Shown here: positions 1 to 64,000 of the stretch, piece after piece
Numbering within the stretch: position 1 is the first letter of the stretch
Layout of the letters: each line of letters starts with the position of its first letter
From: Fistulifera solaris
Taxonomy: Eukaryota
Direction: 5' to 3'
DNA length: 64,000 nucleotides
Assembly: GCA_030295235.1 (NCBI GenBank)
Contig: AP026150.1
Coordinates: forward strand, 496,001 to 560,000
Translations under genes and position numbers: made by a program
The notes under the pieces: model-generated
Database searches by the model: none
The model's input: the letters and a program-made list of their open reading frames with translations, nothing else
What the model was told of the DNA's origin: nothing

Positions 1-119
1 CTCTGGTTGAAGTGCTGCGCTGATGCGGCATTCCTTTCACAACATCATCGCGCCGTTTTTGTTTGTTGTTGTTACGAAAAATAGACCCAACAATACATTC
101 AATAGTTCTTTCTCTTGCA

Positions 120-1241
120 ATGAAATTCGTAATATCATCACCGCTCTCTTTCGCTTTGCTTCTGTTAGCAACAGTTATTTCACGCAAAGGAGGAGAAGGG
201 TACGGAATCTCTGTTACAAACGCACACAACAATGGGTTGACCCGCTTGTATTCTTACTCGTCGTCATCGTCGTCGTCGCCGTCATCGGCGGCCGCCCCAC
301 AACAACAACAACAACAACAACCAGACGCATACGAACTCGAATTTCTCAAATCACCGGATGAAGTAACAGATCAATGGGAACTCGATTGTTACAGTCGTCC
401 CGTCATACAACCCGGCGGAAAGAAATTATGGGAAGTCTTGATTTGTGATTCCGGAAATACCTTTCGATTTCGACAAGAACTTCCTTCATCACAGGTCAAT
501 TCCAAGACACTCCGACAAGTCGTAGAACAATGCGTCGAACTCGTGCCGACCGCGAAACCATCCGTCATTCGCTTCTTCCGGGGTGCCATGTTCAATATGA
601 TGAATGTCGCCTTGAAGGAATTGCCCGATATCACCGCAAAACCCAGTCGCTGTACATTTGCGTTAGCAGCATGGTTGGAAGAGCGCCACGCAACTGTCTA
701 TCCCAAAATGGAAGGATACAATGCGCAAATGATGAATACAGCGACGGGCGCGTCGTTTCTTAACGTCCAGACACCGGTCAAATTGCCCGATTCGTTGCGC
801 GGAGAACGATACGCCTTTGTGTCGTTACCGTTGGCAGAATTCTTACCCGGAGGTGGTGTCAATGACGATACTATTGGTGTGGGTCGGCTGTGTCCTTTGC
901 CTCCGGCGTTGTTGTGGCAGCAGTCACTGCCGGCGGGTGATACCTTTGTTTCGGGAGTCGTCTTGATGACACCCCGGGCCAAGGCCATGGCCACGTGGTT
1001 GGCTGGTACCGAATTGATGAGTTTGAAGGCGGATTTGCGCAAACGGCAATTGATTATGGAAACGGATTTGGATACGCAATATCTCATGGCGCGTTTGAAT
1101 GATGAACAACGGGCCGAAGGAGCGGCGATGGAACAAGCCAAAGACCAATTGCAGGGATTGCATTTTGTGTCGGTGCAAGTCGATGAAGAGAGTGATCCGG
1201 AAGGGTTCTGGTTGTTGCGCTCTCTGCCGAGTAATATCTAA
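120..1241 (+). CDS. TAB2: Tab2/ATAB2-family plastid RNA-binding protein (photosystem translation factor)
   Basis: Motifs WELDCYSRP..GKKLWEVLICD, VNS..L, RFFR..M.NM, SRCT..L..WLEER..YP, GLHFVSVQ..PEGFWLL. The ATG at 120 gives a hydrophobic signal peptide followed by a Ser-rich transit-like region. Confidence 0.88.
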   Translation: MKFVISSPLSFALLLLATVISRKGGEGYGISVTNAHNNGLTRLYSYSSSSSSSPSSAAAPQQQQQQQPDAYELEFLKSPDEVTDQWELDCYSRPVIQPGGKKLWEVLICDSGNTFRFRQELPSSQVNSKTLRQVVEQCVELVPTAKPSVIRFFRGAMFNMMNVALKELPDITAKPSRCTFALAAWLEERHATVYPKMEGYNAQMMNTATGASFLNVQTPVKLPDSLRGERYAFVSLPLAEFLPGGGVNDDTIGVGRLCPLPPALLWQQSLPAGDTFVSGVVLMTPRAKAMATWLAGTELMSLKADLRKRQLIMETDLDTQYLMARLNDEQRAEGAAMEQAKDQLQGLHFVSVQVDEESDPEGFWLLRSLPSNI

Positions 1242-1283
1242 TAATAATAATATTAATAATAATAATAATTATTATTATTATTA
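1238..1283. repeat. (TAA)n/(ATT)n microsatellite between convergent genes
   Basis: TAATAATAATAATATTAATAATAATAATAATTATTATTATTATTA lies directly at the TAB2 stop. Confidence 0.85.
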
Positions 1284-1342
1284 GAAGCAATAATGATAAA
1301 AACTATTCTATACTATTTTCTATGATTCCCGCTCTCGATCAA

Positions 1343-2252
1343 CTACTCCATAACGTGATGACAGACGTATAAATTAGGTCGTATGGTAGTGTTTGTCAGA
1401 TCCAAAGGATCTTGATACGTGATTTGACTAGCCCAAGAGTTCTCTTGATAGTTGGGTACTGTCGAATCCAACGAATGCCAGAGTTGCCAATCACGTTCCG
1501 CATCGGCTAATGAATGTGCCGTCATCACCACTACAACTTTGGAACTACTACTACTCGTATTAGTAGTAGTACTAGTATCCCACAATCGTTCCAAGGTAGG
1601 TCTCCAGTCTTTTGCAAATGTGGATGAGCGAATCCTGGATTGAAAAGGATGTATCCTGATGTAGGTGCTGAAGTAGGATTCTGCGGCATGTCATGATATT
1701 TGCCCGAAAGGACCATTTTAAAGTCAATGTATTGTTTCCTACAGTCAAAGTGTGTTGCGAGGGGACATTCTCGCATTCGGGCCCGACAAATGATAGTGTT
1801 GTGTGTCGGTGTGTCGAGTTTTTGTCATGGGTAGACTCTGATAACTGGTAATATAAGAATTCATTCCAATAGGGTACAGGCAACATCGATTCGGCTCGTG
1901 CTCCTAAACACGTCCACTGGGAAACAGTGTGATCCGCACTCGCCAATGTTAAAGGACCCGTTAATACGTGTGATACCAAGGCTTCTTCGTAACGTCTTGA
2001 TGATGATGACGACGACGAAAACATCCAGTTTCTCCACTTCCAAAATTCCGACCAGTTGTTGGGTTTTGATGTTATAGCAGTAGTAGTAGCAGCAGCAGTA
2101 GCAGTAGTAGTAGTACGAGGAGAAAACGGAGGAGGTTGTAAACAAATTTCGGCTTGTTGAGGATGGGCTTGTCCCCACAAAAGGGCCGCATCGGTGTAAT
2201 GGCGTCGTCGAATAGAGACTGTGAATTGCCGGACGATCAGCCGTCGCTTCAT
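1343..2252 (-). CDS. MSS51 C-terminal-domain-like protein, split by two apparent frameshifts
   Basis: Consecutive ORFs 1572..2252, 1531..1776 and 1343..1594 carry GARAESMLP..W.E, FVGPE, FNPGFAHP, MTAHS..DAERD and ENSW in the order expected for the MSS51_C family. Confidence 0.6.
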
Positions 2253-2474
2253 TATAAAGAGCTACTCAAGTTAAAATTCACAACACATAATAGAATGAAT
2301 CATTATCATCATCATCACGAGCTAAACTGGTTTGATTTCCCCCAATCAGAATACGTTGCTTTTTTTGCGTTGCCGTCGCACAAATCAATATCCGGGTCTT
2401 CTGTGTCGATCCACTTCCCTACGAGGTCTTGGTGTCGTATAGTTTTCATTCGTGTTCTCTTCACCATCATACAA

Positions 2475-2930
2475 GCTAAATCAGCACAGCAGACTCTTTC
2501 GTTGCGAAAAATAGTCTCTTGGATGATTGCTATGGAAGTGGTCGAACGAGAAATAGTCACAAGTCACATGATGATCACAACAAAGCGAAAAGCAATGATG
2601 ATTCGTGACCGATGCAGTCGCGACGAAAAGTCGCCTACTCACTGGAATATACTAAACATCCGATTTAGATTTTTATAATGATCCGCAAGGCTTTTCCATG
2701 TCAGATATCGAAGGATGCATTGCAAATAATGACATTAAAGATATTGAAAAGAAGATAACGATCAATAAAGCTCAACAGACAAGTAGAACGACGCTGGTTC
2801 GATGAAAGTCTGGCACGAAAAACCATTAACTAAACACAAACGACTACGATGTTCAAGGCGTATCGATGTCGATAAACAAGATTGTATTGCAAATTCTCGC
2901 TTACTCAATGGAACTGTGCGAACATGCACA
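2475..2930. repeat. Degenerate dispersed repeat, copy 1 (paralogous to ~21405..21835)
   Basis: Shared colinear blocks, e.g. ATGATGATTCGTGACCG.TGCAGTCG, GTCGCCTAC.CACTGGAA, GTAGAACGA.GCTGGTTCG.TGAAAG, TAAACACAA.CGACT...TGTTCAAGG, ATTGCAAAT.CTCG.TTAC. Confidence 0.8.
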
Positions 2931-3419
2931 GTGTATGTCTAGATTGGAGTATGCTGGAGCACAAGTGGTGGTTCCAGAGAATATACTTTTTCTCGATTTA
3001 AATTAAAACTACCTAGCCATACATCGATCAACTTTTCAAGTGAAGGGGTTTAACGAACCGAATATCTTCATTCACAGAGACTTAGGAAATTATGGTATGA
3101 CAGAAAGGAAAAACATAGGTGACGGCTCATGACGACTCATGACTGGCTGCGGCTGGGCTCAAAAGACTTTACTGGTAGAACTGCGGCTACGATGTGCACA
3201 AGAAAATTTATTTGCAGCGGAATGAAAACCCAAAAACATCCTCTCTCAGTAATAATATTAAGTAGTTTCATCGAAGATAAGCTATTTGTACGCTGGGCGT
3301 CTCAATTCTTCTTCAAGTTGAAACCGGCGCAGGTGACTAATCTATAGAGTCCATCTTCATATATTACTCCGTAGCAACACGCCGCAACAACCAGCAATCA
3401 ACTTTATATTATATTCTCA

Positions 3420-4315
3420 ATGATGCCCACTTCCTTTGATATTTCACAATTACCTTCTTTACAAGACGGCATGTCGATTCAAGAAGAATCTATGAAACGT
3501 CGTAAAACATGTCGTTTCATTGAAGAATCCGGTCGCATTCTCAAATTACCCCGCGTCGCCATTGCCACGGCCATGGTCTTTTTTCACCGCTTCTACGCCA
3601 AACACTCCTTTGCCCAACACGATCGTTTTGAAGTTGCCGTGGCGTGTTTGTTACTAGCCGCCAAAACCGAAGAATCGCCCAAAAACTGGTCGTCGTGTTG
3701 GAAGAATGTCAGAAGCTCAAGTGGCGGGGCATGCAAGCGGGGTCCGCCTCCGTCAAACCACCAGATTTGGATCCCAAGGGAGAAGAATTCTCCAAATTAA
3801 AAGAGCGGGTCTTGTTACTGGAACGAGTTATATTGCACACGATTGGTTTTGAATTATCGATCGATCATCCGTACAAGTTTTTAGTCGAACAAATCAAACA
3901 ACTCGTACAAGGCAAAAAGTTGATCTACCAGAACAATCATACACCCGTCGGTTTATCATCGCCCCAACAGCAACAACAACACATGATGAACGAAATGGTC
4001 CAATTGGCCATGAATTTTGCCAATGACTCGATGCACACGAGTTTGTGTTTGCAGTTCGATCCCAAGAAGATTGCCTTGACCTGTGTCTATCTGGCCGCGC
4101 AATTTGGTCATTTGATGCCCGCGAACGAAAGCGATGATTGGTGTGATTCTTTATTGTCGATTGATCCGGCATCGTTGGTATCGATTGCTCTACAACTAAT
4201 TGAACTCATTGCGGAGCGCAAAGGATCGGATCCGACGGTATTGAATCAAGTGAAGGAACGATTGGAAGTATGGACAACGTTGGAGCCACAAACGAAGCGT
4301 CCGCGTGTCGAGTGA
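3420..4315 (+). CDS. Transcriptional cyclin (cyclin K/T/L class), frameshift at ~3681
   Basis: Cyclin box ATAMVFFHRFY..VAVACLLLAAKTEESP continues in ORF 3644..4315 as LLERVILHTIGFELSIDHPYKFL..FANDSMHTSLCLQF. One extra A in the A5 run at 3681-3685 joins the frames. Confidence 0.88.
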
Positions 4316-4932
4316 GTTCAAAATGCACTCGAGCACAACTTCATTGCTATGGTAATCGTTGTTGGCTAGTTTTAGGACTATAGAATAGGCAAACAGTCGA
4401 CGTGGTAATCAAAAACTAGCTTTTTAATTGACACGAAGTATAATGAGGTTCTAACGTTGCTTCAAACACGGTTTTGGCTAGTAATGCACACTTTTAAGCG
4501 CCATCAAGCTAGACTAATGTGCTACATAAGGGGAGAACATTTATGACATACATCAATCATGAAGAGTGCGTACAACGTCATTACTCATTGCAATCCACGA
4601 TGCGGTCGAACCGTTTCGGGACTGGACTGGAAGATGAATGAGTCTTGCCCAGACAACACTTCAAGCCATAGTAAGCATCGACGACATGACGATGCGACGA
4701 ACGCTCAACAACCGATGAACGATGAACCGATGAAATCCGATGGATTGACACTCTCACAAGTATTTGTTATGCCAGCATAGCATCACCTACCAGGTACCAG
4801 GTACCGATCCTTCACGCACCAAGCTGTTGTGAAACGTCGGCTCGTTTCATTGCTTTGCTAGATCATTTCACTCAAAGTTAGAAACGAGAGATAGACTTGA
4901 TTTCTACGCTACAAGCTCGCGAAAACAACAAC

Positions 4933-6369
4933 ATGATTTTCTTTCGATGGATGGTTCGCATCGCTCTATGCGGATGGATGACCGTGCACGCTGCTCATCC
5001 GACCTCATCTACACTAACTGAAAAGAAGACGAAAACACCGTTTGCTACGACCACAACATCTTCTTTCTTGCGTGGAGGGGCTCCTGTTCTCTCGAAAACA
5101 AAAAAGATCAACAATGTTGGTCCTCGTTTCAACAACAACAACAAAAACAACAATAAGATCAAGACACGTCTTCCTGTCGGCACCGCACCCGTGTCATCCC
5201 AAATCTTCAATCTCATTAAAACAATTGTCGGTGCGGGTGTGTTGGGATTGCCCGCCGGCATGGTCGCCTCGTTCGCTGTCGCGCATCACGACAGTCTCTC
5301 CGCTACCTTAGTACCCAGCATGATTTGTTTGTTGGCCATTGGGGCTCTCGCCGCGTATGCTTTTTGTTTGATTGGAACATTGTGCGAACAAACCCAAAGT
5401 ACGACTTACCGAGAAGTGTGGAAGAACACGGTGGGTCCCCAAACGGCCTGGATTCCGGCTGTAGCTTGTACCGCCGTGACCGTTTGTTCGTGCATTGCGT
5501 ATTCCATGATTCTCGGTACCATGGTGCCGGAATTGTTGCAATCAATTTTGAATGGGTTTAATTTTATGGGACACAAGAATGGTGTTTTGACGGCTTTGAC
5601 GGTCTTTTTGTTGTTACCCTTGTGTTTGTTGCGCAACTTGAGTTCCTTGGCGCCCTTCTCCTTATTGGGGATTGGAGGGATGGTCTATACGGGTTTGGCA
5701 ATGCAAGTGCAGCACTGGAAGGGCTCGTATCCACCGGCAATGTATACTTCTGTCAAATCCACGTCCGCGAGCCCCGCCATTCTCTTGAGTATGTTAAGTA
5801 CCGCGTACATGGCCCATTACAATGCCCCCAAGATTTACTGGGAACTCCAAGACGACAAGAAACGCGATTTCAACAAAGTCGTCGGAGCTTCGTTTGCAGG
5901 TTCTATGGGACTCATGACGCTGATTGCGGGAACGGGATTGGCGACGTTTGGAGTCCACAGCGCATCGGTGATTTTGTCGAATTACAACGATCCGTGGATG
6001 CGTGTGGCGAAATGGGCCGTCGCCTTGAGTCTCATTTGCAGTTATCCTTTGGCATTTACGGGTGTTCGTGATGGCATTTTGGAGTACGTGAAACCTGCAC
6101 AACGCGATGCGTCCTTTGTTCCTGTGACAGTGAGTGCCCTAGCGATTATTACCGGTATTGCCATGACCTTGACAAATTTACAAACGTTACTCGCTGTCGG
6201 TGGAGCTACGTGGGGCAATGCGGTCATTTATCTCTTTCCGGCCATGATGTTTATTAGTAATGAGAATAAGAAAGCTCCGAAAGACAGAAAGTCAGTGATT
6301 GGGGTGTACGCTATGGCTTTGACGGGTCTAGCGTTGGGTGTTGTCGGAACGTCTCAAGCAATTGCCTAA
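4933..6369 (+). CDS. Amino acid transporter (Aa_trans / SLC38-like AAAP family)
   Basis: FNLIKTIVGAGVLGLP, LLPLCLLRNLSSLAPFS, STAYMAHYNAP, SYPLAF motifs; about 11 hydrophobic segments; N-terminal signal-like peptide. Confidence 0.88.
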   Translation: MIFFRWMVRIALCGWMTVHAAHPTSSTLTEKKTKTPFATTTTSSFLRGGAPVLSKTKKINNVGPRFNNNNKNNNKIKTRLPVGTAPVSSQIFNLIKTIVGAGVLGLPAGMVASFAVAHHDSLSATLVPSMICLLAIGALAAYAFCLIGTLCEQTQSTTYREVWKNTVGPQTAWIPAVACTAVTVCSCIAYSMILGTMVPELLQSILNGFNFMGHKNGVLTALTVFLLLPLCLLRNLSSLAPFSLLGIGGMVYTGLAMQVQHWKGSYPPAMYTSVKSTSASPAILLSMLSTAYMAHYNAPKIYWELQDDKKRDFNKVVGASFAGSMGLMTLIAGTGLATFGVHSASVILSNYNDPWMRVAKWAVALSLICSYPLAFTGVRDGILEYVKPAQRDASFVPVTVSALAIITGIAMTLTNLQTLLAVGGATWGNAVIYLFPAMMFISNENKKAPKDRKSVIGVYAMALTGLALGVVGTSQAIA

Positions 6370-6455
6370 ATTGAAAGGAAGACGAGTTTATGGAACGTAT
6401 TGAATATTCGAACTGAAAAATGGCTAAAATATTATATGTATGTACACAAAACTGT

Positions 6456-6657
6456 TTACTGTTGCTCGGAATCCGGTTCCTTCGAGGTTTCTTTCCAAAA
6501 TCGAGCTGCGGTCGAACGCATCTGTAAATGATTCGTCTTTGTCTCTGTTAAAGGTAATTTAGGAGCGGATTCTATCATTTGAGCCGAGAAAAAATTCGCG
6601 CTTGTTTGATGTTTGCTTGCTTCTTCCCTTGCGTCTGGTTGATGCGAAGGAGCATGG

Positions 6658-6704
<47 letters not shown>

Positions 6705-6902
6705 CATTCGTTGAAATGAGAACCGTGGCGCCAAGCTAAGTTTTGTCGTACTTTTTACTGTTTCAAAGAGATCGAAATCGTCCGGTAACGACGGTAATAC
6801 TGGCAATGGAGGTCTCATAGGAACTCGTTGCTCGTTCGGTGTCAAGAAAGACGATGCTAGTGTTGATGTCGCGTGGTGCGTGTCTCGTTTTGTCGTCAAC
6901 AT
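6456..6902 (-). CDS. Small hypothetical protein with a poly-His tract
   Basis: 148-aa ATG-initiated ORF; the (TGA)n run at ~6657-6703 encodes a long His run. No family recognised. Confidence 0.4.
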
Positions 6903-8225
6903 GATGTCGTCTCTGTCAATTTGTTTTGCAAAAGATAGGTAATCAAATTTATACCGCTCGATATAAGAAAGAGCAATTTACGAGATGAAAAGAGAATAAT
7001 CAAAAGAGGAATAAAGGTGGTTTATACCAGCATGCAGTTTCGAGGAGAAAAGAATAATTCCATCAACTGTGTTATTATTGCAAGGGGAAAACATCAAAAG
7101 CATAAGAACGTCACACACGTCTGTTCCCGAATCAAAACGAACTTCACGCTGCGCACTATCCCATCCACACTGGGTACTGTTTTGTATGAAGTAGGTGAAG
7201 AACATATGGTTTATTACGGAGAACATGGTTTACGCTTATCCTGAAGAACATAAATCCCTTGCGCGAAATTTTTTTGCTACTTTTTGCAATCTGTGTGCTA
7301 TTGGTCAATAGCGTTTTGATACGAAGGTTGCCGCGCCTGGCGGGTTTTGAGGGAGGAGGAGAATTGGAAACGAAGATCGCGAGGAGCATGCCGGCGAAAC
7401 AGATACTTATACTAGTATGAAACGAAGCACGAAGCACGTGTCCATCAAAGACCAAAAATTAATAATGAAACGATAATGACTCCCTGTTTCATTCCCTCGA
7501 TTATAGTTTTAGTTAGAGGTTCTATTATTGCCCTAATACGCAGCCACAATAAACTAACACTGGCGCCGTAGGTCGGTCGTAGGTCACTAATTTCGAAACA
7601 CCGTCTGTGCGTAGTGCGTACTTATTCTTTATTCTTCACAAACTTTCCAACTGCAAGTTTCAGAAGAAAAAAAAGATGGTACTAGGTCACTGCAGTAGTG
7701 GCTGATCAGAAACGGAAATGCTAAGAATGCCTTCGCATTTTAGCGTTCGGTTTCGGTACTTTCGACATGTCCTGTCCAAGTATAGGAGTATAGGGACAAA
7801 AGAACGAACCCTATACTTGAATTTAGACCGAATCTTCAGCTTGGATTGAGAAGCCATGCGTTCTTTTGCTAAAGTAGAATAGCTAGAAGTTGAATGCCGA
7901 AGAGCGAAATGCGCCGATCGCTCATTTGAAAAGTGGACTGTGGATTCGGCTCTATCGCGACGAGGATATCGGTGAGCGACAGAAAAGGAAAACCAAGCGT
8001 TCGCCTCGTTCAGAAACAACAGTATTGACTATATATACATGAGAAAGAACGCTCGCAGCATTTGTTTAGAAGAGCAACTCTCCCTTCCCGGATCTAGACT
8101 GCAAACAATGTCTTGGCATTCGGGTGGCAGATGGCAGAAAGGCAACAAGCCATACAAGAAAATAATTCTTTGATGTGAAAAGCCAATCAATTCAAAGTTC
8201 TGCTGTCCTCAATTTTTTTGGGAAC

Positions 8226-8630
8226 ATGGACAAGATCAACCCCGCCACAGCGGCGATGGAAGCGTTCCTTCAATCGCTCGAAGAGCCACCTCAAACAAGA
8301 CGAGTTGGAGGCAGAGATGAGAATAAGGTACGAGAAACCATTCCCAATCATTCTGACTTTCCGCCACTCGAGTGGTTTTTCCAGGACTATACCACAGAAG
8401 GTTCCACCTCGGATCTCCTGACCTTGATCCAGATTTCCCGAAGTCACAGCGCCTTGGTCCGATGCTGTGCCGTTCGAAACAATTTGGCTCGAGCATTTGA
8501 CTCTCAAATGGTTACAACTCCAAAGAAAAAGGAAGTATGGCTTCCTTCCTCGGATGAACGACCTTGTCAACCATTCGATATGAAGACAGCACGTCAACGT
8601 ATTTTGCCAGCTTACTCTCATGCCGCCTAA
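8226..8630 (+). CDS. Small hypothetical protein
   Basis: ORF 8175..8630 with first ATG near 8226, ending just before the convergent ABC gene. No family recognised. Confidence 0.3.
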   Translation: MDKINPATAAMEAFLQSLEEPPQTRRVGGRDENKVRETIPNHSDFPPLEWFFQDYTTEGSTSDLLTLIQISRSHSALVRCCAVRNNLARAFDSQMVTTPKKKEVWLPSSDERPCQPFDMKTARQRILPAYSHAA

Positions 8631-8721
8631 ATCGCACCAAGCACTTTTGCAACAACACCTTATTTCAAGGTGACAGATATGGTGATTTTACGCGAAAACC
8701 ATTCGCATTTATTTATACACT

Positions 8722-11298
8722 CTATGGTGAGCTACTCAAACTAGATTGACTGCTAGAAGTATGCAGTTGCATGTTCCACATATCAGCGTATAAGCCTTGC
8801 TTTTCCATCAATTCATCGTGTGTACCGATTTCCGCTGCTACTCCACCCTTCAAGACAACAATCTGGTCCGCATTTCGAATCGTCCCCAAACGGTGCGCAA
8901 TTACCAATACGGTACGGTGCTGACCAAGTCGGTCGAGTGCTTCTTGCACGGACTTTTCGGTCAAAGTATCCAAGGCACTTGTCGCTTCGTCCAGTAAAAC
9001 AAAGTCAGGGTTTTTCAACAGACACCGAGCAATCGCGACGCGCTGCTTTTCGCCACCGCTCAACTTGAGCCCACGGTCACCGACAAGTGTGTCCCATTGC
9101 TCAGGAAGCGACTCAATGAAAGGCAGTAGTTGCGCATCAGTAGCTGCTTGGATCAATTGTTCTCGGGTCGCATCTCGTGAGCCGTACAGGATGTTTGCTT
9201 CCAATGTGTCGTTGAACAAGCTCGCAGCCTGTGGTACTACCCCCATAGCTCCTCTCAAAGAATGTTGCGTCACCGTTCGAACATCGACTCCATTCACTTT
9301 CACGGCTCCACCCAGCGTGTCGTAGAAACGAAATAGCAAGCGACTTATCGTTGTTTTACCCGCGCCTGTCGGTCCTACAATTGCTGTTGTTGTACCCCGT
9401 TTCATTTGGAACGACAGGCCTTTCAATCCGTTATTCGAAGGCTGTGTTGGATAATGAAATGTGACATTGTCGAACTCTACAGCAATGTCGGGGTCAGAGT
9501 CGTTGGTTTTAGGTAGCTGCAACGCGTCCGGTGCATCCGTGACATCGGGATTTTCGGACAATAACTCACTCATACTTGTCAAATCGATAAGGGCCATGAC
9601 AATCGAGTTATAGACACTACCCAGAAAGTTTAACGGACCGAATAGTTGATTGACAAAGGCGAGAACGGCGACAAAATCACCCACTTGCATACCACCACAA
9701 TGTGATTCCAAGCAGCAATCGCTTAACATACTTTCGCAACCTGCTTCTATCAAGCAACAATCGTGACGCAGTTGTATGGCGTGGGCGGTCAGAGCCAGAG
9801 ACGCCGCCATGCACAACTGTAAAATAACTTGTTGACTCATGTTCAGAAAAGACAAGCTCGATTGTACGTTCACCGAACCTGCTTGATAACAGGCCACTGC
9901 CTTAGCAAATTGTTCCTTCTCATAGGCTTCGGCCGTGAAGAACTTGACCGTTTCAAAATTCATCATACTATCCACGAAACGATTTTCCATTTCATTGTCG
10001 CTCTGTACCAATTGCTTGCGAAACTTCTTACGCCACAGCGTTACCAGAATAGTCCAGACCGTGTACACAAAGACAAAGTAAAAGACAGTCACGGCCAAGG
10101 GCAAAAACGAAAAGTAAGTGGCGAAAATCAAGCACACGGAAATACATTCCGCCAATGCTGGTAATAGCCATAGGAAAAGATATTTCATCAGTGTATCACA
10201 AGCACTGATCCCTCGCGACATACTGCGTAAGACCAAACCCATCTTTTTACGCAAATGCCAATCCAATGATAATGAATGTAGGTGCCCAAAAGAGGCAACT
10301 GCCAACTGAACATAGGCTGCCTGCGCCACCTTTAAATAAACCAACGATTGTGCTTCTTTCAAGGCATTCCCCGTCCAACTGATGGCCGCATAACCACACG
10401 AGAAATAAATGGCCCGTTGATAGTCCGCATGGGCCAAAGCGGTGCTGGCCCATCCCAAAAACAACGGCGATACCAAGTTGCAGACTTTCGAACCAGCAAC
10501 ACAGACCCACGTGAGGACGGCCCGCGAGCGATTCATCAACGCCGTGCTGTCTGCTGTCGCGTCGGGCCAAAAGTACGGTCGTAGGAGTGTCATGAATTGC
10601 TGACTGGATAAGGCGGATTTCTTGTCACTTTCATCGGATTGAGAGGGCCTGTTCTGGCGAGGTGGTCCTTGTACACAGCAGGCATCGACGAGGGTCAGCA
10701 CCAATTGTAATGTTGCAGCCCCCACTGTGATCCACGAGAAAGACTTGGCAGAATCATTATATTTGACCGTAATGTATTCAAATGAGAAAGCTGACCATAA
10801 TATCCAGGCGGAAGCAATATGAAAGAAGCGTGATGTGTGACCGTAGCGTTGTTTTTCCGGATCACGCCACTGGAAGATGATGTTCGTGAGAGTGACGAGA
10901 AGAGCCGAGAGCAGCAAGGAAAGAACCGATCTCGTCGCAGAAAGAGCACAATCGAAATAAAAGATAGAAAGCACAATCCAAGCTATAGCAAAAGCAATCT
11001 TGCGCATCTTGTGTGACAGTAAAGCAGAATTTGTTGACCCGGATGGATCCGATGATAGCAGGGGCCATTCTTCGTCATCACTGCTGGACGAAACTTTCCT
11101 ATCAGCCTTGGTAAGTAGAGGAGAAATTGGTCTGTTTTGATTCTCCGATGATTGCGGCTTGGTCTCTTTGACTTCGTCTTCAACCGGTTGTGAAGCAACA
11201 CTAATCAAATCGATCGACAAGCGGACCATTTGCAATGTAACCGCCACCATAGCGGCAACAATTATCCATTCTCCGTCGTTGCTATCCCAAGATGACAT
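8722..11298 (-). CDS. ABCB half-transporter, HMT1/ABCB6 (heavy-metal tolerance) type
   Basis: N-terminal extra TM region, LHSLSLDWHL, NFETVKFF, Walker A GPTGAGKTT, signature LSGGEKQRVAIAR, Walker B LLDEATSALD, IAHRL. Likely start MSSWDS at 11298. Confidence 0.9.
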   Translation of the reverse strand: MSSWDSNDGEWIIVAAMVAVTLQMVRLSIDLISVASQPVEDEVKETKPQSSENQNRPISPLLTKADRKVSSSSDDEEWPLLSSDPSGSTNSALLSHKMRKIAFAIAWIVLSIFYFDCALSATRSVLSLLLSALLVTLTNIIFQWRDPEKQRYGHTSRFFHIASAWILWSAFSFEYITVKYNDSAKSFSWITVGAATLQLVLTLVDACCVQGPPRQNRPSQSDESDKKSALSSQQFMTLLRPYFWPDATADSTALMNRSRAVLTWVCVAGSKVCNLVSPLFLGWASTALAHADYQRAIYFSCGYAAISWTGNALKEAQSLVYLKVAQAAYVQLAVASFGHLHSLSLDWHLRKKMGLVLRSMSRGISACDTLMKYLFLWLLPALAECISVCLIFATYFSFLPLAVTVFYFVFVYTVWTILVTLWRKKFRKQLVQSDNEMENRFVDSMMNFETVKFFTAEAYEKEQFAKAVACYQAGSVNVQSSLSFLNMSQQVILQLCMAASLALTAHAIQLRHDCCLIEAGCESMLSDCCLESHCGGMQVGDFVAVLAFVNQLFGPLNFLGSVYNSIVMALIDLTSMSELLSENPDVTDAPDALQLPKTNDSDPDIAVEFDNVTFHYPTQPSNNGLKGLSFQMKRGTTTAIVGPTGAGKTTISRLLFRFYDTLGGAVKVNGVDVRTVTQHSLRGAMGVVPQAASLFNDTLEANILYGSRDATREQLIQAATDAQLLPFIESLPEQWDTLVGDRGLKLSGGEKQRVAIARCLLKNPDFVLLDEATSALDTLTEKSVQEALDRLGQHRTVLVIAHRLGTIRNADQIVVLKGGVAAEIGTHDELMEKQGLYADMWNMQLHTSSSQSSLSSSP

Positions 11299-11852
11299 CT
11301 TTCTTGAAGGTTTGTAATAAATTGTATGAAAATGGCAGAGGAAACGTGAAAGATGTTCTTTTGTGATCATTTGCAAGAACCAGCAAAAAATAAGATCGGA
11401 GCAAAATGAACAAAAATGAACGCCAAGGAAAACTATAGCGACAAAGTGTAAACAGCGGTCGTATGGTTTGGGATCGGACTCAATCACTAGTGCTAGAGTC
11501 GAAACGAATGGATGAATCTACTGCGATCTAATATCAAGGCTTTTCTTAGTTCACAAAGACGACTTGTGTTATCTTAAAGCTTGGCTTCGTGAAAAGAGGT
11601 GCTCGCTCTTCAATGAATCTATTGTCTGCAACGACCTTAGCGCAACATAGCTGATATCCCTCCTCTGAATTTCTCAAATGAAGTGCGTCGCCTATCCTGA
11701 AAGTGTTGTGAAGATTTCGCTGATATCGACCAAGGGCGATTGAATCTATACGTCAAGCTTTTTGCAAAGAGATTCGTACTGAAAATCTTCTATTTTGACT
11801 GGTTTGCGTGAACTGACAATATATGCTTGTCTTTGCGTATTTGTATGAATCT

Positions 11853-13396
11853 CTACACCCCGTCTTTCACAAAGTCCAAGCGCACTTTCCATTTGTTGAT
11901 ATCAACGACAAACAAGCCGTATGACACAAGATACGACTCAAACATGGCCCCCAGTTTCTCCTCACTGTCACCACTGAAGTCTCCCGTTTCCAAATAGTCG
12001 TCTTTCGCGGCAAGAGCCACGTCCGTTAGATCAATATATTCCTCTCGTTCGACGGTGATCATTTGTGAAAAGGCTTCACGTGCGACCACAGCAGAAAACT
12101 TGCGGAAACGTATCTCCTCTCGCAATTCAACTAGTTGCGCTTCCAAATTTCGTAGACGATGATCCAGTTTCTGCTTGTTCTTTTGACGTCTGTAATACTA
12201 TATTCACCTCGCTCTTCAACGCTAATTGTCCAACCTCGTACATGTTGAATGTTCATGTCGTACGCTGCCATGTAGGTTGCAAACACCTTGGCAAGCTTTC
12301 CTTCCTCTAGATTGGCCGCTTCGTTTGGTCTCAAATTGTATTTCCAAGCCGATTTCCCGATAGCAGATAAATTGATGGAGTCATCGTCCCCTGTTATCAT
12401 TTCCGCGAACGCCGCGCTGGCTAAGGTAGATGCAAACCGCCCATAGTGGATTTCATCACTCATCTCTTTCTCCAGTTCCTCAAGCTCCTTGATGTGCTCT
12501 TGCTGCTTTGACATGGTGCTTTTTACGTGCTTCACGTTAAATGCTTGAACAGTTTTTGAACCAGATTCGATAGTTTCTGAATCTATTCGCTGAAACCCAT
12601 AAACTTCCAGATCTGCCAGAAAGTTTCGTCTGGAAATATTCGCCGGTAGTCGAACGCGACCTTTTCGCATCCATTCAATAATATAATGAAAACGACTAGG
12701 GTCCCCATCTAATCGAACCGGTTTCGAGGTGCTATAGCGCTTGAGACACGACCTTGATGGCAGCACGCGTTCTGGAAATGAGTCAATAATGTGAGGGTCA
12801 ATTTCAAAGACCTGATTCTCGACTCTAAATGCTGCCATCGACGGAACTGTCGGTTCATTTGATCTAGCGATGAAGGTCACAGATCCAGAAGCTTCTTTTA
12901 AAAATTCTCGAATATGTGATGCGTGCATGCTGGAAAAATCGATAGTATCGGCACCCAGCAGTGTGTCGCCTATTCTCAGTACGGTATCTTCGAAAGGACT
13001 CCCCTCGGCAATTTTCGTCACGCAAACGTTTCCGGGAAAGCCTGCTATTGAGAGTTTGAACTTTCCGTCCTTTGGTTTTTTCACGGTTATTTCGATAATG
13101 TCCTTGGCTTTGACGGTTCGCAGTTCCTTTTCCGGCCCGTATGCCAACAGAAATTTAAGTTTCCCCGACGCTCGATTTATTATTTCAAGTAGATTGTCTT
13201 CATGCATTCCGTCAACAGGAATATTTGCTATCCGGAGAACTCGCATGCCTTCCCTGGCGACATAACCAGCACATCGATCGAAGAGGCCGTCCTCGGTTAT
13301 GCGTTTGATGAAAATAAAATTCCCCGAACTCCTCAGTCGAACTCCAGCCTTTTCGGAAGGATGTGACTTCTCGAGCATCACAGGAAGAAACTTCAT
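11853..13396 (-). CDS. PDZ-PDZ-BTB(T1/KCTD-type) protein with two copies of an unnamed C-terminal domain; frameshift at ~12181
   Basis: PDZ-like segments (IFIKRITEDGLF..GMRVLRIANIPV; VCVTKIAEGSPF..LRIGDTLL) and a T1-BTB motif (FRVENQVFEI..FPERVL..LDGDPSRFHYIIEWMRKGRV.LP..FLADLEVYG). Adding one base in the T4 run at 12181-12184 fuses it with ORF 11853..12146. Confidence 0.7.
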
Positions 13397-13733
13397 CCTG
13401 ATAGCTATGGCGAGAGATAATTATTATTCTTGTTTATCGACCTGCACATCTCATGTCCATGATTATTATTTTGTTGCATCATCGTCGCTTTTCGATGTTG
13501 TGGTCGGCGAGCTCGTCCATTCGTACACACTTTTCTACAGTGCGAACGCCGAGGAGCACGAGTCGCACGCGAGGTGAACTTGAAGACCATAGTTAATTTC
13601 AAGCTCAGCTCATAGCGGCACTCAATTTGTTAATCGCCATATTTTAGCGATATTTGCCCAAGTGCTGGAAAGTAACCTCAACGCTAATGATATCGGAACT
13701 GCTAGGATGGAAAACATGGACAAAGTAACTAAT

Positions 13734-14291
13734 TTACACTAAAATTTCTTGATGGATTAAAAAACCCAAGTTAAGGTTCCATCTTTCAGCCTCTTTGACA
13801 TAAAGACCAAGTTTTTCAAGCATTAATTCGACGATTTCTTTGAGGCGTCCCTCGCTAACCGCCATGCTCGTATCGACTAGACACTCATCATGGGCACGAC
13901 GGACAACATCCGAGAGGTCTATCATTCCATTATCTCCAGCAAGTATGAACTCTGCAAATGCCGCACGACCTACTGTCAAAGAAAACTTACGCAAGCGTAT
14001 TTCGCCCCTCATTGTTTCGAGTCTCGACTCAATTTCCACTTTGGCCCGTTTACTGGATCCGTTTCCACCCTTGTTTGGAAAATTCATTTTCTGCTCTAGG
14101 TACTTCGCTTCGCTCTCAAGATCTTTGATGTGCTCTTGTTCTCTCTTGATTGCAGCTTTAACTTGCTTAATTGAATGCAAGGCCTCGGTTTGCACATCAC
14201 TGTCGCCTTTTAGCGGAACAATGAAATCTATCCTCGAGAGAGTGCTTTCCAAGCGGGACTTTTGAAGGCGTAAGTCGGACTTAATTGTCAT
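13734..14291 (-). CDS. Coiled-coil protein carrying one copy of the same unnamed domain as the adjacent PDZ-BTB gene
   Basis: IKREQEHIKDLE and EIRLRKFSLTVGRAAFAEFI..IDLSDV..SEGRLKEI..GLYV..W match segments of 11853..13396. Confidence 0.65.
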   Translation of the reverse strand: MTIKSDLRLQKSRLESTLSRIDFIVPLKGDSDVQTEALHSIKQVKAAIKREQEHIKDLESEAKYLEQKMNFPNKGGNGSSKRAKVEIESRLETMRGEIRLRKFSLTVGRAAFAEFILAGDNGMIDLSDVVRRAHDECLVDTSMAVSEGRLKEIVELMLEKLGLYVKEAERWNLNLGFLIHQEILV

Positions 14292-14692
14292 ATTGGCAGA
14301 CAGAATTGTTGGTTTTTGATATTGGAGAGATATTTCCTCACAAATTGATGATCACTGTAGAAGGAATTGAGCACTCAGTTTTCGGTATCTCAGGAAAACT
14401 GGATGCCTCTGCTATTTTCGCGACAAAGTGCTTGCCAGTTATGATTAAAGTGGAGCACTTTTATGCTGCTTGCAAGCGATTAGTTCATTTCAACCTTTTG
14501 GTTTTCTTTGAAACGATTTCTCACCCAACGCACAACGGATGAATGAAATAATGAGGCTAAATAAATCTCCAGGATGTCGTAGCGGGAAATCTTAAACGTT
14601 TTTTTCATGGTACGGTACCGGTACCTGGTACGGAGTATATAATTTATAAATCGATGCTATCACTATCGATCTTGCTATGAATAACTACGTTT

Positions 14693-16387
14693 CTAATCTT
14701 CTAGGAACTCCGTCATGCTTTTCGCAGAGACATAGATCGTGTCATACAGACGGAAGAATTCTTCCTTTGTTACCCAAAAGATACCATCATCTGCAACCAC
14801 GGGGTTTAGCTCCTGTTTAATTTTTGGATACTTTTCCCACCCAGGTCCATCGTCATCGAATTCGCCGTTTTCCATTTCTCCTTTTCCCCAGGGATTTCTA
14901 ACTTTGACCATGTCAACACCCGTACCGGCCACGTTTGTCCGACACTCAATAACGGAGTAACCATGATTGTCCACCATTCCTGCTTCTTTCTTGACGTCAT
15001 TACTTCGCCCCGCACCCATGATAAAATTTATTTTATCCCATGCACACATTCGTTGGAAAACTTCTTCGAGAGGCAACTCTCCCTTGCCGCCACCGCCTTC
15101 CTTGGGCCACGCTCCTGGCCAAACACCAGCATAGCTGTCGCTGGGTGCGTTGGTGTACGCCGACCACTTTTTCTTGTTGGGATCGTAACGCGAGGAGCAA
15201 TAGTACAAATCCGTTTTCGGATTGTGAAAGATGGTGTACTGTTCTTTGCAGCCGGTCATGAGAGCCCATGCGTGCGTTGCGTGTCCACCTGTAATTTTAT
15301 CCCAACCACCGCAATGCGCCGCAATGGCCTTTTCCAAATAGCACACCCATAATTCACCATCAGATGATGGTTTGGAGGACAGCAAACCTGTCTTGTTGGG
15401 ATTCGCACACAAACGCTCATCTACCACAATATCAACTTCGGTCCATGTGGGCAGATCCCACAATGTAATGGTGTACATGTTCGGCTTTTCGCCCGGCATC
15501 TTATGCCAATCCTTGCTTTTACGAAACAGTTTCTTGATGGCACCATCGAATTCTGCCAAGGATGAAATGCCCGAAAGTAACCAACAGTCTCCCACTGTAC
15601 CTTGCTTGATGTCCGACGGATCGACATTGCCAATGATTTTGAGTTTGGGATCATCACAGCATCCCATACCTCGACCCGGCAACAATGGCTTCGGCAATTT
15701 CCGCGCAAAATGCGTGGCCAAGACGGTATCCGTGTACTGATCACGCGCCGCAGGAGGCAATTCATCGTTGGGCAGTGCCGGCAGGGCCTGATAGTGTTGC
15801 ATCCAACAAGTCATCCATCCGTCTGGACTAACATCCTGAGGTGTGTAATAAGCAGTACCTTCGCGATGAACAATTTTGTATTGTTGTTGTTTGACCGGCC
15901 AATCCAACATGGCCGTCTGGTATTGTAGCGAAATGTATTGCCGAGGATTGGCGTGAAAGTCGGCAATCGCTTCCTTAATGTCTCCTTTCTTTTCTTGTGT
16001 CGTTCCGATACTTTCCGCCAAGACAGATCCATTGAATGTGAGACTTGTGACTTTCCATTTGCTGGGAATTTCGTTCGGATGCGGCGGAGGAGATGATGGT
16101 GATGATGATGCAACCATTGCTGATGATTCTTCGGGTGTGTCTACTGCTTTAGTTTTCTTGGAAGAATAGGGGCGACATTTTGCGGTGGGAGTTGCTGACG
16201 AGGAAGCCGATGACGAAGCAACGGACGAAGACGAAACGGAAGCTGACGATGCTGAGGAGGCCTCCGAATCATCACGATTCGCCGATGCATCGGGAGGAGG
16301 AGAAATCTTAACTTCGTTTTCCGGCAGCGAAGACTCCTGCGGAGCTTCCTGTGGCTCAACTTTCGGCTCGCTTCTGCAATTTCCCAT
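14693..16387 (-). CDS. Calpain-family cysteine protease (CysPc, peptidase C2)
   Basis: DIKQGTVGDCWLLS (Cys), LWVCYLEKAIA, NHGYSV (His), VKVRNPWG (Asn), DDGIFWV. Likely start MGNCRS at 16387. Confidence 0.92.
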   Translation of the reverse strand: MGNCRSEPKVEPQEAPQESSLPENEVKISPPPDASANRDDSEASSASSASVSSSSVASSSASSSATPTAKCRPYSSKKTKAVDTPEESSAMVASSSPSSPPPHPNEIPSKWKVTSLTFNGSVLAESIGTTQEKKGDIKEAIADFHANPRQYISLQYQTAMLDWPVKQQQYKIVHREGTAYYTPQDVSPDGWMTCWMQHYQALPALPNDELPPAARDQYTDTVLATHFARKLPKPLLPGRGMGCCDDPKLKIIGNVDPSDIKQGTVGDCWLLSGISSLAEFDGAIKKLFRKSKDWHKMPGEKPNMYTITLWDLPTWTEVDIVVDERLCANPNKTGLLSSKPSSDGELWVCYLEKAIAAHCGGWDKITGGHATHAWALMTGCKEQYTIFHNPKTDLYYCSSRYDPNKKKWSAYTNAPSDSYAGVWPGAWPKEGGGGKGELPLEEVFQRMCAWDKINFIMGAGRSNDVKKEAGMVDNHGYSVIECRTNVAGTGVDMVKVRNPWGKGEMENGEFDDDGPGWEKYPKIKQELNPVVADDGIFWVTKEEFFRLYDTIYVSAKSMTEFLED

Positions 16388-16907
16388 GACTAATGGTGCT
16401 GTTTGTGTAGCTAGTAGGTCTTCTGGGAGGAAAAATACCAGTAAGGTGAAGGAAAGTGATCGTTTTGCCGGAAAACAGCTTCCGAGCTTTTTCACCTGGC
16501 TTCCAAGATGTCAAGGCAATGAAAAGAAATGACCCTTGGCGCAAAAGCAAAAGCTTGGCGTGATCTACAGTCATTGTAAATTGGTACCGGTACCGTACGA
16601 CAACCATGTTGTTTTATAAATAGTGTATCATTCCTTGTGAAAACCTGTTCCTTAACGGAGGACACTTTCGTACGTACACGCCCCATCATCATGGCGGAAC
16701 GCACGTGGTACTTGTATCTATTTTACTATGACTTCGAGTACCTGGTATTTATTGTTTCTTTTTCTTTTGAATTCGAGAAGAAGAACGATGAAAAGAGAAA
16801 TAAAAGACGTCCTCGATGGCAAAGGCTATTGCCTTCCTTCCAAGACTCATAATTGACTTCCTTTCGTGTAAAAGTTTGCAAACATAGCGTCAAAAGAAAG
16901 CACGAAA

Positions 16908-17710
16908 ATGGTGACTGTACGTAAACAAGATAACCTACAGAATGGCAAGATTCCTATTCTTCCCGCCGTTCTTACAGGAGCTAGCATGATGCATGCTACA
17001 TTTATGTTTCTACAAACTCAAGTTCCATCCTGGAATGCTGCGGAGGAGTTCTGTTTACATGCAACAGAGGACTGTCTGCGTCCCGATTTAATGGCCTTTC
17101 AATGCATCAGCGGAATGGTCTTTATGGTCTGCACGATACTGGGGATTTACGCGTGGTACGGGACACGCTCCTGTCACTTATCCTCGCAACGACTCTTTGC
17201 ACAACTGCCCGTAGCACAGTGGTTGACGCTATGGAACTTGACGTACCAGATTTGGGATTTTGGGATTTCGTTCGTCATTCCGGAATTCACACAGCCTATC
17301 TTGTTGGCTCATCACGCCGCTGCGGCGACCGTGGCTTACGCCGCTTTGCGTTACAACATGTTGGGATATTATGCCATCTTTTTCATGGGGTTGTCGGAAA
17401 TCTCTTCGGTATTTCTCGTCGTCATTGATTTGGGTCGATATATCCCCCCAGAATCTGGCACTTATTACGACATGTTGGTCCATCAAGTGTGTGCACCCTT
17501 GTTTGTTGTCACCTTCTTTTACTATCGAGTCATCTTATGGTGGTATCCCATTACTGTCAATCTTTTGAAAGATGTCTCGGATGGACTCAAAAGTCAAAAT
17601 CACCGCATTGGGTCATGTACTTGTTGCTGTTACTCGATATCCCTATGGGTTTCTTGCAATTGTATTGGATGGCACTCATTGTGCAAACATTGCAATCTCA
17701 AATGAGTTGA
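16908..17710 (+). CDS. TLC (TRAM/LAG1/CLN8) domain membrane protein; frameshift near 17590
   Basis: YQIWDF, LAHH, FFMGLSEISSVFL, FFYYRVI. The last TM (LQLYWMALIV) lies in the overlapping frame 17489..17710. Confidence 0.8.
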
Positions 17711-17771
17711 TGATTGATGACTCTGTAGTAGACCAGTAATGCCGGTAACATTTCTGTACTTGTCGTTGGGT

Positions 17772-18695
17772 TTAGGCGGCCATACTCGCCTTGTAGTCAT
17801 CCAAGATTTGCCGAGCGACATTGGTAATATGAGCGAATCGTTTGGATCCCAAGTGAATACCCCCAAACCACCGTGATACAACTACCAACACACCATCTTC
17901 ATTGCGTACTGACAATAAATGAGCCAGTCGTGATCCGGCCGCATCTTCGCCATCATCATCGTTGTCGTGTTTCCATATACCGTCCTGACAAACTCTCCAC
18001 GCGTACTTTTCCAAGCAAGAACAGCGTGAGTACATTTGAGTACCGAAGGTGCACGAATCATTGCGATTCTGCACGTACCATATTGTGCGTAGCTCGTTGT
18101 AGTTTGGTCGAACTCTGCAAGAGTTGATGTAAAGCAGGCTGCACGTCGGCATCGCTTTGAATGTTGCATACATGAGCCTGAAATGTTGACTTGCGATCCA
18201 GCAAAGGCTCACCTGTCATCCACTGGTACGAATGATTTGTGGCGTTCTGTACTGTTGTCACTGCTTCACTCTGTGAGAGTCTCCTTTGTTATTGTCGTCG
18301 TCGTCTGGGTAGTCTTTGCTCGTAATATAGTTGTTATCTTCAATGAACTCATTCCACGCCTCGAGCGCAGCTGAACAACACATCAAACCAGCTTCTATTT
18401 GCAATTCGAAACATTCCTGGGCGTGTTGCCGAAAAGCTGTTAGAGCAGCTTCCAAACGTACTTTGTCGTGTGATGTCGAAGCGCGAAAGGCAGTCAAATG
18501 CAAAGGTTCCGTCAACGGATACCCTTCACGCCATTCCAGAACACAATAAACTGTGGAGGAGAATTGAAAGGTGACTTGAAAAGGAAATTGCAACAGATTT
18601 AACTCGTCGTCGTTCATCTGTATTTCGGTGGTAAAGGCTGCCAACAACATTTCTAAATCGGCGCGGGCGCGCTCGAAAGATTCGGAACAATCCAT
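17772..18695 (-). CDS. IMPACT: IMPACT/YIH1-like protein (RWD + UPF0029 domain); intron 18006..18078, frameshift ~18270
   Basis: RWD-like N-terminus with YP motif; GEPLLDRKSTFQAH, ATHNM|YAWR, DDDGEDAAGSRL, VVVSRWFGGIHLG..RF. A GTACGT..AG intron joins HNM to YAWR. Confidence 0.85.
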
Positions 18696-19101
18696 TATGT
18701 TCGGTGTCAGGTCAGTTACCGATTACTATTTTCGCATTTGGTTTGTACTTGCTTGATTTAATACAAAGTAAGAAAGGAAAACAGCCGTGATGATTACTCC
18801 GTATGTGAACGTCAACGATGATACCAAGAATTAAAAAAATGGCCGACGATCGATCGCGCCGAGCTAGCAGGCAGGGTCGAGGCGTCAGGCGTCGTTCGTC
18901 GTCCGCTTTCTGCTGCTCTCAATGATGTCATCATTCAAACCAAAGTTGGAAATGACCCATGACTGGACCCACGATTACGTCCATGACCGACCAAATTCTA
19001 GGGTCTTCAACCAACTCAATCACTAGTGCGATCGCTTTTAGATAAAGATATTACTTCATGACTTTATTATGGATTACGAAAGATAAATAAACAAAACGAT
19101 T

Positions 19102-20069
19102 TTAAGGAAGTGGCATGTAAGGCGACGGCGATCCTTGTAATTCCGAGAGTCGCTTACGAATCAATAAATCCAGCAGCTGACTTTGGTTGTTGTTCATTCC
19201 AGGACGTCCTCCGAGACGGAGACCTACTTGTTGCTGCTGTGGGAGATTCAATAAACAAGCTTGTTGAAGACGTTGTTGGTGGGCTTGCTCACGTGCGAGT
19301 AGAGCAGCTCGCATCGAAATCTCTGCTGGATTTCGGAGCATCATGGCCGACACGAGAGCTGGGTGATGATTGGAAGTAGTCAGAAGTTGCTGTTGCGGAG
19401 TGAAGCGGTTCATGGGGAAATTTGGTATTGTACTAACGCCGGGAAGTGCCGTGAAGGTGGGCGTGACTTGCATCGGAGGTCGTGCCGAAGCCACATTTAC
19501 AGCCATTTGTCGTTTCTCCATCCGATTTGGTTGCTCCACTTTGCTTGTCGAAGGAGATTTGACCGCAAGACTCTTTGCTGCTTCCATGGCCGGATTCGTG
19601 TGTCGATTGCTTCCCGTGACGTAATGAAGGATTTGAGGTTTGCCCTTTTGAAAACACGGATGACTGAATACCAAGTCTTCGACGGCGCATTCTTGGCTAG
19701 TAATGATCTTTCGAAAACCGTATCGATAGAGCTTGCGCGTGAAACTGAAAAGCTTCGACCCTTGAAAGCAGTTGTCGAGAGTTTCGTTGAAGTTTTTGGG
19801 TCGAATTACGAACGATTCACCCTCCGGCAGCCACCAAATCGCGTGATCCGTACTGGGATCGTCGACGACTTCCATGAGCTTTTGGGGAAATGTCTTGGTG
19901 ATGACGAGACGATTGCTAATGAGAGGCGATGTTCCTGTTACGTAAAGAGACGGCAATAAAAGAAAGGCACCTGTGAGGACTTGTGTCAAAGCGCTCACAA
20001 CGTCAAGTAAACGGTAGAGCAATGCTCCGTACCTTCGTTTGATTTGTTTGTCGTAACAAGAGCATTCAT
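19102..20069 (-). CDS. Heat-shock-factor (HSF) DNA-binding domain transcription factor with a short first exon
   Basis: FPQKLM, IWWLPEGESFVI, F..SKLFSFTRKLYRYGFRK, FSHPCFQKG; Q-rich C-terminus. ATG at 20069 with a GTACGG donor near 20032; the acceptor is ambiguous. Confidence 0.88.
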
Positions 20070-20820
20070 GGTGTTGTTCGTTTCCGTGCGATTGTTGTCA
20101 GATAAATGGAAGATTCAAGCTAAATAATACGGAGTAATGATAATGTAATGGTGAGTCGTCTATTCAAGTCACTGAGATGATGATGTTTTACAAACGATCG
20201 AATCGAGGAGAGGCCGAACGTGCCTTGAGCAAACGAGGTTAACAAAGGCAAAACGCAGTACTCAAACAGTATCGTAATAGGTAATAATTGGACGAAGAAC
20301 TTTGTTTCACTTCGTTGCTCGGAAGAGAAATTGAAGAAAGAGTACTCTTGGAAAAGACTTGTCAGTTAAATTTTCCTACGTTGTTACAAAATAGCTTTTC
20401 AGAATGGCCTTGTGGTTCCATGAATACATATTAAATACTTTCCGGTCCATTGTGGATATTACACATTTACTCTTTGCTTTGAGTGTCCTGTGTCAACGCG
20501 AACCTCTCAATCGGAGTGACGTTTTTACATTGGCTTCTTAGATCTTCGATGTCATGTCTATTCCGAAAACGGGATGGCTCGTGCCAGCCGATGACGACTG
20601 AGCCGTTAAGTCGTTCGTGGATTGTCTTGCCTTTTATTATTTACGATTTCACATATATCATCGAAGTGTGGATGACCTTAAGGGAATATCCTAAGTATTA
20701 CCACCACAATCGAAAGATTAATAGGGCAGAAATAGCCACATACAAGTAGTCTTAAATCCGATTTAGGTAAAGCTAATAAGAACAAAAATTGAACCTGACT
20801 GGAATATGGCATATCCTATA

Positions 20821-20867
20821 AGACATGAGACATGAGAGAGTGAGACGTGAGACGTGCCGTGTGCCGT
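20821..20867. repeat. Short 7-bp tandem repeats (TGAGACA/TGAGACG, GTGCCGT)
   Basis: AGACATGAGACATGAGAGAGTGAGACGTGAGACGTGCCGTGTGCCGT read directly. Confidence 0.6.
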
Positions 20868-21404
20868 TTCCACGTTTCCCTTAGCCCGTCCACGTCCTAT
20901 TCCTACACACTAGGAGTCGGGACTGGCATTGTAGTTCAAACTGCTACCTTTGTAGCCTAGTGTCGGCACTACAATTGAGGAATGAATTAGGGAATAAAGG
21001 CAAACTATCAAAAGGCGGAAAGCGATTAGCTAGGGAGCATTTCCCTAATTCTTTAGCCTGCAAGCTTTAGCTGCTGACTCTAGGTGATTTCGTGAACCAC
21101 GGGATCATTGATCTTATCGCATCGAGCGTAAATCAATTCGCGAATATCAAAAGGCGCACAGCTTGTTCTCGTTTCTCTCAAGATACTATTATATTTTCCA
21201 TCCATGTCGCCGTCGTCCGACTCCTCCTCTAGACTATATTTACAAGAAAATGGAAGGTAGTTGAATGTTGTTGTATTCGGAGACCGCAATGAGGCTCGAG
21301 AGATGCTTGTGCTTCGGGTGATGAGCAACCTCGTGATCTCTGTGGACCGTTAAGAGTATAAGCAGCTATTTGGCGTTTTGCGTTGTTCGAAAACGCCGCA
21401 AATG

Positions 21405-21835
21405 ATGAAAGCTATGTCAACAGATTCTCAAATTGTGAAATAATCTCTTTGATGTAGTAGGGAAATGAATGCTATTGAAGTGGCCGAACGAGAAAATCAG
21501 ATGACCACAAAAATCGAACAACGTTGATGATGATTCGTGACCGTTGCAGTCGTGAAGAAAGGTCGCCTACACACTGGAACTCATATTAAAAATAATGATC
21601 CGAATATCGAAGGCTGCTGCATTGCAAGTGGATTTGGAGGTATTGAGAAGGAGATAACGATAAGTGAAGCTCAGAAAACATGTAGAACGAACGCTGGTTC
21701 GGTGAAAGCCTTGGAGAAAAACAGATACACATTGGACCATAGTAAACACAACCGACTCCTATGTTCAAGGTTTCTCGATTTAAATAAACAAGGATGCATT
21801 GCAAATGCTCGTTTACCAAATTGCACTGTGCCAAC
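21405..21835. repeat. Degenerate dispersed repeat, copy 2 (paralogous to ~2475..2930)
   Basis: Same orientation and colinear blocks as copy 1; broken reading frames. Confidence 0.8.
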
Positions 21836-22113
21836 AACAAATGGAGCGGAAGATAATGGCATTTATTCGTGCACAACATCCATAAAACTGTGATACTATT
21901 AGCCGTAAAATTCTACGTGCTCGAGTACTAGCCATTCCTTACCCAGGTTTTCGGCGTTGATAATTAAAGGCAAGGAACTACCAGTATAACCTTATCACTA
22001 GTCACATTTGTATCACCCTCGATGCTAAAAGCAAAGATCATCCAAAGGAGTAACCACCATGTCAATGAATTTAAAATAAATTCATACGGAGTACAAGACA
22101 ACACATCGGACTC

Positions 22114-23052
22114 ATGAATGCGCTATCAAGGAATAATAAATCGTCCAAAACGGCATCTGTAATAAGCACTGTACTTGTACGGATAATATTCTTTGTAGGC
22201 ATCGTGCAAGTATCCTCCGCACGGCGATTCCCCAAAGTACATGGTGTTCCTTATGATTTCGATGACAACGAAACAACCGCACATGGCTGGGGAAGAGAAC
22301 TGACTTTGTTTGCTACAGAAGTAGACGCAGACGACCCTCCAACTGTCTGCAGCATGAGAGCCGGAAGTCGTTCTTTCAACAACGACGACACCTTTCCTTC
22401 TTTTCCGTTTCGTGAAAGCGGCCCTTCTCGATATTCGTCGTCTTCTTACAATCGCTCTCCCAAACGAAGTTTATTACAACCTCTGACGGACTGGTGGTCC
22501 GCCAATATCAGCCCTAGTGTCAAATCGTGGCCCAAAATTGTGTGTCGTGTCGAACCCACCACGACGCTCAAACTTCGCAAAACCTTTCGACCACTCGGTA
22601 CTATCATACGACTGGGAGCCAATTTCAATACACAATTACAAGTATGGCAATTTAAAAGTGACTGGGAAGATGCTATTATTGGAGGCAAATTGACACTGGC
22701 CGGACGGGAATTGCAATTGACGAAATCCTGGCAACTCAGTGTCGGAGCCGTCGAAGATTTAGTCACACGATTGCGTTTTCGCGCGGCGGTGGATTTGAGT
22801 ACATGGAAAGCGTATGCTCGCGTAGGATTTCGAACGGAACGCTTGAGTCCCATTAATATTATGGAGGGATTTACATTTCAGAAAGAAGTTCCGTTGGATG
22901 GACCAAGTGGTCACGTGAAGTTGCAAGTCAAGGCGAATTTCGCCTTGCCCGAACCCGAGATTGAATACTCGACCGAAACGCAGCGTTCTTTAATTGGTAT
23001 GGGGGACATTCAAGTCAGCATTGAAGAACTGAATCTATTGTTGGATTATTGA
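22114..23052 (+). CDS. Hypothetical protein with signal-like N-terminus and beta-strand-rich C-terminal domain
   Basis: 312-aa ORF; hydrophobic N-terminal segment; alternating-hydrophobic strands in the C-terminal half, ending LNLLLDY. Confidence 0.7.
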   Translation: MNALSRNNKSSKTASVISTVLVRIIFFVGIVQVSSARRFPKVHGVPYDFDDNETTAHGWGRELTLFATEVDADDPPTVCSMRAGSRSFNNDDTFPSFPFRESGPSRYSSSSYNRSPKRSLLQPLTDWWSANISPSVKSWPKIVCRVEPTTTLKLRKTFRPLGTIIRLGANFNTQLQVWQFKSDWEDAIIGGKLTLAGRELQLTKSWQLSVGAVEDLVTRLRFRAAVDLSTWKAYARVGFRTERLSPINIMEGFTFQKEVPLDGPSGHVKLQVKANFALPEPEIEYSTETQRSLIGMGDIQVSIEELNLLLDY

Positions 23053-23137
23053 AAGATAGTACAAAAATATTTGAAAAAAATATTGTAGCACAACTAGATC
23101 ACACTAAGCAGGACGCGTAGAGTTTGTTCCAAGCTAG

Positions 23138-23988
23138 TCATCGGCTACGATAGCGCGCACACTTGTTCTTCCAAGCCTCTCTATGTTCCGCGTTGAAACC
23201 AATCGAATCCAAGTACCCATCGATCGAACCGTACCGGCAGTCCATCCAATCCAGTGTATCGATCATGGCCTGTGCCGGACTGCCACGAAACAAATTCCAG
23301 TCAATGTAATCATTATTGCTGTTTCCGGCGCGTATTTGTTGTCGATCGGGACCCAACAATTGTTCTGATAAAGAGTAGGCTTCGATGATTTCCTCCCGCG
23401 TGGCACCGGCACAATGTTGCAGCATCATACTGAGCAATCCGGTCCGATCTTTGCCTTTTGACAATGCACCAATACAGGACCTTTCGACTGCAAACAAATG
23501 TGCAAACCTTGATTGAACGCGGGACCCCCACTTTCCAACATACTCCGATACAACCCAAACAATCCTTGGGATTCCAGGTAACGAGCCGCCGCGCGATCCA
23601 AGGCACCCGCTTGAACGATCGTTTGGGCCGTGGCTGTGACGCGTGTCCACAGAGGCATGTACGAAATGGTGACATCCCAAAATTCGTCGACACTTTGTAA
23701 AATGGGCAAGTGGATGCGCGTCAATGTATGGCTGACTTGTAATTCATCATAGAACCATTGAGATCCTTCCGTGGCCTTGCTTTGACTCTTTTCCATTTCG
23801 TCTTGATTCCGTAAATCGAGTATTAATCCCGAACGCAACGAGTCATACAATATTTGCGCTTCGGTTTGTGATAATTCGTCGAGCGCCGCCGATCGAAAGA
23901 CATTGGGGGTGATGATGGGTCGAAAATTCCGCAACGTCGTGAAGGAAGACAATTCTAAAGCCAAAAACACAAAAAGGAATTGTATCAT
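23138..23988 (-). CDS. Tyrosine/serine phosphatase (Y_phosphatase3, PtpB/IphP-like); frameshift in the P-loop at ~23456
   Basis: NFRPI..FRSA, ILDLR, VLVHCQK|GKDRTG (CX5R restored by +1 base), II..Y.LS, YGSIDGYLDSIG; N-terminal signal peptide. Confidence 0.82.
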
Positions 23989-24424
23989 TGTGAGGATTCC
24001 AATAATGACTTAAAATAGGAACGGAATGCCTGGAAGGGTAAGATATTATGATGCGATTGTTGATGCGAAAGATGAGTGAAAAATAAAACGAACGACGCGC
24101 GAATGCCGATAGATCCTATACTGTACCTGGTACGAACGAATGACAGTAGACAGTAATCAATTACGGGACTGAAATTAATTTGAGGAGTGAGTCGTCGTCG
24201 GAAAAGCAAGACCCCCCAAAAAAGGGTATAACTAACGCTATCCTTGATAATGCAAAATAGTCAAATCCGTGTTATCCTCGCAACGGCAACGATCGCGCAA
24301 AAATCGAAAACGAACCGCACACAACAATTTAAACCGAATAATCTATCCTTCCTACCATAGTGATTACTACTATCTTCTTCTTTTCTATTCTTTCTTTCTT
24401 TACATCAAAACACACAAAACACCA

Positions 24425-25819
24425 ATGATTCGTACGGCATTCTGGAGAACAGTGGTTCCAGCGGGTGTCGCAGTCGGCATTTTAGAAGTGACCACTCATT
24501 TGCCATCGCAAGGCCGTGCGGCTCCGATTTATCATACCGTCGCCGATGAATGGATCACTCCACTTATGAGACGTTTCTTAGATCCGGAAAGTACGTACGA
24601 GTATGCACATTCATGCGTGCATGTATGTATGTTGATAAATCGTTGCCTCTATGACATTCTCAGGAGTTGTTTTTCCTTTTTTTTTCATAGCGGCCCACGA
24701 AGTGCTTTGGAATTTGCGCGACGCGGATGGTCACCCAAACATCGGCCGTCGGCCCTAGAACAACAATTGCGTGTATCCTCGCAAGTGTTTGGGTTACAAT
24801 TTACCAATCCCATCGGTCTCGCGGCCGGATTCGATAAACACGGGACGGTCGTATCGCCCATGCTGGACCTCGGATTTGGCTTTGTCGAAATTGGGACCGT
24901 TACGCCACAACCACAACCAGGAAATCCCAAACCACGCATGTTCCGATTGACGGAAGATCGGGCACTCATCAATCGCTACGGATTCAATTCTGTCGGAGCC
25001 GAACAAGTGGCGGAAAATTTGGCAAAATCGATGCAGCCCAGCACAATGCACCAGGGTATTGTCGGAGTCAATGTCGGAAAAAACAAAACGACCGAACATG
25101 CGGTGGAAGATTATGTACAGGGCATTCGCATCTTGGGGCCGCTAGCGGATTATTTAGTCATTAATATTTCCAGTCCCAATACACCCGGATTGCGGGACTT
25201 GCAACACAAGGATGCCTTACAACCACTTTTGGAGGCCTGTTTGGCAGCACGTGATGCCCTCTCACGGCATGTGCCATTGTTGGTCAAATTGGCACCAGAT
25301 TTGAGTGATGACGAACTCTCACAACTGGCACAACTATGTCTGCAACTGCAGGTCGATGGACTCATTGTCAGTAACACTACAAACGTTCGTCCTGACGATT
25401 TATTGTCGTACCATCGTGGAGAATTGGGAGGCTTGTCCGGTGCACCTCTCAAGGACAAGAGCACACATTGCATTCGACAAGTGTATGCGGCCACGAATGG
25501 AGAACTACCCATCATTGGAGTTGGTGGCATTGAAAGTGGGAAGGATGTGTACGAAAAATTGTCCGCGGGGGCATCCCTGGTCCAGGTGTATTCACCACTG
25601 GTATACCATGGTCCGGGTCTGGTGTCGCGGTTGCGCCATGAATTGGCCGAACATATGTTACAAAATGGATACCGGGATATATCACAAGTCATTGGTCTCG
25701 ATCACGAGGAATTGCAATGGAAACGACGGTACGAGCGGTTGAAAGAACGACAAAAGATGACTCGTGGAGATGAAGAAGAAGATGCGGTAGTCGTAGTAGA
25801 AGAAGAAGAACAACAATAA
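24425..25819 (+). CDS. DHODH: Dihydroorotate dehydrogenase (quinone), class 2, mitochondrial; intron 24591..24690
   Basis: NPIGLAAGFDK, GFVEIGTVTP.PQPGNPKPRMFRL, INRYGFNS, INISSPNTPGLR, VKLAPDL, SNTT, GGLSGAPL, IGVGGI, GASLVQ. GTACGT..CATAG intron. Confidence 0.95.
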   Translation: MIRTAFWRTVVPAGVAVGILEVTTHLPSQGRAAPIYHTVADEWITPLMRRFLDPESTYEYAHSCVHVCMLINRCLYDILRSCFSFFFHSGPRSALEFARRGWSPKHRPSALEQQLRVSSQVFGLQFTNPIGLAAGFDKHGTVVSPMLDLGFGFVEIGTVTPQPQPGNPKPRMFRLTEDRALINRYGFNSVGAEQVAENLAKSMQPSTMHQGIVGVNVGKNKTTEHAVEDYVQGIRILGPLADYLVINISSPNTPGLRDLQHKDALQPLLEACLAARDALSRHVPLLVKLAPDLSDDELSQLAQLCLQLQVDGLIVSNTTNVRPDDLLSYHRGELGGLSGAPLKDKSTHCIRQVYAATNGELPIIGVGGIESGKDVYEKLSAGASLVQVYSPLVYHGPGLVSRLRHELAEHMLQNGYRDISQVIGLDHEELQWKRRYERLKERQKMTRGDEEEDAVVVVEEEEQQ

Positions 25820-26455
25820 TGATAAACCGTCATCAATCATTGAAAATGGTTGAACGATAGATTAGTAATTGGTTTTGCTCAAGGTCGTCGAGTCATAATT
25901 TTCTTTTGCATGCGGGGCTCTTAAGTCTTGAGTCCCACAACACTAGTCACGAATATATCTTGATTCGATTTTGTTTCCCGAGTTTCTCGTCGAGTGTTTT
26001 TCATCTGTTGGGCAGCTGTTGTTCGACCGACATTGAAATGTGAGAGTGAAGAGTAGAGTGACGTTTGTTCTTCTGACAGGTACCGGTGCTGTTGTCTGAG
26101 AATGTGACATTGTCTACACTTCTAGAGATACTCCACGTGTTTGAAGTCGAAGTGTTCTCTCTTCAATCTCCACTCTCGCACACACGGTGCACCGATGCTG
26201 AGTAACACTCTTGAATTCTTTTGGATCTTGAGAAACCAGAGCGCGACGCGAACACAAGAACAACAACATAAACGTGTCAATCGAAAAGGATCGAAACCAT
26301 AATCCGAATTTATTCAATTGATAAAACTTTGAGATCATTCCTGTAGAAAGAGGAATATTGTGAAAGGCAAGTTCGTGAAAACAACAAAGGAAAAGCTGCT
26401 GTTCGAACGACGAAAAGAACAGAATCTCACCGACCATTTTTGTTTTTCTCTACAG

Positions 26456-26758
26456 ATGTGGCAGAAAGCAGCAAGTGTAATGGCGAACGGAGCCTTTTGC
26501 ACGTTCAGTTCGACAATAATATCGTGTGGCCTTGCCTGTGAAGTTGAAAAATGTGGCCACCGCCTCGTATACTGGTATTCCCCGCAAAAATACGCGACCG
26601 TCGAACAAGCGTACGGATTAACGACCGAACAATTACTGGCGGTTCGTGATCACCAAAGTTCAATCATGGCCACTTCTTCTTCATCATCATCAGCAGCAGC
26701 AGCAGCATCAAATATGGATTCGGGAATGCTACCAACGAGTATTTTGTTTGAAGCTTAA
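26456..26758 (+). CDS. Small hypothetical protein (3' exon or whole CDS)
   Basis: ORF follows a polypyrimidine-CAG acceptor at ~26455; non-random composition; no family recognised. Confidence 0.35.
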   Translation: MWQKAASVMANGAFCTFSSTIISCGLACEVEKCGHRLVYWYSPQKYATVEQAYGLTTEQLLAVRDHQSSIMATSSSSSSAAAAASNMDSGMLPTSILFEA

Positions 26759-27435
26759 TCTCTGGAGACGGAGGGTCGCCAAACGAAACGAACAATGAAA
26801 GTGCCGACGAAATTTGTGACGCCAATGACCTCTGTTCAGATCCTCGCCAAGGTAGAGAAGTTACTCTCCAAACGAAATCACCACACTTGTATCATGACTA
26901 TTAGTGAAAACGCTAAATTAATTATAGAGAAAAATAAATTACCACCTTGCTGAGTGCGATGGAGTCGAAAAACGTTTAGATGATCAGAAGTCTGTCCTTG
27001 CAAAAGCAAATATCAACAAAGATATTTCTCTTTCTACTACTGGTAGTATTATCGTTGCTGCAATCGTCTTCATTGTGGTTTGAGGGAGGAACGCCACAGA
27101 GAGCATTCTCTATTACATGTATTTGGACAAGGGACAAGGCTGGGATTACGTGATGTCAACGTATCTGTGTCCGTCCATCCGTCCGTGGGGTGAAATGTGC
27201 TTTACTATACTTTGTATACTACTACGGGGGTATATTGCATCAAAGTGTAGACGACCTTTTGCGCGACTGGATTCCTTACTCGTAGTCACGATTGCTTACG
27301 CCGCAAAATGACACCAAGCCAAAAAAACGGGCAAATGGCAACAAAGTAATTGCCAGGAAATATCTTTTGTTGCAAATCCCCAAAACTCACCCATGAATGC
27401 TGCTTATCTTCAATTGATCATTCTAATTGTCTTGA

Positions 27436-28032
27436 TTGTCGTGTTTCCAAGTCGTCGTGGGTCGTGTAGGTCTCGAGAAAGAAGCACAGCGACGATGGCA
27501 GCACGCATTGACCGGACAAGCACTCGTCGGATGCAGTTATTTTTTGGACGTTTGGATGTGCACTGTAGGCTTGGTTTTGGGTCTATTTGGTATTGCGTTT
27601 ATGAAATACATGTATCCGGTGGATTATCTAAGACTTTTCGGTCCGTTATTACGACCGCACGAACGTGAGCAGTTGCCAGGGGCTTTTTATTTTTTACTGG
27701 GCACATTGCTCGTCTTGTTTCTGGTTCCACTGGAGACAGCTCGCTACGCGGTGTTGTGTTTGTCGTATGCCGATCCGGCAGCGGCGTGGATTGGTCGAAC
27801 AATCCCTCTCCGTAAATTTCATGATAGTGCTTCAGTGGGAGGATGCTTGGCGTGTTTTGTTATCGCCTGTGTCATTGGTGCTGGCTTTCTTTCTTATAAT
27901 CAAGACGAAAATCATGTCGCGAGAATTCTGATTGGAGCGTTGGTATGTACAATAGCGGAAGCACTCCCTGTAGGAAACGACAATTTGATGATACCTTTGT
28001 TGACTGCCCTATCAGTGGAGTGGCTATTTTGA
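27436..28032 (+). CDS. CTP-dependent lipid kinase (Dgk1/phytol/dolichol kinase family); 5' end uncertain
   Basis: RRWQHALTG, LLRPHE..LPGAFYFLLG, YADPAAAWIG, SVGGCLACF, AEALP..NDNLMIPL. Confidence 0.8.
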   Translation: MSCFQVVVGRVGLEKEAQRRWQHALTGQALVGCSYFLDVWMCTVGLVLGLFGIAFMKYMYPVDYLRLFGPLLRPHEREQLPGAFYFLLGTLLVLFLVPLETARYAVLCLSYADPAAAWIGRTIPLRKFHDSASVGGCLACFVIACVIGAGFLSYNQDENHVARILIGALVCTIAEALPVGNDNLMIPLLTALSVEWLF

Positions 28033-28187
28033 GAGACGATAAACGACTGAGTAGGAACGTGTATGTATGGCGTCTAAATGTGACTCGAGTGCAACTGGTG
28101 TCGGACGATTCGTAAGGATTTATTTGAATCTGAATACAGCAGGGTCCGATTGAAAATGAGGCTGTGGTGACTAGTGCTATTGTGATA

Positions 28188-28919
28188 ATGGGAGGTCTAT
28201 CAGTGTACAGAATAGTGCCGCCACCGCAGTTCCTACATAATGATACCACGGAACCGTTTGTGTATTCAAGGGGGGCATCTTCGTCGGCTGTGCCGGATCC
28301 CCAGTTCACCACCGTAATCCTTTGATGTACCATACGGTAGAGGAAGTACCTGAGGAAGTGAAGCACTGCTTGCCTCGTTCTATGTTCCCCCCGCGTGCGC
28401 AAGTGGCAGACGAAAGTGGTGTCGAACTGAATATGGCAACCATGGAAGGCATGCTTCACAATTGCTGTCGCATTTTACCGCAGCATTTGGACCGGGTGGA
28501 TTTATCTTGCGATTATTGAAAGCGTTTCTCCACGGTTTTTTGCCATTTGTTATCCAGGTGAACGAGGTGTGGAGTCGTCGATCTCGAAAACGCATCATGG
28601 TCGCATCTATCAGTGCTCCGATATTTCTTCGATTCAGGCGCTCGTTCAAGACGATTGGATAAGCGGGGAAGAAGTCTACTATAAAGGCTGGCCTACTTTG
28701 GAAGCGGCGCACCAGTGGCTAATGCAGCATTCGGCCTATGTCTTGGGCCGAAGTGAGCTGGCAGGTGGTTTACCTGACGGTGAGCTTTCCCTGAGCAGTA
28801 CACAAAACGTTGAAAGGGATCGCTCCAAAAGTGATCAGCGCACCCCAATCTTTACCCCTATGTTTTCCCCTCCGCATCCCGAACTTGTGCAAGAGTTCTT
28901 GGATTTCTTTGGTTTCTGA
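28188..28919 (+). CDS. Frameshifted hypothetical protein with an RNase H1 N-terminal (Cauli_VI)-like motif
   Basis: The frame of ORF 28569..28919, extended upstream, reads RFFAICYPG..GRIY..IQALV..YYKGWPTLEAAHQWL. The upstream part lies in other frames. Confidence 0.4.
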
Positions 28920-29758
28920 ACAACAAAGGAACAAGCAGGAACTCATGGTGTGAAACGATTTCCGGTGGAACAATTGGTTATTGTTAGTGGTAGAGAAAAT
29001 GCCCGTAGTGTCGCGACAGGTCTATAGAAAGTCGACCACGACGTGAATCAGACTGATGCCGCACACCATAAATCTTATCGTTTAACTTTGGTGTCGGAAT
29101 CAATTCGCTCCTTGTACGCTGATGGAGCTAAAATTGACCCGATCAAGTTGGGATTGTCTCTCTGCTCGGTGCCACTTGTCGCGGGAGTCTTTGACGAAGC
29201 TGTCGAGCTCATGGGTCGATGTGCGACGAAACGAGTTGTTTGATTGTCCAAGTCGGAATGCATTGAGTTGCTAGAGCACGAAACCCTTGCTACACAAGAT
29301 CCTGGTGATTGGGCTCACCTTATCGAGAAATCCGCCCCGGTCCTGTGATTGTAGTTGGTCTACTCGAATCATCAGGCGACCAATGCCACAAGATTTTCCT
29401 TTCATGTAATCATTGGGAAGAAAGTCTCCATTTATTGACGGACAGACGGGTTTACCACATCTATTTGACAACACTCAACGTCCTTCTAATGAAAGCTATT
29501 GGGTTTGATTTGATCTAAGGTGTTTTACAAAGCAAGGAAGTCAAAAGTGCCAAAACTGCTGGTTACAAACCCTTGAAAAAATTTAGTGCTGGTTATAGAT
29601 ATTTGCGCGATGCCTGGCTCCAATGAATTCGCGATCGGTAAACGATAGTACGATTATCTTGAACACTACAGATAAAAGCAAATGTTGAATTTATGCACCT
29701 AGATCCGATTTTACAGGTGGCTACAGTAGAACATCAAAAACACAACGAAGCAACACCG

Positions 29759-30852
29759 TTAAGATAGCGCCTCCGTGGAATTTCCACAAAGCTCCACTTG
29801 ACCAATACATGTTCCAGGCTCCCAAGCCAAGAACACTAAACACTCGTCGGAAGGCTCGCCCGACACGGTTGTGAGCATATTTTCTTCGTCTGTAGGACAG
29901 TACATTGCCACGGTGAACGGTTGAACACAGGGAAGAACTCGCCCAAACAAGTAAACGGCAGCTTCCCCTACGTAGCCACGGCCATCCGTAGGATACGCCA
30001 TGAATCCGTCAACCTCTGTGGGAGGGGTGGGAGGTATTTGTGCCCCACCAAAAGGGTAGACAATCGTCCATTGCAGTTGAGAACCAGTCGATCAACACCT
30101 TCGCCGCTGCAATACCCAAGTTCACGATACCCAGGACAGAAGGAATCGTACAGCAACTTGGCGCTCGAGGAAGTCACGGTCCCTTCGACATTACACGCTG
30201 CCGTATTGCGGGCGTAAGCACAAAAGTTGCCGCGCATTGGAGGGTCGTTGCTATCTACTTGTAACGCACGGCGTTTACTAGCATCCAACGGCATCATATT
30301 CACCACAACATCTTTCGAAGTCGTCCCCAATCGCACACCTCCCATTGATACCAAGTCATCTCCTGAGACGGTCGTATCTTTCGACAGTCGCGCAGCCACG
30401 AGGCTAGTTCCGATGTTGGCAAGACTCAGAAATACAGTCAAAGCACACAACATGATCACGCCCATCCGCAAAGTTTGGTGCTGCTTCGCTTCCGAGTGCA
30501 ATTTTCTCAACAGCTCCTGATTCCTCTTCTCATGACTCTGCAGTGTTTTCACCCAAAGATACAATTTTTCCAAAGGATCGGATGTGGCCTGCGTGGTCTC
30601 ATCTTCATCGGAAAAATGGTACGAATTATCCGAATCACCGAAGCGGGGACCGCGGGTACGTTGAATCAGCAAATCAATGGCACTGGTCGACGTTGGACCC
30701 GAGTTACTATTCGCGGAAGGGGATTTTGAGGGAAGGTAGCTGCTCACTTGATCTAAATCATTCTCACTGTCGGAGCCCTCGGGTGAATTTTCTTCTAAAC
30801 TTTGCGCATCACGCATGGCGGCGGGCACTTGTAGTTGTTTGCTTTTTCTCAT
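29759..30852 (-). CDS. Hypothetical type II membrane protein with a Cys-containing ectodomain; frameshift ~29995
   Basis: Disordered N-terminus, coiled coil, TM (VIMLCALTVFLSLANIGTSLVAA), Cys-rich tail continuing in ORF 29759..30001. Confidence 0.55.
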
Positions 30853-31857
30853 TATTGTAAATAATATGAAGATTAGGAGCTGTTCGAGCGTTGGATAGGC
30901 TTATGAAGAATACGTTGTTGATGCAAAAGAACGAGTCGATGTGCAATGATTCGAGCGCAAAGACAGATAGTGAATCTTGAAGCGCGTAGCGGCTAGCGAT
31001 AAAAGTGCAACAAACGAGGCTTGAAAGTATAAAGTTCCTTTCGTTGTTGGTCAAGCAAAGAATCTTCGAAACACCTTTCAATTATCCCTGCTGCTGTTTG
31101 TAATCTTGTTAAACTATAAACTTGTGTTATCTTTCGTGGACAGCGACAACAGGAAATGATACAAATAGGAATGGCGGCTTTGCCAAAATGCTCCGTCGTT
31201 TGCACCTCTGCGTGGCTGTTGTACCTTGGGTCTTACTGGCTTGTACACAATCGGTTCTCCGTTCTCCGTTTCGCGTTTCAAGTGATATGAAGGAAAGTGT
31301 AGCGAGGAACAAATGCTATTTTGCAGTTAAAGTGGCGTCGGAGTGAAACCTGGTTCCGTGAATTCCGTTATTAAGGCGGTTCCACATCGGATTGTACTAA
31401 ATGGTCGAGGGTACATAATACACTTAGTTAAATGCGATAACGGATTTTTCGTTCGAGTCGTACAAAGGGTGCGCGCGTGCGAAAGGACGAGATAGCAACG
31501 TTTCGGGACTGACAGTTGAGTCGTCTGAAAACTTAAATTCTGCACGAGAGTCTCGACGGCTAGCAAAACGCAAATACTGGTAGCTTGAATTTTTTAAGTC
31601 AAAGAACCAACTAGAGATTCCTTCAAATAAGCGGCGATATATTTGACGTTTTTTAAACTTGTCCTTTAGTATCGTCATTTAATGAAATATGATAGAAAGC
31701 ATGACGCTACGGAATTCAATAGTTAGATTCTTTTTGACTGTATGAAATCCTCTCCTATCTTCTTCTATTGCGTTGCTGATTCACTTGTATTATCTGATTG
31801 CCAAACTTTCTTTCGACATGATAGTCTGTGATTCTTGCACAACTAAACAAACTATCT

Positions 31858-32481
31858 TTACTTCCCCTGACCTTGAATCGTAATGATAATATTTCGCGCA
31901 TGACCACCACCCCAACCTCCTTGGTCACGATGCTCATTTAAATAAATTCCTTGCCATGTTCCTAACGCGAGACGCCCTTGTCGAATGGGAATGGTGAGTG
32001 AAACACCCATTAAACTACTTTTGACATGACCCGGCATATCATCGTCTCCTTCCATTGTATGCCGGAAAGTTCCATCGCGATTCCATTGTGCGGGCACAAT
32101 CTTATTGAGTGCCGTTTCCATATCGGTCCGCACGTCCGGATCCGCGTTCTCGTTGATGGTTAAACTAGCCGAAGTGTGTTGCACAAAAATGTTGCAGAGA
32201 CCAATTTGGCATTGGCGAATGGATTCTCCGGCCGCTTTTTGAATGTCGGCAGTAATCAAGTGACAACCTCGTTTCGGAGCTGTTACGGTAATTTCATGCT
32301 GGAACCACAAAGGTTTCATGGTCGATGTTTCGGTGTCGCTATTTTTGTGGGCCACAAGAGTGGTGGGAGAGATGCAAGTGTCGACCAGTCGATGTTGCTG
32401 TGCGTTGAAAAAGCTAGAAGAAACGAGGCAGATAGAGATAGAAATCGATAATGACAAAAGATATAGAGAATGCCTCTTCAT
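31858..32481 (-). CDS. YjbQ/UPF0047 protein (secondary thiamine-phosphate synthase family) with targeting presequence
   Basis: RGCHLIT, FVQHTSASLTINENADPDVR.D, HTMEGDDDMPGHVKSSLMG, LALGTWQGIYLNEHR. Start MKRHSL at 32481 gives a signal peptide. Confidence 0.92.
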   Translation of the reverse strand: MKRHSLYLLSLSISISICLVSSSFFNAQQHRLVDTCISPTTLVAHKNSDTETSTMKPLWFQHEITVTAPKRGCHLITADIQKAAGESIRQCQIGLCNIFVQHTSASLTINENADPDVRTDMETALNKIVPAQWNRDGTFRHTMEGDDDMPGHVKSSLMGVSLTIPIRQGRLALGTWQGIYLNEHRDQGGWGGGHARNIIITIQGQGK

Positions 32482-32803
32482 GTTGCAAGGAAATGGAACT
32501 CTCTCATGTTTCGAAGTAATATTTGTAAGTCGAAAAACGTTGCGGAATAAGTTGTCTGCGTACTTGTACTCCGGAGTATTTACTATAGACAACAGTGTTG
32601 TCCGTTTTTCTCCACGACTGCACTTCAGTCATGAATACATATTTTTGGGAGCGACAATGCTGCCTACGATACGTTCGTTTGGCAGATTTTTTTGAAGTCA
32701 TTTGTCGTTATTGCAGTGAAATAGGCTTTGGCAGCGTTTGTACTATACGACTTAATATTTGTATGTCGAAAAGCCTTGCGAAACGTTGTCTGCGTGTTTC
32801 TCT

Positions 32804-33025
32804 AAAACACCACTCACCCACTTTTTCTGGGTACGTGAAAACACCACACTCCCACTTTTTCTGGGTACGTAAAAAACACCACACCCCCACTTTTTCTGGG
32901 TACGTGAAAACACCACTCTCCCACTTTTTCTGGGTACGTGAAAACACCACACTCCCACTTTTTCTCGGTACGTAACAAAAAACACAATGCCGCAGATTTT
33001 CCGGGTACGTAAAAAACCGCAACAC
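32804..33025. repeat. 34-bp minisatellite: 5 near-perfect copies plus degenerate copies
   Basis: Unit AAAACACCACACTCCCACTTTTTCTGGGTACGTG at 32804, 32838, 32872, 32907 and 32941; degenerate to ~33025. Confidence 0.95.
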
Positions 33026-33132
33026 ACCCAGAAAATGATGTGACCAAAGTGACGAAACTCATAATTCTAAACGAAATAATTATTTTGAGCTCTATTCGTT
33101 TCTGGCTCGTCTAAGTGATTCCTTTCGATGGC

Positions 33133-33873
33133 ATGGCGGCATCACCACAAACAGACATGCAAGATGCTTTTCAAGCTTTTATGCTAGGTGGCAAAATGAC
33201 GAAGAAAAAAGCTAGCACCGACAACAGTCCCAAGAAAAATAATGCTACACCTAAACCACCCACTCCCCCGCGACATTCAAAAGAATCGCCTTCTTTCCGC
33301 CCTTCCGGCAATGTAAAACAACAACAAGACTACCGCGCATTTCGGAATTTACATCAAGAATGGATTGAAACAGATGAAACTCTTTATGCTCTAGTGGGAT
33401 CGGTCGCTGATTTACGTCAACGGCTTTATCATACGGTACAGCAGCAACAATATATTACTGAAAATCAAAAGAATATGGAGAATGCGACGTGGAAATCATT
33501 CGGCTTTCGATCGCACCCTGCATGGAATGATCATTCTTGGTTGCAACCGCATGATTATGATATAGCACTGGATCATATTATGTTGCAGCACGAAAAAGCA
33601 CTTCGAAATGTACGAAGGTTGCTAGGAAATCAAAGTGAAACGATTGATTCCATGGCGAGGCGACTGGAATTCTTGCTAATGGCGGGCGGTGATAACATTT
33701 CTGCTATGGAGTGCCAAGACATTTTCCGTTTTTTGGCACGTGAGTTGTATCGAAAACAAATATTGGCGCAAACATTGTTTGATTCCGTACAAGATACAAT
33801 GATGACTACACTTGATCCGTGGCAGACGGCTCGCGCCTGTCACAAACAGTGGCAGCCGTCGTCAAGTAGGTGA
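33133..33873 (+). CDS. Hypothetical helical protein (weak resemblance to C1orf109/CK2S family)
   Basis: ~246-aa ORF, helical/coiled-coil composition, ELYRKQILAQTL..W near the C-terminus. The family call is tentative. Confidence 0.55.
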   Translation: MAASPQTDMQDAFQAFMLGGKMTKKKASTDNSPKKNNATPKPPTPPRHSKESPSFRPSGNVKQQQDYRAFRNLHQEWIETDETLYALVGSVADLRQRLYHTVQQQQYITENQKNMENATWKSFGFRSHPAWNDHSWLQPHDYDIALDHIMLQHEKALRNVRRLLGNQSETIDSMARRLEFLLMAGGDNISAMECQDIFRFLARELYRKQILAQTLFDSVQDTMMTTLDPWQTARACHKQWQPSSSR

Positions 33874-34731
33874 CGATGTTGATTGAGCGGATATTGCAGT
33901 TTAGAGAGGGCGGAACGCTGAGCCCGGTAGAAATGATGTAACAGCATGCAGCACAATAGTACCAGACGTCTTTTCCTTCAAGCTGCCTACTGCAATCCTG
34001 TGGCTTATCGTGTTTCCCGGTAAGGTGTCCAGGTTGAAACAAAAAGATTTTCCTGAAGGATTTTCATATTCAAGATGGAAAACATGCCTCAACTATTGAT
34101 ATTGCTTACCCGAAGGGAAATATCTGCTTTTCGTTGGCTATTAGAGTCTTAGTCATGCTCGTAACTCGTAATAGTATCGTAGTAAACAGTAACTGTTGGC
34201 AAAATATCTATTTGTGACTGAAATTCAGTCGTGTTTAACAACAATCAAAGATCCGCAGGGATAGTCGGAGAATGGAATCAATTTCAGCACAAAGGGCGGA
34301 AATTCGATTGCATAAAGCTGTGCTCGAGCTTACCATGTTTTCGTAAAACCGACCCTCTTTGGATTATTGAGTGAACTGCGATTTAAGCGCATTTCGACGA
34401 ATGAATAGAATCATTGTATGCAATGTGAATCCGGCAACAATCATAGCATGCAAATAAGAGATCGCAAGGCAAGCCAAAAGGACGGATATCTCATTGCGAC
34501 TGAAACACAGTCGTGGTTAAGTTGAGACTACACTTTCCACGATAGGCGCAGTTTGTGCAGTATAAATCCTACGTGTTAGTCGTGTAGGTAGTTCGGAGCG
34601 TGTCCGGGACAATTTATTTTAAACGGCAAGAACGTGCCGTTTTCTTTTCAAGACAAACGCCGCACGCTGCAGATCACGAAGTATTACTTTATTCCTTTTC
34701 CATTAACCCAGATAGAAGAAGAAGAAATAAG

Positions 34732-36131
34732 ATGATGACTTCGTACGAATCTTCGCAAATGTTATTACGAGAACAAGCGCAATTACGAGCGCAACAAATG
34801 CAATCTGCCTCACTCGTGTCATCTGCGGATGATGACAGTTTTGACGACAATGTTTACACAAGCTTTCCTCCGTATCCGACTCCTTCTTCACGCCGTTACG
34901 CGAGTACGCCCGTTTCCGAGCGAACTTCGTCAATTGTGACGCCACAGCAACAAGTTGCGGCGGCTCGACAAGAATGGCAACGGCACGGATGGACAAAGAG
35001 TCAAGCATTGGAGGATTTGCGATCGAAATCGAGTGTATGGGTGCGTGTCACAGATGCCGTAGAACGTTGGGATCCATCCGGATCGGCGTATACGGCATAT
35101 TTAATTCAAGTACGTCAACGGCAGCAGCCACACCAGCAACACGTGATTGAACATCGCTATTCGGATTTTTATAAATTGCACTTGCTATTCATGCAAAACA
35201 ATGTCAAAGTGGCCTTTTCGTTTCCGGCAAAACAATGGTGGAAATCAGATCAAGATAAAATTGCGGAACGTCTTATCGAATTGGATGCCTGGATCGTTCA
35301 TGTCGTCGCCGAATATTGGAACGCCATGAATGCCACTGCGTATCACGCGGTACAGGATTTTTGTTTGCTCCTCCCTCCCGTCCTTGTGATACTGTGCGGG
35401 ATGTACAGTCGGCTTCCTTTCATCCGTTTAGTCGCACGTTGGGTTCGTCGCTGCGGCAGGCCATTCACACACTCGAGTTATTGACTTCGGCCACGGATCA
35501 AAGCATTCCTCTCGACTTGCTGCAATCGGCTCAAGGAATTTTGTTTTTGACGATCCTTAAAGCCGGTTTGGTCGTGTCGGGGCAATATGGTACAGGGTTG
35601 GTGATATCACGACTGGAAAACGGCTATCAGTGGAGCGCACCGTGTGCTGTAGGTCTCGCCGGTCTGGGCTGGGGTGCCCAGTTAGGCAGTGATGTTACCC
35701 ACTGCTTGGTACTGTTTTCTACCGCACAAGCGGTTCATGATTTAGTCTCTTCGCAAACGGTTCAATTGGGAGCGGCTGCGGGAGTCGCCGTAGGCACGGC
35801 GGGCCGAACGGCGCAATCGTCGGTGCCTTTGCAACTCAAATTGCACCGCGCTCACGCGTATGCTCATGCGCATGGGTTATTTGTGGGTGTTAGCTTGGAA
35901 GGCTCTTGGATTACTGTTCGTGATGCAGTTAATGCCAAGTTCTACGGTCAACCTTGTCATGGAGGAGACTTGTTGCACCAAGCTGGACCCCCGGCAGCCG
36001 AACCATTGTATCGTGCCTTGGATCGAGCATCGCAAATACAGATTGCACCCGACGCATTCCGTCCCAGTGAGATGCTGAATAGTAGAAATCGGGCAACGCC
36101 AGCCTCGTCATGGAAGAATGCTCCTGCCTGA
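34732..36131 (+). CDS. PX domain + Ysc84/SYLF domain protein; frameshift ~35360
   Basis: PX: YTAYLIQV..EHRYSDFYKLH..FPAK..ER..ELDAW. SYLF: IPLDLLQSAQGILF..KAGLVVSG..GTGLVI.R..WSAP..G.GWGAQLG..GLFVGVSLEG..R..VNAKFYG. Confidence 0.85.
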
Positions 36132-36805
36132 ACCAACATGATGGGTATCATCAATTACTGTCGTTGCCGCTTACTATTGCTAAGGAGCTGATTAGCGTTT
36201 AGCAACGACAGTATCTCTAGCAGATTCCCAGCTTGGAAACTTGAAACATGAAACACATTGTCAATAACTGTCTATTGCGGAGTCATTATTATTATTTATT
36301 AGGTACTCGCTACTCTATTTCGATTCACGGTTTCGGGTGTTGGAATGTTTTGGCCTCCTTCGAGCGTGACGCAAGTGTGACGGCTGACACACATGCAGTA
36401 AGTATGCACGGAACGTCTTGAGTACCAAACACCTAGGACAAAAGCGTCAATCTGTCCCACACTCTTTGCTCTGCAAACTATAGAAAGGTGGAGAGTGGGG
36501 ACAAGTGTCCTAAGCGAAATAATAATGTCCTGTGCAGCATTGGCATGAGGCAAACCTCATAATCAGTCACTTTTACACTTTATCAGTATAGTCAATAGTC
36601 ACACCAGTTTCGAAACTGACTCTACTTTGTATACCACGCACTCGAAAACGGGAAAAACAGAGAGGCTTTTCTCTTACCTTTTCGTTGAACGTGTTGCTTT
36701 TGTGACACATCAAATAATACGGAGTAATCAGATTGATTGCTCCTGCCATTCCGTGCGTTCTTCCTCATCGATTCCACGTGAACTGCAAGTGCAGCAACAA
36801 CTAGC

Positions 36806-39156
36806 ATGGAGACATTGACATCTAGGGAAAAGTTGCTCGCAATGGTGCGTACGGAAGACGAGGAAGAGTACCGGGACATGTCCGAGAATGATATGATGGA
36901 TTGTGCAAACTTGATGCAGCAATGGGGATTCGACGATGTCCGCTGTCACAATTGCGGTGTACTGAATAGTCAATGCAATGGTTTGTTGATGCAGTGCGCT
37001 AAATGCAAGAAGTGTTATTATTGCTCTGCCGAGTGTTTCAATCAGCACCTTCCGGTGCACCGATTGACGTGCGATGTGGGAAACATTGCCCATCGCAATC
37101 CAGTTTTAACGACCTTTAGTTCCGATTCAAATGGAAACAATGTAGTACAGTCACCGTATTTACATCGAAAGAAGAGGCGCGAGAGTCGCGAAAAGACAGC
37201 GACCAAATCGACGAAAATATCATCGAAACGCAAGGTCAAAAGGAGTATCATTACAAACACGCGTATCCAGGCACAGAAGCGGATAGTGACGAGTTGGTAG
37301 AGGAAAAGCTATTAGTTCTATATGCAAGTACGACTATGAGTAAAAAGCAACACAAGAATATGAAGAAGGCGTTTGAAATGTTGGACGAAAACGATGTCTT
37401 GTACGAGGCGCTCGACGCTTTAGAACCTGCGAATAAAGAGCGATGCGAACGACTTTATGCCATGGCGAACCAGCCTACCGAGTTCCCTCAGTTTTTCCGC
37501 ACAAAACCAGAGGGAGATATGGATTATATTGGTGGCTGGGAGGATTTTGTGGGCACTGCTGAAACAGAATTCGAAGACGTTTCGGAATCGGATCACAGCA
37601 AGACGCCGTTCGTTTTTGCAGATCATAAATTGCGCCGTAAAGCATCCATATGGGCTCCACGAAGCCATCCAACCATCATCATCGACTCGGATGATGAAAT
37701 GGATGCCAAACGAGCAACGCATACGAGCGATGATAAGCGACCCAGTTGTCCGGTTCGACAGCACTCTAATGATTCGGAATCATCGTTTCTTATTTTATAT
37801 TCGAGCGAGCCCGAAGATCGGAGTGAGCTCGTGGATCAGCAAATGCTGACGGGGTTGCTCAACGGTAATGATATACGCTACGATCTTTTGGATGGTTTGA
37901 ATCCATCCACGGAGGAAACACGTGACGCCTTATTTGACTTGTCGGGTGCTGCAGACAGGTACCCTCAGATTTTCAAAGGCGAGTCAGATGGTCGGATCCA
38001 TTTTTGGGGCGGTTTCTCGGACATTCAAAGCGTAGCCCGAAAAGGTGGACTCATGCCTCCGGGACGGATGAAACCGCGCCGACGCAGAAAAAGCACCGAC
38101 AAAACTGTGACACTGCCACTCAAGACCCTGTTTGAAGAGAACGAAGAAGATCTGCTGGAGTTTGATGACACCGAGCTGCTGGCGATGCAGCGACCGACGG
38201 ATCACGACAATTGTGCTGACTCGCGACCACGACGACCCATCCGAAGAAATAGTGACGCCAATGAAACTGCGGATACTTTAGTGGTTCTTTACACAAAGAA
38301 GACCAAGAACGTCGAAGAAATCGCTACTCAACAGATGATGACCGGTGTTTTGGAAGGAAATAATCTCAAGTATGAGGCAATCGATGGGTCCAATCCAGAC
38401 AATTCGGCGAAACGCGACGAGTTGTTCGAGATCTCAGGCAGGAAAGATGAGTATCCGCAATTTTACACCGTTGGCGTCGAAGGGACAAAGTTTTTGGGTG
38501 GTTGGAATAAATTTGATGAAGCTTCCCGCGAGGGAGACTTGGATCAGTTTGCGTGGGACGATGAAGACGACAATGTTGATGAAGGAACAGAAGAGGAACG
38601 ACTTAACAAGAGGCGAGATGAAACACAAACATCCAGGGCTGAAATGCCCCGCAAACCGACCCGTACATGGAGCGACTCGGAAGAACCTTCCATGATGTCA
38701 AGAGCCGGGACCTCTCCAGAATCTAGCAGCTTTTCTGGTCCTTTAAACGTTCCTCTACGAGGATCCGAGATCGTCAAGAAAGAGTACACATGGGAGAAAC
38801 CCGAATGGGCCAAGAAGTCTCCTTTGAAACGACGTTCGCATGCAGAACAGCTCCATCAGCCTTCTCCTCAAGGCGAAATATCCTCTGAATTTGACAGAGG
38901 CAGAGTCGAGCTTCATCATGCGGAGATTCGCAAAAACGCAATCGGATGGGAAGTTCCTGAATGGGCGAAGAGGCGCCCTTTGCGAAAGACCTCAAAAGGC
39001 CAATTGATACAATCACTGGGTGATTTTGAAGGGTATAAACACATTAAGAGTCCAGAACGACCACCGGAATGGGTGGTGAGGTCTCCTTTGAAAAGAAGAA
39101 GAGTCCCGGTAGTAGCCCCAGCTCATTTACAGAAGGTAGTGATGACGGTATTGTGA
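36806..39156 (+). CDS. MYND zinc finger + three SH3BGR/glutaredoxin-like domains + WEKPEW repeats; frameshift at ~37240
   Basis: CHNC..CAKCKKCYYCSAECFNQHLPVHRLTC (MYND). Three repeats of the type L.VLY..Q..M..L..N...Y..LDG..P...RD.LF..SG....YPQ.F..GG. One extra A at 37238-37241 joins ORFs 36806..37300 and 37294..39156. Confidence 0.72.
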
Positions 39157-39569
39157 ATGTTCCAAACTTGTCCGGACTTCCTTCAAAGCTCCCGTTGGAT
39201 TAGATTACCTATAATACCTTTGAACTTGATCTATTTTTGGCTTTCATCACAAATGTAAGCTATAGGAGTGATCGCGGCCCAAGATTTTTTCAGTCACGAA
39301 TTTCATTTTCTGTATTTCTGTCGGGGACACGTTTCTTACATAAGGAAATAAAGTCTGTAAGACGTTCATCGGCTTTTCCCGGTACTGGGGCGAGAAGAAT
39401 CTTTCGCTTCTCATTGAGGCGCAAGTTGCGACGACGGGAGCGACAGAATCATTTTACCAGCGTCTTTTCTGTTTCATTCAAACGAGCCTTTCTTTATTGT
39501 ATTAGTAACCAAAGATTTATTATAAACTGGAGTCGCATTTATTGCCCGCAAAGCTGGGTATCGGAAAGT

Positions 39570-41680
39570 ATGCAACACAACGAGAAGAGCAAGCTCCTCG
39601 GTGACTCGTCGGGGGATACCTATGTACGTTCTTCTGCATGTCCTCTTCCTTGTCTTTATGTCCCTCGTAGACACCTCACCTCAATTCAACTTATCGCTTT
39701 CTTGACTGTAGTACGCCCCGATCGATAAGAATGTTGACTCACTTCTTCATAAAGCAGGTCGCTCGGCGTCATTCGCAGCTCTCGGGGGCACACAATCGTT
39801 AGGAACGTTTCAATTCAAGGAACCTCCTCAAGTTCACGGTTTACCTAAAAGTTACAGTGTCTCAGCGGATGGGAGTCCATCTTATTTGACTCCCACACAA
39901 ATGGGTCGACAGGAACTCTACCAATTGATGCCCTTCACGGCTATATTTGGCCTGCAATCCAGAGAGCGAGCGATCAGTAAAGCCTTTGCCAGTTACGCGG
40001 CCGAACTCGACGCCGATCAAGAGGGATTATCGGGAGAAGAACGAACCAGTCGTATGAGTCGAGCCAGTATGGTCATTTTGGATGAACTCGAATTTGATGC
40101 GAACGTTGTCACCATTCCGTTGGTCTGTGCGATCATAGTTGCCACCACATCGCAATTCCTCGTTGGTTACAATACCGGAGTCATGAACCCACCCGTCAAT
40201 GTTGTCTTCCCAGGGCATTCGACTTTGTCTTGGAGTATGGCAGTAGCGGCTTTTGCGGTAGGTGGTCCCTTTGGTGCCATCGTTGGTGGACAAATGGCCG
40301 ATCAACGTGGTCGACGCGGGGCGCTATTGATTGGTACTTGGACCTTTCTGCTAGGTGGTTTATTGCAAACATTTGCTTTGGATATGTTTACTATCATTCT
40401 AGCTCGATTTGTGATTGGTTTTGCCAGTGGATTTAGTAGTGTATTGGTTCCGATTTATCTTGGAGAACTGGCCCCACCGACGATGCGTGGACAGTTGGGA
40501 ACAGGTAGGTCTGCATTGAGTTCTTTCTGCTTGTAGTGGGTATATTTGAAGTGCACATCATCACTGAACATAACCTTCCCAACACGCAGTCACCCAATTC
40601 GCCATGGTCATTGGGATTCTTGCTGCAGATTTGATTGCGTTTCCTTTCGCGAAGGAAGGTAAATGGCGCATGCTGTTCGGTTTCACTCCACTTATGGCGC
40701 TGTTGCAGTTGATTCTAGCACCCTTCCTGCTCGAGTCCCCGCGATGGTTACTTGGTCGCGATCCAAAGTCTTTAAAGGCACGCTATATTTTGAAACGTCT
40801 ACGTGGACTTCGATATGATCACGAAGTGGAGACCGAGTTGGGACATTTACTGGTCGGAGGGGCGGCTCAGCAACAGGAACAAACGAGTACGATTGGTGTT
40901 TTGAAAGACATGATGTCACAACCTCGTGTCCGCACATTGCTTTTGAGTAGCTTCGCTCTACAAGCGGCTCAGCAATTCTCCGGTATCAACGCGGTTTTTT
41001 ACTACAGCAACTCGTTTTTCGAAGGCGTCATCGACAATCCACTTGTGGGAACGTCGATCGTAGCTGGTGTCAATGTACTGGCAACATACGTCGCTTTATT
41101 GGTCATGGATCGATTTGGGCGTAAAACATTGATTCTCAGCAGTGCAACTGGTATGCTTCTTAGCTGTATTTGGATTGTTGCCAGTTTGTTGGGATACTTC
41201 AGCAATGTCATGGCGTTGGTGGCTGTCAATGCCTATGTCTCGTTCTTTGAAATCGGACTTGGTCCTATTCCGTGGCTTATTGTGGCGGAAATGTTTGAAG
41301 GAAAGTACGTTGCGACGGCAATGTCGACTTCTTCACAACTCAACTGGGCGTGCAATTTCATTGTTGGGTTTGTTTTTCCATACATGAACAAGTATCTCGG
41401 GCCCTTTTCCTTTGTCCCATTTGCCATTGTTCTCCTAGCAACTTTAATCTTTGCGATTACCATCTTACCCGAGACTGCCGGTTCATCGCCAGAACAAATG
41501 GCGAAAGAAATGACCCGAACATTTTCCGAATCTGTTGTCTATCAAGCCAATCCGGAGTCGGCCTCTCAGATCGATATTGAATGGCGGAAAGCGATGGAGC
41601 AACTTCAGCAAGAAGAGGCGATGGAGCGAAAACATGGTAACTTTGATTACGGCTTTACAGCGATCAAGAACGAAGAATAG
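39570..41680 (+). CDS. MFS sugar porter (GLUT/SLC2A-like); introns ~39623..39710 and ~40505..40588
   Basis: [74 protein letters not shown] introns visible. Confidence 0.92.
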
Positions 41681-42352
41681 GTTGTTGCTCATATTATGAC
41701 GACACACTTTAATTGAGTAGATCGTACAAGACTAAATGATAGTCTCACGTCGTCAAACCGTCTTAAATGGCAATTATGCGATTTGACAGATGGAAATTGA
41801 CGTTAATTGATTGCTATAGTATATTTTTGCATCCGCAATAAGTGAAAATCACTTGGTTGGCTAGCATCTAGCATCTGTAGCTGTAAAAACAGTCATTAGG
41901 AAGTCGTACTACATGAAATGTAAGCATGGTCGCCATTTTTACAGACTTGCGTTCCAGCACGATGATAATCTTTTGACGTAATTTCTTTGGACCACATCAT
42001 CAACCACAATAGAAATGGTTTGCCGATTCAACGGCTTGTTTGTCGAAAGTCAAAACGTAGCATGACCATTCATGACCGAAATTCAGTCACGAATAAAGTA
42101 TCTCTTACACTTTAAATTATAGTCATGCCACTTGCTTTCCCACTTAAGGTTACAGAGTAAGGAAGTTCCACCACAAAAAGAGCCGTATTTCATTTCTTGC
42201 GTTGAAACTTGAAACCGATCCTACTCTGAGAACGACAACAGCCTCTCATCATCCAGCCTATTATTACTAACACTTGAGAAAAAGGTAATTTACATATCTT
42301 GAAGACTTTGTGTAATAGAAGCAGTCATTCAGCGGCTCGAGTTTTTGTTAAA

Positions 42353-43810
42353 ATGAGCGGCAAAAAGCAAGACAATGGCTTCGGTCGCGATGACATGGCG
42401 GCCTTGTTGGGTGGCGGTTTACCGGAACGATTGATGCGCCCGCAAGTTCCTGTCATGAAAACCAACAAGGCAAGGAAAGATGTTGCGGACATGTCGACAC
42501 AAGAGACCGCGGCGTGGCTTTTGCAACAGCAGCAACAAAAGAAAGGAAAAGAAACGATGATTCAACGCCATCGTACTACGAAAGTACGAAAATATCACGA
42601 ATTACTTCTGGAAGAACAGCAGAATAGGTCTATGACAGCAGCACATCCATCCAAAGAAGATGATCACTCCGATAGTGGCGTGGATAGAAACAAGGAAACA
42701 GAAAAGGATGCATCAGTTGTACCGGTGATCACACGTCGCCGTCGACGTCCCAGCACCAGTAGTAGTAGTACTAGCAGTAGTAGTAGTAGTGGTGAGTCTT
42801 CCGCTCCTCCTCGTCGACCAAGACAAGATTCTTCCGACACTGACTCGGAAGAGGAGGTACGTCGTCAACGTGTCTTGCAACAAAGAAGGCAACACCAGCG
42901 GTCACCCGTCGACGACGCATCCAGCACGGAGGCAACACAATTTACACCATCACAGAGTCTTCCCGAGGCACCGAAAGTGATGCAATCCAAGCCGACGCGG
43001 TTCCCAGTGAAAAGCTCGAGTAGTAGTTCGAGTAGTAGCAGTACTTCCAGCGGAAGTTCATCGGACGACAGTTCCTCTGAGGAAGAAGCAGAAGAAGAAG
43101 TCCGCGCCAAGCCGATCTTCGTACCTCGTCACAAACGAGGAGTGATCCAATCGGCAGAGGAATTGGCAGAAGAAGAGAAAGCGAATGAAAATAAGCGCAA
43201 GCGGTTAGAGGAAAAGCGGATGAAAGAATCGCGAGCCATGGTGCAGAAAGTATTGCTCGATGCTTCGAAGCAAGTTGGTTCGAACGATGATGCCTTTGAA
43301 GGTATCACGGGGGCTCGTAACTCGGTACCGGATGATGATGACCTGGATGAAGACGAAGAATATGATAAATGGGAAGTTAGAGAGCTGGAAAGACTTGTCT
43401 ATGAATTGGATATGGAAAATGCACGCATGGAAGAAGCGCGAGAGCGTGAGCGGCGTCGTAATATGACAGATGAAGAAATCATGAGAGAAAGGATGGAGTC
43501 CGGCAGTCCACGAGACAAAGAAGAATCAAAGAGAACAGGGCAGCGCTACTTTCACCGTGGTGCATTCTACATGGACGAATCTGAATGGGATGAATCCGAC
43601 GTGCGCCACAAGGCCGAAGAATATGCGGCTGCAGCTACAGGAGCGGATAAAATCGACAAGATGGCTTTGCCCAAAATTATGCAAGTAAAAAATTTCGGCC
43701 GAGCTAATCAAAACTTGAAGTATCAGGGGCTAGCAGCTGAAGATACGACAGACAAGCAAATGAAAGTGCTTCCGATTCTTGGTCCAAAGCGCAAGAAAAA
43801 TCAAGTGTAG
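42353..43810 (+). CDS. MFAP1: MFAP1/Spp381 spliceosomal B-complex protein
   Basis: KPIFVP, EEYDKWEVRELERL, ERRRNMTDEE, QRYFHRGAFY, DKMALPKIMQVKNFGR, Y.GL..EDTT. Confidence 0.88.
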   Translation: MSGKKQDNGFGRDDMAALLGGGLPERLMRPQVPVMKTNKARKDVADMSTQETAAWLLQQQQQKKGKETMIQRHRTTKVRKYHELLLEEQQNRSMTAAHPSKEDDHSDSGVDRNKETEKDASVVPVITRRRRRPSTSSSSTSSSSSSGESSAPPRRPRQDSSDTDSEEEVRRQRVLQQRRQHQRSPVDDASSTEATQFTPSQSLPEAPKVMQSKPTRFPVKSSSSSSSSSSTSSGSSSDDSSSEEEAEEEVRAKPIFVPRHKRGVIQSAEELAEEEKANENKRKRLEEKRMKESRAMVQKVLLDASKQVGSNDDAFEGITGARNSVPDDDDLDEDEEYDKWEVRELERLVYELDMENARMEEARERERRRNMTDEEIMRERMESGSPRDKEESKRTGQRYFHRGAFYMDESEWDESDVRHKAEEYAAAATGADKIDKMALPKIMQVKNFGRANQNLKYQGLAAEDTTDKQMKVLPILGPKRKKNQV

Positions 43811-43955
43811 GAGGGCAAGTGATTTCGATTAGATACTGGACGCTCAGTTCCTTTTCCCTATCCCATTTCTATCATGTATGACGACACGACTACTCATTAC
43901 AAACACATGGCTTTAGAGTTGTCAGCGCTATGACTATTCTTCTACTGGTGCGTTC

Positions 43956-46900
43956 TCATTGAGCCCGATCGAAGACACCAACACTACCAGCGCGGGTGAT
44001 TCGCCCATCATAGTCTGATAACGGCGCTCCTGCAGCAACGCGCATACCGCTACTATCGAGCGAGACCGATGATCCGTACTCGCGTAGAGGTTGGCCACCT
44101 ATTTGGCTCCCAATCTGCCCCCAAGAACCAATAGCTTCGTCGAACTCAAACACTCGAATACTGCCACTACCTTCACCGAAGTCATCATTCAACGGGGCAC
44201 CAACTGCAACAACATTACCATCGTCTGACAACGCGATGCTTGCCCCGAACCCTTCTCCTTCGGTCTGTCCACGAATGTGGTCTCCTATTTGAGCCCAACT
44301 CCCACTTTCTTCTTTGAACAATGTGACATATCCAGGCGACTCATAAAAGGTGCCACGGGCACCTATTGCGAGCACTTTACCATCGCGCGAGAAGTCTAAA
44401 GATTCGCCATAGCGATTGAGTGTGCCCTCGCCCTCCAAAGTCTCACCGACCTGCTTCCAAGCCGTTCCTGTCCAGTCCACAACACGAACTTTCCCCGTGA
44501 AATCGCCAAAGACTGGAGATCCAATTGCGACTCTGATTCCATCGTTGTTGGCAATCGAGACAGACCAACCGGAGAACTCATCTTGGTCTCCTCCCATGAT
44601 AGGCTCACCAAGTCGGGCCCACACAGTTCCGATCCTTTGGAAGACGTAAACGGCCCCAGTTTGTTGTAGATTTTTAGAATGCGAACGTGGAGCACCAATG
44701 GCCAAAATGCTGCCGTCTTCGGATAGATCCACCGAATATCCGAACCAGGCGGAGTCTGTTTGATTGCTAGCCAGCTGAACATCGAAATCGATTGTGTTGG
44801 TCGCCTCGTTCTCCTTTTGAAGCATGACGACGCCATTCATGTAATCGGGGTAGCCGACGGCAATATAAACTGGTTCTGTCGACATGGCAAGCGATGCAAA
44901 CGTAGACGTTTGCCCCCAGGTCCCTTGATGTTCTCAGAAGTCACGCCCCACTCCGTTCCGTTGAGTCCTGCTTGTTCTGTGAAGAAATAGAGTGCCCCGA
45001 CGTTATTGATCAATCCATCGTCTCGGCCTGGAGCAACTACTGCCATTTTCTTGCCATCGCGAGTCATGTCTATTGCTTTTCCAAACTGAGTACCTGCCTC
45101 TTCGCCAGGAATAACCACAGTTGAACCGGCAGCCACCCATCCGTCGACGGTCGGAATAGGCTTCTCGCCAGTGACACTGGAAAGACGCTCGAGGACGCTG
45201 ATGGTAACGAGTGCAACCGCACAGATGGCGAGCATGCAGATGACGTATTGCATTGTTCGTAAGCGACGCAAAGTCTTCTTGTCAAGCTCGTCATCGTTTG
45301 CGATGACAGCGCCTTCGACTGTCATAGCCGCTTCGGCAAGCGTTGCTTCAAAAGGATTGACTTCTCCTATGTCGTCGTTGGGTGCCTGCTCTTCATGATC
45401 TTCTTGCGTGAAATGGTCATGTTCCATGTTGTAATCTGTCGTGACGCTTTGGATGTCGGCCGATGCATATCCATCGTCGTTTTCGTGATCCATTCCTGTG
45501 ATAGCGAAAGCACCAGGGAAAATGACTGGAAGTCCGACTTGGGCCTCAATTTCTTCGTTGGAGTGAGACGAGTGCACAGAAGCATCTTCGTGGCGCTGTA
45601 GATCGTACGCCGAGTCGGAAGGAATAGCCGTAGGCTCGGAGATGATTGCAGAGTAACTGGTGAATGCCTCAGCTGGTGAACCGTCGAACGAAGAAGCTTG
45701 CTCGGAAGCACATACGGACATTTGCTGGTCGAGTCCATCTCTCAAATAGGAGCGGAATTGCTTGTCTTGATAGAGGTTGCCTTCATGGCCTGAAGCACTT
45801 CGTGTGGAGCCTTCCTCTAGTCCAGTTCGACTCATTGCCGACCGACTAGTTACGGAACGTTCCAGCAGATTAGGTGGGATGGGAGAACGCCGACCGCCAT
45901 CCGGCGACCATTCAGAACCAGACGTCTCGCTGGCATCTGGATCTTGAGAAGTCCCTCTCGCCCACTCAAACAGTTGCCCCGCCACTGCTCTTTTTTCTCG
46001 CACCATACGGTCGTGATCCTCCGCCGCGCTTTGCTGTCTGGCGTCTCTTGTTGCAGGGACCGCGGTCGATGGCAGAAACGACTCTCGAACTCTCTGTTTG
46101 AGCATACTATCTTCTTCATTGGATCCCACCGAAGTCGCTTTGGAGGAATCCATACTTCGCTGCGAACACAATTGACTGTTCTGACTGGGCATCCACGCGA
46201 CACCAGGTCGACTGGCGACACCCGCAGCACGAATGGCTCTTCCCGGACGCTTTCCGTCGACCGTGTCCACCAAACTCGCATCTTCACGAGCCATTGAGCC
46301 GATCGCCGATGTCTCGAGTGGCAAAGCCTTTTGTGCAGATTTCCTGCGGTTGTCGTGTAAAACTGTGGATTGAGTACTCTGCACACTCGTCGACCACTGC
46401 GTGTTGGCACTGGAGTTTCGCGCCACGCCCGGTCGACTGGCGAGAGCCGCTCCCCGCCGCGCCTTTTCTTGACTCTTGGCTCGCATCTTATCCGAGTCGT
46501 CGGTAGTGCTAACGGTAGACAGGCGTTGTTGTCGCAGTCCTCGTGACATTTCGTTCTTGATGCGTGTTTTCTCGAGCATCATGATTTCGTGGGCCGATAG
46601 TTTGTCGTCCTCTTGATGATGATTCGTCGCGTTCTTGCTGGGTGCTGATGATTCTCCCAATGAAGTCTTGAGCGTAACGTGTTCCGGTAAAGAAAAGTTT
46701 GAATCGGTCGGGTTATGCTGCCTCATCTGTTGCAAACGATCGTGCAAGACGGCTTGATGATGACTTAACGAAGCTTCCGTAGAAGCCTGCATCACATTCA
46801 TTGTTGCTTCCTTGCATTCGATGATCTCTTTGTCGTTGTTAATAGGAGGTGATTTCCAGTTCCGAGCCATGGGTTCTCTTGGAATAGAAGGATTCCCGCG

Positions 46901-47047
46901 ACTCTGTTGCACTAGCCGCTTTTCCTTCATCATGAGTTCATGATCGGTCATGCGGGTCCTTGCGGCTTGTGAATGATTTGCTGTGGACGGGAAGCTTTCC
47001 ACCTTTTCATCCTTGGTTGTTTCTTCGTTTTTTTGTTCGTCGCTCAT
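43956..47047 (-). CDS. Single-pass membrane protein with disordered N-terminus and FG-GAP-like beta-propeller; frameshift ~44900
   Basis: PGAFAI motif, TM (YVICMLAICAVALVTISV), then repeats FG.SV.LS.DG..LAIGAP..G.V.VF..W.Q.G in ORF 43956..44885. Confidence 0.78.
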
Positions 47048-47421
47048 GTTATCTGTGGGAGTGTGTGAGGAGCGACACACTGTTAGTAAAGAAAACATGA
47101 AAAATGAAATTTTCTTTTTCCTCCCAGTCCAGGATCTCCTATCCTCTCGCTACGCACCTTTTTATTTTTTCTTCCGTCTCGTGATTTTAGCAAGTGAAGG
47201 CAAAAGCAATGTCTAACCACTGTCAAGACACGAAAGATATGAGAGAGGAATGACGACGTTGTTGTTCTTGTTGTGGAAGCATTCAATTACTTCGTTGTTG
47301 CAACGTTGTTTCGCGAGAACGAAAACGGTGTCGTGCTCCTACATTACTCCGTATTTGATAGCTGATGATTCGGGAACAGACGTACCGAGGACATACCAAT
47401 CCTACGAATTCCTCTGTAGTT

Positions 47422-47560
47422 GCGGTTCAGGTTAAAAATTATTTAAGGTACAGTCGTCTGATTACTTTTGAGCAGTTACGGTTCAGGTTAAAAATTTAGG
47501 GTATAGTCGTCTGGCTTTTTTTGGAGCGAATACGGTTCAGGTTACGAATTCAAGGTATAG
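47422..47560. repeat. ~55-57-bp tandem repeat, about 2.5 copies
   Basis: CGGTTCAGGTTA begins at 47423, 47479 and 47533, each followed by A..GGTA(C/T)AG; the first two continue GTCGTCTG..TTTTG. Confidence 0.85.
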
Positions 47561-47778
47561 AGGGAATCTTTCGTTCGAAATGTGCCCCGTTTGCGCTATA
47601 AGATGCGCGACCAAAGTGCCGATCTGTCAGTGTCCGAGCGGTGATGGCAAAATGCGACAGATCCGAAAACGCCGACGCCCCACACAACAATTTTCTGGAG
47701 ATGCGATGTTCCGAGAAACAAACCACAAACAGGCATTTCTTTACAACTTGACGCATTGATTGTTTTTTGTCGAATACC

Positions 47779-49261
47779 ATGACCAACATGAACAAGACTT
47801 ACACAAAAGAGAATGACAGCGACAGCGACGACTTTCAATTGTGGCAAGAAGCTGGAAAACTCATTCACATTTCCCTGCCTTCGGTCATGACACAATTCAA
47901 TCTCTACTTTATTTTTCCGCAATCGGCTTCTACCGTCGGACGATTGCTCGGAACCGCCGAATTGGCGGCTTTTTCGTTGGGAAGTTTAATCGGAAGTTTG
48001 ACCTGTTTGTCGGTCTTGGTGGGAGCCTTGTCGGGCCTCGATACACTGTTGCCGCGCGCGTACGGTCAACAGGAATATCGTGAATTGGGGCGCTTGTCGT
48101 TACGAGCGATTGTGGTGTGCTGTGCTTTACTTGCACCGGCCCTCATCGGCTTGTCCCAAACCGATTTCATGGAGTTTCTCTTTGTGCAAATTGGAAAACA
48201 AGATACGACTGTCGCCACACTGGCGGCACATACTTGGATTCCAATTTTCTTATGGGGTGTGCCGGCCAATCTGCTCTTTCGTGTGTGGCAACGTTTTTAG
48301 TAGCACAACATCAACCGTGGCCTCCGGCTTGTGCGAGTCTCGTGCCGACGTCACTGCTGCATCCCTTCTTTTGAAAGTACTCATTCCACTCTATGGCTTA
48401 AGCGGATCAGCGTACGCCATTGTCTTGACGCAGTGGAGTACGTTACTGCTTCTTTTACTTGTCATGGTTCGGAATCCGACTCATCAACCCGAATCACTGC
48501 CGGCGCTATTTTCGCTAGCATATTGGCAAGAATCACTCGCACTCGAACCCTTGGGACAGTTCTTGCATCTGAGTGTCGGAGGTGTGGTTAGTTTGTCGGA
48601 ATGGTGGTTTTGGGAAATCATGTGTTTTGCCGCGGGTTCCTTTGGTGTCGTGGCTTTGTGTGCGCATACAATCGCGTACAATCTCATTCCATTGTCGTTC
48701 ATGATTGTACTAGGGACGCAGATTGGCCTGTCGGTGCGTATGGGGACCTTGTTAGCGATGAAACAGTTCGATCATGCCAAGAAATTAGCAACTTGGACGA
48801 TGGGAGTGATTGCAGGCACGGGAGTCATGGCTGGTTGGGTACTGCATAGTCTGCGCCGAAACATTGTGTTGGTGTTTTCGAAAGATCCGGACGTCATGGC
48901 AGTCACATTGGCCATTTGGCCCAAAGTGTGCTACTATATCTTTGTCTTGTTTATATTTGGAATCAATTCCGCAATTTTGCGGACACTGGGAATGCAGTGG
49001 CAGATGGCGGTGGTTGTTTTTACCTCATTGTGGTGCTTTGCGCTACCTCTCGTGTTATACTTGGCCGTTTACCGAGGAGGCGGTCTCGACGAACAGTGGA
49101 CTATATTACCCATTGTCTACACGCTCATGCAAGTCTGGTTGGTGTTCACGTACGGCACAAAGGATTGGAAACAACAAAGTGCGCAGATTCAGCGCGTACG
49201 GACAGATGGAGAATCGGGAATCAACGAACAATCAAAACTTCTAGCAGGAATCGATTGCTAG
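47779..49261 (+). CDS. MATE multidrug/toxin extrusion transporter; frameshifts ~48295-48375
   Basis: VGRLLGTAELAAFSLG, GALSGLDTL..RAYG, SEWWFWE, GLSVRMG.LL, AILR..G.Q, DW near the C-terminus. Confidence 0.88.
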
Positions 49262-49430
49262 ATAATCAATTACTCGGAGTATACTGTAGCAATGCGCTCA
49301 ATCATGTTCAAAGAAAATCGTCTCACGCTCCAGGAAAATGACAAATCCAGAGACATTTTCAAGTCCTGTTCAGATAGACTATCGCATATACTGCATGGAA
49401 AGATTCGATGGAGAGTATATTTCTACCGAG

Positions 49431-51922
49431 TTAAGGAGTAAAATCGATTCCCAATAATACAGGACTATGGTCCGAGTTGCGAACAGCATTGGATCCGTCA
49501 AAGTAAGTTGCAAGGCGCCCAAAGTCCAAATTGTAATCCAGTGCATCGGGCTCGTCTTCATTGATGTGCCATTTCTTGGCATCTACGACCAAAGGGGCTA
49601 GGACGGCATTGACAAACACATAATCAAGAGTACCAATCATGCCGTCGAACACGTAACTGTACTGAACTTCCGGGTTAACGAAGATTTCACGGAACTTTGC
49701 GTTGGGATTAAACGTCGTGTCAGTCAGATATCGAACGGGATCTTCCTTGGCATACGAATTCAAGTCGCCGACAATGGCAATGTTTTTACAGGCCGCTCCA
49801 GTAGGATCCGTATCTAGCCACTGATCCAAAGCCTTGGCAGCCAACAATCGTCGGTTGTTAAAACTAGCAGCACCGTCGTTTTGATCTGCGTCAGCACCGG
49901 TTCCGGTTCCACCTTTTGACTTGAAGTGATTGTTTGCAATAGTAATACAATTTGCACTGCCAATAATCGTAAACGTAGCCGCCAACGATGCGCGATTTGT
50001 ATTAGGACCGTCAAAGAGTGTGCCGCTGGAGTCTTGATTCAAAAGGGTGCTGTTCAACGACTCGACAACGGCGTCATTCAGAATTGCCACACCGTCTACC
50101 ATGATGTTCGTTTTGTGAATGAATCCATTGGAGATGGCATCGCTGCTATCGACGTATTGTTGACCAGGATCGACCCAGTCATACGTTCGCGATGCTGTTA
50201 CACCGTTCAACGCGTCGGTCAAGAATTTTATGGCGTTGCCAGGAGATCCTGGCAGAAAATCATTCTCGATTTCAATCAAAGCGAAAATGTCGGCATCCAT
50301 CTCTAGAAGACAGGTGAGAAGCTTTTCCAGTTGTCGATCAAATTCAGTTTGACTATCGGCCCCCCGAGGGTCATTTCCATTCGATGTCTTGGCAGTTCCA
50401 ATGTCCAATGTCGTGAAGAAGTTCAGAACATTCAGCGTGACAATCTTGAGATCTCCGTTTAAAATCGGAGCAGCAGGGCGAGGATTCTCCGATACAAAGA
50501 TACACTTCCATCCGCTATACTGATGAGACGGTACAACGAAAATGAATAGTAAAGCACTCCAGTCAACGACGTAACACTGTCTCCCCATGCGAATGGGTGT
50601 GACGGGCCAGTTCTGGAATCCATCCAAGAGACGAATGTCATTGTTCTGCGTAGCCAAACCATCATCGTACGTTATGGTGCTGCGGGCGACAAGATCAAGA
50701 TAATCGGCGTATCCTTGGGTATTGGGGACACTCTGCTGCGTATACTGATAGAAGCGTTCAGTTGCTAGTTTTATCTCATTGAAACGATCAAGTTGGAACA
50801 TCTCCGTGATCACTAGCTTGTTACTGACTGTAACAAGCATACCTTCGAATGGTTCTAGGTCGGAGTTGCCCCCATTCGAGGCTGCAAGAGGCAGTGTGAT
50901 GGTAGCCGCGGTAGGAAGAGGATTTCCACTCGAGACCACCGTAATACGGGAGACATCACCAATCTGCGTACTACCAAAAGCTTCACCGGCTGTCCCAACC
51001 ACGATCACTTCATCACCCACGCTGACATCTGTCAACAAAGTTGGATCGTACACAAAGACACCTTCAGAAGTGAGAGGATTATTATCTGCGTCAACGTCTT
51101 CTTCTTGTACGAAAAATCCTGCCAAATTTCGCTTGGTATCACTATCACCATCTTGAAAATCACCTACAACGATGCCTTGAATCGTCACGACAACGCCATT
51201 GAGGGGTGTTGATGCCCCACTTCCTTGTACGGCTGATATCAGGGTAATGTCAGGATCCGTTCCTACATTTGTCTCACAACCCTTAAAATCATAGATCGAA
51301 TCACACAAGGTGTTGGTAGCGCAACCATCGAGGGCGTTCTTGCCACTCACCGTCCATTCCGCCTGGTTAAAAGTTACGGTCGGTGTCGAAGCAGTGCTCA
51401 CATTCTTGCGTTTGATCCAGCCATCGAGATATTCCCAGGCTTGGCCCGTACCATCGACGCCGACCTTACCGATTGTATCAATCGCAACTCCATTTTGCGA
51501 AGCAGAAAAGCATCGTCACCGTTTCCGAGAGAAGCGGATGTAAGATACTGTGGCGTGCAATTGAAATAGCTTAAAAATCCTGCTTCTCCGTTATTCGCGG
51601 TAGCCGCCAAGTAGATGTAGGTCCCTTGAGCCACCGAGTCGGAGGGAAACGTGTAAACGGCAGTCCCCATCGAAGCACCGTTATAGCCAATGGCCATGGT
51701 ATAAATGCTGAGGTCGGCAATGTTGGTGGTCGCAAAAAACTCGACGAATTTCGGATTCCCTCCAAATAGAGGGCCATCCAAAGCGCCGGACAAGATGAGT
51801 TCGGCCTGAAAACAATAGAACACAGCTTAGAATTGAGAACCCGTGGCTACAAATTCCATTATCGATCGACTTACCTTAGTAATCACGGCCAAGTATAACG
51901 AAAAGACAATGAAAAACTTCAT
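49431..51922 (-). CDS. Secreted ExeM/NucH-family extracellular endonuclease (lamin-tail-like + YhcR OB-fold + EEP domain); intron ~51807..51874
   Basis: Signal-peptide exon MKFFIVFSLYLAVITK then GTAAGT donor; ISAVQG.G..TPL.G..V...G.V.GDFQ, GFFVQEE, SEGVFVY, EPFEGMLV, NVLNFFTT, RGA....EF.RQ..K, EIEN, NHFKSKG, GDLNSYAKEDP, YSYVFDG..GTLD, WHIN.DEP, SDHSP. Frameshifts near 51410-51500 and 50510-50585. Confidence 0.88.
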
Positions 51923-53369
51923 GGTGACGGTCTTTATTTAATGTACACTTGCTAGCAGCGGCGACGAAAATCAAAGATGATATGAATGAGACCGTGCAAG
52001 GAAGCAATCGAGGACGTGATACACATTGATCGCATTTTCCATGAATCCTCATGAAAGTCGATGAATCTTTGTAGAGATTCGATTTGCTCTGATTGTTTTC
52101 TTTCAACGATTACGTCTCGTCAGATATACAGCTGTAGCTTGTATGATGTGCGAATCAGTTAACTGCACTCTCATATCGGAATGTTCTAATTACACTCGGA
52201 GTAGGTTAAATTGCAATTACTAGTGATAAACTAGACTAACTACTTGTAGTTCTGGTCTCACAGATTCATTTGGACGATGATGCGATTTGTCACGTTAAAA
52301 AATTTTTCGCACGTTTTTCTACAAAGTAATGCAAATTGACAGTAATTCTGACAATGGTAAAGGTTCGATCGTTTGAGCATATTTTGGCAAAACGGTTTTC
52401 CCGTCATACTGGTACGTTGTACTCCGTACCTGGTACTGCTAGTTGATAGAGGTGACTGCAAAACATGGTTCCGTTAATTCAATCAGCCAGAAATTCTGAT
52501 TGAAGGAGCCTTAGATGCTACCCCGTAGTAGCAATTTATGTGACTCGCCTATGCGGATGCTAATGCTTATAAACAAAAATCAGCGCCATATCAATATTTG
52601 CGTCGGCGTAAGGAGAGACACTTGGACCAAAGCCCGACTCAAATTGATCTCATTCCCGTTTGGTGACAAGAAACTACGAGCACTAATTTGTTTCACTGAC
52701 ACACGCGACATTTTGCTCTAACTGAATCTAACTTTTTAGGCAAAGAAGCAAAGAAATGGTTAAGAACAGCGAGGCATTCCGCAACCAAGTCATTAGACTG
52801 TCAGCGGAACATTAAGCACACATTAATATTTTCCAAGCCCTGCGCAACCGATGATGATTACAGTACAAATTAATGATCGACGGCACTTCCATTGTATCAA
52901 AGCAATCTCTCTGTCTAGTCTCTATGAGAAATTGGTGAGGTTAGACGCCAGACGCCTGGATATTCTTATAAACGTACTCCATAGTTACGGACAGACATAC
53001 GTGCGTGGATCGTGGAGGACGTTTTTCGTTTATGTCAAAAAAGTACCTGGTATGTCCTACCGAATGCCAAGTCCGGCTAAGAATTTCATCTAGACAGTAC
53101 TTAAAAGTGTGGTTTACAACCCCTGCTATAGTCGTGGTTCAACATTCCGCTACACTTTACCCTTAACTTAATCCCTCGCTTTCTGCTTCCCTCGCTGTTT
53201 CCTGATTCCTGTTTCCTTTTTCCATTCATTCGCAAAAGACTCTTACTACAAAGTATTTTTTTATAACTCCGTATCATTTTTACGTCCTCGCTGCTTGTTG
53301 GTTTAAATTCATCATCGTGTTTGATTGTTTCAGTATATAATATCGTGCTTTTGTAAATAATAAAAGGCC

Positions 53370-54866
53370 ATGTTTAAAGTCAAACGAAGAATAAGATCGA
53401 TTCGAGAAAAGAAGCAATCACGAACGAGCCATGAACCAGTGACAGATCCATCCAGCAGTGCCGCGACACCGCAACGCGGCATTTTGAAATCCGATAACTC
53501 CTGTAGGAGCAGTCAATCGCCCAATTCCTTGTCGATATGGGCCAGCAATTCAAGTCCGAGTGCTAGTGCTGCCGAAGAAGCACCAATTCAGGCAGGACTG
53601 CCAAGTGTCGGTAGCGCGGAACGCAACAATCATCATTCATTGGAGAAACCACGGCGTGTCCATTTTGATAGCGTACGGATCCGTGAATACGAACGAACAC
53701 TCGGTGATAATCCTTCTTGCTCCAGTGGAGCTCCTATTACGTAAGTTTCTAAGGGAGCAGCTGCTTCTAGCAGAATGCACATCTTATACTCAATCCGCAA
53801 TCAATCAATCATTCATTTTTCTTTTCTTTACAGACTGGGATGGTCGCATGGAAAAGAAAGTCGAGTGAATATTAATGAATACGAATCTGTCCGACAGAAG
53901 CGGCGGGATCAAAGGGAACTCACTCTGTCGCGAGTGGCGAGGGAGGAACTACTTTTGGAGTGGGGAGCGACGTTTAATGAAATTATTGAAGCAATACGGA
54001 CGAATGTGAAAATAAAGCATCAGCGAAGACGTACCGTGAATTCCATAGGGACATACGATAAACTAGAAGAGGCAATGGAGCGAGCCGGGCGAAAATTAAA
54101 GAAAACTTTGCTGCCGCAGAAAGGATCGGGATCACAACAGTGGAGAAACAATTCCGATTCAAAATACGCTCAGTCGTCGGCGTCGGATTCTCCCGTGTCG
54201 TCCTTGTCCTCCGAGCCCGTCACAGGTCATACAACAGCCATTGCGAATGCATCGGATGATTCGTCACAATCCAGTATTCGTCGGACGAATCATAAAACAG
54301 AGCAAATCAGGGAAATCACGGTGGAAGGTTTGCATGGAGGTAACCCCGCATCGAACGCGGTCCCTATAATAGTATCGCGCGAGTCTTTCTCGTTGTCGCG
54401 ACCGATTCCTTCCATTGAAATTCCCGCCGCGGCATCGTGTGCGAGTGCCATGTCGGTCCTAGAAGATGATTTTGACGAAGCTGGTTATGATGATTTTGAG
54501 GATTTACTGGATCCGTATATCACGGAGGAGGGTGATCGAATGTATCCATCGGAAATCCATTTAGTTGGTGACTATGACATGGAAACACTCACGGATAGTT
54601 ACGCTGGTTATTCGATGCACACTGCCGAGGGCTTTGAGACGCTGACGCGTGACCAATCTCACTGGAGAGTCGAAGCTGGGTCAACCAATTCGGGACCCAA
54701 AGTCAAGCCTGTGTTCAATCCCATTACAATTTACGAAGACGGTCCTGACGATCCTGGTCAATATCCGGGACCCATCAATCATCCATCGGTGGAAATGTGG
54801 CAGAGATCAGGCTTTCAAATGCAACCTCCGCCTCAGTCTTCGTCGTTCATTTCACGCTGGGACTGA
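53370..54866 (+). CDS. Uncharacterised 'GDNPSC-PI-W' family protein, paralogue A; exons 53370..53740 and 53834..54866
   Basis: RGILK..RRVHFDSVRIREYERTLGDNPSCSSGAPIT|LGW..INEYE..R.RR..REELL.EWG..KIK.QR..T. GTAAGT..TACAG intron. Confidence 0.82.
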
Positions 54867-55667
54867 AAGGTTGGCACGCCTGTTTTGGTTGTTAACGACT
54901 AGATGTATAATAGAATGCCAAATAGAATGAATTCCTAGCTGTATATGCGAGGACTCCTGCAGTTTTACACGCAGTGATCCGCAATCAAATTCCTATTCTG
55001 CCCTTAATCATCGCAAATTACATGAATGACAGCTCTATCCGAGACTGTTAATCATCCAGCTTTGTCTTTTCCTCGTTTAGTCGCTACCTAGAGAGCTGAG
55101 CAGGGTGCCTAGTACTAGGTGCGTGGAGCTTTGATGATGTAGGATAGAGGATAAAGCCCATGGGCCACCGGCCACTCGGCCACTCGCCACGCACCATGAA
55201 ATTTCAAGCCCTTGCGCCACTCTACTATAAAGCTATATGTACCTACAACACGTACGACGGGTCTTTTCCAACCAGTAAAAATGCCGTGAAAGTTCCGAAA
55301 AGATGACGGAGGATCGAGAACACACTCTCTTCTAAAGAGTAGGGAGTATCTGCCTCGGCACTCGGCACACTTGTCTGTTGCTATTGTTGCAAATCATCTG
55401 CAAAGGATCGCTTTTTGCTTTGATTGCCTTCACCATTGATTTTTGTTAACTACATTCTCAGTTGAAGCACATTTGAAACTAATCTTGTCAATTTACAACT
55501 ATATCCGCACCCCAAAGCCAGCGCAACTCTATTTAATTTCGAAACAGAATGAATAAACTTCGTTGCACTGACACTCTAATCTCACTCAATCCGCAAAGGA
55601 CGACGCTACAATCGAGGAAACCTCGACGTGCACATCGTTAGACGATTCCTTATCCTCGGGTAATTCT

Positions 55668-56247
55668 ATGCGAAGCACCAGCGTGGAAACAAGCATCGAT
55701 ACACCCAGCACAGCATTATCTGAAGGGCCTCTAACTACAATTATGAAACTCGACAATGGCCTCGAACGAAAAGTCTCGTTCAAACATGTTCATGTCAAAG
55801 AATTTGACCGTATTATCGGAGATAATCCTTCCTGCTCTTTTGGTGTTCCTATATCGTAAGTATTTAAGAGTGTGGTGAAGCCTAGTTTGTAGTGCTTTCT
55901 TTCTTTCGTGCTTTGTGTCTCACGCAGTCTCTCGCACACACAGAATTGGCTGGACCGTCGAAAACGAATCAGAAATTGATATGGAAGAATACGAGTCGTT
56001 TCGAGAACACCATCGTCGGAGTAAATTAGAAATGCTGTTACCGAAAGAAACACGGGAAGTTCTATTGATGGATTGGGGATGTTCGACTAAAGACATGTCG
56101 CTAGCCGTGAAGGAAAAAGTCAAGATCAAGAATCAACGAAACTTCACCGTCGCGAAACTCGGGCCCATTGATTCGTTGGAAGAATGGATGGAACGAGCAA
56201 ATCGCAAGATGAAAAAGATGTTTCGAAGACGTCAAACAAGCTCATAG
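55668..56247 (+). CDS. Same family, paralogue B; exons ~55668..55855 and 55944..56247 (start uncertain)
   Basis: RKVSFKHVHVKEFDRIIGDNPSCSFGVPIS|IGW..MEEYE..R..RR..REVLLMDWG..KIKNQR..T. GTAAGT..ACAG intron. Confidence 0.8.
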
Positions 56248-56511
56248 TTTTATCCGAAGGACTGCTATGTCTCAAGGCACTGTCTTGAGCTCGGATTCTG
56301 CTTGCATCAAAGCGAGCTGTTCTATGATTGAGTTACTATTTTCTAATTCCATGTTCGCCATCATTGGTTGATGGCCCATCTTCAAATTTTTGCATAATAC
56401 TCTATAGTTCTCTTTTTCTCAGTTCGTCAAAAGTAGTGAACGCATGTTATGCAACACTACTTTCTACGTAACTATTGCGTTGCCTTATTCAAATATATCC
56501 TACTGTAGCTC

Positions 56512-57180
56512 TTAAAAGAACGCTTTTCGTAATGCATCGTAATAACAAAATTCGAAAACTGTTTCATAAATGTGCGCACCCAAAATGGGGGGTCCCAACA
56601 ATCCATTTTCCAAAAAGGGAGCCGCCCGCGAGGTCTCAAGTAAACCTTTCTTTCTTCTTTCATTTCTAGTGACTGCTGATATTAATGGACGTAAGTGTTT
56701 CCATTTTTCCAAATCCAGTTGTTTGCCGTCTCCCGATTCCGAATCCGTATGATCACCCGAATGCGACTCTAAATCCAGATCGGAATCCGACACTTCCATA
56801 CGTTCCATCTGATGTTGCGCCCGAATCTTCTTGACTTCTTCCATTTTCTTGTCAAGTTCTTCCATTTCCTTTCGTGTACTTTTCTTAAACAGCATCTTTC
56901 GCACCAACGATCGACCAGCATTCTCCAACAACTCTTCGACTTTCGAATGTTTATCGAGATTGGTGACAGTCTGCCGCCGTTGATTCTTAATTTTAATGTT
57001 GGCGCGGACCGCATTCGCAATTTGCGTCTGTGAGACATCCCATTCGTACCGCAACATTTGTTGACGAATGTCGCGCGGTAAGACCATTTCAAAGTGGGCT
57101 CTCCGGGGCGGTCGCATTTCTTCGTATTTGTCTAACGAGATGACGGTAGATTGGGGATTGTATTCCCACGCAATACTATG

Positions 57181-57211
<31 letters not shown>

Positions 57212-57555
57212 CAGGAATGAGAAGAATAGTGCGATGAAGGAAACACGCACGATACACACAAAATATCCGCTTACCCGATCGGCGGACCGGCCGTGCAACT
57301 CGGATTGTCCGAAAGAGTCCGCGCATATTCGCGTATTTCAATATTGTGAAATTGAATGCCTTTGTTGTCATCTCTCTGTTTATAAGGATTGTGCAAACTG
57401 TCATCGACCGTTGTAACTTTGAGAATTCCTTTGATTCGATTACTAGGATACGTCGGGACGGATTTACTCCGCGCTCTCACTACTGTCATGCTCCGTGAAC
57501 TCTCCATCGTCGCCGATGCCGATTGGGCACGACCTTTTCGACGAAACATTATCAA
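56512..57555 (-). CDS. Same family, paralogue C; exons 57555..57275 and 57175..56512
   Basis: KGILK..KGIQFHNIEIREYARTLSDNPSCTAGPPIG|IAW..LDKYE..R..RR..RQQML..EW..KIKNQR..T. GTAAGC..CATAG intron. Confidence 0.8.
57184..57211. repeat. (GA)n microsatellite inside the intron of paralogue C
   Basis: Direct reading; forms the polypyrimidine tract on the minus strand. Confidence 0.9.
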
Positions 57556-58214
57556 TTGAGTTACAGGTTATAAACTGATTCAAAATTGGTGTAGTATATT
57601 TAAAAATGAAACAAGGGTGTCATAAAGAAGAAGAAGAAAGTCAATAATACTGCATAGCAACGCAAACGGTGTACGGAACCATAGGATGCAGTGTTACTCT
57701 CAAAAACAGCGCCGCAGAACGGCAAACAGAGCGAGCCAAAGCATTTCGCATTTCATAGCGCGGCGGAATTTTTCCCTTTGCAAAAGAAAATGCAACACAA
57801 ATGAAAACTCGAACATCCATCATCATTTACCAAGAATGACATCCTGCGACTCTCCACTCTCTCATTGTTTGTACAAAAGAAATCGACAAATCAGAAAGGA
57901 CAGTAGACAGGCAAAAACTGTTCCAGAGCCTGATTTGCATTGTACACTCTACACCAAACTCTCGGAGGAAGAGAAAAAAGATCGTCGGCCTTTCTTTCTT
58001 GTCTTCCCACTTCCCAACATCCTGGCGGAAGTTGTCAATATTTTTATCGTTACGTGGGTTACGTCATCCAGTGATCCGTCATCAACGCTATAGATGGCAT
58101 GCGCATGCAACGATGATCTGTTTCGACATCCATTCGTTGAGCAGAGAATTGCAAATGTCACTCTTAGCATGTCTCTGGAGAAGCTTTCCATAAAAGCCAG
58201 GCTGACCGCGGGAT

Positions 58215-58216
<2 letters not shown>

Positions 58217-58248
<32 letters not shown>
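58217..58248. repeat. (CT)n microsatellite
   Basis: Direct reading. Confidence 0.9.
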
Positions 58249-58252
<4 letters not shown>

Positions 58253-58892
58253 AGCTCGTGACAAAAAAGGGATATTCCGTATCCAGAGAAGGGACAAGTA
58301 CGGTACTCGTTCAGCTCGATTTTTGACGTCAATTTATCGAAAGATGCATCGCAAAGGCAGAAAACATACTACTAAAGAAGAGATGATTAACACAAGATTT
58401 CACGAAGGTGGACGATGGCGAACGCGAGAACCCATTGCAAAACGGATGCGCGAAAATTCTAGCTCGTGACTGCAAATCCAGTCCTGGAAAATCCGATAAC
58501 ACGCACGCGCCCATGCATCCGACGCGAATTTCAACAGTTTGGGTCGAACTACTATTGCAACTGAACCTACCAATGATGATTCTTCGCAATTTGGTAATCG
58601 GGGCGATATTATGATGAGAATGAGTTTGAGCACATGTACTGGCATGGTGCCTTTGGCCGGTTACAAAGAACGCCGACCGTCAAACTACGCTTACTCCCTC
58701 TTTCTCTTGAGCAATCTAACAAGCTAACAACATTCATCCCTTTTTTTAATTCAAATACACTGTGTTGTAGACAAAAAAACAGGGTAGCTTTTATTCCTTG
58801 ATCAAAACATGCGTTATTTATTCTGGCAAGTTCCGTTTCCAGTGCATTGCCGACAAGACAGAGCCTACCACTATTCTTCTGAAATTACAAAC

Positions 58893-59393
58893 TTATAGTT
58901 TCTTATTGTGTGTATCCTTTTGTTGCAATGTCGCCGTCGGATCCTCAATGCCGAGCGTTTGCAATACATCCGACAGGGACTCAATTTGACGTTGCAATAC
59001 CGCCGGCGGCCGGGCGGCCCGGATTTCTCCCGGTCGATCGACATATTCGAGAACTGCCATGTCGGCATTGTCTCCTTTGCGTCGTTGTGCCAATTTGAGA
59101 ATGCGCGTGTATCCACCTTCGCGGAATTGATACCGCGGCCCCAAGACGTTGAGTAGTTTGGTTTGTGCTTCGGCTGTTGTGACAATTTTGTTAATTTCTC
59201 GACGTGCATGTAACGGATCGTTCCCTTTGGCTTTCGTAATGAGTTTATCGGCCAAGTAACGTGCCTCCTTGGCTTTGTGTGTGGTAGTGACGATGCGTTC
59301 GTGCTCGACGAGCGATGTGACCATGTTTTTCAACATGGCCCACTTGTGTGCCGGAGTGCGACTGAGTTTGCGGAAATTAATACCTTTGCGCAT
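58893..59393 (-). CDS. Ribosomal protein bL17 (organellar, probably mitochondrial)
   Basis: RKLSRTPAHKWAMLKNMVTSLVEHERIVTT..KAKE, RY..REGGYTRILKL..R.GDNADMAVLEYV. Confidence 0.93.
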   Translation of the reverse strand: MRKGINFRKLSRTPAHKWAMLKNMVTSLVEHERIVTTTHKAKEARYLADKLITKAKGNDPLHARREINKIVTTAEAQTKLLNVLGPRYQFREGGYTRILKLAQRRKGDNADMAVLEYVDRPGEIRAARPPAVLQRQIESLSDVLQTLGIEDPTATLQQKDTHNKKL

Positions 59394-59872
59394 TCGAATG
59401 GTACCAGGTAGTTAAGAATGATGATGATGATGATGATGATAGTTGCTGAATGAAAAGTGAATTCAAAACAAGAGTTTGTATGACTTTATTGAGAGTATAC
59501 TAGTATTGTGAATTTGCGATGATCGGCGGTGCGGTGCTTTGCATCTCTCTCACAGTACCTTGGACAGTGGAGTGCTTTGTATTCAGTACAAAGTATTCAT
59601 TGCGCGGGACGCTCGATTTACGGGTGACGGTAGGACTGACAAAATATTATTCGGAACCCTAAGCACTTAAAAGGCTCCCTAGTCCGAAAAAGCGCCCTCC
59701 GACGACAAATAATAAATAGGAGTAATGATGTTCTCGTTTTTGTTGTTATTATTTCTTCTTTGTTTCTTTCAAAGGATCCGATTGCAACAGCCTACCTTCT
59801 TTTATAGTCGACTCCTTTGTTCCTATTTACTTACTTGTCTTACGTAGAAGCCAAACATATCAATAGAACAGA

Positions 59873-60991
59873 ATGCAGTCGACTTTGCGAATAATACTGG
59901 ATGCGATAGTGCGGTCCATTGTATCACTCGCGGTGATAGGAATCGGAATGAACGCTCAAGCAGTTTGGACGGTGATACCGTCTCCGTTTTTGGCCTTGTG
60001 TGGCGGTTTCATCGCCTTTACGTGGATTTTTCCCACGTTTTGGACGTGTTGTGTATTGGGTATTTTGGGGACGCCATCTTCCTGGAAGAGTATTCTGCAG
60101 AGTCTTCGAAAACAAAACACTATCAAACAACATGGATTATCGAGTATTTTCGCTGTTTTCACAACACTCTGGCAAGGCCTCATCTTTCGACCATTTCATT
60201 GTCCCAAAAAGCTCCGTACACGGCTTCCACAATGGATCATTCCGCTTCTTTTTCGAGAAAATTCCGTCATGATTCCTCCCATCATCCATTCGTCTATCAC
60301 ATTATCCGTTCGCAATGAATACTGGATCTTGGTCAACGGTATAGGAACAAATTTAACAATGGCACAACAAAGTCAAGAAACAATACAACGACTCTTTGCA
60401 AGACCCTGTTGGTTGTATTACATTCCCACCAACAGTCTTTGGTTCGATTTGTTATATAAATTTGTTGAAGATCGCCTGGGATGGACGAAACCATTTCCAC
60501 AACAACAACAACAACAACAACCACTCTTGTTTCAAACCCTACACAATGCCATTGTTCAAGCCGCGGCGGGACGGTATGAACGTGTGGTACTCATCACACA
60601 CGCATCGGGAGTCTGTACCACGTTACAAGAATTACACGATATGGATCCACACTTTTCCCATCTGTTGCAACGATTTTTAGAAGTTTACACATTTGGTGGA
60701 CCCAAGGTACCACACGTGGGTGCGTATTTGGAACATTTGGTCAATGGAAGAGATTCGGTGGCGTGGTGGGGAGTACTGTTTCCGTATCCGCGTGTTTGGC
60801 GAAATGTTCACGGCACGTCGATATCGGTCAACGGACGACTTTGCAAAGAACCCGAGCAATGGGGCCATTTGTTACAAGCGCACTATTTAGAACCCATGAT
60901 AGAAAAGGGGGCCTTTCGGTCCAGTCGTTTAAATGCGTTTCGAAATGGACAAGCAGGAACGCGGGTCTTCCAGTTGAACTCGTCCCAGTAG
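59873..60991 (+). CDS. Membrane-anchored alpha/beta-hydrolase-like hypothetical protein
   Basis: N-terminal TMs; EYWILVNGIGT, VVLITHASG, LEVYTFGG, EHLVN..D.VA..GVL, GHLL..HYL. Confidence 0.65.
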   Translation: MQSTLRIILDAIVRSIVSLAVIGIGMNAQAVWTVIPSPFLALCGGFIAFTWIFPTFWTCCVLGILGTPSSWKSILQSLRKQNTIKQHGLSSIFAVFTTLWQGLIFRPFHCPKKLRTRLPQWIIPLLFRENSVMIPPIIHSSITLSVRNEYWILVNGIGTNLTMAQQSQETIQRLFARPCWLYYIPTNSLWFDLLYKFVEDRLGWTKPFPQQQQQQQPLLFQTLHNAIVQAAAGRYERVVLITHASGVCTTLQELHDMDPHFSHLLQRFLEVYTFGGPKVPHVGAYLEHLVNGRDSVAWWGVLFPYPRVWRNVHGTSISVNGRLCKEPEQWGHLLQAHYLEPMIEKGAFRSSRLNAFRNGQAGTRVFQLNSSQ

Positions 60992-61581
60992 AAAGAGAAA
61001 TGGAAGTTTTCTTTACCGAATCACTTGTCTCATCATTTTGCAATCGGTCAATGCTCATCCCTTGAATTTCGAAAAACAAGGCAACGAACGAAGGATAGCC
61101 AAATATAGCTGGCTTCCCGTGGCCAGATTTTGTCACTTAGTTCGATCCTTTACAAGTAGCTAGTTCAAAAGGGCATGCGGCATGTCGGACGCGGATATTG
61201 TCGCAGCAGTACCTGTACTATACGATTGACAGAGAGAATTGTTTAGAACCGTTTTATTATTTTTACCAACGGACACAAAGTTTTGTATTTAAATCTCACC
61301 TGTGGGCTATTTGTCGGTTGAAGTAGGACGAACTTTGAAGCGCGATAGTCGACTGTAGCCAAACCTCCGCCGCATTTGTTCGAGAGAAAACGGTATTGAA
61401 GAAGATCGACTGAAAAAATGGCGCACCCAGAACCCAAAAATGGCAGGCGACAAAAAATAATAATAATGTGCGATGGCAATAACTCGAATCATTTCTTCCT
61501 TGATTACCAGTATTCATTCAACGAGAGAGTGCGTTTCGATTTGTAACACTCCCAAGATACCATAACAAGTATATCCAAAGC

Positions 61582-64000
61582 ATGATGGAGGAAAGAAACA
61601 ACATTCTCAAAATACCGCAAGAAGCTCCAGGAGAATTACCTTCTCGTTCCTGGGAGGAAGAAGACGAAGACGAAAACGAACCGAGAAACGACGCCGAGGA
61701 AGAAGAGGATGTCAATGATGATGACGACGACGAAGATTCCTCGTTTGGTCCTCCTCCACCACCACCGCCTCTCACGCCGCATCCGGAAGATACTTTAAAT
61801 TATACGATAGCCAGTGATAGCTTATTTTACGATGAAGAGTCACCCCGAAAGACGGATCCTCCGCAAGTGTCTCCCTATTCCAAAGACAGCGAATACAATT
61901 ACGATAACGATATTGACGACGATAGTGTGCCTCCCGGTGCACCCGCAGTGGATTGGGAAGAAGATCAATCGGTTGAAATCCCTCCTACGAAAGTCGTCAA
62001 GCGTTGGGACAAAAAAAGAGACACGAAGAAGAATGTTATTGCGACAAGATAAAAATTACTTTGCGGCCAAAGTAATTGCTTCGGTAGCGTGTTGTTTAAT
62101 CGTTTTGGTGATCATTTTGACCGCAGGATTTGGTTCCGGGGCCTTTCGAAAAGACGAACAAAGCAGTGCCGTAGCTCCTCCGCCGACGATGCCGATAACC
62201 ATTGCACCGACCGTGTCCCCACCCGCCGAAACCCCGGTGGCACCTTCCGTGGACAACAACAATTCCACGGTCAATCGCCCTTCGGTATTGCAAGATCTCT
62301 TACGGTCATCCAGTTATAATCCCGACGCGTTCACTGATGTTCAGAGCGCCGAATCACTGGCAGCCAATTGGCTCATTGTCTCGGATCCATTGCAATTGGA
62401 TCCAACGAAAGATCAATTTCGTATTCAACAAAGATACGCCTTGTTGACTCAGTATTTTGCTGCCGATGGCTCGTGGAGCAATGAAGAAGGCTGGTTGACA
62501 GCGGAAGATGAATGCACTTGGTACGGTGTCCAGTGTGCCCAGGATGCTGGAGGCACTCGGAATGCCGTCGTTGCGATCAATTTCGCCGTCAACAATGTTG
62601 GCACGATTACACCGGATATTGCCATGTTGACGAATGTGACAACATTGAACCTGACGGGTAATCCTTGGGAGGGTGGTTTCCCTACAGCTATCACGAATAT
62701 GCCACAGCTCCGCAGTCTCGACTTGGAAAACTTGGGTCTCACGGACGACATATCGTCCGTGGATTTCTCCGTGTTTTCCAACATGGAAGTGCTTCGCTTG
62801 CGAGGAAACTTTTACAGGGAACATTAAATTCGTTTTACTCCATGATCAATCTCGTGGAAGTGCAAGCCTCCGGTGGCAACAATCTTACTCTGGCAATCAA
62901 CTCGAGTATTGCCAATTTGGCAAAATTGCAAATTTTGAATCTGAATGGATGTTCCATTACCGGCGGATTGGTGGCGGAATTGGGTGCGCTGACCGCCTTG
63001 ACCACCATCGACCTCGGGCGGGCGGCACCGTCTAACACAGTCGGTTTGACGGGGCCCATTCCAGCCAGTATTAATCAACTGACACAACTCACCACACTCG
63101 ACTTGTCCAGTAATCTATTGACGGGAGCGATTCCGGACATGACAGGCGTACCCTTACAGATCCTGCGTCTGAGTAACAATAATTTTGGCCAAGCTGCGAT
63201 TCCGGATTCGATTTACACTTTGACAGGTCTCGTTGACTTGAATATGGCCAATTGCAAGCTTATTGGTAGTATTGGCACCGGCATCGGTAGTTTAACATCA
63301 CTCCGAATATTGGCGCTTGATGCAAACTTTCTCAGTGGTGCTCTACCGGACGCAATGGACCAACTGCTGCAACTGCAAAGCTTGACTTTGCGCTTGAACA
63401 TGTTCGAAACGGCTATACCCGCTTCTTGGACAAGTCTTGTCAATCTTCAAATACTTGACCTACAGAACAGCAGAATCACTGGGCCTATTCCCAGCACTGT
63501 GGGCAGCATGGCAAGTCTGCGTGAACTACGCTTGTCCGAAAATCGAATCACCGGTGCGATTCCTGGTTCGCTCACGCAGCTGGTGTTGTTGGAGGAATTG
63601 GAGCTGCATACGAATGCACTGACAGGTGGAATTCCATTCGATATTGGGTCTCTCGTCAATCTCCGCATTTTAAGACTTCATGACAACACTCGCGCCGTGA
63701 TTCCTGGTTCCGGGCTGGTGGGCCAACTCCCTACGTCGCTCGGCAGCTTGACCAACTTGCTCGAGTTTGAAATCTATGACAATTTCATGAGCGGTCCACT
63801 GCCGTGGGAGATGGGAAGTCTAGTAAAGCTTCAGCTTTTGGATGTTGAATTCAATCTATTCACTGGTTTGGTACCCGATTCTTTTGCGGGACTGTCGTCT
63901 CTGCAAAGTTTTTATCTTTCAGGAAACAACTTTACCGCCGGCGCCCTACTACCCGAGTCTCTATGTTCCATTCCGAATCTGGACTTGGTATCCGACTGCG
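61582..64000 (+). CDS. Single-pass leucine-rich-repeat (plant-type LRR) membrane protein; frameshifts ~62015 and ~62815; truncated by the window end
   Basis: Acidic N-terminus, TM (VIASVACCLIVLVIILTAG), QRYAL..WL...DEC.WYGV.C cap, then many L.L..N.LTG.IP..LG.L..L repeats to position 64000. Confidence 0.88.

What the first reader, a model, noticed from the sequence alone, without database searches (positions are those of the whole stretch)
53370..57555. Cluster of three paralogues with an identical intron and SILK + RVxF-type docking strings: candidate lineage-specific PP1 regulatory family
Seen: three adjacent genes (+,+,-) that the ORF track splits share the core [RK]xV/IxF-xx-V/IxV/I-[RK]E[YF]xRx[LI][GS]DNPSCxxGxPIx[LI]xW...YE..R..RR...R..[LM]L..W...KIK.QR..T. 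Each has a phase-2 GTAAG..AG intron at exactly the same codon after PI (53741..53833, 55856..55943, 57274..57176). Paralogues A and C also carry an upstream GILK. Established: [GS]IL[KR] (SILK) and RVxF are protein phosphatase 1 docking motifs, and Phactr/neurabin regulators use an extended RVxF-phiphi-R(-W) string. Inference: these are uncharacterised PP1-targeting subunits with different tails, kept as an old local expansion. C has a non-canonical KGIQF.
Basis: partly seen in the sequence, partly recalled or inferred. Interest (0 to 1): 0.78.

Follow-up and report, generated by a model that had tools for sequence, protein, structure and literature searches.

The report
Diatom family of likely PP1-binding proteins
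Three neighbouring diatom genes share a conserved, unannotated domain of about 115 residues that very probably clamps onto protein phosphatase 1, and the same domain turns out to define a very large diatom gene family that no database names.

Summary
Three adjacent genes (A +, B +, C -) each carry one copy of a roughly 115-residue domain. A phase-2 GT..AG intron splits the domain at the same position in all three. Contigs of public runs carry the spliced forms of all three.

The window closely matches Fistulifera solaris proteins.

The domain has no Pfam, PDB-sequence or fold match. It is nevertheless a huge family: 6143 representative clusters at E<=1e-10. Every named member comes from a diatom or a diatom-bearing dinoflagellate.

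- **RVxF positions:** across 110 domains they read V/I in 104 and F/W in 110.
- **SILK-like motif:** it lies upstream in 67 of 185 proteins, against 4.8 expected.
- **Complex model:** paralogue C with a diatom PP1 scored 0.93, best control 0.00. It places SILK, RVxF and the following strand in their canonical pockets and the GDNPSC..W hairpin on the beta12-beta13 loop.
- **Conservation:** conserved residues concentrate at that interface.

Kinship with animal CSRNP_N remains only a lead.

The parts
53370..53740 (+). Gene A, exon 1. Holds GILK at 53478..53489, RRVHF at 53652..53666 and the first 42 positions of the domain.
   Evidence: The F. solaris homeologue P0007 is 91.6% identical over 467 aa.
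53741..53833 (+). Gene A intron, 93 nt, GTAAGT..ACAG, phase 2.
   Evidence: Spliced contigs: 15 letters equal to 53726..53740 directly precede 53834 in X2 (2 contigs) and X4 (1). The P0007 protein reads across the junction.
53834..54866 (+). Gene A, exon 2. The rest of the domain runs to about 54110. A tail of about 250 residues follows, with a conserved C-terminal motif.
   Evidence: The tail is mostly below pLDDT 50 in the AlphaFold2 model of P0007.
55549..55855 (+). Gene B, exon 1, with RKVSF at 55767..55781. As the window stands, the first in-frame ATG is 55668. With the extra A that the reads show after 55594, the ATG at 55549 comes into frame.
55856..55943 (+). Gene B intron, 88 nt, GTAAGT..ACAG, phase 2.
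   Evidence: Joint 55855->55944, GT..AG, in one contig each of X2 and X3. A 14-letter loose end equal to 55842..55855 precedes 55944 in X4.
55944..56247 (+). Gene B, exon 2. Holds the rest of the domain and a short basic tail.
57275..57549 (-). Gene C, exon 1, with GILK at 57429..57418 and KGIQF at 57363..57349.
   Evidence: P0205 (F. solaris FisN_18Lh259) is 98.8% identical over 253 aa.
57176..57274 (-). Gene C intron, 99 nt, GTAAGC..ATAG, phase 2. It contains a (GA)n run.
   Evidence: X3 contig record 21 lies on 57275..57600 and then on 57174..57071 with no other letters (table 8).
56666..57175 (-). Gene C, exon 2. The stop at 56666..56668 applies when the extra T that all four runs show after 56703 is read. 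The window's own frame stays open to 56512.
   Evidence: The 261-aa length of P0205 agrees. A poly-T loose end at 56480 in X3 marks a likely poly(A) site.

Best explanation
A, B and C are three old paralogues of a large diatom family of PP1-interacting proteins. They act as regulatory or targeting subunits of the protein phosphatase 1 catalytic subunit.

Their shared core of about 115 residues is a composite PP1-binding domain. In the model it has these parts, in order:
1. An optional upstream SILK-type motif, present in A and C, fills the SILK pocket.
2. The [KR]x[VI]xF string fills the RVxF pocket.
3. The next residues (V/I-x-I/V-R-E-Y) add a beta-strand alongside PP1's last strand, which is the PhiPhi mode.
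4. The invariant GDNPSC..G.P[IV].[IL]GW hairpin sits on the beta12-beta13 loop beside the active site.
5. The following arginine-rich helices lie along the PP1 surface.

The divergent tails would give each holoenzyme its location or substrate. A has a long disordered tail with conserved short motifs, B a short basic tail and C an acidic tail.

What is shown: the gene structures, the splicing, the family, its conservation pattern, and a strongly scoring complex model.

What is inferred: actual binding, and whether the subunit inhibits PP1 or re-specifies it. Contact with the beta12-beta13 loop and with the residue equivalent to Arg96 makes an effect on catalysis or substrate access plausible.
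For: **Conservation.** 110 near-full-length domains were examined: 107 database proteins plus the 3 window proteins.
- The V position reads V81, I23, L4, M1, T1.
- The F position reads F106, W4.
- R23, P33, G38, W45, R78 and R106 are invariant or nearly so.

**SILK-like motif.** [GS][ILC][LM][KR] lies upstream in 67 of 185 proteins, against 4.8 expected from shuffled upstream sequence. The strict form [GS]IL[KR] occurs in 24 of 185. The median distance is 30 residues.

**Complex model.** Score 0.93, best of 3 controls 0.00. That mark was reached by 51 of 78 solved complexes and 2 of 108 mismatched pairs. On eukaryotes it was reached by 39 of 65 solved pairs with no like older complex and by 2 of 126 unrelated pairs. 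The runs agree in at least 71% of their contacts, and the partner's pLDDT is at least 74.

**Interface.** PP1 numbering is that of P0334. Subtracting 5 gives human PP1alpha numbering; that register is recalled.
- K63-F67 touch I174, L248, F262, R266, L294, C296 and F298.
- E71-Y75 pair with Q299-K302.
- I39-K44 touch E59-I64 and F124.
- N82, P90-I93 and W95 touch P275-A284.

**Conserved columns at the interface.** 13 of 18 columns conserved at 90% or more are modelled contacts, against 34 of 98 other columns. Fisher p=0.004; Mann-Whitney p=4e-5.

**The PP1 used is a diatom PP1.** P0334 is Epithemia clementina. Its 90% cluster holds PP1s of Pseudo-nitzschia, Corethron, Attheya, Skeletonema and Entomoneis.

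**Literature.** Animal CSRNP1/3 have a SILK-linker-RVxF arrangement (passages of PMC11536154). CSRNP2 is PPP1R72 (passage of PMC6482147). The Atlas's nearest named clusters are oomycete proteins, of which 21% carry CSRNP_N. This is a lead only.
Against: - There is no experiment.
- RVxF is a degenerate motif that many non-binders carry.
- The complex tool can score from memory of the many solved RVxF complexes, and it did not use my alignments.
- Only paralogue C's protein was modelled. The PP1 came from another diatom genus.
- In the AlphaFold2 monomer the residues straight after RVxF already form strands of a confident fold, with pLDDT 85-95 over about residues 65-220. Classic docking motifs sit in disordered chain.
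- B lacks SILK, as do 118 of 185 family proteins.
- HMMER finds no link to any known PP1-regulator family. 0 of 3, 0 of 114 and 0 of 16 proteins hit CSRNP_N, PP1c_bdg or the like.
- The language model behind the complex prediction may itself encode conservation, so one search is not fully independent.
Confidence: 0.7

Rival explanations
1. The domain is mainly a nucleic-acid-binding or transcription-factor module. It would be a basic helix-turn-helix-like unit, as proposed for animal CSRNPs. The RVxF and SILK strings would be secondary or irrelevant.
For: - The second half is helical and arginine/lysine-rich, with a long basic helix at residues 141-186 of P0205.
- The only PDB sequence similarity is a weak match of 'LSReeReelLeelGYs..elaeavR' to the LuxR-type HTH of VraR, E=0.27-0.47.
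- CSRNPs are nuclear, activate transcription and bind AGAGTG (abstract of PMC1950078).
Against: - The VraR match is not significant.
- The fold searches gave no HTH match: Foldseek best E=1.2, VIA best Z 4.8, on the long helix only.
- The cysteine-rich region that marks CSRNPs is absent from A, B and C.
- Several invariant residues of the helices (R129, R158, T161) are modelled PP1 contacts.
- This reading does not exclude PP1 binding. CSRNP2 is both.
Confidence: 0.12
2. The domain is a self-contained fold with another, unknown partner or function. The RVxF-like and SILK-like strings would be structural residues that only mimic PP1 docking motifs, and the high complex score would be recall of solved RVxF complexes.
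For: - The AlphaFold2 monomer is a confident fold that begins right after the RVxF string.
- The RVxF consensus is loose.
- The complex tool warns that pairs resembling solved complexes can pass from memory.
- There is no detectable sequence link to any known PP1 regulator.
Against: - The interface is far larger than a motif, with 259-277 contacts. It includes family-specific invariant residues on a PP1 loop.
- All three controls scored 0.00.
- The SILK-like motif is enriched about 14-fold upstream at a typical spacing.
- F is replaced only by W, the one substitution the RVxF pocket accepts (the pocket rule is recalled).
Confidence: 0.15

Closest known systems
Animal CSRNP1-3 (AXUD1; CSRNP2 = PPP1R72), N-terminal region, Pfam CSRNP_N PF16019
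   Same: - The order is SILK, linker, RVxF (passages of PMC11536154).
- They are recognised PP1 regulatory subunits (passage of PMC6482147).
- By my recollection of the CSRNP_N pattern, not tested, RVxF is followed by V-x-V, an aromatic residue, R, then a G..PS..G..LG[MW] stretch and a basic helical part.
- The Atlas's nearest named look-alike clusters carry CSRNP_N on 21% of members.
   Different: - There is no HMMER match to PF16019 in 0 of 3, 0 of 114 (E<=0.01) and 0 of 16 (E<=10) family proteins.
- There is no cysteine-rich region.
- The proteins are much shorter.
- The family is hugely expanded in diatoms, against three genes in mammals.
RVxF-PhiPhi-R(-W) string regulators (Phactr1, spinophilin/neurabin, PNUTS, PPP1R15)
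   Same: RVxF is followed a few residues later by hydrophobic residues that add a strand to PP1, then by conserved arginines and a tryptophan. Phactr1 also remodels a substrate groove (abstract of PMC7599070).
   Different: Here the string is part of a folded, family-specific domain. Its GDNPSC..W hairpin is modelled on the beta12-beta13 loop. There is no sequence or fold match to these families.
Inhibitor-2
   Same: It uses SILK plus an RVxF-type motif plus a third element that reaches the catalytic face of PP1. This is recalled; I-2's SILK motif is named in a passage of PMC11536154.
   Different: I-2 is intrinsically disordered and its third element is a helix over the active site. No similarity was found.

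Membership tests
RVxF-type PP1-interacting proteins (functional class) | [KR]-x(0,1)-[VI]-{P}-[FW] motif conserved among homologues | tested here: met
   A has RRVHF, B RKVSF and C KGIQF. Across 110 domains, V/I holds the V position in 104 and F/W the F position in 110.
RVxF-type PP1-interacting proteins (functional class) | Physical binding to the RVxF groove of PP1c | not testable with these tools
   Only a model exists: score 0.93 against best control 0.00, with the motif on I174/L248/F262/R266/L294/C296/F298 of P0334. Pull-down or ITC is needed.
SILK-motif PP1 regulators | [GS]IL[KR] N-terminal to the RVxF motif | tested here: met
   GILK is present in A (60 residues upstream) and C (24 upstream) and absent from B. 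Family-wide, 24 of 185 proteins carry the strict form and 67 of 185 the loose form, against 4.8 expected.
Pfam CSRNP_N (PF16019) | Match to the family HMM at or above its gathering score | tested here: not met
   There was no match at all: 0 of 6 exon pieces, 0 of 3 full-length homologues (E<=10), 0 of 114 representatives (E<=0.01) and 0 of 16 (E<=10).
CSRNP proteins | Cysteine-rich region with 10 conserved cysteines after the basic region (PMC1950078, passages) | tested here: not met
   No cysteine-rich stretch follows the basic region in the exon-2 translations of A, B or C, or in P0007.
CSRNP_N, remote homology | Profile-profile similarity (HHpred-type) between the diatom family and PF16019 | not testable with these tools
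   No CSRNP sequence or Pfam profile could be obtained. Only the Atlas lead exists.
PPP1R15/GADD34 PP1c_bdg, Phactr and other Pfam PP1-regulator domains | HMM match | tested here: not met
   None is listed for any of the 139 proteins and pieces scanned.
LuxR-type helix-turn-helix | Significant sequence or fold match | tested here: inconclusive
   The best PDB sequence match is VraR at E=0.27. No HTH appears among the fold hits.

The most novel reading that the evidence does not exclude
The core is a previously unrecognised folded PP1-binding domain rather than a string of short motifs. It would clamp PP1 from the SILK pocket, through the RVxF groove and the PhiPhi strand, to the beta12-beta13 loop at the edge of the active site. 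It would be the stramenopile counterpart, and possibly the ancestor-like form, of the animal CSRNP N-terminal region. Its expansion to thousands of sequence clusters would make it the main supplier of PP1 holoenzyme diversity in diatoms.
Probability: 0.35. Interest if true: 0.8.

Novelty: new variant of a known kind. Interest (0 to 1): 0.62.

Why it matters
PP1 gains its specificity from regulatory subunits, and almost all known ones come from animals, fungi and plants. For diatoms, which are major primary producers and, like Fistulifera, oil-producing strains, I found no paper on RVxF-type regulators. 'diatom' + 'RVxF' gave 1 unrelated paper. 'CSRNP' + 'oomycete' gave 0.

If the reading holds, several things follow:
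- A family with thousands of sequence clusters and no database name would gain a function.
- PP1 biologists would have a new, larger-than-motif binding mode to test, one that reaches the toxin-binding loop.
- The origin of the poorly understood CSRNP N-terminal region would become a testable question.

Tried and rejected
**Sequence and fold searches that found nothing useful.**
- Pfam on exon pieces, full-length homologues and 130 family members gave nothing. In one search, 11 of 114 proteins had single weak hits. All were below the curated cut-offs and to unrelated families.
- PDB sequence search: the single protein gave 0 hits at E<=10. The profile gave only VraR-type HTH at E>=0.27.
- Fold search of the P0205 model: Foldseek against PDB had best E=1.2. 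VIA-align wide had best Z 4.8, with rows covering only the long helix at 128-195. The strand-rich part was barely tested, so I do not claim a new fold.

**Things that were not available.**
- No whole genome is held. Paralogue number and the organism's own PP1 could not be taken from it.
- No PP1 gene lies in the window.
- The link to CSRNP_N could not be tested by profile comparison because no CSRNP sequence could be obtained. All three word-based searches and the exhaustive search returned lists filled by close family members.

**Sequencing runs.**
- No RNA holder is listed. The four runs are only guessed to be RNA and belong to one study.
- A 21-letter loose end upstream of B, from homeologue contigs, has no match in the window at up to 3 mismatches. 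I read it as homeologue divergence, not as an upstream exon.
- Joints 55660->55753 and 56234->56317 come from contigs with many other letters, that is the other homeologue. I did not read them as introns.

**Earlier findings.** Nothing on this genome or this sequence. One unrelated note on another genome appeared.
Full report
**What is in the sequence**

Reading 52800..58200, listing stop-to-stop frames and translating the six exon pieces confirms three genes.
- Gene A (+): exon 1 at 53370..53740, intron at 53741..53833, exon 2 at 53834..54866, 467 aa.
- Gene B (+): exon 1 ends at 55855, intron at 55856..55943, exon 2 at 55944..56247.
- Gene C (-): exon 1 at 57549..57275, intron at 57274..57176, exon 2 from 57175.

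The three introns are 93, 88 and 99 nt long. They begin GTAAG and end AG. Each follows the second base of the codon after 'P-I'. I built a profile of the shared core from database relatives and ran it over all six frames of the 64 kb window. It finds exactly these three copies, each broken between profile positions 42 and 43. Every other ORF scores E>1. The shared intron position is therefore exact, not approximate.

**Transcripts**

Four public runs of one study hold the stretch. Their kind is only guessed as RNA. When they are laid on the window, X1 contigs run through the introns and the intergenic DNA. Contigs of X2-X4 carry the joined forms.
- B: a joint 55855->55944, GT..AG, in one contig each of X2 and X3. 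A 14-letter loose end equal to the end of exon 1 precedes 55944 in X4.
- A: 15 letters equal to 53726..53740 stand directly before 53834 in X2 (2 contigs) and X4 (1).
- C: one X3 contig with no other letters lies on 57275..57600 and then on 57174..57071.
- A poly-T loose end at 56480 fits a poly(A) tail of C.

Several contigs differ from the window by about 8%. I read these as the second homeologue.

All runs that cover the places carry an extra A after 55594 and an extra T after 56703. The first brings an ATG at 55549 into B's frame. The second ends C at 56666..56668.

**Whose DNA it is**

- A's exon 2 core is 94% identical to Fistulifera solaris FisN_18Hh257 (P0007). Spliced A is 91.6% identical to it over 467 aa.
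- Spliced C is 98.8% identical over 253 aa to FisN_18Lh259 (P0205, 261 aa). The mismatch at the end is explained by the extra T.

The window therefore closely matches F. solaris (Naviculales), probably the 'L' homeologue of chromosome 18. The gene numbers 257 and 259 suggest the same gene order on both homeologues.

**The family**

- Word-based searches returned 39, 40 and 277 relatives.
- Every hit that carries an organism name is a diatom: Phaeodactylum, Nitzschia, Cylindrotheca, Seminavis, Mayamaea, Epithemia, Attheya, an MMETSP entry whose name is cut off at 'Prob', and a Bacillariaceae MAG. The one exception is Kryptoperidinium foliaceum. By recollection, that dinoflagellate harbours a diatom endosymbiont.
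- An exhaustive profile search of 1.84 billion representatives found 8408 proteins at E<=0.001, 6143 at E<=1e-10 and 970 at E<=1e-30. The 150 listed all had E<2e-44. The profile also contained tail columns, so the loosest count may include some noise.
- None of the database hits carries a precomputed Pfam domain.
- hmmscan found no meaningful family in 6 exon pieces, 3 full-length relatives, 114 representatives (E<=0.01) or 16 short members (E<=10).

This is a very large, unnamed family seen across diatoms. It is not a Fistulifera peculiarity.

**Age of the three copies**

- Core identities are 47% for A-B, 42% for A-C and 38% for B-C.
- In a FastTree tree of 111 cores, A sits with P0007 and P0012. 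C sits with P0205, P0078 (Mayamaea) and P0053. B is on a long branch of its own.
- The smallest clade holding any two of the three contains 77 to 111 of the 111 tips.
- A-type proteins share a tail with a conserved C-terminal motif across many relatives. C-type proteins share 'SILK..T.DESL' upstream.

The duplication is old and the copies have stayed adjacent. I could not test whether the neighbourhood is conserved in other diatoms.

**Conservation of the docking positions**

I examined 110 near-full-length domains, made up of 107 database proteins and the 3 window proteins.
- The V position is V81, I23, L4, M1, T1, and the F position is F106, W4.
- The two positions before V are basic in about half of the domains.
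- V/I-x-I/V follows. Then come R (109 of 110), Y/F (109), R (105), G-D-N-P-S-C (P in 110 of 110), G (110), P-P-[IVL]-x-[IL]-G-W (W in 110), E (109), and arginines at profile positions 78 and 106 (110 each).

Isoleucine in C's KGIQF is therefore the normal second choice.

A SILK-like [GS][ILC][LM][KR] lies within 120 residues upstream in 67 of 185 proteins that start with M and have at least 30 residues upstream. Shuffling those upstream stretches predicts 4.8. The strict [GS]IL[KR] form occurs in 24 of 185. The median distance is 30 residues. The proteins are related, so these are counts, not independent events.

**Fold**

AlphaFold2 on P0205 with 88 family rows gave mean pLDDT 77. Blocks from residue 61 to 220 scored 85-97.
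- Strands: 69-72, 75-79, 91-97, 102-105.
- Helices: 106-112, 126-136, 141-186, 192-223.

The core is predicted to be a real domain. Foldseek against the PDB (best E=1.2) and VIA-align against 48,161 chains (best Z 4.8, only the long helix aligned) gave no informative match. The strand part was barely tested, so I make no claim of a new fold.

For the A-type protein P0007 (37 rows), the tail at 220-466 is mostly below pLDDT 50. The exceptions are a small hairpin at 400-415 and a terminal helix at 458-465. The first half of the core also scored low there, because most rows of that alignment lack exon 1.

**Getting a diatom PP1**

The window holds no PP1 and no genome is held. I scanned metagenome contigs with a degenerate pattern for a PP1-specific motif. 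I extracted complete ORFs and looked them up by exact sequence. The ORF L056:288-1265 (P0333) belongs to a 90% cluster whose named members are all diatoms. Its representative, P0334, is from Epithemia clementina.

**The complex model**

P0334 (327 aa) was modelled with residues 30-200 of P0205.
- The three runs scored 0.94, 0.93 and 0.93, median 0.93. The best of 3 controls scored 0.00.
- That mark was reached by 51 of 78 solved complexes and 2 of 108 mismatched pairs. On eukaryotes it was reached by 39 of 65 solved pairs with no like older complex and by 2 of 126 unrelated pairs.
- The runs agree in at least 71% of contacts, and the partner's pLDDT is at least 74.
- The tool did not use my alignments. 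It warns that likeness to solved complexes can produce a pass from memory, and many RVxF complexes are solved.

The interface has 259-277 contacts.
- I39-K44 (the GILK motif) lie on Q54-I64 and Y119-F124.
- K63-F67 lie on I174, L248, F262, R266, L294, C296 and F298.
- E71-Y75 pair with Q299-K302.
- N82, P90-I93 and W95 lie on P275-A284.
- R101 and Y139 of PP1 are also touched.

The invariant motifs of P0334 show a constant offset of +5 from human PP1alpha numbering as I recall it. On that register these are the SILK pocket, the RVxF pocket (I169, L243, F257, R261, L289, C291, F293), the PhiPhi strand, the beta12-beta13 loop, and Arg96 and Tyr134 near the catalytic site.

Of 18 domain columns conserved at 90% or more, 13 are modelled contacts, against 34 of 98 other columns (Fisher p=0.004; Mann-Whitney p=4e-5).

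**Relation to known families**

The Atlas feature search placed oomycete clusters next to the diatom ones. One of them carries PF16019 CSRNP_N on 21% of its members (score 0.91). That is a lead, not a test.

- Passages of PMC11536154 describe a SILK-to-RVxF linker taken from CSRNP1 and CSRNP3.
- A passage of PMC6482147 names CSRNP2 as PPP1R72.
- The abstract and passages of PMC1950078 describe CSRNPs as nuclear, DNA-binding proteins with serine-rich, basic and cysteine-rich regions.

My recollection of the CSRNP_N pattern resembles the diatom core, but I could not bring a CSRNP sequence into the session. HMMER finds no match, and the cysteine-rich region is absent. I therefore say the diatom domain works like the CSRNP N-terminal PP1-binding region, and I do not file it as a member.

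**Verdict**

The most likely mechanism is a composite, domain-sized PP1 clamp with paralogue-specific tails for targeting. Whether it inhibits PP1 or re-specifies it is open.

The rivals are a nucleic-acid-binding role, or a fold whose motifs only mimic docking strings. Neither is excluded, but both fit the conservation pattern and the model less well.

I found no paper on such proteins in diatoms. Supplements were not consulted.

Noticed in passing
window 55594, 56428, 56611, 56703: The sequencing contigs carry one extra base in homopolymer runs at these four places. At 55594 the extra A is in X1 (2 contigs), X2 and X3, and at 56703 the extra T is in all four runs. The window therefore has single-base differences that shift B's start and C's stop.
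   Followed up: partly
window 53834..54866 (gene A tail); alignment A5: A-type proteins from many relatives end in a conserved proline-rich motif closing with W-E/D. They also share a conserved 'FE.L.RD.S.W' block about 70 residues earlier. The tail is otherwise predicted to be disordered. These are probably short partner-binding motifs.
   Followed up: partly
proteins P0039, P0049, P0051, P0060: Four database gene models of relatives carry an insertion of about 30-40 residues exactly after 'P[IV]', where the window genes have their intron. It looks like read-through of an unspliced intron, which suggests the intron position is shared widely across the family.
   Followed up: no
window 57188..57215 and about 58230..58270: There are (GA)n / (TC)n dinucleotide runs inside the intron of C and again about 1 kb further on. 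In one frame the second run reads as a Glu-Arg repeat.
   Followed up: no
window 53300..57600, contigs of X2-X4: Many cDNA-like contigs differ from the window by about 8% (for example 83 other letters in 886). This fits transcripts of the second homeologue, so both homeologous copies of A and B appear to be expressed.
   Followed up: partly
window 1..64000: Gene content by Pfam on long ORFs: Tab2-like RNA-binding protein, amino-acid transporter, ABC transporter, PDZ protein, calpain, TLC-domain protein, HSF-type factor, tyrosine phosphatase-like protein, dihydroorotate dehydrogenase, UPF0047, PX and Ysc84 ORFs that overlap (perhaps one gene), a sugar transporter split over two ORFs, MFAP1, FG-GAP protein, MatE, ribosomal protein L17 and LRR proteins.
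   Followed up: no
profile A2, positions 81-123 (helices after the hairpin): There is a weak, non-significant resemblance to the LuxR-type helix-turn-helix of VraR (E=0.27-0.47), on the stretch 'L-S-R-x-E-R-E-x-L-L-x-x-x-G-Y-S'.
   Followed up: partly
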